Shown: positions 1 through 32,030 of the stretch, piece by piece | Position numbering within the stretch: the stretch's first letter is position 1 | Layout: every line of letters begins with the position of its first letter | Virus record (IMG/VR): IMGVR_UViG_647533159_000006 | DNA from: a virus | Lineage: Duplodnaviria; Heunggongvirae; Uroviricota; Caudoviricetes | DNA length: 32,030 nt | Reading direction: 5' to 3' (one strand) | The notes under the pieces: generated by a model | Told to the model about the DNA's origin: nothing | Database searches by the model: none | The model's input: only the letters and a program-made list of their open reading frames with translations | Position numbers and translations under genes: made by a program

Positions 1-1011
1 TTATAACGTCACTCCGCCTTTTAGTGGATTCAGAGCGACGGCATTTTGCAGGTAGTCAGGCGCAAGGTGCGCATAGGCCATCGTCTGCTGAATGCTCGCA
101 TGTCCCAGAATCTGTTGCAGTGCGATTATATTGCCCCCGTTCATCATGAAATGGCTTGCGAATGTATGCCGCAGGATGTGGGTTGCCTGATTGGGTGGTA
201 TATCAGGTTTCACTCTGCGTAAAATCCCGCAAAATTTCTCATAATCAACTTTGAATAATTTGGCGCTTGCCTCCTCTTTAACTTTTTTCTCCAGTTCCTC
301 AGAAATCGGCACGGTTCGCTTTTTACCGTTTTTGGTTTTCAGGAAGGTAACCCTGCAATTTGTAATCTGTGCTGGTTTTAGCGTGGCAACTTCCGTCCAT
401 CTTCCTCCAGTGCTCAGACATAAAAGCGCGACAAGTAAGTCATCACCAGCCAAAACATTTAACAGTTTTTCGATTTCTGCTTTTTCCAGGAACGTCATTT
501 CAGGGTTGGCCTCCGCCAGTGGCGGCAGTCCGTGAATTGGGTGTTGCCCGGAAAATTCATCCAATTGAATTAATTTTGTGAACATGCCGGATAATCGGTA
601 CATGTCACGGTTTATCGTTGCGGCACTGATACCATCACGTAGTCGTATGGAACGATAATCCATCAAAGCCCTTTTGCTCATCCGGCTCACTGGTATATCA
701 CCTATGCCGCTGATGGTTTTGAGTAGATGATTAAACTCTTTTGTTCCATGCTCGTGGTTTTGCCCGTGATATTTCCACCAGATGTCCAGCAACTCACTCA
801 AAGTTCGGCGGTCTGCTCGCTGGCCTCCCCATTCTTTCTGACTGGCATTGGCGATTGTGTATCGCTCAAATGCTAGTGCTTCAGCTTTTCTTTCGAATTT
901 CCTGCGGATGCGTTTTCCGTCGCGACCGCGAGGTCTAATGTCCACTTCATAGCGACCATCATCGAGCTTCTTAATTGCCATAAGAAAGCCCTCCGGCGCT
1001 GTATTCACCAT
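1..1011 (-). CDS. int: Tyrosine integrase (P2 Int-like)
   Basis: 336-aa minus-strand ORF; C-terminal catalytic region with ...HILRHTFASHFMMNGGNIIALQQILGHASIQQTMAYAHLAP (R..HxxR..Y tyrosine recombinase signature); sits at the prophage end next to the repressor. Confidence 0.9.
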   Translation of the reverse strand: MVNTAPEGFLMAIKKLDDGRYEVDIRPRGRDGKRIRRKFERKAEALAFERYTIANASQKEWGGQRADRRTLSELLDIWWKYHGQNHEHGTKEFNHLLKTISGIGDIPVSRMSKRALMDYRSIRLRDGISAATINRDMYRLSGMFTKLIQLDEFSGQHPIHGLPPLAEANPEMTFLEKAEIEKLLNVLAGDDLLVALLCLSTGGRWTEVATLKPAQITNCRVTFLKTKNGKKRTVPISEELEKKVKEEASAKLFKVDYEKFCGILRRVKPDIPPNQATHILRHTFASHFMMNGGNIIALQQILGHASIQQTMAYAHLAPDYLQNAVALNPLKGGVTL

Positions 1012-1050
1012 CTTGGTAGCAAATGGTGAAAATGTAATCTTTATATAGAG

Positions 1051-1344
1051 TTAGCCAATCCTTTTCGCGGAGTGGTTGGACTCTGTTGACTCTGGCCCAA
1101 TGTGCGCGAGAGCCGGTGCGATTTGTCCTGCGTCCGGCGCGGTTTTATCTGTCATAAGCCATAGAGCATATTTTTGGAATGTGGGATGCATAGTGATTTT
1201 TAGCAAAGCTGTGCCACCGGGTTCAAAGTTTCCTCCTTCATATTTTTTAAGTGTGCTTAGCGGTAACTCTATGATTTCACAGAATTTTGATTGGCTTAGC
1301 CCTTCAGCCTCACGCAAGGCCTTAATCTTTTCGCTTAATTTCAT
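1051..1344 (-). CDS. C: Immunity repressor (P2 C-like, HTH)
   Basis: 97-aa ORF with an N-terminal helix-turn-helix-like segment (LSQSKFCEIIELPLSTLKKYEGG); divergent from cox across an operator-containing intergenic region. Confidence 0.8.
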   Translation of the reverse strand: MKLSEKIKALREAEGLSQSKFCEIIELPLSTLKKYEGGNFEPGGTALLKITMHPTFQKYALWLMTDKTAPDAGQIAPALAHIGPESTESNHSAKRIG

Positions 1345-1465
1345 TTGACATGGTGCCTATATAGGGACTAAATTCCCTCAAAACTGGAACCTATATAGGT
1401 TCCATTGATTTGAGAATAAACCAGCGTCTAAACGGTTTTGAGTGGTTTAGAAAGGGCTGGATCCT
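1345..1465. promoter_or_regulatory. C/cox divergent promoter-operator region with repeated palindromic motif cctatatagg
   Basis: cctatatagg occurs at 1356..1365 and 1390..1399; the second copy lies within a perfect 18-bp palindrome ggaacctatataggttcc (1386..1403). Located between the divergent repressor and cox genes. Confidence 0.55.
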
Positions 1466-1753
1466 ATGAGGGTACCATATATGGACGCTGAAAATTATGT
1501 GATTCAGTATCCGCTTGATGCGGTTCATGTGGATAAATTTGCTGATTTATTAGGGAAGCCAAAGACAGCCGTCAGTGAAATGGTGAAGGCAAATAAATTA
1601 CCAATTATTGAATTGCGTGATCCTTGCAAACCGAAGGCTCGTGCCGGTGAAAAATGGGTTTTCATTCCTGAGTTTAATCGCGCTGTACGTGAGGCGTTTT
1701 ATAACCGACCGGTTGAACAGCGTGATGCATGGCTTTTGTGGATGGGGTTGTGA
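1466..1753 (+). CDS. cox: Cox-like excisionase / early-promoter regulator
   Basis: 95-aa ORF divergent from the repressor, at the P2 cox position. Confidence 0.7.
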   Translation: MRVPYMDAENYVIQYPLDAVHVDKFADLLGKPKTAVSEMVKANKLPIIELRDPCKPKARAGEKWVFIPEFNRAVREAFYNRPVEQRDAWLLWMGL

Positions 1754-1755
1754 TT

Positions 1756-1926
1756 ATGAATGAGCCGCGTTGTATTGCTCAGTTACTGCGTAACGAAAGC
1801 CCCAGGGCGATTGACTTCACCATCACCCACGGGAAGGGGCGCAAGGGAATCATTATCCGCACCAAAAAGCAGAGTCCGTTAAAGAAGGCTCTGACCTTTC
1901 TGAAAAGCCGGAGGGTATGGAAATGA
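1756..1926 (+). CDS. Small early protein (P2 orf78 position)
   Basis: ATG at 1756 (MNEPRC...) directly after the cox stop; the track ORF begins at 1729 in the same frame. Confidence 0.45.
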   Translation: MNEPRCIAQLLRNESPRAIDFTITHGKGRKGIIIRTKKQSPLKKALTFLKSRRVWK

Positions 1927-2423
1927 CAGTGATGACGCTTAATCTCGTTGAAAAACAGCCAGCAGCTATGCGCCGGATAATTGGTAAGCATCTTGCCGTC
2001 CCTCGCTGGCAGGATACATGTGATTATTATAATCAGATGATGGAGCGCGAACGGTTAACGGTTTGCTTTCATGCGCAGTTAAAACAGCGTCACGCAACGA
2101 TGCGTTTTGAAGAAATGAACGACGTCGAACGTGAACGGCTGGTTTGTGCAATTGATGAATTGCGTGGGGCATTCTCAAAACGCCGTCAGGTTGGCGCAAG
2201 TGAGTATGCATATATTAGTTTTTTAACAGTCAGTCAGCGTCGTACTTTATTTATGCATGCCGGATTGACTGAAAAAGAATTCAACCAGCCATACTGGCGA
2301 ATTAATGAAGAATCATGTTACTGGCGTGATGCTTTATTCCGTGCATTACGTGAATTATTCAGCCTGTTTGAGTACGCACCGACAATTCTGACGTCGGTAA
2401 AACCAGAGCAATATCTGCATTAA
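1917..2423 (+). CDS. B: Replication protein B-like
   Basis: 168-aa ORF at the P2 B position in the early operon. Confidence 0.65.
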   Translation: MEMTVMTLNLVEKQPAAMRRIIGKHLAVPRWQDTCDYYNQMMERERLTVCFHAQLKQRHATMRFEEMNDVERERLVCAIDELRGAFSKRRQVGASEYAYISFLTVSQRRTLFMHAGLTEKEFNQPYWRINEESCYWRDALFRALRELFSLFEYAPTILTSVKPEQYLH

Positions 2424-2486
2424 ATAATTAACCAGAGTTTTTAACGCACTTAATCGTGCGGGGCTTCTTTTTGCCTGGAGAAAGTC

Positions 2487-2711
2487 ATGCATACAGTTTC
2501 TGAAAATCAGTGCGGTAAATACGCATTACTGCTGCAACAGGCCAGAACCGAAGCACAGGCCGACGCTGCGACGCGCTTTTCTTCTCATCTTGACGCCATG
2601 ATTCGCCACATCACAAAGGCGGAGTTATCCCGCGTGGAGATAGTCGAGCTGCTCAGTCAGGAGTCGGAAAAATTTCACAACATCGGATTGTCTCGCGGGG
2701 AGGTGCTTTGA
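2487..2711 (+). CDS. Hypothetical early protein (P2 orf80 position)
   Basis: 74-aa ORF in the early operon, same strand, stop overlapping the next start. Confidence 0.5.
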
Positions 2712-3013
2712 TGTCCTGTTCTCATTCAGTTGTATTACTGAACAATGCCTTAAAAATCGCCGTTATGAAAAATGGCGATTTGTCTCTTATTCAACTTGGT
2801 CTTGATAAAGAAAAACGCGAAATAACTGAATCTGTTATCGCGATTTATCAGAGTGAATTAAACCTCCTGTCTGATGTGGTCAATTTACTTGTTAAACGCG
2901 CTGTATTTCACAAGCAAATTTCCTCCGTGGATGAACTGACGAAATTAACGACAGAAATCGCCAGCTATTGCGCTGATGAATTTAAAAAACTGAACGACAA
3001 AAGGAACTGGTAA
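2708..3013 (+). CDS. Hypothetical early protein (P2 orf81 position)
   Basis: 101-aa ORF translationally coupled to its neighbours (start and stop codon overlaps). Confidence 0.5.
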
Positions 3014-3237
3014 TGCCGGACAACGTAGATTTTATTCAGGAACAACAGGCTGAATTACTGGAGCGCCAGATTAACGCGGCAAGGGTAAAACATTGTGGTG
3101 CTTCTGCGCTGGTTTGCGAAGAGTGTGACGCGCCAATACCTGCTGCCCGTCGTGCGGCTTATCCGTCAGCCACGCGTTGTGTTTCCTGTCAGTCAGTCTT
3201 TGAAGCAAAAAACAAACATTACCGGAGAACGGCATGA
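3013..3237 (+). CDS. TraR/DksA-family C4 zinc-finger protein (P2 orf82 position)
   Basis: 74 aa with CxxC...CxxC (CEECDAPIPAARRAAYPSATRCVSCQ), typical of TraR/DksA-type zinc fingers. Confidence 0.6.
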   Translation: MPDNVDFIQEQQAELLERQINAARVKHCGASALVCEECDAPIPAARRAAYPSATRCVSCQSVFEAKNKHYRRTA

Positions 3238-3509
3238 GTATTCGTATTGAAATTGGCGAACGTTATGTCGTTACCAGTGACAGCTTTCAGTTTATTCTCC
3301 ACGAGAAAAAGAGAGCTGAAAGCGGTAAAAATGCCGGTCAGGAATGGCTGGCGGTAGTTGGTTATTACCCGAAATTAAGCCAGCTCGTTTCCGGCCTGAT
3401 GCATCACGATATTCTGACCGGAAGCGCAAAATCTTTTGCTGATTTAAACGCGCAGGTTGAGCAACTCAGCAAGCGTTGTTCAGAGGCTTTTGGCTCACAT
3501 GGCCGTTAA
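3234..3509 (+). CDS. Hypothetical early protein (P2 orf83 position)
   Basis: 91-aa ORF coupled to orf82 and overlapping the start of A. Confidence 0.5.
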   Translation: MSIRIEIGERYVVTSDSFQFILHEKKRAESGKNAGQEWLAVVGYYPKLSQLVSGLMHHDILTGSAKSFADLNAQVEQLSKRCSEAFGSHGR

Positions 3510-5784
3510 AGCCTCCGGGCATTTTGTCCCTCCGTCAGCATTTGCCGCAGGCACCGGTAAGACGTTTACCGGTGCTTATGCATGGAACGCGCCACGCGAG
3601 GCCGTCGGGCGCGAAAGACCTCTTACACGTGACGAGATGCGTCAGGTGCAAGGTGTTTTATCCACGATTAACCGCCTGCCTTACTTTTTGCGCTCGCTGT
3701 TTACTTCACGCTATGACTACATCCGGCGCAATAAAAGCCCGGTGCACGGGTTTTATTTCCTCACATCCACTTTTCAGCGTCGTTTATGGCCGCGCATTGA
3801 GCGTGTGAATCAGCGCCATGAAATGAACACCGACGCGTCGTTGCTGTTTCTGGCAGAGCGTGAGCACTATGCGCGCCTGCCGGGAATGAATGACAAGGAG
3901 CTGAAAAAGTTTGCCGCCCGTATCTCATCGCAGCTTTTCATAATGTATGAGGAACTCTGCGATGCCTGGGTGGATGCGCATGGCGAGAAAGAATCGCTGT
4001 TTACGGATGAGGCGCAGGCTCACCTGTATGGTCATGTTGCTGGCGCTGCACGTGCTTTCAATATTTCCCCGCTCTACTGGAAAAAATACCGTAAAGGGCA
4101 GATGACCACGAGGCAGGCATATTCTGCCATTGCCCGTCTGTTTAACGATGAGTGGTGGACTCATCAGCTTAAAGGCCAGCGTATGCGCTGGCATGAGGCG
4201 TTACTGATTGCTGTCGGGGAGGTCAATAAAGACCGTTCTCCTTATGCCAGTAAACATGCCATTCGTGATGTGCGTGCGCGCCGCCAGGCAAATCTGGAAT
4301 TTCTTAAATCGTGTGACCTTGAAAACAAGGAAACCGGCGAGCGCATCGACCTTATCAGTAAGGTGATGGGCAGTATTTCTAATCCAGAAATTCGCCGGAT
4401 GGAGCTGATGAACACCATCGCCGGTATTGAGCGTTACGCTGCCGCAGAGGGTGATGTGGGGATGTTTATCACGCTGACCGCGCCGTCAAAGTATCACCCG
4501 ACACGTCAGGTCAGAAAAGGCGAAAGTAAAACCGTCCAGCTAAATCACGGCTGGAATGATGAGGCATTTAATCCAAAGGATGCGCAGCGTTATCTCTGCC
4601 GTATCTGGAGCCTGATGCGCACGGCATTCAAGGATAATGATTTACAGGCCTACGGTTTGCGTGTTGTTGAACCACACCACGACGGAACGCCGCACTGGCA
4701 TATGATGCTTTTTTGTAATCCACGCCAGCGTAACCAGATTATTGAAATCATGCGTCGCTACGCGCTCAAAGAGGATGGAGACGAAAGAGGAGCCGCGCGA
4801 AACCGTTTTCAGGCAAAACATCTTAACCGGGGCGGTGCTGCGGGGTATATCGCGAAATACATCTCAAAAAATATCGACGGCTATGCACTGGATGGTCAGC
4901 TCGATAATGATACCGGCAGACCGCTGAAAGATACTGCCGCGGCTGTTACCGCATGGGCGTCAACGTGGCGCATCCCGCAATTTAAAACGGTTGGTCTGCC
5001 GACAATGGGGGCTTACCGTGAACTACGCAAATTGCCTCGCGGCGTCAGCATTGCTGATGAGTTTGACGAGCGCGTCGAGGCTGCACGCGCCGCTGCAGAC
5101 AGTGGTGATTTTGCGTTGTATATCAGCGCGCAGGGCGGGGCAAATGTCCCGCGCGATTGTCAGACTGTCAGGGTCGCCCGTAGCCCGTCGGATGAAGTTA
5201 ACGAGTACGAGGAAGAAGTCGAGAGAGTGGTCGGCATTTACGCGCCGCATCTCGGCGCGCGTCATATTCATATCACCAGAACCACGGACTGGCGCATTGT
5301 GCCGAAAGTGCCGGTCGTTGAGCCTTTGACTTTAAAAAGCGGCATCGCCGCGCCTCGGAGTCCTGTCAATAACTGTGGAAAGCTCACCGGTGGTGATACT
5401 TCGTTACCGGCTCCCACGCCTTCTGAGCACGCCGCAGCAGTGCTTAATCTGGTTGATGACGGTGTTATCGAATGGAATGACCCGGAGGTCGTGAGGGCGC
5501 TCAGGGGCGCATTAAAACACGGCCTGAGAAGACCAAATCGTCAGCAAAGAAACGGAAGCCCGTTAAAACCGCATGAAATTGCACCATCGGCCAGACTGAC
5601 CCGGTCTGAACGATTGCAAATCACCCGTATCCGCGTTGACCTTGCTCAGAACGGTATCAGGCCGCAGCGATGGGAGCTTGAGGCGCTGGCGCGTGGCGTG
5701 ACCGTAAATTATGACGGGAAAAAATTCACGTATCCGGTCGCTGATGAGTGGCCGGGGTTCTCAAAAGTAATGGAGTGGACATAA
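3499..5784 (+). CDS. A: Replication initiation protein A (rolling-circle HUH endonuclease)
   Basis: ATG at 3499 (MAVKASGHFVPP...) gives 761 aa; contains the HUH motif (PHWHMMLF) and a tyrosine pair (GYIAKYISK) typical of rolling-circle initiators; the track ORF starts upstream at 3457 in frame. Confidence 0.9.
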   Translation: MAVKASGHFVPPSAFAAGTGKTFTGAYAWNAPREAVGRERPLTRDEMRQVQGVLSTINRLPYFLRSLFTSRYDYIRRNKSPVHGFYFLTSTFQRRLWPRIERVNQRHEMNTDASLLFLAEREHYARLPGMNDKELKKFAARISSQLFIMYEELCDAWVDAHGEKESLFTDEAQAHLYGHVAGAARAFNISPLYWKKYRKGQMTTRQAYSAIARLFNDEWWTHQLKGQRMRWHEALLIAVGEVNKDRSPYASKHAIRDVRARRQANLEFLKSCDLENKETGERIDLISKVMGSISNPEIRRMELMNTIAGIERYAAAEGDVGMFITLTAPSKYHPTRQVRKGESKTVQLNHGWNDEAFNPKDAQRYLCRIWSLMRTAFKDNDLQAYGLRVVEPHHDGTPHWHMMLFCNPRQRNQIIEIMRRYALKEDGDERGAARNRFQAKHLNRGGAAGYIAKYISKNIDGYALDGQLDNDTGRPLKDTAAAVTAWASTWRIPQFKTVGLPTMGAYRELRKLPRGVSIADEFDERVEAARAAADSGDFALYISAQGGANVPRDCQTVRVARSPSDEVNEYEEEVERVVGIYAPHLGARHIHITRTTDWRIVPKVPVVEPLTLKSGIAAPRSPVNNCGKLTGGDTSLPAPTPSEHAAAVLNLVDDGVIEWNDPEVVRALRGALKHGLRRPNRQQRNGSPLKPHEIAPSARLTRSERLQITRIRVDLAQNGIRPQRWELEALARGVTVNYDGKKFTYPVADEWPGFSKVMEWT

Positions 5785-6233
5785 TGGCAAAAATTCACGA
5801 GGTAAAGCTGCACGCAAAATATTTTGACCTTGTACTGGAAGGAAAGAAACGAGCAGAGTTTCGTAAAAATGACCGTAATTATGAGTGCGGGGACACGTTG
5901 ATTTTGCATGAATGGGTGCAGGGGGTGTATACGGGGCGAAAGGTTGAAACCCGGATAACGGATGTTACTGACCTGTCAGACTGGATGGAAGGTTATGTCT
6001 TGCTAAGTATTGAGCTGCTTAATACAGGCGCATATGAGATTGTGAACTGGAAAGAACTTAGTGAGCGTGGTCTGGTATTCAGAATTAATCATGACATTAT
6101 GCATCAGCTCGGCCTTGCTGTTATGTATGAACCAGAGACGGGGATGTCTGGCGGGGCAATGGTTGCCACGGATGGAGCATGGAACTATTCAGATGAACAG
6201 ATGGAGCATGCAAAGCAAAATGGGTGGTTTTGA
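5785..6233 (+). CDS. ASCH/DUF3850-like (PUA-fold) domain protein
   Basis: ATG at 5785 immediately after the A stop (MAKIHEVKLHAKYFDLVLEGKKRAEFRKNDRNYECGDTLILHEW...), a pattern I recognise as DUF3850/ASCH-like; this is a motif-level call. Confidence 0.45.
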
Positions 6234-6235
6234 AA

Positions 6236-6472
6236 ATGCACAGAATACCGGGTGAGATACCGCTGCATAACACTAAAAATATCAAGCTGATGGCCATTGT
6301 TCACCGTCTACAACAGATTATGGTCAATGAGAATCTGACGCCCGATGAGCTAGTCGGGTGCGCTGAAATTGTCAGGGATAATTACGGACGGTTCAACGAT
6401 ATCAGTCGACCGAAAGTTAAGACATATCAACCATATAATATGCTTAAACAACCACCACGCAGGCTTGAGTAA
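6236..6472 (+). CDS. Hypothetical small protein
   Basis: 78-aa ORF from the ATG at 6236 (track ORF 6224..6472); no recognisable motif. Confidence 0.35.
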   Translation: MHRIPGEIPLHNTKNIKLMAIVHRLQQIMVNENLTPDELVGCAEIVRDNYGRFNDISRPKVKTYQPYNMLKQPPRRLE

Positions 6473-6613
6473 ACGCCGCTAGTGCTGAAACTTGCTTTCT
6501 GGGCTAGCGGCGTTGAACAACGAGCGTAGTGAGGCGTTAGTTATGTAAAGTTAAAGTAATTTAAAACAGTATATTAGTGGAAAGGATGTTGAGAGTATTC
6601 GGTTACGAGAGGG

Positions 6614-6651
6614 AATGGATGTATTTACAGAAAATGGATGTATTTACAGAA
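6614..6651. repeat. Perfect 19-bp tandem direct repeat (aatggatgtatttacagaa x2)
   Basis: Read directly: 6614..6632 and 6633..6651 are identical; lies in the AT-rich intergenic region about 140 bp upstream of the methyltransferase start. Confidence 0.8.
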
Positions 6652-6793
6652 ATTGTTGGATTAATTGTAGTAAAGCTAGGATAGGATAAGGCCTTAGGGC
6701 TGGATGTGGGGAGCCTTCTTGTAGTTTGCTAAAACGCTCGAGATTTTTGAAGGATACAGTTATACTCTGCCGGAGGATGAATCGGAGACTAAA

Positions 6794-7831
6794 ATGGCGG
6801 TAAAAGTTGTTGATCTTTTTTGTGGTGCTGGCGGGCTTACTCATGGCTTAAAGCAAGCCGGATTAGATGTAGTCGCTGGTATTGATATAGAGAGTGCATG
6901 CCGGGTTGCTTATGAAAGTAATAACAGTGCGCTTTTTATTGAAAAAGATATTTCTCTGGTGACCAAAGACGAGCTTAACGATCTTTTTGAAGGTGCGCAG
7001 GTCAGGGTGTTGGCTGGTTGTGCGCCGTGCCAACCTTTTTCAAGGTATACGCAAGGGCGCGATAAGAAAAATGATAAAAAGTGGCCTCTTCTTTATGAAT
7101 TTGAACGTTTAATTCGAGGGGTTAATCCAGAGATCGTTACAATGGAAAATGTGCCTGATGTAACGAAGCATTCTGTTTATAGTGACTTCTATAATAGTTT
7201 AGAGGCATTGGGTTATCATGTCTGGGCCGGAAAGGTTGAATGTGTAGATTATGGTGTTCCGCAAAATAGAGTAAGGCATGTATTATTGGCATCTAAATTT
7301 GCGCCGCTTTCATTTGTAAAACCAAAAGTAGAAAAGGCGGTGACGGTAAAAGAATGCATTGGCGGACTTCCTCCATTAAAGGCAGGTCAAACGGATCCTG
7401 TTGATCCTTTACATAAAGCAAGTAAATTAAGTGATATAAATCTAAAACGTATTGCTTGCTCTAAACCAGGAGGGACATGGCGAGACTGGCCAGTAGAGTT
7501 GATTGCATCATGCCACATAAAGAAAAGTGGGCAAGGTTATGCTAGTGTATACGGACGTATGGATTGGGATAAACCAAGTCCTACAATTACTACGCTATGT
7601 TATGGTTTTGGAAATGGCAGATTTGGTCATCCAGAGCAAAATCGTGCAATTTCTCTGAGAGAGGCTGCATTGTTGCAAACGTTTCCAAAGGATTACGTTT
7701 TTACTGCACCCAATGAGAAAGTATCTATAAAGAATGTTGGTAGGATGATTGGTAATGCAGTACCGGTAAAACTAGGTGAGGTTATAGGTGAGTCAATTAT
7801 AACTCACCTAAAAGAGCACAATATAGTTTAA
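6794..7831 (+). CDS. DNA (cytosine-5)-methyltransferase
   Basis: 345 aa with canonical C5-MTase motifs: I DLFCGAGG, IV PCQPFS, VI ENV, VIII QNRVR, X GNAVP; GGAG Shine-Dalgarno 7 nt upstream of the ATG. Confidence 0.9.
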   Translation: MAVKVVDLFCGAGGLTHGLKQAGLDVVAGIDIESACRVAYESNNSALFIEKDISLVTKDELNDLFEGAQVRVLAGCAPCQPFSRYTQGRDKKNDKKWPLLYEFERLIRGVNPEIVTMENVPDVTKHSVYSDFYNSLEALGYHVWAGKVECVDYGVPQNRVRHVLLASKFAPLSFVKPKVEKAVTVKECIGGLPPLKAGQTDPVDPLHKASKLSDINLKRIACSKPGGTWRDWPVELIASCHIKKSGQGYASVYGRMDWDKPSPTITTLCYGFGNGRFGHPEQNRAISLREAALLQTFPKDYVFTAPNEKVSIKNVGRMIGNAVPVKLGEVIGESIITHLKEHNIV

Positions 7832-8559
7832 GCATGTAGTCTTGATGATCGTATGTATAAGCGATCATCAAGGTATTTTTGTATGTTTTCTAGTATTTCT
7901 TCTAGGTAATGGAAAACTTCATTTTTAAGAAGTTCAAGGTTGTCAATAGACGTTTCTTGACCCTTGTTTAAAAAGGATTCTGAACCATGTGCCAATGCAT
8001 TTCTTGCTTTTTTTATGTTTACTAAATTTCCACCATTATGAGTTTTTGAACGATCTGTTTGATAGGAAAAACCATAGATATTAGCAACATCCCTAATTTT
8101 CTGTGCGTCAACATTTCCCGAAAATAGGGGGTTTTTATCTGCTTGAACTTGTTTTTTGTGTTCCTCTAGCCATTTTTTTAGAACTAGTTTTGCTATATCA
8201 CCTTGTGAAAAATCCATGTCACTCACCATATGATGGTCTAATTTTTTTAAGGCAAGCTTTGTTAAACTTTCGCAAATCTTATCGACACAAAGATCATCGC
8301 ACGAATTAAGTTCATTATGTATGTCTTCAATAGCATTAGATATAGTGGCTTCAATTAAGTTATATAATATAATAAACGCATTGGCTTTAAGGATATGCGT
8401 CATTTCGATATCGATTTCGCGGTGTTTACATTCGCCTGCTGTGCGATCTTTGTACGAGAAAGTTGGTCTCTCATCAATAATGAATTTAACAAAATTAAAA
8501 TATTTTTCTATATCTTCTTTTCTTTCAGAAAATAAAATTTTGCTGTTCATAATGACCAC
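7828..8559 (-). CDS. HEPN-like protein with Rx4H motif (putative RNase/effector), second gene of the DUF262 operon
   Basis: 243-aa ORF (GTG start 8559 with GGAG upstream; alternative ATG at 8550); C-terminal KKARNALAHG matches the HEPN Rx4-6H signature; 6 bp downstream of the DUF262 gene on the same strand; 3' end overlaps the MTase 3' end by 4 bp. Confidence 0.55.
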   Translation of the reverse strand: MVIMNSKILFSERKEDIEKYFNFVKFIIDERPTFSYKDRTAGECKHREIDIEMTHILKANAFIILYNLIEATISNAIEDIHNELNSCDDLCVDKICESLTKLALKKLDHHMVSDMDFSQGDIAKLVLKKWLEEHKKQVQADKNPLFSGNVDAQKIRDVANIYGFSYQTDRSKTHNGGNLVNIKKARNALAHGSESFLNKGQETSIDNLELLKNEVFHYLEEILENIQKYLDDRLYIRSSRLHA

Positions 8560-8565
8560 GGATAG

Positions 8566-9690
8566 TTACTCCTCACTATCATCTAGAACAGTATCTTCGG
8601 TCTGCACACCTAAAAGTTTGTCTCTTACATATTCAATACGTGCTTTTACTTTAGGTTTTGAGTTTGACGCATCAGATCTTGTATGTTTAATAAACTCTTC
8701 TGAGTTTAACCATTCCTCTACCGGTGTTGGTATTATGTTAGAGTTAGTTTTTAAGGCTAAAGTGGAACCGACAGCTAACGCTTCAAAGCGAATTCTTGGT
8801 ACAGTGTTTGCTGTTGCATTCTTTCTGAAACCATAGGGGAAATGTGTTTTGACAAATTCACACATATCTTGAAATTGTGCAGTTAGTTTTTCTTCTTGCT
8901 CAGGACTAAATGACTCATTTCGTTGGTCAAGATATTGGGTTAAGAAAGTATCAACACTTTTTTCAAAGTTAAGATAGTTATCACAATAGGCAAAATATCT
9001 AAGAACCAATTCTGGATATTCTCCACGACTGATTCTGGCATCGTTTAGAGGGCATATTTCCCTAAACAATGGAAACTCTGATAGTCTATTAACAACATCA
9101 AGAAAAGGCCCATCATTACTGCCCTGTCGTTGCTCCATTGTCGTGAGTTTTATTCCACCTGTATTCAATCGATCGAAAATCTCCCTTCTTGCTTCTTCAT
9201 CACATAATTCAGTGAGTTCAATCATTCGAATAGTTTTTCTATCGAATCTAAGCTTACGTGCAGGTGTGAAGTCAGAGTATTTGAATCCGTTGGCTGAAGT
9301 TAACTTTTTTAATCCAGTAAGGGTAAATTTATCATTTAGAAAATGATAAAGTGTTCTAATCCTCTGGCTACCATCAACGATTTCCAATCGCCCATCGTCA
9401 TTTCCGATATCGGCAACAAATACATATGGGATAGGAATATTTAGCAAAAGCGATTCAATGAATCTTGATTTTTGAACATTGCTCCAAACAAATTCCCTTT
9501 GATAATCAGGTATGTATAGTTCTGCTTGGTCGGTTTCTAATCCTTTCTGAAATTTGTCAACAATGACACTTACAGGAAACTCTCTAATTTGGTGATCCGT
9601 TATTTTTTGCATGGATTTGATCTGGTTATCCAGGTCAACTTTATCTTCTTCTGTGATCACTTGTTCAGGTTGTCTTGGGACTCTTGCCAT
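8566..9690 (-). CDS. DUF262 (ParB/Srx-like NTPase-fold) domain protein
   Basis: ATG at 9690 preceded by AAGGAG (track ORF extends to a GTG at 9765); DUF262 motifs IPDYQREFVW, IVDGSQRIRTL and FDRLNTGGIKLT; about 170 C-terminal residues without a recognisable HNH/DUF1524 motif. Confidence 0.75.
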   Translation of the reverse strand: MARVPRQPEQVITEEDKVDLDNQIKSMQKITDHQIREFPVSVIVDKFQKGLETDQAELYIPDYQREFVWSNVQKSRFIESLLLNIPIPYVFVADIGNDDGRLEIVDGSQRIRTLYHFLNDKFTLTGLKKLTSANGFKYSDFTPARKLRFDRKTIRMIELTELCDEEARREIFDRLNTGGIKLTTMEQRQGSNDGPFLDVVNRLSEFPLFREICPLNDARISRGEYPELVLRYFAYCDNYLNFEKSVDTFLTQYLDQRNESFSPEQEEKLTAQFQDMCEFVKTHFPYGFRKNATANTVPRIRFEALAVGSTLALKTNSNIIPTPVEEWLNSEEFIKHTRSDASNSKPKVKARIEYVRDKLLGVQTEDTVLDDSEE

Positions 9691-9833
9691 TTGTTTTCTC
9701 CTTATGCTTATTTGCAATAAGTTGCATTTGTTTGCATGCGTAGTTTTATACTGATTTAATCCCACAAGTCCTTTACATGCAAGGGTTAGAGGCTTAAATG
9801 CACCTGCATTAAAACCGCCTTATGAAGCGGGCA

Positions 9834-9852
9834 GGCGAGGCGGGGAAAGCAC
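9834..9852. other. cos site (P2-type 19-nt cohesive end ggcgaggcggggaaagcac)
   Basis: Matches the P2 cohesive-end sequence as I recall it; located between the cargo and the portal gene, where P2 cos lies. Confidence 0.6.
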
Positions 9853-9993
9853 TGCGCGCTGGCGGTGGTGCTGATTTTATTTTTTCAGCGTCTCAGCGCG
9901 TCGTGACGGCGTTTGGATTGTGCGCCGGGGCGTTGGTGTGTCTGCGGGGTGTTTTGTGCGGTGGTGAGCGTGTGAGGGCGTGATGACGGGGTG

Positions 9994-10016
9994 TAAAAAA
10001 GCCGCCCGCAGGCGGC
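9994..10016 (-). terminator. Rho-independent terminator downstream of Q
   Basis: On the minus strand: gccgcc-tgcg-ggcggc hairpin followed by a T-run (plus-strand aaaaaa 9995..10000), directly after the Q stop. Confidence 0.65.
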
Positions 10017-10021
10017 GATGT

Positions 10022-11056
10022 TCAGCCGTTGTCAGTGTCCAGTGAGTAGTTTTTAAAGCGGATGACCTCCTGACCGAGCCAGCCGTTTATCTCGCGGATC
10101 CTGTCCTGTAACGGGATAAGCTCATTGCGGACAAAGACCTTTGCCACTTTCTCAATATCTCCCAGTGACCCGACGTTCTCCGGCTTGCCGCCCATCAACT
10201 GAAAGGGGATGCGGTGTGCGTCCAGCAGGTCAGCGGCGCTGGCTTTTTTGATATTAAAAAAATCGTCCTTCGTTGCCACTTCACTGAGCGGGATAATTTT
10301 AATGCCGTCAGCTTTCCCCTGCGGGGCATAGAGAAACAGGTTTTTAAAGTTGTTGCGGCCTTTCGACTTCACCATGTTTTCGCGAAGCATTTCGATATCG
10401 TTGCGATCCTGCACGGCATCGGTGACGTACATGATGTATCCGGCATGTGCGCCGTTTTCGTAATACTTGCGGCGGAACAGCGTGGCCGACTCATTCAGCC
10501 AGGCAGAGTTAAGGGCGCTGAGATATTCCGGCAGGCCGTACAACTCCTGATTAATATCCGGCTCCAGCAGGTGAAACACGGAGCCGGGCGCGAAGGCTGT
10601 CGGCTCGTTGAAGGACGGCACCCACCAGTAAACATCCTCTTCCACACCACGGCGGGTATATTTTGCCGGTGAGGTTTCCAGTCTGATGACCTTACCGGTG
10701 GTGCTGTAACGCTTTTCCAGAAACGCATTACCGAACACCAGAAAATCCAGCACAAAGCGGCTGAAATCCTGCTGAGAAAGCCACGGATGCGGAATAAACG
10801 TTGAAGCCAGAATATTGCGTTTAACGTAAATCGGCGAGCTGTGATGCACGGCAGCACGCAGGCTTTTTGCCAGACCGGTAAAGCTGACCGGTGGCTCATA
10901 CCATCTGCCGTTACTGATGCACTCGACGTAATCCAGAATGTCACGGCGGTCGAGAACCGGCACCGGCTCGCCAAAGGTGAATGCCTCCATTTTCGGTGCA
11001 CTGGCGGTCATTGTTTTTGCCGCAGGTTGCGGTGTTTTCCCTTTTTTCTTGCTCAT
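10022..11056 (-). CDS. Q: Portal protein
   Basis: 344 aa (P2 gpQ length), minus strand, upstream neighbour of the large terminase, adjacent to cos. Confidence 0.85.
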   Translation of the reverse strand: MSKKKGKTPQPAAKTMTASAPKMEAFTFGEPVPVLDRRDILDYVECISNGRWYEPPVSFTGLAKSLRAAVHHSSPIYVKRNILASTFIPHPWLSQQDFSRFVLDFLVFGNAFLEKRYSTTGKVIRLETSPAKYTRRGVEEDVYWWVPSFNEPTAFAPGSVFHLLEPDINQELYGLPEYLSALNSAWLNESATLFRRKYYENGAHAGYIMYVTDAVQDRNDIEMLRENMVKSKGRNNFKNLFLYAPQGKADGIKIIPLSEVATKDDFFNIKKASAADLLDAHRIPFQLMGGKPENVGSLGDIEKVAKVFVRNELIPLQDRIREINGWLGQEVIRFKNYSLDTDNG

Positions 11057-12828
11057 CAGTAAAACTCCAGAATGGTGGATGTCAGCGGGGTGCTGATACT
11101 GGCGGTGAGTGGCTCATTTAACAGGGCGTGCATGGTCGCCCAGGCGAGGTCGGCGTGGCTGGCTTCCTCGCTGCGGCTGGCCTCATAGGTGGCACTGCGT
11201 CCGCTGCTGGTCATGGTCTTGCGGATAGCCATAAACGAGCTGGTGATGTCGGTGGCGCTGACGTCATATTCCAGACAGCCACGGCGGATGACGTCTTTTG
11301 CCTTGAGCACCATTGCGGTTTTCATTTCCGGCGTGTAGCGGATGTCGCGCGCGGCGGGATAGAACGAGCGCACGAGCTGGAACACGCCGACACCGAGGCC
11401 GGTGGCATCAATACCGATGTATTCGACGTTGTATTTTTCGGTGAGTTCGCGGATGGATTCAGCCTGGGTGGCAAAGTCCATGCCTTTCCACTGGTGACGC
11501 TCAAGTATTCTGAATTTGCCACCGGCCACCACCGGCGGTGCCAGTACCACGCATCCGGCACTGTCGCCACGGTGTGACGGGTCGTAACCAATCCATACCG
11601 GGCGGGAGCCGAACGGATTGGCGGCAAAGGGTGCATAGTCTTCCCATTCTTCCAGCGTGTCGACCATGCAGCGTTGCAGCTCCTCGAACGGGAACACCGA
11701 CGCCTTGTCGTCAACAAATTCACACATGAACAGGTTTTTAAAATCGTCGGCGCTGTTTTCGCGTTTGAGCTGCTCAATGTCGAACAACGTGCAGCCGCCT
11801 TTCAGCGCGTCCTCAATGGTGACAATCTGCCGCCACTGGCCGTCCGCACAGAGAAGCCCACCGGCAAGGGCGTTATGACTGACGTCGATTTCCACGCGAT
11901 CGGCGGCGCTGGCGCGTCCCCGGTTAAACAGTTCACCCGACCAGAACGGGTAGGCGTCGTGCGCCAGCGTGGACGGGGTGGAGAAATAGGTCGAGCGCAG
12001 GTGACTCTGTGAGGCCATACCTGATGCCACCTTACGCAGTACCTGAAAATTCGGGATCCAGAAAATCTCGTCGACGTACAGGTCACCGTTATGGCTCTGT
12101 GCGGTGTTGGAGTTGGTGCCGAGAAAAATCAGTTTTGCGCCGTTATTGCCCAGGACAATCGGGTCACCGGTCAGGTCAACGTCAACCAGACGGGCAAAGG
12201 CGATGATGTATTCGCGGAACACATACGCCTGCGTTTTACTGGCCGACAGAAAAATCTGGTTATGACCGGTTTTCAGGGCGCGCAGCAGCGCCTCGCGGGA
12301 AAAATAAAACGTCGCGCCAATCTGGCGGGATTTCAGGATATCGCGGATGCGGTGCTCAAGCCCGGCGCGATACCAGTGCAACTGATATTCGAAAGACTGC
12401 TCAAAGAAAATCTGCTCCAGCTTTTCGATGGCCTCGTCACTGAAAAAATTTTTTTTCGGTTTGCGACGCCCGCCTTTGTTGCGGTTAGCGATGTTCGGAT
12501 TAAGGTCTGCCTCGTTGCCGGTCTGGCTGTAGCGGTTTACCCGTGCCAGTCGTTCAATCTGGCGTCCGAGCAGGTCAATTTCCTTGAAGTCACCGCCGGT
12601 TTTCTGCGGTTTGATGATGAGCTGGGTCAGCCGCGCTTCCAGACTCATTTCGACACGGCTGATGGGGGCAATGCTGTCCCAGCCGTCGCGCTGTTTCCAG
12701 CTCTGCACCGTCGGACGTTTCATCTGCAACATGGCGGCAATCTGCGGCACGGAAAACCCCTGCCAGTACAGCAGCGCCGCCTGACGACGCGGGTCGTGTA
12801 AAAGAGTGGTGTCTGTGGTGATGGTCAT
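11056..12828 (-). CDS. P: Terminase large subunit (ATPase)
   Basis: 590 aa from the ATG at 12828 (MTITTDTTLLHDP...); track ORF extends to 12858; divergent from the O-N-M capsid operon as in P2. Confidence 0.85.
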   Translation of the reverse strand: MTITTDTTLLHDPRRQAALLYWQGFSVPQIAAMLQMKRPTVQSWKQRDGWDSIAPISRVEMSLEARLTQLIIKPQKTGGDFKEIDLLGRQIERLARVNRYSQTGNEADLNPNIANRNKGGRRKPKKNFFSDEAIEKLEQIFFEQSFEYQLHWYRAGLEHRIRDILKSRQIGATFYFSREALLRALKTGHNQIFLSASKTQAYVFREYIIAFARLVDVDLTGDPIVLGNNGAKLIFLGTNSNTAQSHNGDLYVDEIFWIPNFQVLRKVASGMASQSHLRSTYFSTPSTLAHDAYPFWSGELFNRGRASAADRVEIDVSHNALAGGLLCADGQWRQIVTIEDALKGGCTLFDIEQLKRENSADDFKNLFMCEFVDDKASVFPFEELQRCMVDTLEEWEDYAPFAANPFGSRPVWIGYDPSHRGDSAGCVVLAPPVVAGGKFRILERHQWKGMDFATQAESIRELTEKYNVEYIGIDATGLGVGVFQLVRSFYPAARDIRYTPEMKTAMVLKAKDVIRRGCLEYDVSATDITSSFMAIRKTMTSSGRSATYEASRSEEASHADLAWATMHALLNEPLTASISTPLTSTILEFY

Positions 12829-13001
12829 GAATACCTCGCCGTGATGAATACACGGCAAGGCTACTGAGTCGCGCCCCGCGATTCGCTAAGGTGCTGTTGT
12901 GTCAGTGATAAGCCATCCGGGACTGATGGCGGAGGATGCGCATCGTCGGGAAACTGATGCCGACATGTGACTCCTCTAATCACTATTCAGGACTCCTGAC
13001 A

Positions 13002-13856
13002 ATGGCAAAAAAAGTCTCAAAATTCTTTCGTATCGGCGTTGAGGGTGACACCTGTGACGGGCGTGTCATCAGTGCGCAGGATATTCAGGAAATGGCGGAA
13101 ACCTTTGACCCGCGTGTCTATGGTTGCCGCATTAACCTGGAGCATCTGCGCGGCATCCTGCCTGACGGTATTTTTAAACGTTATGGCGATGTGGCCGAAC
13201 TGAAGGCCGAAAAGATTGACGATGATTCGGCGCTGAAAGGCAAATGGGCGCTGTTTGCGAAAATCACCCCGACCGATGACCTTATCGCGATGAACAAGGC
13301 CGCGCAGAAGGTCTATACCTCAATGGAAATTCAGCCGAACTTTGCCAACACCGGCAAGTGTTATCTGGTGGGGCTGGCCGTCACCGATGACCCGGCAAGC
13401 CTCGGCACGGAATACCTGGAATTCTGCCGCACGGCAAAACACAACCCCCTGAACCGCTTCAAATTAAGCCCTGAAAACCTGATTTCAGTGGCAACGCCCG
13501 TTGAGCTGGAATTTGAAGACCTGCCTGAAACCGTGTTCACCGCCCTGACCGAAAAGGTGAAGTCCATTTTTGGCCGCAAACAGGCGAGCGATGACGCCCG
13601 TCTGAATGACGTGCATGAAGCGGTGACCGCTGTCGCTGAACATGTGCAGGAAAAACTGAGCGCCACTGAGCAGCGCCTCGCTGAGATGGAAACCGCCTTT
13701 TCCGCACTTAAGCAGGAGGTGACAGACAGGGTGGATGAAACCAGTCAGGCATTCACCCGCCTGAAAAACAGTCTCGACCACACCGAAAGTCTGACCCAGC
13801 AGCGCCGCAGCAAGGCCACCGGTGGTGGCGGTGACGCCCTGATGACGAACTGCTGA
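13002..13856 (+). CDS. O: Capsid scaffolding protein
   Basis: 284 aa from the ATG at 13002 (MAKKVSKFFRIGVEG...); coiled-coil-like C-terminus; precedes the major capsid gene. Confidence 0.8.
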   Translation: MAKKVSKFFRIGVEGDTCDGRVISAQDIQEMAETFDPRVYGCRINLEHLRGILPDGIFKRYGDVAELKAEKIDDDSALKGKWALFAKITPTDDLIAMNKAAQKVYTSMEIQPNFANTGKCYLVGLAVTDDPASLGTEYLEFCRTAKHNPLNRFKLSPENLISVATPVELEFEDLPETVFTALTEKVKSIFGRKQASDDARLNDVHEAVTAVAEHVQEKLSATEQRLAEMETAFSALKQEVTDRVDETSQAFTRLKNSLDHTESLTQQRRSKATGGGGDALMTNC

Positions 13857-13914
13857 CCGGCGTCAGTCAGTCCGGGAAAACCTTCACGATTAACCCTTAA
13901 TTTCAGGAAAAACT

Positions 13915-14988
13915 ATGCGCCAGGAAACCCGCTTTAAATTTAATGCCTACCTGTCCCGTGTTGCCGAACTGAACGGCATCGACGCCGGTGATGTGTCGAA
14001 AAAATTCACCGTTGAACCGTCGGTCACCCAGACCCTGATGAACACCATGCAGGAGTCCTCTGACTTTCTGACCCGCATCAACATTGTGCCGGTCAGCGAA
14101 ATGAAAGGGGAAAAAATTGGCATCGGTGTCACCGGCTCCATCGCCAGCACCACCGACACCGCCGGTGGCACCGAGCGTCAGCCGAAGGACTTCTCGAAGC
14201 TGGCGTCAAACAAGTACGAATGCGACCAGATTAATTTCGATTTTTATATCCGCTACAAAACGCTGGACCTGTGGGCGCGTTATCAGGATTTCCAGCTCCG
14301 TATCCGTAACGCCATTATCAAGCGTCAGTCCCTTGATTTCATCATGGCCGGTTTTAACGGCGTGAAGCGTGCCGAAAACTCTGACCGCAGCAGTAATCCG
14401 ATGCTGCAGGATGTGGCGGTCGGCTGGCTGCAGAAATACCGCAATGAAGCCCCGGCGCGCGTGATGAGCAAGGTCACTGACGAGGAAGGTCACACGACCT
14501 CTGAGGTCATCCGCGTGGGTAAGGGCGGTGATTATGCCAGCCTTGATGCACTGGTGATGGATGCGACCAACAACCTGATTGAGCCGTGGTATCAGGAAGA
14601 CCCTGACCTTGTGGTGATTGTGGGACGTCAGTTACTGGCGGACAAGTATTTCCCCATCGTCAACAAGGAGCAGGACAACAGCGAAATGCTGGCCGCTGAC
14701 GTCATCATCAGCCAGAAACGCATCGGCAACCTGCCAGCGGTACGCGTCCCGTACTTCCCGGCGGATGCGATGCTCATCACGAAGCTGGAAAACCTGTCCA
14801 TCTACTACATGGATGACAGCCATCGCCGCGTGATTGAGGAAAACCCGAAACTCGACCGCGTGGAGAACTACGAGTCAATGAACATTGATTACGTGGTGGA
14901 GGACTACGCCGCCGGTTGTCTGGTGGAAAAAATTAAGGTCGGTGATTTCTCCACACCGGCTAAAGCGACCGCAGAGCCGGGAGCGTAA
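13915..14988 (+). CDS. N: Major capsid protein
   Basis: 357 aa (P2 gpN length), between scaffold and small terminase genes. Confidence 0.85.
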   Translation: MRQETRFKFNAYLSRVAELNGIDAGDVSKKFTVEPSVTQTLMNTMQESSDFLTRINIVPVSEMKGEKIGIGVTGSIASTTDTAGGTERQPKDFSKLASNKYECDQINFDFYIRYKTLDLWARYQDFQLRIRNAIIKRQSLDFIMAGFNGVKRAENSDRSSNPMLQDVAVGWLQKYRNEAPARVMSKVTDEEGHTTSEVIRVGKGGDYASLDALVMDATNNLIEPWYQEDPDLVVIVGRQLLADKYFPIVNKEQDNSEMLAADVIISQKRIGNLPAVRVPYFPADAMLITKLENLSIYYMDDSHRRVIEENPKLDRVENYESMNIDYVVEDYAAGCLVEKIKVGDFSTPAKATAEPGA

Positions 14989-14991
14989 CCG

Positions 14992-15729
14992 ATGACGAGT
15001 CCCGCACAGCGCCACATGATGCGGGTCTCGGCAGCGATGACCGCGCAGCGGGAAGCCGCCCCGCTGCGACATGCAACTGTCTATGAGCAGATGCTGGTCA
15101 AGCTGGCCGCAGACCAGCGCACACTGAAAGCGATTTATTCAAAAGAGCTTAAGGCCGCGAAAAAGCGCGAGCTGCTGCCGTTCTGGTTGCCGTGGGTGAA
15201 CGGTGTGCTGGAGCAGGGCAAAGGTGCACAGGATGACATTCTGATGACGGTCATGCTGTGGCGTCTGGATACCGGCGATATTGCCGGTGCGCTGGAGATT
15301 GCCCGTTATGCCCTGAAATACGGTCTGACCATGCCGGGTAAACACCGCCGCACCCCGCCGTACATGTTCACCGAGGAGGTGGCACTTGCGGCCATGCGCG
15401 CCCACGCTGCCGGTGAGTCTGTGGATCCCCGCCTGCTTACGGACACCCTCGAACTGACCGCCACGGCTGACATGCCTGATGAAGTGCGCGCAAAGCTGCA
15501 CAAAATCACCGGTCTGTTTCTGCGTGACGCTGGTGATGCCGCCGGTGCGCTGGCACACCTGCAACGTGCGACACAGCTCGACTGTCAGGCAGGCGTCAAA
15601 AAAGAGATTGAACGACTGGAGCGGGAGCTGAAACCGAAGCCGGAGCTAAAAGCGGTCACCCGCGCCCCGCGTAAGACCCGGAGCGTGACACCGGCAAAAC
15701 GTGGACGCCCGAAAAAGAAAGCCAGTTAA
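14992..15729 (+). CDS. M: Terminase small subunit (endonuclease subunit)
   Basis: 245 aa with a basic C-terminus (KRGRPKKKAS), at the P2 M position. Confidence 0.8.
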   Translation: MTSPAQRHMMRVSAAMTAQREAAPLRHATVYEQMLVKLAADQRTLKAIYSKELKAAKKRELLPFWLPWVNGVLEQGKGAQDDILMTVMLWRLDTGDIAGALEIARYALKYGLTMPGKHRRTPPYMFTEEVALAAMRAHAAGESVDPRLLTDTLELTATADMPDEVRAKLHKITGLFLRDAGDAAGALAHLQRATQLDCQAGVKKEIERLERELKPKPELKAVTRAPRKTRSVTPAKRGRPKKKAS

Positions 15730-15828
15730 CAACCGAATGCGCCCCGCGCCAGGGCGGCACGCCGGTCAGTGAGGGTGAATCACCTGACGCTGTACCGGCG
15801 TCCACCGCCCGACTTTTCAGAGGTAGTC

Positions 15829-16338
15829 ATGATGACGCTGATTATTCCGCGAAAGGAGGCTCCCGTGTCCGGTGAGGGTACGGTGGTCATCCCGCAACCG
15901 GCAGGCGACGAGCCGGTGATTAAAAACACGTTCTTTTTTCCCGATATCGACCCGAAGCGCGTCCGGGAACGTATGCGCCTTGAGCAGACCGTCGCCCCCG
16001 CCCGTCTGCGTGAGGCCATCAAGTCAGGCATGGCGGAGACGAATGCGGAGCTGTACGAGTACCGCGAACAGAAAATTGCCGCCGGTTTTACGCGTCTGGC
16101 GGACGTTCCGGCGGACGACATCGACGGTGAAAGCATCAAGGTTTTTTACTACGAGCGCGCCGTGTGTGCGATGGCGACCGCGTCGCTTTATGAGCGTTAC
16201 CGCGGCGTGGATGCCAGTGCGAAAGGCGACAAGAAGGCCGACAGCATTGACAGCACCATTGATGAGCTGTGGCGGGATATGCGCTGGGCGGTGGCGCGTA
16301 TCCAGGACAAGCCGCGCTGCATCGTGAGTCAAATCTGA
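15829..16338 (+). CDS. L: Head completion/stabilisation protein
   Basis: 169 aa from the ATG at 15829 (MMTLIIPRKEAP...); track ORF starts upstream at 15769. Confidence 0.75.
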   Translation: MMTLIIPRKEAPVSGEGTVVIPQPAGDEPVIKNTFFFPDIDPKRVRERMRLEQTVAPARLREAIKSGMAETNAELYEYREQKIAAGFTRLADVPADDIDGESIKVFYYERAVCAMATASLYERYRGVDASAKGDKKADSIDSTIDELWRDMRWAVARIQDKPRCIVSQI

Positions 16339-16541
16339 TGAAGACCTTTGCGCTACAGGGCGACACGCTCGACGCCATTTGTGTCCGGTATTACGGGCGC
16401 ACTGAGGGCGTGGTCGAGGCCGTGCTCGCCGCAAATCCGGGACTGGCTGAACTGGGTGCGGTGCTGCCACATGGCACCGCCGTCGAACTGCCCGACGTTC
16501 AGACCGCGCCCGTGGCTGAAACTGTCAATCTGTGGGAGTAA
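16338..16541 (+). CDS. X: Tail protein X
   Basis: 67 aa from the ATG at 16338, overlapping the L stop (ATGA); at the P2 X position before the holin. Confidence 0.7.
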   Translation: MKTFALQGDTLDAICVRYYGRTEGVVEAVLAANPGLAELGAVLPHGTAVELPDVQTAPVAETVNLWE

Positions 16542-16544
16542 CGC

Positions 16545-16826
16545 ATGACAGCAGAAGAAAAAAGCGTCCTGTCGCTTTTCATGATTGGGGTGCTGATTGT
16601 TGTCGGCAAGGTGCTTGCCGGTGGTGAACCCATCACCCCGCGTCTGTTTATCGGGCGCATGTTGCTCGGTGGTTTTGTCTCGATGGTTGCCGGTGTTGTT
16701 CTGGTGCAGTTTCCTGACCTGTCACTGCCTGCGGTGTGCGGCATCGGCTCCATGCTGGGTATCGCCGGTTATCAGGTGATTGAGATTGCCATTCAGCGCC
16801 GCTTTAAGGGCAGGGGGAAACAGTAA
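16545..16826 (+). CDS. Y: Holin
   Basis: 93 aa with hydrophobic transmembrane segments (LSLFMIGVLIVVGKVLAGG...; FVSMVAGVVLVQF...), directly upstream of the endolysin. Confidence 0.8.
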   Translation: MTAEEKSVLSLFMIGVLIVVGKVLAGGEPITPRLFIGRMLLGGFVSMVAGVVLVQFPDLSLPAVCGIGSMLGIAGYQVIEIAIQRRFKGRGKQ

Positions 16827-17323
16827 TGCCGGTAATTAACACGCATCAGAATATCGCCGCCTTTCTCGACATGCTGGCCGTGTCCGAAGGGACGGCGAAT
16901 CATCCGCTGACGAAAAACCGGGGCTATGACGTGATAGTCACCGGACTGGACGGGAAGCCGGAAATCTTCACCGACTACAGTGACCACCCGTTCGCGCATG
17001 GCCGACCAGCGAAGGTGTTTAACCGTCGCGGTGAAAAATCCACGGCCTCCGGTCGCTATCAGCAGCTTTACCTGTTCTGGCCGCATTACCGCAAACAGCT
17101 TGCCCTGCCGGATTTCAGTCCGCTGTCACAGGACAGACTTGCCATTCAGTTGATCCGTGAACGCGGTGCACTGGATGACATCCGGGCGGGGCGCATTGAG
17201 CGCGCCATTTCACGCTGTCGCAATATCTGGGCGTCCCTGCCGGGTGCCGGTTACGGTCAGCGTGAGCATTCACTGGAAAAACTGGTCACCGTCTGGCGTA
17301 CCGCTGGCGGTGTACCGGCTTAA
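16826..17323 (+). CDS. K: Endolysin (phage lysozyme)
   Basis: 165 aa, follows the holin in the lysis cassette. Confidence 0.8.
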   Translation: MPVINTHQNIAAFLDMLAVSEGTANHPLTKNRGYDVIVTGLDGKPEIFTDYSDHPFAHGRPAKVFNRRGEKSTASGRYQQLYLFWPHYRKQLALPDFSPLSQDRLAIQLIRERGALDDIRAGRIERAISRCRNIWASLPGAGYGQREHSLEKLVTVWRTAGGVPA

Positions 17324-17337
17324 ACGGAGTAAACACC

Positions 17338-17763
17338 ATGAAGAAATTATCCCTTTCACTGATGCTGAATGTGTCGCTGGCGCTGATGCTGGCACTGTCC
17401 CTGATTTACCCGCAGAGCGTGGCCGTCAATTTTGTCGCTGCCTGGGCGATTCTGGCGACGGTTATTTGTGTGGTTGCCGGTGGTATCGGCGTGTATGCCA
17501 CGGAGTATGTACTGGAACGCTACGGGCGGGAGCTCCCGCCGGAATCGATGGCCGTGAAGATTGTCACGTCGCTGTTTTTGCAGCCGGTGCCGTGGCGCAG
17601 ACGGGCGGCGGCTCTGGTAGTGATGGTGGCGACGTTTATCTCGCTGGTTGCCGCCGGGTGGATTTTTACTGCGCTGATTTATCTCGTGGCGTCGCTGTTT
17701 TTCCGGCTGATACGTACGGCCTGCCGTCAGCGTCTTGAGGGGCGGGAACTATGTCAAAGCTGA
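17338..17763 (+). CDS. lysA: Lysis timing protein LysA (membrane protein)
   Basis: 141 aa, multiple hydrophobic helices, P2 lysA position. Confidence 0.7.
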   Translation: MKKLSLSLMLNVSLALMLALSLIYPQSVAVNFVAAWAILATVICVVAGGIGVYATEYVLERYGRELPPESMAVKIVTSLFLQPVPWRRRAAALVVMVATFISLVAAGWIFTALIYLVASLFFRLIRTACRQRLEGRELCQS

Positions 17764-18176
17764 TGATTGTGCTGGTCGTGTTGTTATCGCTGGCGGTGGC
17801 CGGTCTGTTTCTGGTGAAACACAAAAATGCCAGCCTGCGCGCCTCGCTGGGCAGGGCGAATAACGTCGCCAGTGAACAGCTGACGACCATCACCATGCTG
17901 AAAAATCAGCTTCATGTTGCGCTCACCAGGGCAGACAAAAACGAGCTGGCGCAGGTGGCACTGCGTCAGGAGCTGGAGAACGCCGCGAAGCGTGAAGCAC
18001 AGCGCGAGAAAACCATCACGAGGTTACTCAATGAAAACGAAGATTTTCGCCGCTGGTACGGCGCTGGCCTGCCTGATGCTGTGCGCCGGTTGCACCAGCG
18101 CCAGGCCTGCACCGACGCCAGTGATTGTCGCCAACGCCTGCCCGAAAGTGAGCCTTTGCCCGATGCCGGGCAGTGA
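17751..18176 (+). CDS. lysB: Spanin inner-membrane subunit (Rz-like LysB)
   Basis: 141 aa with an N-terminal transmembrane segment and a coiled-coil periplasmic region; contains the embedded lysC ORF in another frame. Confidence 0.75.
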   Translation: MSKLMIVLVVLLSLAVAGLFLVKHKNASLRASLGRANNVASEQLTTITMLKNQLHVALTRADKNELAQVALRQELENAAKREAQREKTITRLLNENEDFRRWYGAGLPDAVRRLHQRQACTDASDCRQRLPESEPLPDAGQ

Positions 18177-18321
18177 CCCGGAGACGAACGGCGATTTAAG
18201 TGCCGATATCCGGCAGCTTGAGAACGCGCTGGCACGCTGTGCCAGCCAGGTAAAAATGATTAAACACTGTCAGGACGAAAATGATGCTCAAACCCGACAG
18301 CCTGCGCAGGGCGCTGACTGA
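18031..18321 (+). CDS. lysC: Spanin outer-membrane lipoprotein subunit (Rz1-like LysC)
   Basis: ATG at 18031 (MKTKIFAAGTALACLMLCAGC...): signal peptide with a lipobox-like LCAGC; embedded in and extending beyond lysB in the +1 frame. Confidence 0.7.
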   Translation: MKTKIFAAGTALACLMLCAGCTSARPAPTPVIVANACPKVSLCPMPGSDPETNGDLSADIRQLENALARCASQVKMIKHCQDENDAQTRQPAQGAD

Positions 18322-18751
18322 TGCCGTCACGGTGCTGAAAACCAGTCCCGAGATGCTGCGGATATTCGTGGATAACGGGAGTATTGCCTCCACGCTGGCG
18401 GCGTCGTTGTCATTCGAAAAGCGTTACACGCTCAATGTCATTGTGACCGACTTTACCGGTGATTTTGACCTGCTCATCGTGCCGGTGCTGGCGTGGCTGC
18501 GGGAAAATCAGCCCGACATCATGACCACCGACGCAGGCCAGAAAAAGGGCTTCACGTTTTATGCAGACATCAACAATGACAGCAGCTTTGATATCAGCAT
18601 CAGCCTGATGCTGACCGAGCGCACGCTGGTCAGTGAGGTGGACGGCGCGCTGCATGTGAAGAATATCCCGGAACCCACGCCGCCGGAGCCGGTCACCCGC
18701 CCGGTGGAGCTGTATATCAATGGCGAACTGGTGAGCAAGTGGGATGAATGA
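18281..18751 (+). CDS. R: Tail completion protein R
   Basis: 156 aa, P2 R position. Confidence 0.7.
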   Translation: MMLKPDSLRRALTDAVTVLKTSPEMLRIFVDNGSIASTLAASLSFEKRYTLNVIVTDFTGDFDLLIVPVLAWLRENQPDIMTTDAGQKKGFTFYADINNDSSFDISISLMLTERTLVSEVDGALHVKNIPEPTPPEPVTRPVELYINGELVSKWDE

Positions 18752-19196
18752 GTTTAAGCGTTTTGAAGACCGGCTGACCGGACTGATTGAGTCGCTGTCA
18801 CCGTCAGGGCGTCGGCGACTGAGCGCCGAACTGGCGAAACGTCTGCGGCAGAGTCAGCAGCGTCGGGTGATGGCTCAGAAAGCCCCGGACGGCACACCCT
18901 ACGCGCCACGCCAGCAGCAGAGCGCCAGAAAAAAGACTGGTCGTGTTAAGCGAAAAATGTTTGCGAAACTTATTACCAGTCGTTTTTTGCATATCCGCGC
19001 CAGCCCGGAACAGGCATCAATGGAGTTTTACGGCGGGAAGTCACCGAAAATCGCCAGCGTGCATCAGTTCGGTCTGTCGGAAGAAACCCGGAAAGACGGT
19101 AAGAAAATTGATTATCCGGCGCGTCCTCTGCTCGGCTTTACCGGTGAGGATGTGCAGATGATTGAAGAGATTATCCTGGCTCACCTCGACCGTTAG
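18744..19196 (+). CDS. S: Tail completion protein S
   Basis: 150 aa, P2 S position. Confidence 0.7.
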   Translation: MNEFKRFEDRLTGLIESLSPSGRRRLSAELAKRLRQSQQRRVMAQKAPDGTPYAPRQQQSARKKTGRVKRKMFAKLITSRFLHIRASPEQASMEFYGGKSPKIASVHQFGLSEETRKDGKKIDYPARPLLGFTGEDVQMIEEIILAHLDR

Positions 19197-19262
19197 TTGT
19201 GCCATTCCTGACACCTCATCGTCACATTGCCGCCGGTATGACCCGGCGGCATCCTTCCCGTT

Positions 19263-19898
19263 ATGAACACTCTCGCAAATATTCAGGAACTCGCGCGCGC
19301 ACTGCGCAACATGATTCGCACCGGCCTTGTCGTCGAAACCGACCTTAACGCCGGTCGCTGCCGTGTGCAGACCGGCGGCATGTGCACCGACTGGCTTCAG
19401 TGGCTGACCCATCGCGCCGGACGTTCGCGTACATGGTGGGCACCTTCCGTGGGGGAGCAGGTGCTGATTCTGGCCGTGGGCGGTGAACTTGACACGGCGT
19501 TTGTTCTGCCGGGGATTTATTCCGGCGATAACCCCGCGCCGTCTGCGTCGGCGGATGCCCTGCATATCCGTTTCCCTGACGGGGCGGTGATTGAGTATGA
19601 ACCCGAAACCAGTGCACTCACGGTAAGCGGAATCAAAACGGCCAGCGTGACGGCTTCTGATTCTGTTACCGCCACGGTGCCGGTGGTCATGGTGAAAGCA
19701 TCAACCCGCATCACCCTGGACACACCGGAGGTGGTCTGCACCAACAGGCTGATTACCGGCACGCTGGAAGTGCAGAAGGGCGGGACGATGCGCGGCAACA
19801 TTGAACACACCGGCGGTGCACTCTCATCAAACGGTAAGGTACTGCATACCCATAAACACCCCGGCGACAGCGGCGGCACAACCGGGAGTCCTCTATGA
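19263..19898 (+). CDS. V: Baseplate spike protein
   Basis: 211 aa, P2 V position. Confidence 0.75.
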   Translation: MNTLANIQELARALRNMIRTGLVVETDLNAGRCRVQTGGMCTDWLQWLTHRAGRSRTWWAPSVGEQVLILAVGGELDTAFVLPGIYSGDNPAPSASADALHIRFPDGAVIEYEPETSALTVSGIKTASVTASDSVTATVPVVMVKASTRITLDTPEVVCTNRLITGTLEVQKGGTMRGNIEHTGGALSSNGKVLHTHKHPGDSGGTTGSPL

Positions 19899-20242
19899 CA
19901 GCGCGTTATCTCGGAATGAATCGCAGTGATGGCCTGACTGTCACTGACCTTGAGCATATCAGCCAGAGTATCGGCGATATCCTGCGCACACCGGTCGGCT
20001 CACGGGTGATGCGTCGTGATTACGGCTCGTTGCTGGCGTCAATGATTGACCAGCCGCAGACCCCGGCGCTTGAGTTGCAGATTAAGGTCGCCTGTTACAT
20101 GGCCGTGCTGAAATGGGAACCCCGCGTCACCCTGTCATCCGTCACCACGGCGCGCAGTTTTGACGGGCGAATGATAGTTACGTTGACCGGCCAGCACAAC
20201 GACACCGGCCAGCCACTTTCGTTAACCATCCCTGTGAGTTGA
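19895..20242 (+). CDS. W: Baseplate wedge protein (GPW/gp25 lysozyme-like)
   Basis: 115 aa, coupled to V and J. Confidence 0.75.
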   Translation: MTARYLGMNRSDGLTVTDLEHISQSIGDILRTPVGSRVMRRDYGSLLASMIDQPQTPALELQIKVACYMAVLKWEPRVTLSSVTTARSFDGRMIVTLTGQHNDTGQPLSLTIPVS

Positions 20243-20246
20243 AACC

Positions 20247-21155
20247 ATGCCGATTATCGACCTGAACCAGCTACCCGCACCGGATGTGGTCGAGGAGCTG
20301 GACTTTGAAACCATTCTTGCTGAACGCAAGGCGACACTGATTTCCCTTTACCCGGAGGACCAGCAGGAGGCGGTCGCCCGTACCCTGACGCTGGAATCTG
20401 AGCCTCTCGTTAAACTGCTGGAGGAAAATGCTTATCGTGAGCTTATCTGGCGTCAGCGTGTGAATGAGGCCGCACGGGCGGTGATGCTGGCCTGTGCAGC
20501 CGGTAATGACCTTGATGTGATTGGTGCCAATTACAACACCACGCGCCTGACTATCACCCCGGCAGATGATTCGACCATTCCGCCGACACCGGCAGTGATG
20601 GAGTCTGACACCGATTATCGTCTGCGTATTCAGCAGGCGTTTGAGGGCTTAAGCGTCGCCGGGTCGGTGGGTGCCTATCAGTATCATGGTCGCAGTGCCG
20701 ACGGGCGTGTCGCGGATATCTCTGTCACCAGTCCGTCTCCGGCCTGCGTCACCATCTCTGTGCTGTCACGTGAAAATAACGGTGTCGCATCCGAAGACCT
20801 GCTGGCCGTGGTGCGTAACGCCCTTAATGGCGAGGACGTCAGGCCGGTGGCCGACCGCGTGACCGTGCAGTCTGCCGCCATCGTTGAATACCAGATAAAC
20901 GCCACGCTGTATCTTTACCCTGGTCCCGAAAGCGAACCCATTCGCGCTGCCGCCGTGAAAAAACTGGAAGCGTATATCACGGCACAGCACCGGCTGGGGC
21001 GCGACATCCGTCTGTCTGCCATTTATGCCGCTTTGCATGTGGAAGGCGTGCAGCGTGTCGAACTGGCTGCACCGCTGGCCGACATCGTGCTCAACAATAC
21101 GCAGGCGTCTTTCTGTACCGAATACAGCGTCGTGACCGGAGGCTCGGATGAGTGA
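20247..21155 (+). CDS. J: Baseplate assembly protein J
   Basis: 302 aa, P2 J position. Confidence 0.8.
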   Translation: MPIIDLNQLPAPDVVEELDFETILAERKATLISLYPEDQQEAVARTLTLESEPLVKLLEENAYRELIWRQRVNEAARAVMLACAAGNDLDVIGANYNTTRLTITPADDSTIPPTPAVMESDTDYRLRIQQAFEGLSVAGSVGAYQYHGRSADGRVADISVTSPSPACVTISVLSRENNGVASEDLLAVVRNALNGEDVRPVADRVTVQSAAIVEYQINATLYLYPGPESEPIRAAAVKKLEAYITAQHRLGRDIRLSAIYAALHVEGVQRVELAAPLADIVLNNTQASFCTEYSVVTGGSDE

Positions 21156-21759
21156 TTCGCGACTGCTGCCGACCGGCTCATCACCGCTTGAAGTCGCCGC
21201 CGCAAAAGCCTGTGCGGAAATTGAAAAAACGCCGGTCAGTATTCGTGAGCTGTGGAACCCGGACACCTGCCCGGCAAATCTGCTGCCGTGGCTGGCGTGG
21301 TCATTTTCGGTTGACCGCTGGGATGATAAGTGGCCGGAAGCGACAAAACGCGCTGTTATCCGCGATGCGTATTTCATTCACTGCCATAAGGGCACTATAG
21401 GCGCAATCCGGCGTGTGGTGGAGCCGCTCGGCTATCTGATTGAGGTGAGGGAGTGGTGGCAACTCAATGAGGAGCCGGGGACGTTCCGTATCGTTGTTGG
21501 CGTGCTTGAGCAGGGTATTACCGAGGAAATGTATCAGGAGCTGGAGCGCCTCGTTGCTGATGCAAAACCGGCAAGCCGCCATCTGACGGGACTGGCTATC
21601 AGTTTAAGTACAACCGGCAACATTTTTGCCGGTGCGGGATGCTATCACGGCGACGCCCTGACAGTTTATCCCTACACCCCGGAGGCCATTATTGTCGGAG
21701 GGGATTATTTCCCGGCCTCGGCCATTCATTTAATTGATAACCTGAGAGTAAACGCATGA
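21148..21759 (+). CDS. I: Baseplate protein I
   Basis: 203-aa track ORF, overlapping the J stop and the H start. Confidence 0.7.
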   Translation: MSDSRLLPTGSSPLEVAAAKACAEIEKTPVSIRELWNPDTCPANLLPWLAWSFSVDRWDDKWPEATKRAVIRDAYFIHCHKGTIGAIRRVVEPLGYLIEVREWWQLNEEPGTFRIVVGVLEQGITEEMYQELERLVADAKPASRHLTGLAISLSTTGNIFAGAGCYHGDALTVYPYTPEAIIVGGDYFPASAIHLIDNLRVNA

Positions 21760-22854
21760 CAGTGAAATACTACGCCATTCTGACTAATCAGGGCGCAGCA
21801 CGGCTGGCTAACGCGACGATGCTTGGCAGTAAGCTGAATCTGACGCAAATGGCCGTTGGTGATGCGAATGGTGTCTTGCCGACACCAGACCCGGCACAGA
21901 CAAAACTGATTAACCAGAAACGCATCGCGCCGCTGAATCTTCTGAGTGTTGACCCGAACAACCAGAGCCAGATTATTGCGGAGCAAATTATCCCTGAGAA
22001 CGAGGGTGGATTCTGGATCCGTGAGATTGGGCTTTATGATGATGAAGGCGTACTCATTGCGGTGGCGAACTGCCCGGAAACGTACAAACCGCAGTTACAG
22101 GAAGGCAGCGGTCGTACCCAGACTATCCGCATGATTCTGGTTGTCACGAATACCGAAGCTATTACGCTGAAAATCGACCCGTCGGTGGTACTGGCGACCC
22201 GTAAATACGTGGATGATGAAGTCCTGGAATTAAGGCTGTATGTGGATGACCAGATGAGAAACCACATTGCCGCACAGGATCCTCATACCCAGTATGCACA
22301 GAAACATAATCCGACATTTACCGGAGAACCAAAAGCGCCGACTCCTGATGCAGGAAATAACACCACGCGGATTGCGACCACTGCGTTTGTACAGGCTGCT
22401 ATTACCGCTCTGATTAATGGTGCGCCTGCCACGCTGGACACACTGAAAGAAATTGCCGCAGCCATTAACAATGACCCGAAATTCAGCACCACCATTAACA
22501 ATGCGCTGGCAGGTAAACAACCGCTGGACAATACGCTGACTCATTTGAGTGGAAAGGATGTTGCCGGTCTTCTCGCATACCTTGGTTTGGGAGAAGGTTC
22601 TCCAGCTATTGGCGTTCCGTTCTTCTGGCCGTCCGCTGCAATGCCAAATACTGTAATCGACAGCTGGTCCAGTATGGTGTTTTTGAAGTTCAACGGCGCG
22701 AAATTCTCTGCCACTGATTACCCTGTGCTGGCGAAAGTGTTTCCTTCGCTGGTATTACCTGAAGCCCGCGGTGATTTCATTCGTATCTGGGATGACGGGC
22801 GAGGTGCAGACGGTGGTCGCGAATTATTAAGCTGGCAGGCAGCTACAAACTTTT
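21756..22854 (+). CDS. H: Tail fibre protein H (3' end truncated by the N-run; C-terminal part lies in an invertible segment)
   Basis: Long ORF after I that runs into the N-run with no stop; C-terminal visible part (...GDFIRIWDDGRGADGGR...) resembles Mu/P1 S-type variable tail-fibre regions. Confidence 0.8.
22570..22595. promoter_or_regulatory. Hin/Gin-family recombination site (hix-like), left copy inside H
   Basis: ttctcgcatacc-tt-ggtttgggagaa; its reverse complement matches the right copy at 19 of 26 positions including TTCTCC and AAACCAA; counted by hand. Confidence 0.6.
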
Positions 22855-23407
22855 NNNNNNNNNNNNNNNNNNNNNNNNNNNNNNNNNNNNNNNNNNNNNN
22901 NNNNNNNNNNNNNNNNNNNNNNNNNNNNNNNNNNNNNNNNNNNNNNNNNNNNNNNNNNNNNNNNNNNNNNNNNNNNNNNNNNNNNNNNNNNNNNNNNNNN
23001 NNNNNNNNNNNNNNNNNNNNNNNNNNNNNNNNNNNNNNNNNNNNNNNNNNNNNNNNNNNNNNNNNNNNNNNNNNNNNNNNNNNNNNNNNNNNNNNNNNNN
23101 NNNNNNNNNNNNNNNNNNNNNNNNNNNNNNNNNNNNNNNNNNNNNNNNNNNNNNNNNNNNNNNNNNNNNNNNNNNNNNNNNNNNNNNNNNNNNNNNNNNN
23201 NNNNNNNNNNNNNNNNNNNNNNNNNNNNNNNNNNNNNNNNNNNNNNNNNNNNNNNNNNNNNNNNNNNNNNNNNNNNNNNNNNNNNNNNNNNNNNNNNNNN
23301 NNNNNNNNNNNNNNNNNNNNNNNNNNNNNNNNNNNNNNNNNNNNNNNNNNNNNNNNNNNNNNNNNNNNNNNNNNNNNNNNNNNNNNNNNNNNNNNNNNNN
23401 NNNNNNN
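22855..23407. other. Assembly gap (553 N)
   Basis: Contiguous n characters; lies between the two hix-like sites. Confidence 1.
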
Positions 23408-23567
23408 GATATCATTCCAGTTAATTGAGATGGAATAGTTCGTTGTTGTAAACGATCGGGGGAAAGTTATGTGTCTTACATTGGTGCCGACAGGAAATCC
23501 AAGATAAACACGCTGAATTATCATTCCTCCAGGTAACATAACCCAGTTAGCACCTTCTCCAAAACCA
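23408..23567 (-). CDS. Alternative tail-fibre C-terminal segment (partial, reads from the right hix-like site into the gap)
   Basis: The minus-strand frame ...GFGEGANWVMLPGGMIIQRVYLGFPVGTNVRHITFPRSF... is in the same codon phase relative to the crossover dinucleotide as H (LGLGEGSPAIG...), so inversion would fuse it in frame to the constant part of H. Confidence 0.5.
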
Positions 23568-23579
23568 ACGTTTAAGAAA
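23554..23579. promoter_or_regulatory. Hin/Gin-family recombination site (hix/gix/cix-like), right copy
   Basis: ttctccaaaacc-aa-cgtttaagaaaa closely resembles hixL/gix/cix 26-bp sites (12-2-12 imperfect palindrome); located about 57 bp upstream of the invertase start. Confidence 0.7.
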
Positions 23580-23635
23580 ATGCAGAGATTATGGCTAACT
23601 GGCATCATCTCCGGTTTTTATTCAGGGGGATGCTC

Positions 23636-24229
23636 ATGCTTATTGGCTATGTACGCGTGTCAACAAATGACCAGAACACGGAATTGCAGCGTAACGCGCT
23701 GGAGTGCGCGGGATGTGAGCGGATTTTTGAGGACAAAATCAGCGGCACGAAGTCCGACAGGCCGGGACTGAAAAAACTGCTCAGAACATTATCAGCAGGT
23801 GACACTCTGGTAGTCTGGAAGCTGGACCGGCTGGGGCGTAGTATGCGGCATCTGGTCATTCTGGTTGAGGAGCTGCGCGAACGCGGCGTTAATTTTCGCA
23901 GCCTGACAGATGCTATTGATACCAGCACGCCGATGGGGCGTTTTTTCTTTCATGTGATGGGTGCCCTGGCTGAAATGGAGCGAGAACTCATTGTCGAGCG
24001 GACACGCGCCGGACTGGAAGCGGCCAGAGCCAAAGGGCGTATTGGTGGCAGACGTCCGAAGCTCACCGCGAGTGAGTGGGAACAGGCAGGACGGTTGCTG
24101 GCTGCGGGTGAATCACGTCAACGCGTGGCGCTGATTTTTGATATTGGCCTGTCCACGCTCTATAAAAAATTCCCCTCATCAGCGGCAAAGAATAAATTGT
24201 GTCATCCCTTAGCCAACCGGGACAAATAG
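23636..24229 (+). CDS. Serine DNA invertase (Hin/Gin/Cin/Pin family)
   Basis: ATG at 23636 (MLIGYVRVSTNDQNTELQRNAL...): resolvase/invertase N-terminal catalytic serine motif plus a C-terminal HTH; track ORF starts at 23591. Confidence 0.9.
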   Translation: MLIGYVRVSTNDQNTELQRNALECAGCERIFEDKISGTKSDRPGLKKLLRTLSAGDTLVVWKLDRLGRSMRHLVILVEELRERGVNFRSLTDAIDTSTPMGRFFFHVMGALAEMERELIVERTRAGLEAARAKGRIGGRRPKLTASEWEQAGRLLAAGESRQRVALIFDIGLSTLYKKFPSSAAKNKLCHPLANRDK

Positions 24230-24288
24230 CCTGACATCTCCGGCACAACTGAAAATAACACTCACCCATTAACCACGGAGTTAAACGG

Positions 24289-25479
24289 ATGAGTGACTAT
24301 CATCACGGCGTGCAGGTGCTGGAGATTAACGACGGCACCCGCGTCATTTCCACCGTATCCACCGCCATTGTTGGCATGGTCTGCACGGCCAGCGATGCGG
24401 ATGCGGAAACCTTCCCCGTCAATAAACCGGTGCTGATCACCAATGTGCAGAGCGCGATTGCAAAGGCCGGTAAAAAAGGCACGCTGGCGGCATCGTTGCA
24501 GGCCATCGCTGACCAGTCAAAACCGGTCACCGTTGTCGTGCGCGTGGAAGACGGAACCGGCGACGACGAAGAAACGAAACTCGCGCAGACCGTTTCCAAT
24601 ATCATCGGCACCACTGACGAAAACGGTCAGTACACCGGACTGAAAGCCCTGCTGGCGGCGGAGTCGGTAACCGGTGTTAAACCGCGTATTCTCGGTGTGC
24701 CGGGACTGGATACCAAAGAGGTGGCTGTTGCACTGGCATCCGTCTGTCAGAAGCTGCGCGCTTTCGGGTATATCAGCGCATGGGGCTGTAAAACCATTTC
24801 CGAGGTGAAAGCCTACCGCCAGAATTTCAGCCAGCGTGAGCTGATGGTCATCTGGCCGGATTTCCTCGCATGGGATACGGTCACCAGTACCACCGCCACC
24901 GCGTATGCCACCGCCCGTGCGCTGGGTCTGCGCGCTAAAATCGACCAGGAGCAGGGCTGGCATAAAACGCTGTCCAACGTCGGGGTAAACGGTGTTACCG
25001 GCATCAGCGCCTCTGTATTCTGGGATTTGCAGGAGTCCGGCACCGATGCTGACCTGCTTAACGAGTCAGGCGTCACTACGCTGATTCGCCGCGACGGTTT
25101 CCGATTCTGGGGTAACCGTACCTGCTCTGATGACCCGCTGTTCCTCTTTGAAAACTACACCCGCACCGCGCAGGTGCTGGCCGACACGATGGCTGAGGCG
25201 CACATGTGGGCGGTGGACAAGCCCATCACCGCAACGCTGATTCGCGACATCGTTGACGGCATCAATGCCAAATTCCGTGAGCTGAAAACAAACGGCTATA
25301 TCGTGGATGCGACCTGCTGGTTCAGCGAAGAATCCAACGATGCGGAAACCCTCAAGGCCGGAAAACTGTATATCGACTACGACTATACCCCGGTGCCTCC
25401 TCTTGAAAACCTGACCCTGCGCCAGCGTATTACCGATAAATACCTGGCAAATCTGGTCACCTCGGTTAACAGCAATTAA
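24289..25479 (+). CDS. FI: Tail sheath protein
   Basis: 396 aa (P2 FI length), followed by the tube gene. Confidence 0.85.
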   Translation: MSDYHHGVQVLEINDGTRVISTVSTAIVGMVCTASDADAETFPVNKPVLITNVQSAIAKAGKKGTLAASLQAIADQSKPVTVVVRVEDGTGDDEETKLAQTVSNIIGTTDENGQYTGLKALLAAESVTGVKPRILGVPGLDTKEVAVALASVCQKLRAFGYISAWGCKTISEVKAYRQNFSQRELMVIWPDFLAWDTVTSTTATAYATARALGLRAKIDQEQGWHKTLSNVGVNGVTGISASVFWDLQESGTDADLLNESGVTTLIRRDGFRFWGNRTCSDDPLFLFENYTRTAQVLADTMAEAHMWAVDKPITATLIRDIVDGINAKFRELKTNGYIVDATCWFSEESNDAETLKAGKLYIDYDYTPVPPLENLTLRQRITDKYLANLVTSVNSN

Positions 25480-25491
25480 GGAGCCTGACCG

Positions 25492-26010
25492 ATGGCAATG
25501 CCGCGCAAACTCAAGTTAATGAACGTCTTTCTGAACGGCTACAGCTATCAGGGCGTCGCGAAGTCCGTCACGCTACCAAAACTGACCCGTAAGCTCGAAA
25601 ACTATCGCGGTGCGGGAATGAACGGCAGCGCACCGGTAGACCTCGGCCTTGATGACGATGCGCTGTCAATGGAGTGGTCGCTCGGTGGCTTCCCGGATTC
25701 GGTTATCTGGGAGCTTTACGCCGCAACCGGTGTGGATGCCGTGCCGATTCGTTTTGCAGGCTCTTACCAGCGCGACGATACCGGCGAAACGGTGGCCGTC
25801 GAAGTGGTCATGCGTGGACGTCAGAAAGAAATCGACACCGGCGAGGGTAAACAGGGAGAAGACACTGAGTCGAAAATCTCCGTGGTCTGCACCTATTTCC
25901 GGCTGACGATGGACGGTAAGGAGCTGGTCGAAATTGACACCATCAACATGATTGAGAAGGTGAACGGCGTCGACCGGCTGGAGCAACACCGCCGCAATGT
26001 CGGCCTGTGA
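25492..26010 (+). CDS. FII: Tail tube protein
   Basis: 172 aa, P2 FII position. Confidence 0.85.
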   Translation: MAMPRKLKLMNVFLNGYSYQGVAKSVTLPKLTRKLENYRGAGMNGSAPVDLGLDDDALSMEWSLGGFPDSVIWELYAATGVDAVPIRFAGSYQRDDTGETVAVEVVMRGRQKEIDTGEGKQGEDTESKISVVCTYFRLTMDGKELVEIDTINMIEKVNGVDRLEQHRRNVGL

Positions 26011-26066
26011 TTTTCATCCGGTCAGCCAGGCTGACCGGTTAACCCTGATTCAGAAGTGAGAAAACC

Positions 26067-26342
26067 ATGAACAAAGAAAATGTGATTACCCTGGACAATC
26101 CGGTCAAGCGTGGTGAGCAGGTCATCGCACAGGTCACGCTGATGAAACCCAGTGCCGGGACGCTGCGCGGTGTCAGTCTGGCTGCGGTCGCAAACTCCGA
26201 AGTTGATGCACTAATTAAGGTGTTGCCGCGCATGACGGCACCGATGCTGACCGAGCAGGAAGTTGCCGCACTGGAACTGCCTGACCTTGTAGCGCTGGCC
26301 GGTAAGGTGGTCGGTTTTTTGTCGCCGAACTCGGTGCAGTAA
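26067..26342 (+). CDS. E: Tail assembly chaperone E
   Basis: 91 aa, upstream of the tape measure gene; contains the slippery heptamer T_TTT_TTG at 26315..26321. Confidence 0.75.
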   Translation: MNKENVITLDNPVKRGEQVIAQVTLMKPSAGTLRGVSLAAVANSEVDALIKVLPRMTAPMLTEQEVAALELPDLVALAGKVVGFLSPNSVQ

Positions 26343-26494
26343 CGTTCCCGAAAAATCTCTCGGTCGATGACCTGATGGCGGATGTGGCAGTGATATTTCA
26401 CTGGCCGCCATCAGAACTGTATCCCATGAGCCTGACCGAACTCATCACATGGCGCGAAAAGGCGCTCCGGCGAAGCGGAAACACGAATGAGTAA
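26067..26494 (+). CDS. E+E' tail assembly chaperone produced by a programmed -1 ribosomal frameshift
   Basis: From the slippery site at 26315..26321 the -1 frame stays open to a TAA at 26492..26494 (...FPKNLSVDDLMADVAVIFHWPPSELYPMSLTELITWREKALRRSGNTNE), overlapping the T start; translated by hand. Confidence 0.6.
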
Positions 26495-28934
26495 CAATGT
26501 AAAATTACAGGTATTGCTCAGGGCTGTTGACCAGGCATCCCGCCCGTTTAAATCCATCCGCACAGCGAGCAAATCGCTGTCGGGGGATATCCGGGAAACA
26601 CAAAAATCACTGCGAGAGCTGAACGGTCAGGCATCCCGTATTGAGGGATTTCGCAAGACAAGTGCACAGCTCGCCGTGACTGGTCATGCACTTGAAAAGG
26701 CTCGGCAGGAAGCCGAAGCCCTTGCCACACAGTTTAAAAACACCGAACGTCCGACCCGTGCTCAGGCGAAAGTGCTGGAGTCCGCGAAGCGTGCGGCGGA
26801 GGACTTACAGGCGAAATATAACCGCCTGACGGATTCCGTTAAACGCCAGCAGCGGGAACTGGCCGTTGTGGGAATTAATACCCGCAATCTTGCACGTGAT
26901 GAGCAGGGACTGAAAAACCGTATCAGTGAAACCACCGCACAGCTTAACCGTCAGCGTGACGCGCTGGCGCGTGTCAGTGCGCAACAGGCAAAACTTAACG
27001 CAGTAAAACAGCGTTATCAGGCAGGCAAGGAACTGGCCGGAAATATGGCCTCAGTGGGCGCTGCCGGTGTGGGGATTGCGGCGGCGGGAACGATGGCCGG
27101 AGTTAAGTTGCTGACGCCCGGTTATGAGTTTGCGCAGAAAAACTCAGAATTGCAGGCCGTGCTCGGTGTGGCAAAAGATTCCGCCGAAATGGCCGCGCTC
27201 CGCAAGCAGGCGCGCCAGCTCGGCGATAATACCGCCGCCTCGGCGGATGATGCAGCCGGTGCGCAGATTATCATTGCGAAAGCGGGTGGAGATGTTGATG
27301 CCATTCAGGCGGCAACGCCGGTCACGCTGAATATGGCGCTGGCGAACCGTCGCACGATGGAAGAAAACGCCGCCCTGCTGATGGGGATGAAATCCGCCTT
27401 TCAGCTTTCAAACGATAAGGTCGCTCATATCGGGGATGTTCTCTCCATGACGATGAACAAAACCGCCGCCGATTTTGACGGCATGAGCGATGCGCTGACC
27501 TATGCCGCACCTGTGGCAAAAAATGCCGGTGTCAGCATTGAAGAAACCGCCGCAATGGTCGGGGCGCTGCATGATGCAAAAATCACAGGCTCAATGGCGG
27601 GAACGGGAAGCCGTGCCGTGTTAAGCCGCCTGCAGGCACCGACGGGAAAAGCATGGGATGCACTCAAAGAGCTTGGTGTGAAAACCTCAGACAGTAAGGG
27701 AAACACCCGACCAGTATTTACCATTCTGAAAGAAATGCAGGCCAGCTTTGAGAAAAACCGGCTCGGTACTGCCCAGCAGGCTGAATACATGAAAACCATT
27801 TTCGGGGAGGAGGCCAGTTCAGCCGCCGCCGTGCTGATGACTGCCGCCTCAACCGGAAAGCTGGACAAACTGACCGCTGCGTTTAAAGCCTCAGACGGAA
27901 AGACCGCAGAGCTGGTAAATATCATGCAGGACAACCTCGGCGGTGACTTTAAGGAGTTTCAGTCCGCTTATGAGGCGGTGGGGACTGACCTGTTTGACCA
28001 GCAGGAAGGCGCACTGCGTAAGCTCACGCAGACGGCCACAAAGTATGTGTTAAAACTCGACGGCTGGATCCAGAAAAACAAATCACTGGCGTCAACCATC
28101 GGCCTTATTGTCGGTGGTGCACTGGCGCTTACTGGCATCATCGGTGCAATTGGTCTTGTAGCCTGGCCGGTTATCACCGGCATTAATGCCATCATCGCGG
28201 CAGCAGGCGCAATGGGGGCAATCTTCACGACGGTTGGCAGTGCTGTTATGACGGCCATCGGGGCGATTAGCTGGCCGATTGTGGCTGTGGTGGCCGCCAT
28301 TGTCGCCGGGGCGTTGCTTATCCGTAAATACTGGGAGCCTGTCAGCGCATTCTTTGGCGGTGTGGTTGAAGGGCTGAAAGCAGCATTTGCGCCAGTGGGG
28401 GAACTGTTCACGCCACTTAAGCCGGTGTTTGACTGGCTGGGTGAAAAGTTACAGGCCGCGTGGCAGTGGTTTAAAAACCTGATTGCCCCGGTCAAAGCTA
28501 CCCAGGACACCCTGAACCGTTGCCGTGACACGGGCGTCATGTTCGGGCAGGCACTGGCTGACGCGCTGATGCTGCCGCTTAATGCGTTCAACAAACTGCG
28601 CAGTGGTATTGACTGGGTACTGGAAAAACTCGGTGTTATCAACAAAGAGTCAGACACACTTGACCAGACCGCCGCCAGAACTCAAGCCGCCACGTATGGC
28701 AGCGGTGGTTATATTCCGGCGACCAGCTCTTATGCAGGTTATCAGGCTTATCAGCCGGTCACGGCACCGGCTGGCCGCTCTTATGTGGACCAGAGTAAAA
28801 ACGAATATCACATCAGCCTGACGGGTGGTACTGCACCGGGGACACAGCTTGACCGCCAGTTACAGGATGCGCTCGAAAAATACGAGCGGGATAAACGTGC
28901 GCGCGCCCGTGCCAGCATGATGCATGACGGTTAA
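26487..28934 (+). CDS. T: Tail tape measure protein
   Basis: 815 aa (P2 gpT length), coiled-coil N-terminus and Gly/Ala-rich hydrophobic stretches. Confidence 0.85.
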   Translation: MSNNVKLQVLLRAVDQASRPFKSIRTASKSLSGDIRETQKSLRELNGQASRIEGFRKTSAQLAVTGHALEKARQEAEALATQFKNTERPTRAQAKVLESAKRAAEDLQAKYNRLTDSVKRQQRELAVVGINTRNLARDEQGLKNRISETTAQLNRQRDALARVSAQQAKLNAVKQRYQAGKELAGNMASVGAAGVGIAAAGTMAGVKLLTPGYEFAQKNSELQAVLGVAKDSAEMAALRKQARQLGDNTAASADDAAGAQIIIAKAGGDVDAIQAATPVTLNMALANRRTMEENAALLMGMKSAFQLSNDKVAHIGDVLSMTMNKTAADFDGMSDALTYAAPVAKNAGVSIEETAAMVGALHDAKITGSMAGTGSRAVLSRLQAPTGKAWDALKELGVKTSDSKGNTRPVFTILKEMQASFEKNRLGTAQQAEYMKTIFGEEASSAAAVLMTAASTGKLDKLTAAFKASDGKTAELVNIMQDNLGGDFKEFQSAYEAVGTDLFDQQEGALRKLTQTATKYVLKLDGWIQKNKSLASTIGLIVGGALALTGIIGAIGLVAWPVITGINAIIAAAGAMGAIFTTVGSAVMTAIGAISWPIVAVVAAIVAGALLIRKYWEPVSAFFGGVVEGLKAAFAPVGELFTPLKPVFDWLGEKLQAAWQWFKNLIAPVKATQDTLNRCRDTGVMFGQALADALMLPLNAFNKLRSGIDWVLEKLGVINKESDTLDQTAARTQAATYGSGGYIPATSSYAGYQAYQPVTAPAGRSYVDQSKNEYHISLTGGTAPGTQLDRQLQDALEKYERDKRARARASMMHDG

Positions 28935-28948
28935 GGAGGTGACGAAAA

Positions 28949-29428
28949 ATGATGCTCGCGTTAGGTATGTTTGTTTTTATGCGCCAGACGCTGCCACACC
29001 AGACCATGCAGCGTGAATCAGATTATCGCTGGCCGTCAAATTCCCGTATCGGTAAACGGGATGCCTACCAGTTTCTCGGCGTTGGTGAGGAAAACATGAC
29101 GCTTGCCGGTGTGCTTTATCCCGAACTGACCGGCGGCAAGCTGACGATGACCACGCTCAGACTGATGGCAGAGGAAGGCCGGGCGTGGCCGTTGCTGGAT
29201 GGCACAGGCATGATTTACGGCATGTATGTCATCAGCAGGGTGAGTGAAACAGGGAGTATTTTCTTTGCAGACGGCACACCCCGGAAAATTGATTTTACGC
29301 TGTCACTCACCCGCGTGGATGAATCACTGGCCGCGCTTTATGGCGATATCGGTAAACAGGCAGAATCGCTCATCGGTAAGGATGGCAGTATGGCGACTAA
29401 ATTCACGGGGATGACGGGGGCGGAATAA
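28949..29428 (+). CDS. U: Tail protein U
   Basis: 159 aa, P2 U position. Confidence 0.75.
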   Translation: MMLALGMFVFMRQTLPHQTMQRESDYRWPSNSRIGKRDAYQFLGVGEENMTLAGVLYPELTGGKLTMTTLRLMAEEGRAWPLLDGTGMIYGMYVISRVSETGSIFFADGTPRKIDFTLSLTRVDESLAALYGDIGKQAESLIGKDGSMATKFTGMTGAE

Positions 29429-30591
29429 TGCTGGATGCGCTGACATTTGATGCAGGCAGTACGCTGACGCCGGATTACATGCTGATGCTCGACAGCAGGG
29501 ATATTACCGGCAATATCAGCGACCGTCTGATGAGCATGACCCTGACGGATAACCGGGGCTTTGAGGCTGACCAGCTTGATATTGAACTGAACGATGCCGA
29601 CGGGCAGGTCGGGCTGCCGGTTCGTGGCGCTGTCCTGACGGTGTATATCGGCTGGAAAGGTTTTGCCCTGGTATGCAAAGGGAAATTTACCGTTGATGAG
29701 GTTGAACACCGGGGCGCGCCGGATGTGGTTACCATCCGCGCCCGGAGTGCAGATTTTCGCGGGACGCTCAATTCCCGCCGGGAAGGCTCCTGGCATGACA
29801 CCACACTCGGTGCGATTGTTGAGGCGATAGCCTCCCGTAACAGGCTGGAAGCCAGTGTCGCTCCGTCACTGGCCGGAATTAAAATTCCGCACATCGACCA
29901 GTCGCAGGAGTCTGATGCGAAATTCCTGACCCGCCTTGCTGAACGCAACGGCGGTGAGGTGTCGGTAAAAATGGGAAAACTGCTGTTTCTCAAAGTGGGG
30001 CAGGGGGTGACGGCCAGCGGTAAAAAAATCCCGCAGATTACCATCACCCGCAGCGACGGCGACCGTCATCATTTTGCGATTGCTGACCGTGGAGCTTACA
30101 CCGGCGTAACGGCAAAGTGGTTACACACCAAAGACCCGAAGCCGCAAAAGCAGAAGGTAAAACTGAAACGCAAAAAGAAAGAGAAACACCTGCGCGCACT
30201 GGAGCACCCGAAAGCGAAACCGGTCACGCAGAAGAAAGCGCCAAAAGCACCGGAAGCGCGCGAAGGTGAATACATGGCAGGTGAAGCTGACAACGTTTTT
30301 GCCCTGACCACGGTATATGCCACAAAAGCGCAGGCCATGCGTGCCGCTCAGGCGAAGTGGGATAAACTGCAACGGGGCGTTGCGGAGTTCTCCATCATCC
30401 TGGCTACCGGTCGTGCAGATATTTACACGGAAACGCCGGTCAAAGTGTCAGGTTTTAAGCGCGTCATAGACGAGCAGGACTGGACAATCACTAAGGTGAC
30501 ACACTTTCTGAATAATTCCGGCTTCACGACGTCCTTAGAGCTTGAGGTCAGGCTTTCTGATGTGGAGTATGAAACAGAAGATGATGAGTGA
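29428..30591 (+). CDS. D: Tail protein D (late control gene D)
   Basis: 387 aa, P2 D position, precedes ogr. Confidence 0.8.
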   Translation: MLDALTFDAGSTLTPDYMLMLDSRDITGNISDRLMSMTLTDNRGFEADQLDIELNDADGQVGLPVRGAVLTVYIGWKGFALVCKGKFTVDEVEHRGAPDVVTIRARSADFRGTLNSRREGSWHDTTLGAIVEAIASRNRLEASVAPSLAGIKIPHIDQSQESDAKFLTRLAERNGGEVSVKMGKLLFLKVGQGVTASGKKIPQITITRSDGDRHHFAIADRGAYTGVTAKWLHTKDPKPQKQKVKLKRKKKEKHLRALEHPKAKPVTQKKAPKAPEAREGEYMAGEADNVFALTTVYATKAQAMRAAQAKWDKLQRGVAEFSIILATGRADIYTETPVKVSGFKRVIDEQDWTITKVTHFLNNSGFTTSLELEVRLSDVEYETEDDE

Positions 30592-30672
30592 TATTTTTAT
30601 TTTATCTATTTGTTTTATAAGGATAAATTAACTAAAATGGCACCATTAACAAAACCGGAAGAGGTGCTCGCG

Positions 30673-30891
30673 ATGTTTCATTGTCCTTTATGCCAGCATG
30701 CCGCACATGCGCGTACAAGTCGCTATATCACTGACACGACAAAAGAGCGTTATCACCAGTGTCAGAACGTGAATTGCAGCGCCACGTTCATCACTTATGA
30801 GTCGGTACAGCGATACATCGTGAAGCCGGGAGAAGTCCACGCCGTGAGGCCGCACCCGTTGCCGTCAGGGCAGCAAATTATGTGGATGTGA
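30673..30891 (+). CDS. ogr: Late gene transcriptional activator Ogr (zinc finger)
   Basis: 72 aa from the ATG at 30673 (MFHCPLCQHAAHARTSRYI...CQNVNC...): Ogr/Delta-type C4 zinc finger; track ORF extends to a TTG at 30610. Confidence 0.85.
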   Translation: MFHCPLCQHAAHARTSRYITDTTKERYHQCQNVNCSATFITYESVQRYIVKPGEVHAVRPHPLPSGQQIMWM

Positions 30892-30901
30892 TCACAAAAA
30901 T

Positions 30902-30929
30902 AGCCCCTCAGTTGAGGGGCTTTATTTAT
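30902..30929 (+). terminator. Rho-independent terminator after ogr
   Basis: agcccctc-agtt-gaggggct hairpin followed by a T-rich tract (tttatttat). Confidence 0.7.
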
Positions 30930-30934
30930 GGTCG

Positions 30935-30954
30935 ATGTGGACGCTATGTGGACA
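30935..30954. promoter_or_regulatory. Direct repeats atgtggac (x2, 11-bp spacing), candidate integrase arm-type binding sites in the attachment region
   Basis: atgtggac at 30935..30942 and 30946..30953, between ogr and the host gene; resembles the TGTGGACA-type arm sites I recall for P2 Int (recollection, not verified). Confidence 0.35.
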
Positions 30955-31019
30955 GTGCTTGATATAAATCCATTTATATCATCAGGTTAGGTGCTTTTTT
31001 GTGACACCATCCCTGTCTT

Positions 31020-31046
31020 CCCCCACATGATGTGGGGGTTTTTTTT
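31020..31046 (+). terminator. Rho-independent terminator-like hairpin upstream of fieF
   Basis: cccccaca-tga-tgtggggg followed by ttttttt. Confidence 0.6.
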
Positions 31047-31127
31047 ATCCTCAATTTGCCTGCTGCTTAATGCATTGCAGATGATTTGCTTCCGTTATAC
31101 TAGCGTCAGTTGATAGCGGGAGTATTT

Positions 31128-32030
31128 ATGAATCAATCTTATGGACGGCTGGTCAGTCGGGCGGCGATTGCTGCGACGGCGATGGCTTCGCTGCTATTGC
31201 TGATTAAAATTTTTGCATGGTGGTATACCGGGTCGGTGAGTATTCTCGCCGCGCTGGTGGATTCGCTGGTGGATATCGGTGCGTCGTTGACGAATTTATT
31301 GGTGGTGCGATATTCCCTGCAACCTGCCGACGATAATCACTCGTTTGGTCACGGTAAAGCTGAGTCCCTCGCGGCGCTGGCGCAAAGTATGTTTATCTCC
31401 GGTTCGGCACTATTCCTGTTTTTGACAGGTATTCAACATCTGATATCTCCAACACCGATGACAGATCCAGGCGTCGGGGTTATCGTGACAATTGTGGCGC
31501 TAATTTGTACGATTATCCTTGTCTCGTTTCAGCGTTGGGTGGTGCGCCGGACGCAAAGCCAGGCGGTGCGGGCTGATATGCTACATTACCAGTCTGATGT
31601 TATGATGAACGGCGCAATTCTGCTCGCGCTGGGGTTGTCCTGGTACGGCTGGCATCGCGCCGATGCTCTGTTTGCATTGGGAATCGGCATCTATATTTTA
31701 TATAGCGCGTTACGCATGGGATATGAGGCGGTACAGTCATTACTGGATCGCGCATTACCTGATGAGGAACGGCAAGAAATTATTGATATCGTGACTTCCT
31801 GGCCGGGTGTTAGCGGCGCTCACGATCTTCGCACGCGGCAGTCAGGGCCGACCCGCTTTATTCAGATTCATTTGGAAATGGAAGACTCTCTGCCTTTGGT
31901 TCAGGCACATATGGTGGCGGATCAGGTAGAGCAGGCTATTTTACGGCGTTTTCCGGGATCGGATGTGATTATCCATCAGGACCCCTGTTCCGTCGTACCC
32001 AGGGAGGGTAAACGGTCTATGCTTTCATAA
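31128..32030 (+). CDS. fieF: Cation-diffusion facilitator family Fe/Zn efflux transporter (host gene)
   Basis: 300 aa from the ATG at 31128 ([49 protein letters not shown]...): CDF transporter transmembrane domain; I recognise this as enterobacterial FieF/YiiP. Confidence 0.85.

Follow-up and report, generated by a model that had tools for sequence, protein, structure and literature searches.

The gpA-gpQ region of P2-like prophages, also called the TO region and occupied by tin and old in P2, is a recognized hotspot (Odegrip 2006; Rousset et al. 2022, PMC9122126; Vassallo et al. 2022, PMC9519451) and a documented reservoir of anti-phage systems (PMC9122126, PMC9519451). Several described systems that resemble the locus reported here are built on DUF262 proteins. 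These proteins sense modified DNA in GmrSD, BrxU and SspE (PMC12065111, PMC10952713), and NsnA of the Menshen system has been proposed to sense phage DNA (PMC12065111). PD-T4-2, which pairs a DUF262 protein with a HEPN protein, shields E. coli from T4 (Vassallo 2022, PMC9519451).

An operon type composed of MAE_28990 HEPN, ParB and DNA methylase genes was listed by Anantharaman et al. 2013 (Table 1, PMC3710099), and within the searchable literature a single paper uses the name MAE_28990 in its main text. The exact arrangement found here is listed in Table S5A of Rousset 2022 under accessions WP_000124986 and WP_000279422; that study catalogued this cargo, which is absent from the systems tested there (PMC9122126). 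Both accessions are annotated in the E. coli prophage L001, which is 99.4% identical to our sequence over 6200-9900.

Here, we analyzed a 32,030-nt stretch of DNA (the window, positions numbered from its first letter), which is a P2-like prophage. With hotspot and arrangement already known, the locus is a correct textbook case of the P2 defence hotspot and offers no new principle. Taken as a whole, it is probably best explained as hotspot cargo whose three-gene cassette forms one restriction-modification (R-M)-like functional unit.

Hotspot position and base composition

The left part of the prophage carries int, C, cox and A and the right part cos, Q, P, O and N, as in P2; in between, the gene order is A, DUF3850, orf78, methyltransferase (MTase), HEPN, DUF262, cos, Q. 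Gene A (3499..5784, + strand) carries a replication endonuclease annotation in L001 (96% identity), and gene Q (10022..11056, - strand), annotated as portal in the same prophage, lies in a region 97% identical to P2. The cos 19-mer GGCGAGGCGGGGAAAGCAC (9834..9852, + strand) aligns with P2 cosR and cosL.

Alignment to P2 shows 97% identity up to 6004 and resumes at 9805, with 96-97% nucleotide identity over the flanks as a whole; relative to P2, the 3' portion of orf91 together with tin and old is replaced. The junctions were compared by blastn with six comparators, P2 and five other Peduoviruses. The latter five have the right junction at 9797-9800 in common and carry unrelated inserts there (cdtABC, DUF4209, an exoribonuclease and others), and homology resumes within 9797..9805 in L003, L004 and L006-L009. 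This edge lies 29-37 bp before the cos 19-mer, and not about 65 bp as given in an earlier sequence-only reading, whose end point, 9770, is merely the end of a mechanical GTG-start ORF. On the left, homology with L002, L003, L007, L008 and L009 stops at 5751-5760, which makes the last ~25-33 bp of gene A the left-most junction; further edges are found at 6004 (against P2), at 6541, and at 6727, where homology with a diverged allele of this cargo begins. Thus, the low-GC island placed at 6480 by the earlier reading is real, but on its left it has a series of nested edges instead of one boundary.

Flank matches were found in 1603 of 5426 complete E. coli genomes, as compared with only 4 that carry this cargo and 16 that carry any of its three alleles, so the genes are not core components conserved in all P2-like phages. 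The conserved flanks and differing inserts bear out the proposal that the cargo replaces tin and old between A and cos. The locus shares with the P2 TO region its position between A and cos/Q and the conserved junction beside cos, but methylase, DUF262 and HEPN proteins stand in place of Tin and Old. The break in colinear transcription had also been taken as a foreign signature. This part of the reading does not hold, since the leftward HEPN-DUF262 operon, read from the cos side, matches old-tin in orientation and position and Q-P in orientation; the break is therefore the normal layout of the locus.

Base composition sets the insert apart. GC content is 0.371 over 6480-9770, as opposed to 0.522 for the whole window; in the backbone, gene A has 0.536, Q has 0.529 and the late genes reach 0.566 (about 55-57%). 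The lowest value among 3.3-kb windows outside 6480-9770 is 0.452 (mean 0.551, sd 0.035). GC3 is 0.28 for MTase, 0.24 for HEPN and 0.27 for DUF262, whereas the backbone genes A, Q, P, O and N have values of 0.55-0.71; cargo and backbone stand at 0.27 versus 0.63 in GC3 and 0.371 versus 0.55 in GC. The Jensen-Shannon divergence in codon usage between the two is 0.163, far above the maximum of 0.014 obtained in 1000 size-matched resamples of backbone codons. The AT-richness noticed by eye is thus confirmed, and the composition is readily distinguished from that of the backbone. Hotspot cargo is AT-rich in general: GC is 0.33 for tin and 0.35 for old in P2 and 0.33-0.42 for other inserts, compared with 0.37 in the present case. 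The AT-rich string quoted in the sequence-only reading corresponds to 7888-7934. A second deep GC dip, at 22750-23500, was rejected because it is a run of 553 N with no real sequence.

These data bear on the possibility that the stretch is native and that its low GC is no more than the usual variation in composition among early or accessory genes belonging to the phage itself. The early region (1-3456) is itself below the window mean (GC 0.455, GC3 0.45), as this explanation would have it, but the cargo GC3 of 0.27 is well under even that of the early genes, and the codon divergence exceeds the resampling maximum more than tenfold. Moreover, relatives hold unrelated DNA between identical junctions, and the same three genes are found outside phages. 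The alignment of relatives and the codon divergence already refute a native origin, the probability of which we consider negligible. The findings support the view that the low-GC stretch came into the gpA-cos/gpQ hotspot of this P2-like prophage as cargo, by horizontal exchange.

The fall in GC starts to the left of 6480, in two genes with values of 0.44-0.45. The first (5784..6233, + strand) encodes a DUF3850/ASCH and DUF7415 protein (Pfam PF12961, 4e-18; PF24187, 5e-14; PF04266, 8e-11; phrog_1812, 7e-80). It is a longer relative of P2 orf91 within which P2 homology breaks off at 6004, has a GC3 of 0.46, and is a semi-conserved accessory gene of the hotspot. The second, orf78 (6236..6472, + strand; 78 aa; phrog_11386, 2e-44), is common in P2-like prophages and annotated in L001; positions 6200-6540 are the part of the query aligned by most of the matches listed among the 1603 E. 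coli genomes, and the orf78 part is common to Yersinia phage YpM_50 up to 6541. Directly 3' of orf78, a hairpin with 19-bp arms (6472..6514, inverted repeat I4), located within the homology with L006 that ends at 6541, is probably the end of both the rightward early transcript and the DUF3850-orf78 sub-module. The spacer that follows (6541-6727) is specific to this arrangement and contains a perfect 19-bp tandem duplication of AATGGATGTATTTACAGAA (6614..6651, repeat family D2), a unit present in single copy in the closest relative, L001. The insert may accordingly be pictured as nested modules, with the DUF3850-orf78 pair (5784-6541) and the three-gene cassette (about 6727-9797) in the place of tin-old.

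Genes and signals of the cassette

The rightward gene (6794..7831, + strand) encodes a full-length C5-cytosine DNA methyltransferase (PF00145, 1.3e-54 over residues 4-336; TIGR00675, 4e-37; PADLOC DrmMII, 6e-94, and MTase_II, 5e-90), and its translation contains the catalytic motifs FCGAGG, PCQPFS, ENV, QNRVR and GNAVP. A candidate sigma-70 promoter, TCGAGA-17-TATACT (6738..6766, + strand; 9/12 in a consensus scan), is located just inside 6727, the left end of homology with the diverged allele L002. Stop codons of the MTase and HEPN genes overlap at 7828-7831, and a 14-bp-stem hairpin followed by a T-run (7839..7874), situated shortly beyond the MTase stop within the 3' end of the HEPN coding sequence, is probably a terminator between these convergent genes.

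The HEPN gene (7828..8550, - strand) encodes a 240-aa protein of the MAE_28990 family, a predicted nuclease effector (PF18737, 6.8e-21; 75.9 bits versus a cut-off of 26.8). It has a HEPN fold and an invariant Rx4H motif (RNxLAHG), which agrees with the Rx4-6H pattern of Anantharaman 2013, and its best structural matches include HEPN-MNT toxins. A PADLOC search with this protein returned no matching model, the sole hit being PDC-M49B at E=0.078.

The DUF262 gene (8566..9690, - strand), separated from the downstream HEPN start by 15 bp, encodes a 374-aa, NsnA-like ParB-type protein, a predicted NTPase and DNA sensor. PADLOC NsnA matches it at 5.9e-56 (188.4 bits; residues 23-357 aligned to positions 34-377 of a 385-position profile), PD-T4-2_A more weakly at 1.7e-34 (117.5 bits), and a weak PADLOC REase_II match (2.5e-8) falls in the DUF262 region. 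The NTPase motifs are invariant and the fold is BrxU/SspE-like. In Pfam, only GmrSD_N was detected and no DUF1524/HNH domain; across the cassette proteins, Pfam and PADLOC revealed no DNase fold (PD-(D/E)XK, HNH, GIY-YIG or PLD). Catalytic motifs or parts are intact in all three proteins. Upstream of the operon, a cargo-specific region (9691..9797, - strand) is not homologous to other P2-like phages. A consensus promoter scan found none for DUF262-HEPN, whose promoter is presumed to lie in this region by analogy with P2, where old-tin mRNA starts were mapped next to cos.

Linkage of the three genes

The MTase and the DUF262/HEPN operon had been correctly recognized as cargo in the sequence-only reading, which missed their unity as a conserved three-gene module. 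Three alleles of the E. coli P2 hotspot have all three genes in identical layout, and each of the 16 copies in E. coli P2 hotspots retains the complete trio. The proteins of allele L002 are 80, 68 and 61% identical to those of the window, and homology with this diverged allele covers exactly the three genes (6727-9612). An m5C MTase accompanied DUF262 and HEPN in each of ten homologue loci sampled from the protein database, in contexts that included P2-like and P22-like phages, Tn7 cargo, a type I R-M island, a plasmid-like element and metagenomic chromosomes. The same convergent three-ORF layout is seen in a Moraxella phage, by layout only, as the genes are unannotated and no Pfam search was run on them.

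In a species-level scan, DUF262 was directly upstream of HEPN in 77 of 80 loci, and an m5C MTase was adjacent in 42. The MTase-less loci essentially constitute one cyanobacterial clade, outside of which there were one locus cut by a contig end and one with a Dam-like MTase. A decay survey found four loci with broken DUF262 and/or HEPN and an intact MTase, and none with a broken MTase and both partners intact. Peduovirus P24B2 has a frameshifted MTase beside two intact partners unless this is a sequencing error; if it is not, the DUF262-HEPN pair is not lethal without the methylase. The MTase does not co-evolve strictly with its partners: its lineage was exchanged in two of nine loci (L013 and L015, about 30% identity), and distances correlated at r=0.55 between MTase and partners and at r=0.96 between DUF262 and HEPN.

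Some of these observations would suit two stacked, independent cargos: an orphan m5C MTase serving the phage (e.g., by protecting phage DNA from host restriction, or in epigenetic control) next to a PD-T4-2-like, type IV-like DUF262-HEPN pair that needs no methylase. PD-T4-2 functions as DUF262 and HEPN alone, about 22-32 cyanobacterial pairs lie between housekeeping genes with no nearby MTase, and many P2 hotspots carry more than one system (Rousset 2022, PMC9122126). The swapped lineages and the frameshift in P24B2 point the same way, as does the fact that the MTase is encoded on the other strand and has a separate candidate promoter. Nevertheless, we consider independent cargos unlikely. 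The linkage recurs across unrelated contexts and phyla and in two gene orders, is complete in the E. coli hotspot copies and essentially universal outside one clade, and coincides with the exact extent of homology to the diverged allele; the asymmetry of decay also argues against independence. In addition, a type IV-like attacker of m5C would be self-destructive in the company of an m5C methylase. We favour reading the cargo as a single unit of m5C methyltransferase, ParB-type DUF262 NTPase and MAE_28990-family HEPN nuclease.

Such a unit might serve chiefly as an addiction module that stabilizes the prophage by post-segregational killing, like many type II R-M and toxin-antitoxin (TA) pairs, with defence secondary or absent. 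A potentially toxic HEPN nuclease adjoins a methylase, HEPN proteins are common as TA toxins (HEPN-MNT toxins being among the best structural matches), the MTase outlasts its broken partners and never the reverse in the decay survey, and the cassette occurs on several kinds of mobile elements. However, the site is an anti-phage reservoir, PD-T4-2, the closest relative to have been tested, protects its native strain against T4, and some copies lie on chromosomes where no mobile element is seen nearby. We regard a mainly addictive role as very unlikely, although addiction and defence are not mutually exclusive. By analogy with characterized relatives, the cassette is likely an anti-phage R-M-like system.

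Proposed mechanism and relation to known systems

In the anti-phage model, the MTase, transcribed rightward, would mark lysogen DNA at its target sites. The DUF262 NTPase, with a DNA-binding C-terminal half, and HEPN would be expressed as a leftward operon from beside cos, converging on the MTase gene. The DUF262 protein may read the methylation state of DNA through NTP hydrolysis, as do its relatives BrxU, GmrSD and SspE, and would control the HEPN nuclease. Unmarked foreign DNA, or loss of the mark, would release HEPN, which would most likely cut RNA (tRNA or mRNA) and halt infection, and the prophage would benefit by guarding its host against competing phages. The data establish the position of the cassette, its foreign composition, its modular junctions, the conserved linkage of the three genes and their intact catalytic motifs; we infer the anti-phage role, the DUF262 ligand, the HEPN substrate and which component restrains which. 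HEPN enzymes are RNases, and with no recognizable DNase domain in the cassette, classical restriction by DNA cleavage is unsupported.

It is possible, and we suggest it only tentatively, that the cassette represents a distinct, as yet unnamed form of R-M-like immunity, a methylation-state-gated abortive infection in which m5C is the self-mark, a ParB-family NTPase that is not an endonuclease acts as reader, and a HEPN RNase executes. If so, discrimination would occur on DNA and execution on RNA, and this immunity would have a wide distribution among bacterial phyla, on P2-like, P22-like and Moraxella phages and Tn7-like elements. Being short (about 3.1 kb), phage-borne, phylogenetically widespread and intact in its catalytic motifs, the cassette serves as a pointer to how a ParB-type NTPase might link methylation sensing on DNA with a HEPN RNase.

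The comparison with type II R-M systems rests on the full-length, active-looking MTase, which is tightly linked and convergent with overlapping stops; here, however, no endonuclease with a recognized DNase fold was found. GmrSD, BrxU and SspE (DUF262-DUF1524 proteins of type IV restriction and phosphorothioate sensing) have the same N-terminal DUF262 domain with NTPase motifs. They differ in their C-terminal DUF1524 His-Me/HNH domain and in length (about 560-600 aa versus 374 aa), whereas the present locus has a separate HEPN effector and an m5C methylase, not Ssp/Dnd enzymes, as the mark-writer. With Menshen (NsnABC; Millman 2022; Li et al. 2025, PMC12065111), the similarity is in the DUF262 protein, which aligns at full length with NsnA (ParB-DUF262 plus the C-terminal helical DNA-binding half, ParBDB). 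HEPN and methylase genes replace the NsnB ABC ATPase and the NsnC effector; HEPN is the only gene downstream of DUF262, and the A-cos interval contains no ATPase ORF.

PrrC-EcoprrI likewise ties a HEPN nuclease genetically to a DNA-modification system and provides a model for a latent RNase released during infection. PrrC, an anticodon nuclease of the HEPN class that a type Ic R-M system restrains, has its own ABC ATPase and lies inside hsdMSR, while the NTPase here is of the ParB type and there is no HsdR-like DNase. The operon of Anantharaman 2013 (PMC3710099) contains all three components, with the ParB-like DUF262 and methylase genes adjacent. In that one-line gene-neighbourhood entry, ParB was the DNase and HEPN a back-up RNase by analogy with PrrC; the ParB-type protein here has NTPase motifs and no recognizable nuclease domain, and the methylase is inverted (convergent) in the enterobacterial phage copies.

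Finally, PD-T4-2 of E. coli ECOR65 (Vassallo 2022) is a validated anti-phage system of two genes, DUF262 and HEPN, and its PD-T4-2_A profile matches our DUF262 protein. Its two ORFs span about 1.54 kb, compared with 1.86 kb for DUF262-HEPN here, and its HEPN is listed under PF18735, whereas the HEPN here matches no PADLOC model. PD-T4-2 was cloned without a methylase, whereas an m5C MTase is linked in the window and in all E. coli alleles; why PD-T4-2-like pairs occur both with and without a dedicated methylase is a question for which this cassette is of value.

Composition and boundaries of the hotspot cargo

The window represents a complete prophage of the P2-like (Peduovirus) type. Its left part carries the integrase, the C repressor, cox, and an early operon that closes with replication gene A (3499-5784). 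The cos 19-mer, GGCGAGGCGGGGAAAGCAC, is located at 9834-9852, and to its right lie portal gene Q and terminase gene P, both minus-strand, followed by the late genes, ogr (30610-30891), and a host fieF-like cation-efflux gene (31110-32030). Since this host gene follows ogr, the right prophage-host junction is placed at ~30.9-31.1 kb.

The sequence-only reading had described an AT-rich stretch at 6480-9770, and GC content, GC3, and codon usage all confirm that it deviates from the backbone. In a 500-bp sliding profile, GC stays at 0.33-0.42 from ~6250 to 9750, compared with 0.50-0.58 in gene A on the left and 0.52-0.62 in the late genes on the right. The stretch as a whole has a GC content of 0.371 versus 0.522 for the window, and the lowest value among equal-length windows elsewhere is 0.452 (mean 0.551, sd 0.035). 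GC3 is 0.28, 0.24, and 0.27 in the methyltransferase, HEPN, and DUF262 genes, respectively, compared with 0.55-0.71 in A, Q, P, O, and N and 0.39-0.58 in early genes. The Jensen-Shannon divergence in codon usage between cargo and backbone (0.163) far exceeds the maximum of 0.014 reached when backbone codons were resampled 1000 times at matched size, so the compositional shift is real and far beyond chance. The inserts of P2-like comparators are similarly AT-rich (P2 tin 0.33, old 0.35, others 0.33-0.42), and low GC is therefore a general property of the locus.

A second island at the GC dip near 23 kb (0.08-0.1) was considered and rejected, as the dip is a run of 553 N at 22855-23407, within the tail-fibre region, from either masking or a gap in the assembly. 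Around it, the N-terminus of tail-fibre gene H (PF12571) is followed by the N run, minus-strand ORF remnants, and a Hin/Gin-type serine invertase (23636-24229; Resolvase 8e-53, plus HTH_7). This region (21756-24229) is likely to be an invertible tail-fibre (host-range) segment, and it occupies the place of Z/fun, the second P2 hotspot.

Breakpoints of the cargo were determined by blastn against P2, four Peduoviruses with other cargo, and a diverged allele of this cargo in two copies. On the right, homology resumes at 9797-9805 in Peduovirus P24B2 (L003), Yersinia phage YpM_50 (L006), and comparators L004 and L007-L009. The cos 19-mer thus begins 29-37 bp beyond the right edge rather than ~65 bp as had been proposed; position 9770 is merely the end of a mechanical GTG-start ORF. 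On the left, homology ends at 5751-5760 in phages lacking the DUF3850 gene, at 6004 in P2 (inside orf91/DUF3850), at 6541 in YpM_50, which has DUF3850, the 78-aa ORF, and a hairpin at 6472-6514 in common with the window, and, in the diverged allele, at 6727, a position 67 bp ahead of the start codon of the methyltransferase. One right junction and nested left junctions define a hotspot of ~5760-9797 and, inside it, a three-gene cassette of ~6541/6727-9797. The view of this stretch as horizontally exchanged cargo at the P2 hotspot is thus supported with corrected and nested boundaries, and its status as cargo is virtually certain.

The spacer upstream of the methyltransferase contains a perfect 19-bp tandem duplication (AATGGATGTATTTACAGAA x2) at 6614-6651; the element is single-copy in L001, an E. 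coli prophage and the closest relative. Within the spacer (6541-6727) we found no ORF, RNA-family match, or conserved counterpart, and the duplication has no evident function; we treat this stretch as a recombination scar or spacer. Rfam searches revealed no RNA family within 5700-10100. At the other end, a terminator-like hairpin (CCGCTTCATAAGGCGG + TTTTAATG) is present on the minus strand at 9815-9830, in the conserved backbone that separates the cargo from cos, and could insulate the cargo operon from Q-P read-through across cos.

Genes of the hotspot

The first two genes encode a DUF3850/ASCH + DUF7415 protein (5784-6233), which is a longer relative of P2 orf91, and a 78-aa protein (6236-6472) from a phage family with no assigned function. 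They are followed by a full-length C5-cytosine methyltransferase on the plus strand (6794-7831; PF00145, 1.3e-54) with its catalytic motifs present. Its PDB matches (HaeIII, HhaI, DNMT1, and others) cover the conserved catalytic core only, and the methylation target therefore cannot be inferred from them.

Two minus-strand genes, separated by 15 bp, complete the cassette. The DUF262 protein (8566-9690, 374 aa; PF03235, 7e-29) matches PADLOC NsnA over its full length (5.9e-56) and lacks a DUF1524 domain; its QRxxxW, DGSQR, and FDRLN motifs are invariant in 22 homologues, and BrxU and SspE are nearest to its AlphaFold model (pLDDT 79). The HEPN protein (7828-8550, 240 aa; PF18737, 6.8e-21) belongs to the MAE_28990 family. 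Its RNxLAHG motif is invariant across 29 homologues, down to 22% identity, and its predicted structure (pLDDT 91) most resembles HEPN toxins, YutE, the sacsin HEPN domain, and Csm6. PDB sequence searches returned no solved relative of either protein, PADLOC had no usable model for HEPN (sole match PDC-M49B, E=0.078), and NCBIfam had nothing for HEPN, DUF262, DUF3850, or orf78. In PHROGs, HEPN (phrog_3846) and DUF262 (phrog_2598) both fall into families of unknown function.

The stop codons of the methyltransferase and HEPN genes overlap at 7828-7831, and a strong hairpin with a T-run (7839-7874) lies just past them. The leftward orientation of HEPN-DUF262 is that of P2 old-tin, for which the mRNA starts have been mapped beside cos. 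As a promoter scan, which overall gave fewer sites than in shuffles, found no consensus promoter in 9691-9797, we infer expression of the DUF262-HEPN operon from the P2 old-tin layout.

Occurrence and cohesion of the cassette

The flanking backbone was matched in 1603 of 5426 complete E. coli genomes, and the cargo of the window in only 4 (96-99% identity). A second allele (~70-75% nucleotide identity) occurs in 3 other genomes of the set and a third in 9; all 16 copies occupy the same hotspot and have all three genes. In the phage collection, no record contained the whole region, and Peduovirus P24B2 carries the second allele.

Beyond E. coli, an m5C methylase, DUF262, and HEPN occurred together in all 10 homologue loci from the protein database (26-65% identity). 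These include P2-like and P22-like prophages (of Serratia and Providencia, respectively), Pseudomonas Tn7 cargo, a type I R-M island, a Shewanella defence island, a Polaromonas plasmid-like element, and several metagenomic chromosomes. A Moraxella phage found by tblastn has three unannotated ORFs in the convergent layout of the window. A Pseudomonas locus on a Tn7-like element (L105, 4001-9107) encodes a 649-aa HATPase_c_3 (GHKL/MORC-like) protein between the DUF262-HEPN pair and the methylase, and is a four-gene variant of the cassette carried as Tn7 cargo.

A scan with one genome per species yielded 80 loci. DUF262 is directly upstream of HEPN in 77 of them, and an m5C methylase is adjacent in 42. 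The DUF262 ORF is near full length in 71 loci; of these, 24 have the methylase upstream in the same direction and 15 have it downstream in convergent orientation, and the order is clade-specific. Methylase-less loci are essentially one cyanobacterial clade (L027-L085), in which stand-alone DUF262-HEPN pairs lie between housekeeping genes and which represents a natural methylase-less variant; the exceptions outside it are one locus truncated at the end of its contig and another with a Dam-like methylase.

Co-evolution of DUF262 and HEPN is tight (r = 0.96), and the methylase lineage is the same in 7 of 9 loci and swapped in 2. Four loci combine an intact methylase with a broken DUF262 and/or HEPN gene, and none the reverse, the numbers being small. 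In P24B2, a 1-nt G insertion in a G-run at ~3106 frameshifts the second-allele methylase and leaves DUF262 and HEPN intact; if true, it would mean that the pair can be tolerated when its methylase is lost, and if a sequencing error, it is meaningless. The three genes very probably form one restriction-modification-like unit, whose methylase module is occasionally exchanged or lost.

Proposed working and known systems

Characterised DUF262 enzymes use NTP hydrolysis in response to DNA modification: GmrSD responds to glucosyl-hmC, BrxU to 5mC, hmC, and glc-hmC, and SspE to a phosphorothioate mark from its own partner genes (PMC12065111; PMC10952713; 10.1101/2024.01.29.577857). HEPN enzymes with a known substrate cleave RNA in reviewed cases and are typically latent until infection; PrrC, for example, is restrained by the EcoprrI R-M complex. 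The most economical model, which we offer tentatively by analogy with these enzymes, is that the methylase would mark self DNA, the DUF262 protein would read its methylation state and gate the HEPN nuclease, and RNA would be cut upon unmarked DNA or a failing mark. An anti-phage role of the cassette is itself likely.

The cargo finding is ordinary and already known. The hotspot was first described as the TO region and later analysed systematically by Rousset et al. 2022 (PMC9122126), and four new systems were found there by Vassallo et al. 2022 (PMC9519451). Table S5A of Rousset et al. lists the cassette under WP_000124986 and WP_000279422, the accessions annotated in L001, which shares 99.4% identity with the window across 6200-9900. 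The table also has several entries for the third allele, and the systems tested in that study do not include the cassette. The operon type, MAE_28990 HEPN with ParB and a DNA methylase, has a one-line entry in Table 1 of the 2013 survey of Anantharaman et al. (PMC3710099). MAE_28990 appears in the main text of no other searchable paper, and the main text of a 2026 NAR paper on P2/P4 hotspots (PMC13586616) does not mention DUF262. The residual interest is in the cassette itself, which is already catalogued.

Identity with Menshen was rejected because NsnB and NsnC are absent, and a GmrSD-type enzyme for lack of DUF1524. PD-T4-2 was rejected for lack of a matching partner, as its models do not recognise the HEPN protein of the window. 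This anti-T4 system, composed of DUF262 and HEPN, is nevertheless the nearest validated one, and it differs from the cassette further in being shorter and methylase-less.

What the first reader, a model, noticed from the sequence alone, without database searches (positions are those of the whole stretch)
7828..9765. Two-gene DUF262 + HEPN-like operon in the P2 tin/old hotspot: candidate uncharacterised anti-phage system
The slot between gene A and cos, where P2 carries tin and old, is a known hotspot for defence cargo in P2-like prophages. Here it holds a minus-strand operon: a 374-aa DUF262 (ParB/Srx-like) protein with motifs DYQREFVW, DGSQR and FDRLNTGG but no C-terminal HNH/DUF1524 nuclease motif that I can see, then 6 bp later a 243-aa protein whose only recognisable feature is a C-terminal Rx4H motif (ARNALAH) typical of HEPN RNases. 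DUF262 is normally fused to a DUF1524/HNH nuclease (GmrSD, BrxU, SspE); here the effector role may be supplied in trans by the HEPN-like partner. I cannot match this pair to a named defence system from memory.
Basis: partly seen in the sequence, partly recalled or inferred. Interest (0 to 1): 0.85.

Follow-up and report, generated by a model that had tools for sequence, protein, structure and literature searches.

The report
Methylase-linked DUF262–HEPN prophage defence module
A P2-like prophage carries, in its known defence-cargo slot, a conserved three-gene unit (a DNA cytosine methylase, a ParB-like DUF262 protein and a HEPN RNase) that resembles the validated but mechanistically unknown PD-T4-2 anti-phage system and probably works like a restriction-modification system whose weapon cuts RNA rather than DNA.

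Summary
The two minus-strand genes are real: a 374-aa DUF262/ParB-like protein with no nuclease domain, and a 240-243-aa HEPN protein with an invariant RNxLAHG motif and a confident HEPN fold. They lie between P2 gene A and cos. They are not an unknown kind. DUF262+HEPN is the architecture of PD-T4-2 (Vassallo 2022), which is validated against T4. [quoted passage not shown] PADLOC's PD-T4-2_B model does not match the partner, so this is a sister variant, not a member. The main correction is that the unit has three genes. The convergent C5 methyltransferase at 6794-7831 is a DISARM DrmMII-type enzyme and accompanies the pair in about 90% or more of evaluable loci across many phyla, in two gene orders. 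In class-1 DISARM operons the pair is nested between DrmMI and DrmA. Elsewhere the same methylase pairs with a GHKL 'restriction' protein, including in the same P2 slot. The best reading is a methylation-gated DUF262 sensor with a HEPN RNase effector. The gating step is inferred and has some evidence against it. It is a new variant of a known kind, of moderate interest.

The parts
6794..7831 (+). C5 DNA cytosine methyltransferase of the DISARM DrmMII type (345 aa). It converges on the HEPN gene and shares a 4-nt overlap at the stop codons (7828-7831). I propose it as the self-marking component of the module.
   Evidence: Pfam PF00145 at 1.3e-54. PADLOC DrmMII at 6.1e-94, near full length. All canonical motifs are present (FCGAGG, PCQ, ENV, QNRVR, GNAVP). 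An ortholog lies next to the pair in 108 of 128 loci in two gene orders. It is 57-58% identical to the C5 MTase that heads class-1 DISARM operons containing the pair. The TRD region is near-invariant across phyla.
7828..8559 (-). HEPN RNase-like protein of the MAE_28990 family (243 aa from GTG 8559, or 240 aa from ATG 8550). It is the predicted effector. The catalytic motif R-N-A-L-A-H is R183/H188 in 240-aa numbering and R186/H191 in 243-aa numbering.
8566..9690 (-). DUF262 (ParB/Srx-like NTPase fold) protein with a C-terminal helical domain, in an NsnA-like two-domain architecture (374 aa). It has no nuclease domain. It is the predicted DNA sensor and regulator.
9698..9703 (-). Shine-Dalgarno AAGGAG, 7 nt upstream of the DUF262 ATG. 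It supports the 374-aa start over the longer GTG 9765 ORF.
   Evidence: Read directly from the sequence. RefSeq uses the same start in NZ_CP147056.
7839..7874 (+). 14-bp hairpin followed by a T-run, immediately downstream of the MTase stop and inside the 3' end of the HEPN coding sequence. It is a terminator-like element for the convergent MTase transcript.
   Evidence: Terminator-like scan. This is a consensus match only; function was not tested.
9834..9852 (+). cos cohesive-end sequence GGCGAGGCGGGGAAAGCAC. It marks the boundary of the cargo slot and places the operon directly next to cos.
   Evidence: One exact match in the window, zero in 100 shuffles. Its identity as the P2 cos end rests on my own knowledge of P2.

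Best explanation
The locus is a three-gene, methylation-linked anti-phage module carried as cargo in the P2 A-cos hotspot. Shown: the anatomy and its conservation, the domain and fold assignments, and the intact catalytic motifs. Inferred: the DrmMII-type C5 methyltransferase marks resident DNA (host plus prophage) at a fixed short motif. The DUF262 protein (a ParB-like NTPase domain plus a C-terminal DNA-binding domain) acts as the DNA sensor, as its relatives do in SspE, BrxU and, by prediction, Menshen NsnA. It forms a complex with the translationally coupled HEPN protein. When it meets DNA lacking the mark, or otherwise phage-specific, NTP-dependent switching releases the HEPN RNase. The RNase cleaves cellular and/or phage RNA (tRNA, rRNA or mRNA) and stops translation, giving abortive infection or growth arrest. 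In short, the DUF262-HEPN pair fills the 'restriction' slot of a restriction-modification-like cassette, but its effector cuts RNA. My estimates by layer are: three-gene unit about 0.9; defence function about 0.8; HEPN as an RNase effector controlled by DUF262 about 0.6; activity gated by the methyl mark about 0.45.
For: Pair linkage. DUF262 is immediately followed by HEPN in 79 of 80 species-representative genome loci and in 48 of 48 HEPN-anchored viral loci. The spacing is an overlap (-4 in 31 loci, -1 in 10) or 0-15 nt in 122 of 127 loci.
MTase linkage. An orthologous C5 MTase lies next to the pair in 108 of 128 loci: 76 in the order DUF262>HEPN><MTase as in the window, 30 as a co-directional MTase>DUF262>HEPN operon, and 2 as DUF262>HEPN>MTase. 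Among 73 evaluable species genomes, 64 have the ortholog adjacent and 2 have a different C5 MTase in the same position (a third such replacement is in a viral locus). Five are nested in or next to DISARM, and only 2 have no MTase nearby. In the DISARM-nested loci whose upstream end is visible, the same MTase family (57-58% identity to the window's) heads the operon: MTase-DrmD-DrmMI-DUF262-HEPN-DrmA-DrmB-DrmC.
Slot equivalence. The same MTase family pairs alternatively with a GHKL ATPase that PADLOC's REase_II models match (26 loci). This includes the identical P2 position gpA > MTase >< GHKL. Both partners occur together on a Tn7-like element.
Co-inheritance. Pairwise distances of the three proteins are correlated (rho 0.50, 0.33 and 0.13; at most 1 of 300 permutations reached each value).
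Active sites. RNxLAHG, DGSQR, DYQR and FDRLNxGG are invariant or nearly so.
Folds. HEPN fold and ParB/Srx/BrxU/SspE fold.
Defence setting. The module is found in the P2 hotspot, Tn7 cargo, an integrase-bounded island beside another R-M system, and DISARM.
Precedent. PD-T4-2 (DUF262+HEPN) protects against T4 both natively and in K-12. In the Ssp system, SspE couples a self-modification writer to a DUF262 reader. DrmMII methylation marks self in DISARM.
Against: No experiment exists for this family. Three observations count against gating by methylation. (1) In the P2_4B2 lineage the MTase is frameshifted in a poly-G tract in two independent records (G6 and G8, against the intact G7) while identical DUF262 and HEPN genes stay intact. 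Loss of the MTase may therefore be tolerated, unless these are homopolymer sequencing errors. (2) Related DUF262+HEPN pairs lack any MTase: PD-T4-2 as cloned, and the pairs in a Klebsiella Reipivirus and a Vibrio phage. Two cyanobacterial loci also have none nearby. (3) The C-terminal half of the DUF262 protein shows no special divergence in the three loci whose C5 MTase is non-orthologous, so there is no sign of co-adaptation to a recognition site. About 40% of MTase-anchored loci with room on both sides showed no pair (43 of 109). This is an upper bound, because DISARM-nested pairs lie beyond the 4-kb flanks. RNA cleavage, the RNA target and any DUF262-HEPN contact are all untested. The DUF262 model is only moderately confident (pLDDT 73.7).
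Confidence: 0.5

Rival explanations
1. The pair is an autonomous sensor-effector, as in PD-T4-2, possibly modification-dependent in the manner of a Type IV system. In this reading DUF262-HEPN detects a phage-specific feature, such as hypermodified cytosines of T-even phages or a replication intermediate, independently of the neighbouring methylase. The MTase is linked for a complementary reason: to protect the mobile element's DNA from restriction, or to act as a separate defence or epigenetic function. The precedent is BrxU, which complements BREX.
For: PD-T4-2 works when cloned without any methylase and acts on T-even phages. MTase-less DUF262+HEPN pairs exist in other prophages. MTase frameshifts coexist with an intact pair. 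GmrSD/BrxU-type DUF262 proteins read modified DNA and are often embedded in methylation-based systems as complements. The DUF262 C-terminal half does not track MTase type. DrmMII alone was reported to give some anti-phage effect.
Against: Mere complementarity does not predict about 90% adjacency across many phyla, nor 4-nt-overlapping MTase>DUF262>HEPN operons. It also does not predict replacement by other C5 MTases in the same position, or a lone MTase with no other restriction partner as the usual companion. A sensor that recognises modified cytosine sitting next to an m5C writer would risk self-targeting.
Confidence: 0.25
2. The pair is a guard or backup, following PrrC-type logic. The HEPN RNase is held latent by the DUF262 protein, the methylase or the DISARM machinery. 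It fires when a phage counter-defence (a DNA mimic, SAM depletion or a methylase/DISARM inhibitor) disables the methylation-based system, giving a second abortive layer.
For: The pair is nested inside class-1 DISARM operons, co-directional and overlapping DrmA. PrrC, an RNase nested in a Type I R-M system, is the classic precedent and is almost always found embedded. The HEPN protein evolves fastest of the three (31% median identity against 48% and 56%), as might be expected for a component in an arms race.
Against: In most loci, including this window, there is no restriction machinery to guard. Only the MTase is present. The DUF262 protein keeps invariant NTPase and DNA-binding-type motifs, which fits a DNA sensor better than a passive antitoxin.
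Confidence: 0.12
3. The locus is a true Type II-like restriction-modification system in which the ParB-fold DUF262 protein is itself the DNase acting on unmethylated DNA. HEPN would then be an accessory subunit, or the pair could be a toxin-antitoxin/addiction module that stabilises the prophage.
For: Anantharaman et al. called the partner a 'ParB nuclease'. PADLOC's REBASE-derived model REase_II PDLC03418 weakly matches the DUF262 protein at 2.5e-8. A Vibrio phage homolog is annotated 'RM_Type_II Type_II_REases'. HEPN proteins are common toxins in TA pairs.
Against: In the characterised DUF262 proteins (GmrSD, BrxU, SspE) this domain is an NTPase/sensor and a separate His-Me domain cuts DNA. 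No nuclease domain is detectable here. The HEPN catalytic motif is invariant, which argues that HEPN is the active effector and not an accessory. TA logic does not explain the methylase.
Confidence: 0.1

Closest known systems
PD-T4-2 (Vassallo et al. 2022, E. coli ECOR65)
   Same: It is a two-gene operon with a DUF262 protein lacking a nuclease domain, followed by a small HEPN protein that HHpred assigns to the same two Pfam families (PF18735 at 97.8%, PF18737 at 96.9%). It comes from the E. coli mobilome and is a validated anti-phage system of unknown mechanism. The window's DUF262 protein matches PADLOC PD-T4-2_A nearly full length at 1.7e-34.
   Different: PD-T4-2 is 1,540 bp in total, with a B protein of about 165 aa, and was cloned and functional without a methylase. 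Here the HEPN protein is 240 aa, does not match PADLOC PD-T4-2_B even at E 0.1, and the pair is tightly linked to a DrmMII-type MTase. The DUF262 protein scores higher on NsnA than on PD-T4-2_A. I could not compare sequences directly because the ECOR65 contig is not in the collections.
MAE_28990 HEPN gene neighbourhood (Anantharaman et al. 2013, Biol Direct)
   Same: This is exactly the triad. [quoted passage not shown] The window's protein passes the Pfam PF18737 gathering threshold.
   Different: That record is a single line from an in-silico survey. It gives no system definition, no experiment, no link to P2 hotspots or DISARM, and no mechanism.
Menshen (NsnA-NsnB-NsnC)
   Same: The DUF262 protein has the NsnA architecture, a ParB-DUF262 domain plus a C-terminal 'ParBDB' DNA-binding domain, and NsnA is its best PADLOC match (5.9e-56 over aa 23-357). 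Menshen effectors are also mostly RNases.
   Different: There is no NsnB ABC ATPase and no NsnC inPIN effector next to it. A HEPN protein follows directly instead.
GmrSD / BrxU / SspE (DUF262-DUF1524 enzymes)
   Same: They share the DUF262 ParB/Srx fold and conserved QR, DGxQR and FxxxN motifs. BrxU and SspE are the top structural neighbours. SspE also works with a cognate self-DNA-modification writer.
   Different: There is no DUF1524/HNH nuclease domain. The motif is DGSQR, not DGQQR. The effector is a separate RNase-type protein. The modification is m5C, not phosphorothioate.
DISARM (DrmMII methylase; class 1 DrmD-DrmMI-DrmA-DrmB-DrmC)
   Same: The window's MTase belongs to the DrmMII family (6.1e-94) and is 57-58% identical to the C5 MTase that heads class-1 DISARM operons. 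Those operons contain an orthologous DUF262-HEPN pair between DrmMI and DrmA.
   Different: The window has no DrmA, DrmB, DrmC, DrmD or DrmMI. Only the methylase and the nested pair are present, as a stand-alone cassette.
PrrC-EcoprrI and HEPN-MNT toxin-antitoxin pairs
   Same: These are latent HEPN-type RNases controlled by a partner protein. PrrC is embedded in a methylation-based R-M locus. HepT toxins are the nearest solved folds.
   Different: There is no ABC-ATPase domain as in PrrC and no MNT nucleotidyltransferase. The control partner here is a DUF262 protein.

Membership tests
HEPN superfamily / Pfam PF18737 HEPN_MAE_28990 | Profile match above the curated gathering score | tested here: met
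   75.5 bits against a cutoff of 26.8, E 8.6e-21, covering aa 10-235. PF18735 also passes, at 30.5 against 28.4.
HEPN superfamily / Pfam PF18737 HEPN_MAE_28990 | Conserved Rx4-6H catalytic motif | tested here: met
   R-N-A-L-A-H. R, N, L, A, H and G are invariant in 26 homologs down to 21% identity; R, N, L, H and G are at least 97% conserved in 109 homologs.
HEPN superfamily / Pfam PF18737 HEPN_MAE_28990 | Four-helix up-down HEPN fold | tested here: met
HEPN superfamily / Pfam PF18737 HEPN_MAE_28990 | RNase activity | not testable with these tools
   Needs biochemistry or RNA-end mapping.
PD-T4-2 (as defined by PADLOC: PD-T4-2_A + PD-T4-2_B) | Component A: match to the PD-T4-2_A profile | tested here: inconclusive
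   1.7e-34, 117.5 bits, nearly full length, but NsnA scores higher at 188.4 bits. This indicates a relative, not a close ortholog.
PD-T4-2 (as defined by PADLOC: PD-T4-2_A + PD-T4-2_B) | Component B: match to the PD-T4-2_B profile | tested here: not met
   No PADLOC family at E up to 0.1 for the HEPN protein. The same holds for four homologous partners and a fifth.
PD-T4-2 (as defined by PADLOC: PD-T4-2_A + PD-T4-2_B) | Architecture: a nuclease-less DUF262 gene followed by a RiboL-PSP/MAE_28990-type HEPN gene | tested here: met
   compared with Vassallo Tables S1/S3.
PD-T4-2 (as defined by PADLOC: PD-T4-2_A + PD-T4-2_B) | Anti-phage activity | not testable with these tools
   Needs a phage challenge.
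Menshen (NsnABC) | NsnA-like protein (ParB-DUF262 + ParBDB) | tested here: met
   PADLOC NsnA at 5.9e-56, aa 23-357 against profile positions 34-377 of 385.
Menshen (NsnABC) | Adjacent NsnB ABC ATPase and NsnC effector | tested here: not met
   The neighbours are HEPN, the MTase and cos/portal. There is no ATPase gene.
GmrSD-family Type IV restriction enzyme | DUF262 N-terminal domain | tested here: met
GmrSD-family Type IV restriction enzyme | DUF1524/His-Me nuclease domain, fused or as a GmrD partner | tested here: not met
   No Pfam hit beyond aa 188. The C-terminal half is all-helical. The partner is a HEPN protein.
Restriction-modification-like cassette (methylase + restriction module) | Cognate DNA methyltransferase conserved next to the effector genes | tested here: met
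   108 of 128 loci carry the ortholog, 3 more carry other C5 MTases, and the DISARM-nested loci carry the same family.
Restriction-modification-like cassette (methylase + restriction module) | Effector activity blocked by the cognate methylation; MTase needed for self-protection | not testable with these tools
   The indirect evidence is mixed. Slot equivalence with the GHKL 'REase_II' partner supports it. Tolerated MTase frameshifts count against it.
DISARM | DrmMII-type C5 methylase | tested here: met
   PADLOC DrmMII PDLC02651 at 6.1e-94, aa 1-339 against profile positions 1-357 of 371.
DISARM | Core DrmA-DrmB-DrmC genes | tested here: not met
   Absent from the window's slot between gene A and cos. 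They are present only in the nested relatives L301-L304.
P2-like prophage defence hotspot #1 (between gene A and cos/portal) | Location between the replication endonuclease gene and cos/portal of a P2-like element | tested here: met
   The hotspot is defined in Rousset 2022 and Vassallo 2022.

The most novel reading that the evidence does not exclude
The triad may be a restriction-modification system with an RNA-cutting arm. A ParB-like DUF262 NTPase would read the presence or absence of the DrmMII-type m5C mark on DNA and, on unmarked invading DNA, switch on a HEPN RNase. DNA-methylation-based self/non-self discrimination would then be coupled directly to translational shutdown instead of DNA cleavage. 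The same pair, nested between DrmMI and DrmA, would be a previously unrecognised effector or sensor arm of a class-1 DISARM clade, which could help explain how DISARM links methylation status to immunity.
Probability: 0.35. Interest if true: 0.8.

Novelty: new variant of a known kind. Interest (0 to 1): 0.58.

Why it matters
PD-T4-2-type DUF262+HEPN systems are validated defences with no known trigger or mechanism. This family supplies a clue that PD-T4-2 lacks: a nearly obligatory, highly conserved DrmMII-type methylase partner. The same methylase swaps between a GHKL 'restriction' protein, DISARM and the DUF262-HEPN pair. That makes a specific hypothesis directly testable with standard host-controlled-modification experiments, namely that a methyl mark read on DNA controls an RNase output. 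The finding also points to an unannotated two-gene insert in a clade of class-1 DISARM operons (for example in Ralstonia pseudosolanacearum, 173 member sequences in one cluster). It shows that current PADLOC models miss this family. If the gating fails, the locus is still a useful, widely distributed relative for working out how nuclease-less DUF262 proteins control effectors supplied in trans.

Tried and rejected
- WonAB (WASA-1 prophage of V. cholerae) looked possible because the paper mentions DUF262. It is an ABC ATPase plus a PD-(D/E)xK nuclease; the DUF262 text refers to GrwAB.
- DARNA is PD-T7-3, a single HEPN protein, and is unrelated.
- The enterobacterial GmrSD cluster survey (Nat Commun 2025) and the EcoSal R-M review do not describe a DUF262+HEPN+MTase system. 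A full-text search for RiboL-PSP + HEPN + methyltransferase + defense returned nothing.
- I tried to fetch ECOR65 contig QOYX01000002 to align PD-T4-2 directly. It is not in the collections.
- Two MTase-less DUF262+HEPN pairs found by tblastn (Klebsiella Reipivirus and a Vibrio phage) are also not recognised by PD-T4-2_B. No canonical PD-T4-2 sequence was obtained.
- Sequence-profile searches of the PDB found no solved relative of either protein.
- I considered that the DISARM-nested pairs rely on the m6A methylase DrmMI and not on a C5 MTase. Longer flanks showed the same C5 MTase family at the head of the operon in the two loci whose upstream end is visible, so I dropped this for those loci; the Ralstonia loci are cut before that position.
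- I tested whether the DUF262 C-terminal half diverges where the methylase differs. It does not. The DISARM loci in that test turned out to carry the same MTase family, so only 3 loci are informative.
- I considered a phase-variable MTase in this window. The poly-G tract is absent here (CCAGGAGGG).
- The sigma-70 scan found no convincing promoter for the operon. Matches were fewer than in shuffles.
- The MTase's target motif could not be inferred. PDB relatives align only over the catalytic motifs.


Full report
OBSERVATION. The window is a P2-like prophage. It has an integrase side, the replication endonuclease gene A at 3457-5784, and portal, terminase, capsid and tail genes from 10022 onward. 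Between gene A and the sequence GGCGAGGCGGGGAAAGCAC at 9834-9852, which I recall as the P2 cos cohesive end, lies an AT-rich block (33-37% GC against about 55-58% for the rest).

The upstream ORF is 374 aa from ATG 9690, preceded by AAGGAG at a 7-nt spacing. Six nucleotides after its stop begins the second ORF, which is 243 aa from GTG 8559 or 240 aa from ATG 8550 as RefSeq calls it. All the quoted motifs are present.

Pfam assigns PF03235 (GmrSD_N/DUF262) to residues 55-188 of the first protein and nothing else. It assigns PF18737 (HEPN_MAE_28990, 8.6e-21) plus PF18735 (RiboL-PSP HEPN) to the second.

PADLOC's NsnA (Menshen) model covers residues 23-357 at 5.9e-56, and PD-T4-2_A covers 61-354 at 1.7e-34. 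The protein therefore has the two-domain 'ParB-DUF262 + ParBDB' architecture described for NsnA. Neither family has a solved relative detectable by sequence.

WHAT WAS ALREADY KNOWN. PD-T4-2 from E. coli ECOR65 is listed by Vassallo et al. as 'DUF262, HEPN'. Its two ORFs span 1,540 bp. The second ORF is unannotated and about 165 aa, and HHpred assigns it to PF18735 (97.8%) and PF18737 (96.9%). The system protects against T4 both in its native strain and in K-12.

Anantharaman et al. [quoted passage not shown] RefSeq already annotates the identical E. coli locus as 'DUF262 domain-containing protein | MAE_28990/MAE_18760 family HEPN-like nuclease | DNA cytosine methyltransferase'.

The pair therefore does match a known architecture. 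However, no PADLOC model matches the HEPN partner even at E 0.1. The same is true for homologous partners in P2_4B2, a Moraxella phage, a Klebsiella Reipivirus and a Vibrio phage. This family is a sister of PD-T4-2, not a member, and PADLOC 2.0 would not report it. I found no paper in the library that tests the methylase-linked form.

THE UNIT HAS THREE GENES. The ORF at 6794-7831 on the plus strand converges on the HEPN gene with a 4-nt overlap of the stop codons. It is a complete C5 cytosine methyltransferase (PF00145 at 1.3e-54; PADLOC DrmMII at 6.1e-94).

I scanned one genome per GTDB species with the DUF262 alignment. This gave 523 relatives, and I examined the best 80 loci. They span Proteobacteria, Bacteroidota, Cyanobacteria, Acidobacteriota, Planctomycetota, Verrucomicrobiota and a CPR genome. 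I also scanned IMG/VR with the HEPN alignment and obtained 48 loci.

With HMMs built from my alignments, DUF262 is immediately followed by HEPN in 79 of 80 genome loci and in 48 of 48 viral loci. The spacing is an overlap (-4 in 31 loci, -1 in 10) or 0-15 nt in 122 of 127 loci.

An ortholog of the window's MTase (48-82% identical) is directly adjacent in 108 of 128 loci. The order is DUF262>HEPN><MTase in 76 loci, as in the window. It is a co-directional, often overlapping MTase>DUF262>HEPN operon in 30 loci, and DUF262>HEPN>MTase in 2.

Of the 79 species genomes with a resolved pair, 73 are evaluable because they are not cut by a contig end. Of these, 64 have the ortholog adjacent, 2 have a different C5 MTase in the same place, 5 lie in or next to DISARM, and only 2 (both cyanobacteria) have no MTase nearby. 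A third non-orthologous replacement occurs in a viral locus.

The MTase is the most conserved of the three proteins, with a median identity to the window's protein of 56%. The DUF262 protein is at 48% and HEPN at 31%. The MTase's variable target-recognition region is nearly invariant across phyla, which implies one shared methylation target. Pairwise distances of the three proteins are congruent: DUF262-HEPN rho 0.50, MTase-HEPN 0.33, DUF262-MTase 0.13, each reached by at most 1 of 300 permutations.

THE METHYLASE IS A SHARED MODULE WITH INTERCHANGEABLE PARTNERS. I anchored on the MTase family in metagenomes and IMG/VR. Among loci with room on both sides, 66 carry the pair and 43 do not.

In the loci without the pair, the neighbour in 26 loci is a 550-715-aa GHKL/HATPase_c_3 protein matched by PADLOC's REBASE-derived 'REase_II' models, with E as low as 1e-92 in these loci. 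In 7 loci the neighbour is a DISARM DrmD/DrmA-type helicase. In IMG/VR P2-like contigs the arrangement gpA > MTase >< GHKL-REase occupies the same slot and orientation as gpA > ... MTase >< HEPN < DUF262 in the window. On a Tn7-like element in Pseudomonas-type contigs, both partners are present: DUF262-HEPN-GHKL-<MTase.

In Alcanivorax, Ralstonia pseudosolanacearum, Herbaspirillum and related genomes the pair is nested in full class-1 DISARM operons. The order is C5 MTase-DrmD-DrmMI-DUF262-HEPN-DrmA-DrmB-DrmC, co-directional and overlapping. The C5 MTase at the head of those operons is 57-58% identical to the window's enzyme over its full length. The count of 43 'without pair' is therefore an upper bound, since a nested pair would lie beyond the 4-kb flanks.

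HOW IT MOST LIKELY WORKS. The shown facts are the anatomy, the conservation, the intact motifs, the folds, and the mobile or defence-island settings: the P2 hotspot, Tn7 cargo, an integrase-bounded island beside an MvaI/BcnI R-M system, and DISARM. The rest is inferred from family knowledge.

DUF262 domains in BrxU, GmrSD and SspE are NTPase/sensor domains that control a separate effector, and SspE works with a cognate self-modification writer. NsnA is predicted to be a DNA sensor upstream of RNase effectors. HEPN proteins in defence are RNases that cut tRNA, mRNA or rRNA. DrmMII methylation marks self in DISARM; Serratia DrmMII writes m5C at MTCGAK and the Bacillus enzyme at CCWGG.

Taken together, the best model is a methylation-gated DUF262 DNA sensor that switches on a HEPN RNase, stopping translation in infected cells. 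The pair plays the 'R' role of an R-M-like cassette.

The gating step is the weakest part. In the P2_4B2 lineage the MTase carries a poly-G tract that reads G7 (intact) in E. coli 181.1, G6 in strain 2015C-4136CT1 and G8 in the phage record LR595873. The DUF262 and HEPN genes are identical and intact in all three. This could be sequencing error, phase variation or genuine tolerance of MTase loss. The third possibility has a precedent: deleting the methylases of class-1 DISARM is not autoimmune. In addition, MTase-less relatives function or at least exist. The DUF262 C-terminal half is not specially diverged in the three loci that carry a non-orthologous MTase.

Rival readings are an autonomous PD-T4-2-like or Type IV-like sensor with a complementary methylase, a PrrC-like guard, and a ParB-fold DNase or toxin-antitoxin module. 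They are listed with their tests in the rival-explanations section.

NOVELTY AND VERDICT. The finding is real but was over-rated as an unmatched system. It is a new variant of a known kind. It has the PD-T4-2 architecture and uses the HEPN family whose ParB + methylase neighbourhood was noted in 2013, but it has not been characterised experimentally and PADLOC misses it.

This analysis adds four points.
- The unit has three genes and is very tightly conserved.
- The methylase is DrmMII-type and has an invariant TRD.
- The pair is interchangeable with a GHKL 'restriction' protein in the same P2 slot.
- The pair is nested in a clade of class-1 DISARM operons.

The version in this window is rare in E. 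coli, at 4 of 5,426 complete genomes, plus 3 genomes with the P2_4B2-type version. I score interest at about 0.58. The most novel reading the evidence does not exclude is a restriction-modification system whose restriction arm is an RNase, and which also serves as a DISARM accessory arm. I give that reading a probability of about 0.35 and an interest of about 0.8 if true.

Noticed in passing
window 22856-23407: A run of about 550 N in the tail-fibre region explains the 7.6% 'GC' block in the composition profile. It is a gap or mask, not biology.
   Followed up: yes
window 5748-6233 (+) and 6224-6472 (+): Two further cargo genes lie between gene A and the methylase. One is a DUF3850/ASCH + DUF7415 protein (phrog_1812; ASCH domains are RNA-binding). 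The other is a small ORF (phrog_11386). P2_4B2 lacks them: its methylase follows gene A directly. Their function and any relation to the module are unknown.
   Followed up: partly
L002 (LR595873) 3175-4222; L134 (NZ_CP027550) 1677-2722; L135 (NZ_CP059907) 1676-2722: In the P2_4B2-type version, the methylase has a poly-G tract (codons for P-G-G) that reads G8, G6 and G7 in three records. It is frameshifted in two of them while identical DUF262 and HEPN genes stay intact. This could be phase variation, homopolymer sequencing error, or tolerated loss of the methylase. The window itself has CCAGGAGGG, with no tract.
   Followed up: partly
L301 (Alcanivorax), L302/L303 (Ralstonia pseudosolanacearum), L304 (Herbaspirillum frisingense); pair at 8883-10762 in each: An orthologous DUF262-HEPN pair is nested between DrmMI and DrmA in complete class-1 DISARM operons, co-directional and overlapping. 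In Herbaspirillum an AspBHI/Mrr-type gene is inserted after HEPN, and a Vsr gene follows the C5 methylase.
   Followed up: partly
L246, L254, L255, L257 (IMG/VR P2-like contigs), about 3900-7080: The same P2 slot carries gpA > DrmMII-type methylase >< a GHKL/HATPase_c_3 protein matched by PADLOC 'REase_II' models, in place of DUF262-HEPN. This is an alternative cassette built on the same methylase.
   Followed up: partly
L138-L140 (Pseudomonas protegens-type contigs), 8001-13358: A Tn7-like transposon (TnsABCDE) carries DUF262-HEPN-GHKL 'REase_II'-<methylase as cargo.
   Followed up: no
L131 (Klebsiella phage ST16-OXA48phi5.4) 2860-4763; L132 (Vibrio phage 10N.286.55.C7_PE004) 2809-5080: These are methylase-less NsnA-like DUF262 + RiboL-PSP-HEPN pairs in other prophage cargo spots. 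One lies between tail genes of a Peduoviridae phage and the other next to cI. PADLOC's PD-T4-2_B model recognises neither partner.
   Followed up: partly
phage records such as AY343333 (RB49) 115086-115457, NC_009821 (Phi1), NC_012740 (JSE): About 46 Escherichia phage records, mostly of the RB49/Krischvirus (T4-like) group, encode a short protein matching only the DUF262 core (query residues 61-189, 37-39% identity). It could be a phage-borne NTPase or a decoy against DUF262-based defences.
   Followed up: no
window 7828-7874: The methylase and HEPN genes share a palindromic TTAA stop overlap. A 14-bp hairpin with a T-run, just past the methylase stop, lies inside the HEPN coding sequence. Convergent transcription could couple their expression.
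   Followed up: no
alignments of 96-118 homologs and identities to the window proteins: The HEPN effector evolves much faster (31% median identity) than the DUF262 protein (48%) and the methylase (56%). The methylase's target-recognition region is almost invariant across phyla, which is unusual for R-M methylases.
   Followed up: partly

What the first reader, a model, noticed from the sequence alone, without database searches (positions are those of the whole stretch)
6794..7831. Solitary C5-cytosine methyltransferase converging on, and overlapping by 4 bp, the DUF262/HEPN operon
This is a complete Dcm-type MTase (motifs I, IV, VI, VIII, X present) with no adjacent Vsr or recognisable restriction endonuclease. 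Its stop codon (7829..7831) overlaps the stop of the convergent HEPN-like gene (7828..7830). Three readings are possible: an orphan MTase protecting phage DNA from host restriction; the modification arm of an unconventional R-M-like system whose restriction arm is the DUF262/HEPN pair; or a module functionally linked to a modification-sensing DUF262 enzyme. The overlapping convergent 3' ends also imply transcriptional interference between the two units.
Basis: partly seen in the sequence, partly recalled or inferred. Interest (0 to 1): 0.65.

Follow-up and report, generated by a model that had tools for sequence, protein, structure and literature searches.

The report
Methylase partnered with DUF262–HEPN defence pair
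The cytosine methyltransferase is real and intact but not solitary: it is one gene of a widespread, already catalogued but never tested three-gene cassette (methylase, ParB-like DUF262 NTPase, HEPN RNase) that P2-like prophages carry in their defence hotspot and that most likely works like a restriction-modification system.

Summary
ORF 6794-7831 (+) is a complete C5-cytosine methyltransferase with all catalytic motifs. Its stop overlaps the stop of the convergent HEPN gene by 4 bp (TTAA, 7828-7831). No Vsr or classical restriction enzyme lies nearby.

The "solitary" label does not hold. The window is a P2-like E. coli prophage, and the cassette sits in the known defence hotspot between replication gene A and portal gene Q. 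I surveyed 128 related loci, 80 genomic and 48 viral. An orthologous methylase lies directly next to the DUF262-HEPN pair in 42 genomic and 45 viral loci, in two gene orders. The methylase and DUF262 protein distances correlate (Mantel r = 0.81). Three methylase homologues (63-71% identity) all lead back to the same pair. Related methylases pair instead with BbrUII/HgiDII-family restriction enzymes at the same hotspot position.

The methylase is therefore most likely the modification arm of a restriction-modification-like system. DUF262 would be the sensor and HEPN the RNase effector.

The trio was noted by Anantharaman et al. (2013). This exact cassette is listed in Rousset et al. (2022), Table S5A. 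PD-λ-5 is a validated analogue. I found no experimental test of the trio, and the target motif and trigger are unknown. Verdict: new member of a known, uncharacterised kind; moderate interest.

The parts
6794..7831 (+). C5-cytosine DNA methyltransferase, 345 aa; catalytic Cys79 codon at 7028-7030
   Evidence: Pfam PF00145 at 1.3e-54; PADLOC DrmMII 6e-94 and MTase_II 5e-90; all motifs present. 100% identical over the gene to WP_000279422 of E. coli 1002W03.
7828..8550 (-). HEPN protein of the MAE_28990 family, 240 aa from the ATG at 8550 (the ORF extends to a GTG at 8559). R183-N-A-L-A-H188 (Rx4H) is encoded at 7987-8004.
8566..9690 (-). DUF262 (ParB-like NTPase) protein with an all-helical C-terminal domain, 374 aa from the ATG at 9690 (the ORF extends to a GTG at 9765). 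D106-G-S-Q-R110 is encoded at 9361-9375.
   Evidence: Pfam GmrSD_N at 1e-28. PADLOC NsnA at 2e-55 over the full length and PD-T4-2_A at 2e-34. The QRxxxW, DGxQR and FxxxN motifs are conserved in 73 relatives. AlphaFold2 model pLDDT 80; best Foldseek hit BrxU (probability 0.98), followed by ParB domains; no strands after residue 160.
7828..7831 (.). TTAA shared by the two convergent stop codons
   Evidence: Read from the sequence. The same 4-bp overlap occurs in 10 of 57 convergent relatives and in Moraxella phage Mcat30.
7839..7874 (+). Terminator-like hairpin (14-bp stem, then ATTTTTGTAT), 8 nt after the methylase stop and inside the 3' coding end of the HEPN gene
   Evidence: Consensus scan. 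Function not shown. The common P2 variant L132 has a GC hairpin in its 29-bp intergenic gap instead.
6738..6766 (+). Promoter-like site (TCGAGA-17-TATACT), 28 nt upstream of the methylase ATG
   Evidence: Consensus scan, 9 of 12 matches. Such sites are not enriched over shuffles, so this is weak evidence.
6727..9797 (.). Extent of the three-gene cassette
   Evidence: Homology to the ~75% variant L001 starts at 6727. Prophage backbone homology resumes at 9797-9805 in seven loci compared, four of them carrying a different cargo. GC content is 0.33-0.41 here against about 0.55 in the backbone.
6408..6726 (.). Stretch unique to this cassette variant, with a hairpin at 6472-6514 and a perfect 2 x 19-nt tandem repeat at 6614-6651
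   Evidence: Role unknown.

Best explanation
The methylase is the self-marking arm of a three-gene, restriction-modification-like defence cassette that the prophage carries as cargo.

Shown:
- All three proteins are intact, with their catalytic or nucleotide-binding motifs.
- The three genes travel together across phyla and across phage types.
- The methylase family exchanges this pair for bona fide restriction enzymes.

Inferred:
- The methylase puts 5-methylcytosine on a fixed motif in host and prophage DNA.
- The DUF262 protein (a ParB-like NTPase with a helical DNA-binding domain and no nuclease of its own) reads the modification state of DNA.
- Incoming DNA that lacks the mark makes DUF262 license the HEPN RNase, which cuts RNA. 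This stops phage gene expression or arrests the infected cell.
- Tight convergent packing, or methylase-first operon order, helps the methylase act before the effector.
For: 1. Location: the P2 defence hotspot between gene A and gene Q.

2. Linkage: an orthologous methylase (E 1e-109 to 1e-198) is adjacent in 42 of 80 genomic loci, 19 convergent and 23 co-directional. It is also adjacent in 45 of 48 IMG/VR viral loci; two of the other three are cut by contig ends. Outside one cyanobacterial clade, only 3 intact pairs lack the methylase.

3. In all 28 co-directional loci measured, the methylase comes first and its ORF overlaps the DUF262 ORF.

4. Co-variation: methylase versus DUF262 distances give Mantel r = 0.81, with 0 of 2000 permutations reaching it.

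5. Reciprocal test: methylase homologues at 71%, 66% and 63% identity all sit next to HEPN_MAE_28990 plus GmrSD_N, in P2-like prophages, a Proteus island and an Acinetobacter prophage. The trio also occurs in lambdoid prophages and in Moraxella phages.

6. Partner swap: methylases nested inside the trio methylase tree pair with NF050001 BbrUII/HgiDII-family restriction enzymes (751 and 785 bits, cut-off 550) at the same hotspot position.

7. Division of labour: the DUF262 protein lacks DUF1524/HNH, and the HEPN protein has an invariant Rx4H motif and a HEPN fold.

8. Literature:
- PD-λ-5, a ParB/HEPN protein plus a methyltransferase, gives broad phage defence and is described as a compacted RM+Abi system (PMC9519451).
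- The Menshen study (PMC12065111) raises the idea that DUF262 domains next to lone methylases may target unmodified DNA.
Against: - No experiment exists for this trio, so the trigger, the target motif and the RNA target are all inferred.
- Known DUF262 sensors (GmrSD, BrxU, SspE, probably Dazbog) respond to modified DNA, not unmodified DNA.
- The pair persists without any adjacent DNA methylase in a clade of 27 cyanobacterial loci flanked by housekeeping genes.
- The related two-gene system PD-T4-2 defends without a methylase.
- Phage P24B2 has a frameshifted methylase (G7 to G8) next to an intact pair, although this may be a sequencing error.
- The decay asymmetry is 6 loci with the methylase intact and a partner gene broken, against 1 the other way. 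It points the right way but is not significant given gene sizes.
- Co-variation of adjacent genes is also expected from simple co-transfer.
Confidence: 0.55

Rival explanations
1. Two independent functions that are merely co-located. The methylase is an orphan that protects phage and host DNA from other restriction systems. The DUF262-HEPN pair is a self-sufficient, type-IV-like or PD-T4-2-like defence that senses modified phage DNA or another infection cue.
For: PD-T4-2 (DUF262 + HEPN) defends against T4 without a methylase. A cyanobacterial clade keeps the pair alone. Characterised DUF262 domains sense modified DNA. Rousset 2022 labels a Vibrio DUF262 + HEPN_MAE_28990 locus 'Type-IV restriction'.
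Against: Adjacency is kept through two different gene orders and across at least six phyla, with overlapping ORFs in the operon form. Protein distances co-vary. All three methylase homologues examined at 63-71% identity sit beside the pair. At the same position the pair is replaced by true restriction enzymes. The window's HEPN protein does not match the PD-T4-2_B model.
Confidence: 0.15
2. SspE-like logic. The 5-methylcytosine mark made by the methylase is a required cofactor. The DUF262 protein binds methylated self DNA, which tunes its NTPase activity and keeps the HEPN RNase poised. Infection then releases or activates it.
For: SspE is a DUF262 protein whose NTPase is stimulated by the host's own phosphorothioate mark. 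The model would explain strict linkage and co-variation without requiring DUF262 to read unmodified DNA.
Against: Nothing specific to this family supports it. It does not explain why the same methylase family pairs with classical restriction enzymes. It does not explain how the methylase-less clade works.
Confidence: 0.15
3. An addiction module. Like many restriction-modification systems, the trio mainly stabilises the cassette or prophage by killing cells that lose it. Phage defence would be secondary or absent.
For: The genes are packed convergently like mobile restriction-modification units. Among degenerate loci, six have an intact methylase with a broken partner gene, against one the other way. 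The cassette sits on mobile elements.
Against: The hotspot is enriched for proven defence systems. PD-λ-5 with the same parts list defends broadly. The decay asymmetry is not significant. This reading is also compatible with, not opposed to, the main explanation.
Confidence: 0.1

Closest known systems
MAE_28990 HEPN - ParB - DNA methylase gene neighbourhood (Anantharaman et al. [quoted passage not shown] 2022, PMC9122126, Table S5A)
   Same: Same three families and the same hotspot. Table S5A lists WP_000124986 and WP_000279422, the DUF262 and methylase accessions of E. coli 1002W03, whose cassette is 99.2% identical to the window.
   Different: Nothing differs in kind; the window holds a member. 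The literature gives only a table entry, with no experiment and no proposed mechanism. The trio is absent from Rousset's held table of tested systems.
PD-λ-5 (Vassallo et al. 2022, PMC9519451)
   Same: Prophage-borne, with ParB-like, HEPN and DNA methyltransferase parts. It is validated as a broad defence and described as a compacted RM+Abi system.
   Different: In PD-λ-5, ParB (ParBc type) and HEPN are fused in one protein of about 500 aa, and the methylase is Dam-like (MethyltransfD12, N6-adenine type). Here there are two separate proteins, DUF262-type ParB and MAE_28990-type HEPN, and a C5 methylase. No PD-Lambda-5 model appears among all 13 PADLOC hits of the DUF262 protein or the 25 hits shown (of 60) for the methylase.
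PD-T4-2 (Vassallo et al. 2022)
   Same: A DUF262 protein plus a HEPN protein, and the PD-T4-2_A model matches at 2e-34.
   Different: It has no methylase and is smaller (1.54 kb for both genes). The HEPN partner does not match the window's HEPN protein at E of 10 or below.
Menshen NsnA (Millman 2022; PMC12065111)
   Same: Best PADLOC match for the DUF262 protein (2e-55, full length). The architecture is the same: ParB-DUF262 plus a helical DNA-binding domain.
   Different: The cassette has no NsnB ABC ATPase and no NsnC effector. A HEPN protein and a methylase stand in their place.
GmrSD / BrxU / SspE type IV and related enzymes
   Same: An N-terminal DUF262 NTPase with conserved QR, DGxQR and FxxxN motifs. 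BrxU is the best structural match.
   Different: There is no DUF1524 His-Me nuclease. The effector is a separate HEPN protein, and a cognate methylase is attached.
BbrUII/HgiDII-family (GHKL/paraMORC) restriction enzyme plus C5 methylase systems in the same P2 hotspot
   Same: The methylase belongs to the same family (56-59% identity, nested in the trio methylase tree), occupies the same position, and is often convergent.
   Different: The restriction partner is a single protein of about 650 aa, not the DUF262 + HEPN pair.
PrrC-EcoprrI (anticodon nuclease embedded in a type I restriction-modification locus)
   Same: An RNase kept silent within a restriction-modification locus acts as the effector on infection. 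That PrrC has a HEPN-like fold is from my own knowledge.
   Different: PrrC guards a complete type I system and is triggered by its inhibition. Here no separate DNA-cleaving enzyme is present.

Membership tests
C5-cytosine DNA methyltransferase (Dcm-type, PF00145) | Motifs I (FxGxG), IV (PCQ), VI (ENV), VIII (QxRxR), IX and X, in the canonical order | tested here: met
Orphan (solitary) methyltransferase | No conserved cognate partner gene | tested here: not met
   The DUF262-HEPN pair is adjacent in 42 of 80 genomic loci and 45 of 48 viral loci, and next to all three methylase homologues examined.
Orphan (solitary) methyltransferase | No adjacent Vsr or classical restriction enzyme | tested here: met
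MAE_28990 HEPN-ParB-methylase neighbourhood | HEPN protein of the MAE_28990 family with a conserved Rx4-6H motif | tested here: met
MAE_28990 HEPN-ParB-methylase neighbourhood | Adjacent ParB-like gene and adjacent DNA methylase gene | tested here: met
P2 hotspot cargo (Rousset 2022, Vassallo 2022) | Located between replication gene A and portal gene Q of a P2-like prophage | tested here: met
GmrSD-family type IV restriction enzyme | N-terminal DUF262 NTPase domain with the DGxQR motif | tested here: met
GmrSD-family type IV restriction enzyme | C-terminal DUF1524 His-Me (HNH) nuclease domain | tested here: not met
   No Pfam match. The C-terminal half of the model is all helical.
GmrSD-family type IV restriction enzyme | Cleavage that depends on modified DNA | not testable with these tools
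   Needs biochemistry.
Menshen (NsnABC) | NsnA-like DUF262 protein | tested here: met
   PADLOC NsnA at 2e-55, profile positions 27-377 of 385.
Menshen (NsnABC) | NsnB ABC ATPase and NsnC effector downstream | tested here: not met
   Only the HEPN gene and the methylase gene lie in the cassette.
PD-T4-2 | PD-T4-2_A (DUF262) and PD-T4-2_B (HEPN) proteins | tested here: inconclusive
   The A model matches at 2e-34, more weakly than NsnA. The B model does not match at E of 10 or below.
PD-λ-5 | A fused ParB-HEPN protein plus a Dam-like methyltransferase | tested here: not met
   Here the proteins are separate and the methylase is the C5 type. No PD-Lambda-5 model is among the 13 DUF262 hits or the 25 methylase hits shown. 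The parts list is the same, so it may work alike.
Restriction-modification system in the functional sense | The methylase protects self DNA from the partner's activity | not testable with these tools
   Supported only indirectly.

The most novel reading that the evidence does not exclude
The trio is a restriction-modification system whose 'restriction' arm does not cut DNA. A ParB-like NTPase reads whether a specific motif carries the 5-methylcytosine mark made by the cognate methylase, and on unmarked DNA it switches on a HEPN RNase. Self versus non-self would be decided on DNA but executed on RNA. This sensor-effector pair would be an interchangeable alternative to GHKL/paraMORC restriction enzymes around one methylase family.
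Probability: 0.4. Interest if true: 0.7.

Novelty: new member of a known kind. Interest (0 to 1): 0.4.

Why it matters
The cassette is common. One methylase variant alone is indexed in 1115 blocks of the assembly collection. The trio sits in P2-like and lambdoid prophages of E. coli and Shigella, in Proteus and Acinetobacter, and in Moraxella phages.

It is not recognised by PADLOC as a system, and I found no paper that tests it. If it works as proposed, it would show two things. A DUF262 sensor can be set to read the absence of a mark rather than its presence. And a methylation-based self-mark can gate an RNase.

In practice, a 5mC methylase carried by a prophage changes the host methylome. 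It also affects how DNA from such lysogens is accepted by strains with McrA, McrBC or Mrr.

Tried and rejected
1. Predicting the methylation motif from the target-recognition region. Residues 166-285 are as conserved as the catalytic core among 41 linked methylases. They are equally similar (58%) in methylases that pair with BbrUII/HgiDII-family enzymes. Conservation therefore does not show a single specificity. Solved structures match only the catalytic parts.

2. GTCGAC, which I recall as the HgiDII/BbrUII site, is a lead only. It occurs 4 times in the window against 9.6 expected, which is unremarkable.

3. Rousset Table S5B prints one and the same methylase sequence, 72% identical to the window's, for the 'HATPase_c_3 | DNA_methylase' system and for EcoT38I. 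That sequence is almost certainly one cluster representative reused across rows, so I did not use it to infer the EcoT38I specificity.

4. Decay asymmetry as a test of addiction logic gave 6 against 1, too few to be significant.

5. The P24B2 methylase frameshift as evidence that the methylase is dispensable. It is a single extra G in a G7 run and may be a sequencing error.

7. PADLOC has no model for the HEPN protein even at E = 10.

8. Literature searches for an experimental study of the trio found none. The searches covered MAE_28990, DUF262 + HEPN + methyltransferase, PD-λ-5 follow-ups, DefensePredictor and paraMORC.

9. The low-GC stretch at 22.5-24 kb, which I first took for a second hotspot, is a run of 553 N.

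Full report
**Setting.** The window is a P2-like (Peduovirus) prophage of E. coli. Replication gene A is at 3457-5784 (+), portal gene Q at 10022-11056 (-) and the terminase gene at 11056-12858 (-). The finding lies between A and Q. Rousset et al. 2022 and Vassallo et al. 2022 describe this interval as a hotspot for defence cargo. GC content drops from about 0.55 to 0.33-0.41 across 6500-9800. Backbone homology to other P2-like genomes stops at about 6407 on the left and resumes at about 9797 on the right. The same 4.2-kb interval is 99.2% identical in E. coli 1002W03 and about 96% identical in three other complete genomes. A variant at roughly 75% nucleotide identity is present in three more genomes and in phage P24B2.

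**The observation.** ORF 6794-7831 (+) encodes a 345-aa C5-cytosine methyltransferase. It matches Pfam PF00145 at 1.3e-54 over nearly the whole profile and carries motifs I, IV (P78-C79-Q80), VI, VIII, IX and X. Its TAA stop at 7829-7831 and the stop of the convergent gene at 7828-7830 share TTAA. The convergent operon encodes two proteins.
- A MAE_28990-family HEPN protein at 7828-8550 (Pfam 8.6e-21).
- A DUF262/GmrSD_N protein at 8566-9690 (Pfam 1e-28).

No Vsr and no classical restriction enzyme are present. The description is therefore correct.

**Is the methylase solitary?** I collected homologues of the HEPN protein, aligned them and used the alignment to fetch loci. This gave 80 loci from a one-genome-per-species collection and 48 loci from IMG/VR viral contigs. 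I then searched six-frame translations of each locus with the three window proteins or profiles built from them.

- Of the genomic loci, 19 have the window's arrangement (DUF262, then HEPN, then a convergent methylase). Another 23 have methylase, DUF262, HEPN in one direction. The remaining 38 have no related methylase nearby.
- Of the viral loci, 45 of 48 have the methylase. Two of the other three are cut by a contig end.
- The methylases are close relatives of the window's (E 1e-109 to 1e-198), even where the HEPN proteins are only about 30% identical.

In a neighbour-joining tree of the DUF262 proteins, 27 of the 38 methylase-less loci form one cyanobacterial clade nested among methylase-linked clades. 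These loci are flanked by housekeeping genes such as aconitase B, methionine synthase and carbamoyl-phosphate synthase. A Pfam scan of 98 flanking ORFs found no recurrent DNA methylase family. Of the other eleven methylase-less loci, five are contig-end cases or fragments, three have broken genes and three are intact pairs without a methylase. Outside that one clade the methylase is thus almost always present.

**Further tests of linkage.**
- Pairwise distances of the methylase and DUF262 proteins correlate (Mantel r = 0.81; 0 of 2000 permutations reach it). DUF262 against HEPN gives r = 0.93.
- In all 28 co-directional loci measured, the methylase comes first and its ORF overlaps the DUF262 ORF.
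- Starting from the methylase instead, homologues at 71%, 66% and 63% identity all sit next to HEPN_MAE_28990 and GmrSD_N genes. The contexts are P2-like prophages of E. coli and Shigella, a Proteus island and an Acinetobacter prophage.
- The trio also occurs in lambdoid E. coli prophages, between antiterminator Q and the lysis genes, and in nine Moraxella phages.

**Partner exchange.** At 56-59% identity, methylases of the same family sit at the same P2 hotspot position. Their partner there is a single protein of about 650 aa that matches the NCBIfam equivalog 'BbrUII/HgiDII family restriction enzyme' (751 and 785 bits, cut-off 550). The same protein is annotated paraMORC3 in phage PhiR44_1. 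In a methylase tree these sequences nest inside the radiation of trio methylases. The DUF262-HEPN pair therefore occupies the slot that a restriction enzyme occupies next to a sister methylase. I regard this as the strongest indirect argument that the pair is the restriction arm. The trees are distance trees without support values, and many loci come from metagenome bins.

**The partner proteins.**

The DUF262 protein keeps the QRxxxW, DGxQR and FxxxN motifs across 73 relatives. It matches the Menshen NsnA profile over its full length (2e-55). An AlphaFold2 model (pLDDT 80) shows a ParB/sulfiredoxin-like N-terminal domain and an all-helical C-terminal domain. BrxU is the best Foldseek hit, followed by ParB CTPase domains. 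No beta-beta-alpha-metal nuclease is present, so this protein probably senses rather than cuts.

**Mechanism.** The best-supported reading is a restriction-modification-like system. The methylase marks self DNA, the DUF262 NTPase reads the mark, and the HEPN RNase is the effector. Only the anatomy and the linkage are shown. The direction of sensing, the motif and the RNA target are inferred.

Points against this reading:
- Characterised DUF262 sensors respond to modified DNA.
- The methylase-less clade and PD-T4-2 show that related pairs can stand alone.
- P24B2 has a frameshifted methylase beside an intact pair, though the change is one extra G in a G7 run.
- Among degenerate loci, six have an intact methylase with a broken partner gene, against one the other way. 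This is not significant.

**Convergent 3' ends.** Among 57 convergent relatives, 28 overlap (10 by exactly 4 bp) and 29 have gaps of up to 107 bp. In the window a terminator-like hairpin for the methylase transcript (7839-7874) lies inside the HEPN coding end. The common P2 variant has a GC hairpin in its 29-bp gap. Read-through and antisense effects are plausible but untested.

**What is known.**
- Anantharaman et al. [quoted passage not shown]
- Rousset et al. [quoted passage not shown] The trio is absent from their held table of tested systems.
- Vassallo et al. 2022 validated PD-λ-5, a fused ParB/HEPN protein plus a Dam-like methylase, as a broad defence. They called it a compacted RM+Abi system.
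- The same study validated PD-T4-2, DUF262 plus HEPN without a methylase.

I found no paper that tests the trio.

**Verdict.** The feature is real and the methylase is intact, but it is not solitary. The cassette is a member of a catalogued, widespread and experimentally untouched three-gene module. Interest is moderate. The cassette itself is ordinary for this hotspot, but the open question is a good and easily testable one: how a ParB-like NTPase, a 5mC mark and an RNase work together.

Noticed in passing
window 22855-23407: A run of 553 N lies inside the tail-fibre gene region. It produces the apparent GC content of 0.22. It is a gap or a masked stretch, not a second low-GC cargo island.
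   Followed up: yes
window 23591-24229 (+): A 212-aa ORF whose sequence looks like a Hin/Gin-type serine DNA invertase lies next to the interrupted tail-fibre ORFs. This suggests an invertible host-range segment. I ran no family search on it.
   Followed up: no
window 6614-6651 and 6472-6514: A perfect 2 x 19-nt tandem repeat (AATGGATGTATTTACAGAA) and a 19-nt hairpin lie in the 6408-6726 stretch, which is unique to this cassette variant and upstream of the methylase. The hairpin may be a terminator and the repeat an operator; neither role is known.
   Followed up: partly
whole window: GC-rich 6-bp palindromes are strongly avoided: GCCGGC 0 observed against 28.5 expected, GGCGCC 0 against 16.5, CGGCCG 0 against 13.1, CAGCTG 2 against 16.4, AGCGCT 1 against 11.6.
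   Followed up: no
L002 (phage P24B2), about 4740-4750; L001 about 3107-3113: The roughly 75% variant of the methylase has a G7 run. P24B2 has G8 there, which splits the gene. This is either a sequencing error or a real, possibly switchable, frameshift.
   Followed up: partly
L147 (E. coli AR_0014) 3369-6230: The same trio lies in a lambdoid prophage between antiterminator Q and the lysis genes, with a 32-bp convergent overlap. Many other E. coli genomes match the methylase query over the same 630-902 stretch at 70-71% identity; I did not inspect their context.
   Followed up: partly
L142, L146, L148 (P2 hotspot of other E. coli and of phage PhiR44_1): Sister methylases pair with a BbrUII/HgiDII-family GHKL (paraMORC3) restriction enzyme of about 650 aa, either convergent or co-directional.
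   Followed up: partly
L033, L034, L038, L042, L044-L046, L050 and others: In Nostoc and related cyanobacteria the DUF262-HEPN pair sits without a methylase just downstream of aconitase B. Uma2-family genes are often nearby. The pair looks like a vertically kept chromosomal fixture there.
   Followed up: partly
window 5748-6472: A DUF3850/ASCH + DUF7415 protein (161 aa) and an 82-aa ORF follow gene A. The stretch up to about 6407 is shared with other P2-like phages (Yersinia phage P37), and the first part with E. coli L146. Both ORFs are absent from the other trio variants, so they are not part of the cassette.
   Followed up: partly

Follow-up and report, generated by a model that had tools for sequence, protein, structure and literature searches.

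A probable tail-fibre inversion switch of the Gin/Pin type in a P2-like Escherichia coli prophage

Part-way along the tail-fibre gene H of a P2-like prophage lies a short site that recurs, in inverted orientation, just before a gene for a DNA invertase. Does this arrangement amount to a switch that exchanges the C-terminus of the fibre, and, if it does, is the switch of a kind already known? The locus was analysed within the window, by which is meant the whole stretch of 32,030 nucleotides held as IMG/VR virus record IMGVR_UViG_647533159_000006. The evidence set out below gives us high confidence that it is an inversion switch of the Gin/Pin family, probably Fis/enhancer-dependent, which acts on the tail fibre of a P2-like E. 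coli prophage (Peduoviridae). The features discussed are collected in Table 1.

Table 1. Features of the switch and of its surroundings, with positions in the window, and the reference crossover sites used for comparison
Feature	Position	Strand	Sequence or basis
Left crossover site, 26 bp, inside H	22570-22595		TTCTCGCATACC-TT-GGTTTGGGAGAA; whole site TTCTCGCATACCTTGGTTTGGGAGAA
Right crossover site, 26 bp	23555-23580		TTCTCCAAAACC-AA-CGTTTAAGAAAA; whole site TTCTCCAAAACCAACGTTTAAGAAAA
e14 left crossover site, reference record			CTCTCGAAAACCTTGGTTTGGGAGAA
e14 right crossover site, reference record			TTCTCCCAAACCAACGTTTATGAAAA
Mu left crossover site, reference record			TTATCCAAAACCTCGGTTTACAGGAA
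Mu right crossover site, reference record			TTCCTGTAAACCGAGGTTTTGGATAA
Constant N-terminal part of H, 276 codons, to the central dinucleotide of the left site	21756-22583	+	PF12571 and continuous ORF
Variable C-terminus expressed at present (Collar type), visible part	22584-22854	+	homology to E308
553 consecutive N within the invertible segment (gap or mask)	22855-23407		letters
Visible part of the silent alternative C-terminus, gp53-like	23408-23566	-	PF21882 and homologues
DNA invertase gene, 197 aa, small serine recombinase of the Gin/Pin group	23636-24229	+	PF00239 and PF02796
Pair of Fis-like 15-mers, a candidate recombinational enhancer, within the 5' part of the invertase gene	23657-23720		predicted
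C-5 cytosine methylase	6794-7831	+
HEPN-domain protein	7828-8559	-
GmrSD_N/DUF262 protein	8566-9765	-

The window holds what looks like a complete P2-like prophage, with an integrase gene at 1-1011 (minus strand), gpA at 3457-5784 and gpD at 29428-30591; a host cation-efflux gene starts at 31110, past gpD. The tail genes stand in the order V, W, J, I, H, followed by FI (sheath), FII (tube), E and T (tape-measure), and the backbone of canonical P2, V W J I H ... FI FII E T U D plus int and gpA, is thereby recognisable. The difference lies after H, where in canonical P2 G, a terminator, fun(Z) and the PF promoter precede FI; that phage has no invertase between H and FI, in agreement with the sequence-only reading, which had held that canonical P2 lacks such a switch. 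P2 does carry a lone relic of a crossover site inside H, TTATCGAATATCTCGGTTTACAGGAA (NC_001895, L037:1158-1183), which matches Mu gixL at 23 of 26 positions and has neither a partner site nor an invertase; it looks like a fossil left by cassette exchange or by the loss of a switch. Elsewhere in the window the portal gene is separated from the replication gene A by a block of cargo genes (6794-9765), which occupies the place of old and tin in canonical P2 and may be a defence island.

The two crossover sites were compared with each other and with known sites. Inverted similarity between them had been put at 19 of 26 positions; the similarity holds, and the count is in fact 20 of 26. The left site has the sequence and lies at the coordinates previously given for it, while the right site is present but begins one base later than the interval 23554-23579 that had been assigned to it. 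With arms lengthened to 32 nt, which are then 78% complementary, no inverted repeat in the region 21700-24300 is longer than this one (I1). A degenerate hix/gix-like pattern, with at most 3 mismatches allowed, matched these two places alone in the 32-kb window, and the same pattern gave 0 matches in 100 dinucleotide-preserving shuffles, so that the similarity stands well clear of chance level. On the top strand the cores read TT and AA and the 12-bp half-sites fit TTCTCNNAAACC; the two inverted 26-bp sites that characterise the class are thus both there. Of the reference sites, that on the left in e14 matches the left site of the window at 23 of 26 positions and that on the right matches its counterpart at 24 of 26. 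From the comparison with e14 and Mu, the sites of the window are almost e14 sites, of gix architecture. A pattern scan of the visible window revealed no third crossover site, and exactly two were found in each of 14 relatives; a third could conceivably sit under the run of N in the window.

The placing of the sites relative to the reading frame is also as the sequence-only reading had it. Both H, on the plus strand, and the minus-strand ORF that enters at the right site have the central TT at codon positions 2-3. Given this shared codon phase at both cores, exchange would join ...LLAYL to GFGEGANWVMLPGG... in frame.

The left site falls at the boundary between the constant and the variable part of H. 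Residues 1-150 match the Phage_tail_fib family (PF12571, E=1.8e-62), residues 26-259 are 42% identical to P2 gpH, and the ORF is open from an ATG at 21756 for the 366 codons that can be seen. The visible part of the tip at present fused to H is 99.3% identical to that of E. coli E308 (L001), in which H is an intact ORF of 427 aa, and the Collar domain (PF07484) is present in full-length homologues of this tip. The opposed tip is in frame with H once the segment is inverted. Its visible fragment matches Gp53-like_C (PF21882) with E=0.002, below the curated cut-off of Pfam, and its full-length homologues match the family. The Collar and gp53-like domains, together with the precedent of Mu, P1 and e14, suggest that these would be two alternative receptor-binding tips, each with a chaperone of its own. 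In RefSeq relatives (L001:2457-3740 and L036:1088-2371) the intact 427-aa H ORF has been broken into two 'pseudogene' pieces, and the silent tip is annotated as a stand-alone 'gp53-like domain-containing protein' whose ATG is on the far side of the crossover site (at 23608 in the window; 23408-23608, minus strand).

The extent of the invertible segment has to be revised. A length of about 1.0 kb had been implied, with no mention of the run of N inside it. Because the segment contains this run, its apparent length of 1,011 bp is not reliable; runs of N in assemblies are frequently not length-true. The closest complete relatives, E308 (L001) and CP098975 (L016), share 98.7-99.4% identity with the window on the inner flank at either side of the run, and where the window shows 553 N they have 1,313 bp. 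This stretch comprises, in order, the end of the Collar tip, a 197-aa Caudo_TAP chaperone (plus strand), a 142-aa Caudo_TAP chaperone (minus strand) and the end of the gp53-like tip, and it points to a true segment of about 1.77 kb rather than 1.0 kb. The segment is 1,771 bp long in the closest relative of the window, and the distance from site to site ranges from 1,618 to 1,951 bp in 14 relatives. Opposed chaperone genes are present in all informative relatives, and in the window they would fall under the N run. The apparent 1,011-bp segment is therefore probably an artefact of the gap, and the true segment would be about 1.77 kb long with two opposed chaperone genes. As to the origin of the gap, a mixture of orientations in the sequenced material was considered and is unlikely, since the sequence crosses both sites and the gap falls midway between them. 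A likelier cause is the repetition of chaperone genes from other prophages.

The gene beyond the right site, whose ORF starts 55 nt past it, had been assigned to the Hin/Gin family. It does encode a serine invertase, of the Gin/Pin group, but its closest counterpart is e14 Pin rather than Hin. The Resolvase domain (PF00239, E=8e-53) and the HTH_7 domain (PF02796, E=1e-12) are both found, the Mu Gin crystal structure (3uj3) is matched with E=6e-95, and the protein is 86% identical to e14 PinE and 77% identical to Mu Gin. It aligns residue for residue with Gin and PinE, the catalytic serine being Ser9 in MLIGYVRVS. In Hin, K47, K/R48, K/R51, Q151, R154 and L155 are Fis/enhancer-contacting residues that are uniquely conserved in the Fis/enhancer-dependent invertases (McLean et al., PMC3798978). 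Here K46, K47 and R50, and Q150, R153 and L154, correspond to Hin 47/48/51 and 151/154/155 (the numbering being one less than in Hin), and the invertase is probably Fis/enhancer-dependent. A simple scan for a sigma-70-like promoter of the invertase found none.

The native enhancer of the Hin/Gin/Cin/Pin class consists of two Fis sites, about 100 bp from one of the crossover sites and within the invertase gene. In the corresponding part of the gene studied here, two Fis-like 15-mers can be made out. The first, GTGTCAACAAATGAC (23657-23671), is centred at 23664, a distance of 96.5 bp from the right site, centre to centre; the second, GCGCGGGATGTGAGC (23706-23720, G-N13-C), is centred at 23713, 49 bp beyond the first. 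Among 16 distinct invertase genes, which extend down to 70% nucleotide identity with gin, no invariant nucleotide run is longer than the 17-mer TCAACAAATGACCAGAA (23660-23676), situated at the first 15-mer. Five consecutive synonymous positions are unchanged in this 17-mer, although coding constraint may contribute. The second 15-mer has a G+C-rich centre and its conservation is not striking. These features are suggestive of a Fis-bound enhancer at 23657-23720.

Evidence for inversion itself comes from natural relatives. The predicted flipped junction, consisting of the constant part of H through the core followed by the reverse complement of 23408-23566, was used as a query, and 17 of 5,426 complete E. 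coli genomes gave a single full-length match, the best with 99.8% identity. In complete E. coli genomes from two studies, the pairs GF8/GF75 and 613/571 each share one prophage, located at identical chromosomal coordinates, with the two members in opposite states. Inversion in silico of positions 3785-5618 in one member of a pair reproduced the other over 7,298 nt with 0 mismatches; when the inversion was omitted, approximately 1,330 mismatches were counted. The breakpoints of the natural inversions are the central dinucleotides. Furthermore, the inner half-sites are swapped in the flipped relatives, GGTTTGGGAGAA and TTCTCCAAAACC becoming GGTTTTGGAGAA and TTCTCCCAAACC, as is predicted by exchange at the central dinucleotide. 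The site variants of the window itself, including the rarer outer half-site CGTTTAAGAAAA, are found as exact recombinant versions in a second prophage of E308 (L039), which when flipped in silico is collinear with the window at 97.5-98.0% identity. A fused 373-aa form of H, ending in the gp53-like tip, is annotated in GF8, strain 613 and E308, and among eight contigs with an identical invertase the tip fused to H is gp53-like in four and Collar in three, H not being called in the other. It is clear that the segment inverts in near-identical natural relatives and that both orientations exist in nature. The proposal that inversion fuses an alternative C-terminus to the constant part of H is borne out by these exact inversions and by the genomes with the flipped junction, and by extension the copy in the window would be expected to be active as well.

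Some of these relatives show further peculiarities. E308 contains a pair of related P2-like prophages whose invertase proteins are the same and whose segments are oppositely oriented, and inversion acting in trans between them is plausible. The second of the two (L039) has frameshifts in V, in one chaperone and in the silent tip. In L036 (E. coli Z1322HEC0009, 3648-4316) an insertion of about 590 bp, with a hypothetical ORF of 105 aa, separates the right site from the invertase, and the outer half-site is altered to CGTTTTATGGAA; with this half-site changed, the switch may be disabled in L036. The same insertion explains the split matches in relatives (H41, H42) for which a third cassette or site had been considered, and the number of sites there is still two.

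By the mechanism of the family, dimers of the invertase would bind both sites, and the bound sites would synapse on the Fis-bound enhancer at the 5' end of the invertase gene. Ser9 would then make 2-bp staggered cuts at the central TT/AA, half of the tetramer would rotate through 180 degrees, and religation would leave the segment flipped; as the core is non-palindromic, inversion is enforced. In the present orientation H would be made with the Collar-type tip and be followed by a chaperone of about 197 aa, as judged by homology, and in the flipped orientation it would be made with the gp53-like tip and be followed by a chaperone of about 142 aa. The pair of cassettes facing away would have neither an upstream promoter nor a start of its own and is taken as silent. 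Since inversion would provide two alternative tips, a population of lysogens would release phage with two receptor specificities, with a predicted consequence for host range.

Other readings of the locus have to be weighed against this. The copy in the window could be a decayed, locked switch that has kept its sites and invertase and lost internal sequence, for example the chaperones, such that only one fibre form is functional or inversion has no consequence. This would fit the presence of 553 N in place of the 1,313 bp found in relatives whose identity to the window is at least 98.7% on either side: if the run were length-true, about 760 bp would be missing with respect to the nearest relatives and there would be no room for both chaperones. 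There are precedents for such decay in the frameshifts of the second E308 prophage and in L012, where the segment is shortened to 1,618 bp. However, the length of an assembly gap is often not a true one, and the visible parts of the switch are intact, with an H open for 366 codons, a full-length and widespread invertase and canonical sites; the remaining structural genes in the window likewise all appear as full-length ORFs. We regard a decayed switch as unlikely. Next to no weight can be given to the idea that the inverted repeat is due to chance, or merely to homology, through the G(L/F)GEG codons shared by related C-terminal modules. A peptide motif is indeed common to both sites (LGLGEG and VGFGEG), but the right outer half-site fits the site pattern while lying outside the tail-fibre coding sequence that is used, and a coding-driven repeat is refuted by the exact natural inversions at the central dinucleotide with exchange of half-sites; chance is countered by the match of the sites to the crossover sites of e14 and Mu and by the shuffles, in which the pattern did not occur.

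A further possibility is that the switch serves the host. The e14 P segment, inverted by PinQ, is reported to give a chimeric StfE2 with a phage-blocking role at the surface (PMC12529663). A chimeric fibre made by the lysogen could in the same way alter the cell surface and block adsorption of other phages, and this idea draws on the role reported for the homologous e14 module and on the high similarity of sites and invertase to those of e14. Its probability is nevertheless very slight: the window contains a complete-looking P2-like prophage, from integrase to gpD, and the cassettes are remote from those of e14 (78% over 51 nt, with 91% in part of a chaperone only). In P2-like phages, moreover, H belongs to the late operon and is not expected to be expressed in lysogens, which is established knowledge for P2 and counts against a role in the lysogen. 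There is also a small chance that the locus is either a chaperone-poor minimal inverton of about 1 kb, the 553 N then being length-true, or a phage-blocking chimeric fibre serving the lysogen in the manner of e14 StfE2/PinQ. A phage tail-fibre switch of the Gin/Pin family is thus the reading that we retain.

Judged on sequence, the closest relative of this switch is the e14 Pin system, not Hin. The e14 P segment with PinE has the arrangement predicted for the window, of fibre gene, chaperone, opposed chaperone and opposed tip followed by the invertase, the same TT/AA core, and a length of 1,797 bp to set beside the 1,771 bp of the closest relative of the window. The surroundings differ, since e14 is a defective remnant of lambdoid type whereas the window holds an apparently complete P2-like prophage in which the constant part of the fibre is a homologue of P2 gpH. 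Identity of the cassettes with those of the e14 P segment was also considered and was rejected, as similarity was confined to part of one chaperone (91% over 316 nt). The G segment of Mu with Gin resembles the window in having its left site within the fibre gene S and the invertase just outside the right site, has two opposed sets of tip and chaperone as predicted for the window, and gin shares the invariant 17-nt block in its 5' coding region. It differs in the length of the segment (approximately 3 kb), in its TC/GA core and in the phage backbone, and blastn gave no match between the cassettes of the window and those of Mu G.

Closer parallels in context are found among P2-like phages. Peduovirus pro483 has the order I-H-tfa-tfa'-tip'-'DNA invertase'-FI (sheath), the order predicted for the window; its deposited sequence shows the segment the other way round, so that the Collar tip faces away, and has other tip alleles. 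The invertase region of the window is 94-98% identical to those of pro483, the 'P2' prophage of O157:H43 T22, phage S164 and Salmonella phage MET_P1_103_31. Goldberg et al. (2014, PMC4272514) demonstrated by sequencing and PCR that, for invertible loci in two P2-like prophages of EPEC E2348/69, both orientations coexist in clonal cultures. The invertible tail-fibre segments in that strain are about 1.8-2.2 kb long, one locus having two variants and the other three sites and four variants (PMC4272514); the likeness to the window is taken from that published description, and the three-site locus is unlike the window and its relatives, in which two sites are seen, for the window in its visible part.

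The switch is therefore genuine but of an ordinary Gin/Pin type, and both the kind of element and its context are already known. The novelty implied in the sequence-only reading does not survive, because such switches are common in P2-like prophages and have been documented, with the same layout in pro483 and with inversion in P2-like prophages of EPEC shown in 2014 (PMC4272514). It raises no new biological question, and its value lies in annotation and in practical work. Automatic annotation names the invertase a 'recombinase family protein', presents the silent tip as a stand-alone gene and sometimes splits H, all of which is corrected once the switch is recognised. The switch also explains inversion differences between assemblies of one prophage, and the two predicted receptor specificities bear on the prediction of host range and on the engineering of P2-like phages or tailocins.

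The module is widespread. With the right flank as query, 2,567 of 5,426 complete E. coli genomes matched at some level, 454 of them over at least 80% of its length, and an identical invertase protein was found in 1,542 blocks of the assembly collection. An exact 64-nt stretch of the Collar-type tip occurs in 18 IMG/VR contigs (L018-L035), none of which has the N run; the same stretch had no match in the genome contig collection. Throughout L018-L035 one Collar-type cassette is joined to different outer half-sites, the e14-like CTCTCGAAAACC, CTCTTCAAAACC and TCCTCAATTACC, and the occurrence of the same cassette with varied outer half-sites indicates that it is shared among phage backbones by way of the common crossover site.

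Follow-up and report, generated by a model that had tools for sequence, protein, structure and literature searches.

A probable Gin/Pin-type inversion switch in the tail-fibre gene of a P2-like Escherichia coli prophage, with about 1313 bp likely missing from a gap of arbitrary stated length

The tail-fibre gene H in the window (the whole 32,030-nucleotide stretch analyzed here, IMG/VR record IMGVR_UViG_647533159_000006) probably carries a Gin/Pin-type inversion switch, and the Ns inside it probably represent a gap of arbitrary length from which about 1313 bp, similar in content to the corresponding DNA of relatives, are missing. This reading comes from comparison of sequences and is held with good confidence. 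The gap, a run of 553 Ns, is the sole non-ACGT stretch of the window, and is set among the following features:

21756..22582, plus strand: constant part of H, codons 1-276, up to the left crossover point (PF12571 Phage_tail_fib, E 1.8e-62)
22570..22595, plus strand: left crossover site (hix/gix/pix-like), recognized by inverted-repeat arm and core motif
22583..22854, plus strand: H variable region A, visible proximal part, codons 276-366; the frame is open from 21756 to the gap
22855..23407, no strand: scaffold gap, 553 N; about 1313-1314 bp in closed relatives
23408..23567, minus strand: alternative H C-terminal exon (region B, gp53-like, promoterless), visible proximal part, first 53 codons
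23555..23580, minus strand: right crossover site, recognized by inverted-repeat arm and core motif
23636..24229, plus strand: serine DNA invertase of the Gin/Pin/Cin/Hin type, 197 aa (PF00239 and PF02796)

The gap is bracketed by an imperfect inverted repeat of 32 nt (22570-22601 / 23549-23580, 78% complementary), each arm of which contains a 26-bp site of 12-2-12 layout: TTCTCGCATACC-TT-GGTTTGGGAGAA at 22570-22595 and, on the opposite strand, TTTTCTTAAACG-TT-GGTTTTGGAGAA at 23555-23580. At the center of the left site is TT (22582-22583), and at that of the right site AA on the plus strand (23567-23568). A 17-mer core, ACCTTGGTTTKGGAGAA, was found with up to three mismatches at two places in the window, both of them the crossover sites, against 0.13 expected by chance. 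Both are similar to the sites that PMC4134206 tabulates together with a consensus (Table 3). Between the right site and the downstream invertase start codon there are 55 nt. No extra crossover sites of the shufflon kind are present in the window or in the closed relative, E. coli E308, which have two sites each; given the two sites in the closed relative, the switch is of the simple kind with two states and is no shufflon.

The limits of the segment coincide with these sites. Continuous queries were compared with nine relatives that carry the identical invertase protein next to other cassettes; homology to the window is lost at 22594-22600 and regained at 23547-23554, which are the inner edges of both sites. 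The original prediction had placed the N run between two hix-like sites and within an invertible tail-fibre segment, and both parts are borne out: the first by 26-bp inverted sites centered on the positions it named (22583 and 23567), the second by the inverted repeat, the sites, the Gin-like invertase, and the cassette boundaries at the sites.

The invertase has the domain arrangement of the Gin/Pin/Cin/Hin recombinases, comprising an N-terminal resolvase domain (PF00239 Resolvase, 178.9 bits, E 8e-53), a catalytic serine near residue 9-10, and a C-terminal helix-turn-helix (PF02796 HTH_7, 48.3 bits, E 1e-12). Its best solved relative is Gin of phage Mu (PDB entry 3UJ3, E 6.4e-95, residues 1-184). 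Ser9 lies in the sequence RVSTNDQ, which in the PDB chain of 3UJ3 reads RVATNDQ, with Ala in its place. An identical invertase protein is encoded in many E. coli chromosomes, where it adjoins cassettes in either orientation. Many of the contigs that carry the invertase are shorter than 10 kb.

H is flanked by a P2 gpI-like gene and by the invertase and FI sheath genes. Its constant part is 96-99.9% identical in 12 relatives, independent of the cassette downstream. Region A is fused in frame to H in the window, and is presumably the expressed H tip there; its visible part shares 99.3% identity with the counterpart in E. coli E308, whose H reaches 427 aa. A Pfam Collar domain was not detected in region A at E<=0.01, and the sequence is collar-like by eye. 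Region B matches PF21882 (Gp53-like_C) weakly, below the cut-off of 24.9, with 19 bits for the visible part and 24.3 bits for the full E308 exon. H, the Tfa proteins, and the gp53-like exon could not be assigned to any specific NCBIfam family. There is no relationship between the two fibre tips: one is without a Pfam match and the other is gp53-like.

Either tip can be read from the same constant part. The H frame is kept across the junction as assembled (...AYLGLGEGSPAIG...) and also after inversion, when the constant part is joined to region B (...AYLGFGEGANWVM..., region B itself reading ...GLLAYLGFGEGANWVMLPGG...). Both orientations of the segment occur in relatives. In closed relatives, an H of 427 aa is followed by a Tfa of 197 aa in one orientation, and an H of 373 aa by a Tfa of 142 aa in the other. 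The cassette is flipped in loci L014 and L017, the latter at the same fieF site as the window, and in both the region B exon is fused to H to give the 373-aa protein, followed by the 142-aa Tfa. E. coli E308 (CP030281.1; L014 and L015) contains two P2-like prophages in one chromosome with the same cassette in opposite orientations. One of these prophages adjoins pflB and the other fieF, and they have the same tape-measure protein. A survey of 5426 complete E. coli genomes showed the window-type left junction in 52 and the flipped one in 17. In the proposed mechanism, the invertase (23636-24229) would recombine the inverted sites 22570-22595 / 23555-23580 and flip the DNA between them, which would exchange the C-terminal receptor-binding exon, together with its own assembly chaperone, that is joined to the 276 constant codons of H.

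The content of the gap can be read from closed relatives. The E308 locus L001 is 99.7% identical to the left flank and 96.8% identical to the right flank, up to both gap edges, with 1313 bp between them (L001 2056-3368). This interior comprises H codons 367-427 and the stop codon, a tfa gene of 197 aa on the plus strand, a convergent tfa' gene of 142 aa on the minus strand, and the end of region B, also on the minus strand, which corresponds to the distal 39-44 codons of the gp53-like exon. Both assembly genes (197 aa and 142 aa) match PF02413 (Caudo_TAP). An interior of 1313-1314 bp is also present in L002, L009, L013, L018, L020, and L023, of which L009 carries exactly the invertase protein of the window, and a 1313-nt interior is found in CP098975.1, as in E308. 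The full interior occurs in 72 complete genomes, measuring 1312-1314 bp among the 25 matches listed. None of the relatives that carry the same cassette has an insertion in it.

On this basis, the interior in the source genome is inferred to be the same as in the relatives, and the most likely size of the true segment is about 1745 bp, where the Ns would imply 985 bp. Among closed genomes, none is identical to the window; the best match to a complete E. coli genome is 97.5% over 24 kb, and the sole 100% match, OU349838.1, shares the gap. The relatives behind the predicted gap content are 96-99.7% identical in the flanks. The missing genes are predictable with good confidence. It had been proposed that the gap conceals the remainder of the H variable region, one or two assembly genes, and the far end of the alternative fibre gene, and homology to closed relatives agrees, with two tfa genes and both exon ends.

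The reference loci have annotation peculiarities of their own. PGAP/RefSeq splits the intact 427-aa H of E308 and E2 (L001/L002 957-2240) into two "incomplete" pseudogene fragments, annotated at 957-1346 and 1773-2240, though the open reading frame is uninterrupted. In E308 (L001 3268), one nucleotide is deleted close to the 3' end of the silent gp53-like exon, relative to L002, L009, and L013; this changes the last residues, and the called gp53-like ORF has 106 codons in E308 versus 111 in the other three. The deletion possibly reflects decay of an unexpressed allele.

As the cause of the break in the assembly, we lean towards collapse onto, or ambiguity with, a putative second copy of the cassette interior, nearly identical and located elsewhere in the genome. 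The cassette is also found in e14-like remnants, with identical stretches of more than 300 nt, and several genomes hold more than one copy of it. The only two alleles near the gap that are private to the window, 22811C (which differs from eight of nine relatives) and 23456T (nine of nine), are positioned 43 and 48 nt from the contig ends. These positions are suggestive of contigs ending roughly one k-mer after the last base by which the copies can be told apart, an argument that is post hoc and in which the two distances (43 and 48 nt) are unequal. Collapse against a second copy fits the breakpoints better than inversion does.

The original prediction had attributed the gap to the inversion itself, with both orientations present in the culture and an assembler unable to resolve them. 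As a cause this now seems fairly unlikely. It is in keeping with a real inversion switch that has an intact invertase, and with the occurrence of both orientations in relatives, even within one genome. There is also precedent: in EC958, about half of the reads from a region of this kind were in the alternative orientation and spurious contigs resulted (PMC4134206), and the segments of P2-like prophages are mixed in culture (PMC4272514). Furthermore, in 54 of the 142 collection blocks with the exact tape-measure protein, the longest carrying contig is 5-10 kb. The breakpoints, however, lie in the wrong place. The two orientations diverge 6 nt after 22583, so contigs from a mixed population should break at the crossover sites or a few bases from them; here, they end at 22854 and 23408, which is 272 nt (left) and 160 nt (right) inside the segment when counted from the crossover centers. 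The H-constant/region A and region B/invertase junctions were both assembled, contiguously and in one orientation. The inverted repeat is just 32 nt long, and the closed relative has no internal one longer than 17 nt that might shift the branch inward. Partial extension during gap filling could rescue the idea, as an extra assumption. A caution follows for similar records: the location of a gap inside an invertible segment is, taken alone, no evidence that inversion caused it, and what is informative is where the breakpoints lie with respect to the crossover sites.

Some other accident of assembly or scaffolding is unlikely to be the cause. Against collapse and inversion alike, the draft contigs L018, L020, and L023 run unbroken through the cassette, so that an assembly can evidently pass this place despite repeats or inversion. 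Odd composition that might lead to low coverage was not found in the closed-relative interior, which is ordinary in this respect (46% GC, no homopolymer >6). Breaks around the switch seem to be frequent in drafts, 5-10 kb being approximately the distance from the switch to the prophage end.

The number of Ns carries no information on the size of the gap. The chromosome-level record OU349838.1 (GCA_910664785.1, locus L016) has identical breakpoints with 100 N (L016 2822-2921) versus 553 N in the window, and is 100% identical to the window over 2821 nt to the left and 8623 nt to the right of the gap; the window is accordingly another rendering of the contigs behind that record. The 35 nt directly to the left of the gap have no match in the genome_contigs collection, from which the window therefore does not come. 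Given 553 N and 100 N at identical breakpoints, the count is a convention or an estimate and no measurement, and the gap length is arbitrary. The genome collection was searched with both gap edges concatenated as the query, such that edges <=716 nt apart would be reported as one place. In none of the 5426 complete E. coli genomes do the two edges lie that close together, and 607 carry at least one gap-edge sequence. An arbitrary gap length had been suspected at the outset, and the disagreement of 553 N and 100 N with each other and with the 1313-1314 nt of closed relatives, along with this search, upholds the suspicion. For annotation, the consequence is that the H gene of the record is truncated by the gap, that the stated gap length is meaningless, and that the ORFs called across the gap (21756..23438; 22718..23608, minus strand; 22843..23415, minus strand) are false, being artefacts of translated Ns.

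An interior of only about 550 nt, or one without the standard two chaperone genes, is accordingly given very little credence. A true length of about 553 nt would imply a deleted mini-cassette with both fibre-tip exons, and with the assembly genes absent or present as a remnant, and we regard this as highly improbable. In its favor, 553 is no conventional placeholder and may be the estimate of a scaffolder, and the two exon ends need only about 300 of the 553 nt; if the number came from read pairs, an interior shorter than 1313 bp would be favored. It is opposed by the result of the gap-edge search, by the length of 1313-1314 nt in all closed copies examined, and by the instability of the number, which is 100 in the sister record. 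A non-standard interior, containing an extra crossover site (multi-segment shufflon), an insertion sequence, or foreign cargo, is the least probable of all, since, although a multi-inversion P2-like locus exists in EPEC (PMC4272514) and insertions would break short-read assemblies too, E308 has just two crossover-type sites, the flanks are collinear with relatives to the last base at both gap edges, and no relative with the same cassette carries an insertion. Were either of these true, the tail-fibre switch would be chaperone-less or re-loaded, and none of the 5426 complete E. coli genomes would offer a counterpart.

With an interior like that of the relatives, the locus is known biology plus an assembly artefact, and nothing in it is new biologically. 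The cassette has already been closed in dozens of complete genomes, and the biological weight of the gap is small. That E. coli prophages carry tail-fibre switches of the Gin/Pin type has been known for decades. The present switch shows the features looked for in the Gin/Pin/Cin/Hin tail-fibre inversion family as regards recombinase, sites, orientations in relatives, and frame. As in the Mu G and e14 P cassettes, the frame is kept into either exon, and each exon has its own assembly gene, as read from closed relatives.

In Mu, inversion of the G segment swaps the variable C-terminus of the fibre together with its own assembly gene (S/U versus S'/U'). The present system shares with Mu G/Gin a Gin-like serine invertase with Ser9, two inverted 26-bp sites, and the combined swap of fibre tip and assembly gene. 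It differs in its location in a P2-like prophage, in its predicted segment of about 1.75 kb, versus about 3 kb in Mu, and in the mutual lack of relationship between its two tips. The P/Pin system of e14 (pinE, E. coli K-12) is likewise a two-site switch with the same stf/tfa layout. An e14-like remnant in E. coli FORC_031 contains the same cassette with the same 1313-nt interior, at about 97% nucleotide identity, adjoining pinE genes. In contrast to the complete P2-type H of the window, the remnant is without the upstream constant part. The FORC_031 cassette (L013 1883-4836) is located between two pinE-type invertase genes in a prophage remnant that is flanked by an Avs2 defence gene on one side and a GIY-YIG protein on the other, and its region A exon is mis-annotated as a partial "integrase".

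More distant comparisons are with Hin and Cin. Hin flips a promoter and not gene ends, and the C segment of P1 is larger than the segment described here. A Fis-dependent enhancer defines the Hin and Cin systems, and in Gin and Hin lies within the 5' part of the invertase gene, where a specific signal would be masked by conservation of the coding sequence. Salmonella Hin/hix and P1 Cin/cix have in common with the present switch the recombinase family and sites of 12-2-12 layout with a central dinucleotide (consensus: PMC4134206). Switching of prophage tail-fibre alleles at 26-bp sites in E. coli, with associated assembly artefacts, has been reported for EC958 (PMC4134206), and phase variation in P2-like prophages for EPEC (PMC4272514). 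The sites in these strains are of the same type and 26 bp long, for example, TCCTCAATTACCTT-GGTTTAGGAGAA in Phi2, and here as there the C-terminal part of the fibre is swapped in frame and each fragment has a downstream gene; for those strains, effects on assembly are documented (PMC4134206; PMC4272514). The EC958 and EPEC segments are 2.1-3.1 kb, and some are enclosed by inverted repeats of 227-508 bp, compared with the 32-nt repeat here (PMC4134206; PMC4272514).

The window as a whole is a complete and apparently intact P2-like E. coli prophage. It spans from the integrase (1-1011, minus strand) to ogr (30610-30891), with host fieF from 31110. In its gene order and its hallmark genes it agrees with P2 (Peduovirus-type): integrase, gpA, a cargo island (6794-9765), portal, terminase, and capsid genes, lysis genes, and baseplate V-W-J-I, followed by H from 21756, the invertase, sheath FI, tube FII, E, tape measure T, U, D, and ogr. 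Pfam matches in the window itself include Phage_GPA, Ogr_Delta, and the integrase, and the called genes of L016 (the identical locus) and relatives include Baseplate_J, Tail_P2_I, sheath, tube, GpE, tape measure, GpU, and GPD. The tape measure and the cargo region are as follows:

26487-28934: tape measure; the exact protein is found in 142 collection blocks
5748-6233: ASCH/DUF3850 and DUF7415 protein, upstream of the cargo island
6794-7831, plus strand: C5 cytosine methyltransferase (PF00145; best PADLOC matches DrmMII and MTase_II)
7828-8559, strand opposite to the methyltransferase: HEPN protein (PF18737)
8566-9765, strand opposite to the methyltransferase: GmrSD_N/DUF262 protein (PADLOC NsnA 2e-55, PD-T4-2_A 2e-34)

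The cargo island sits between gpA and the portal gene and, from its domain content, looks like an anti-phage defence pair with a methylase in a P2 variable hotspot. A related prophage at fieF, L019 (DARMNF010000022.1), lacks the stretch between the end of J and a point inside FI, which corresponds to 21121-24663 of the window. This deletion is clean, with a junction at about 4187-4178, and removes I, H, the switch, and the invertase.
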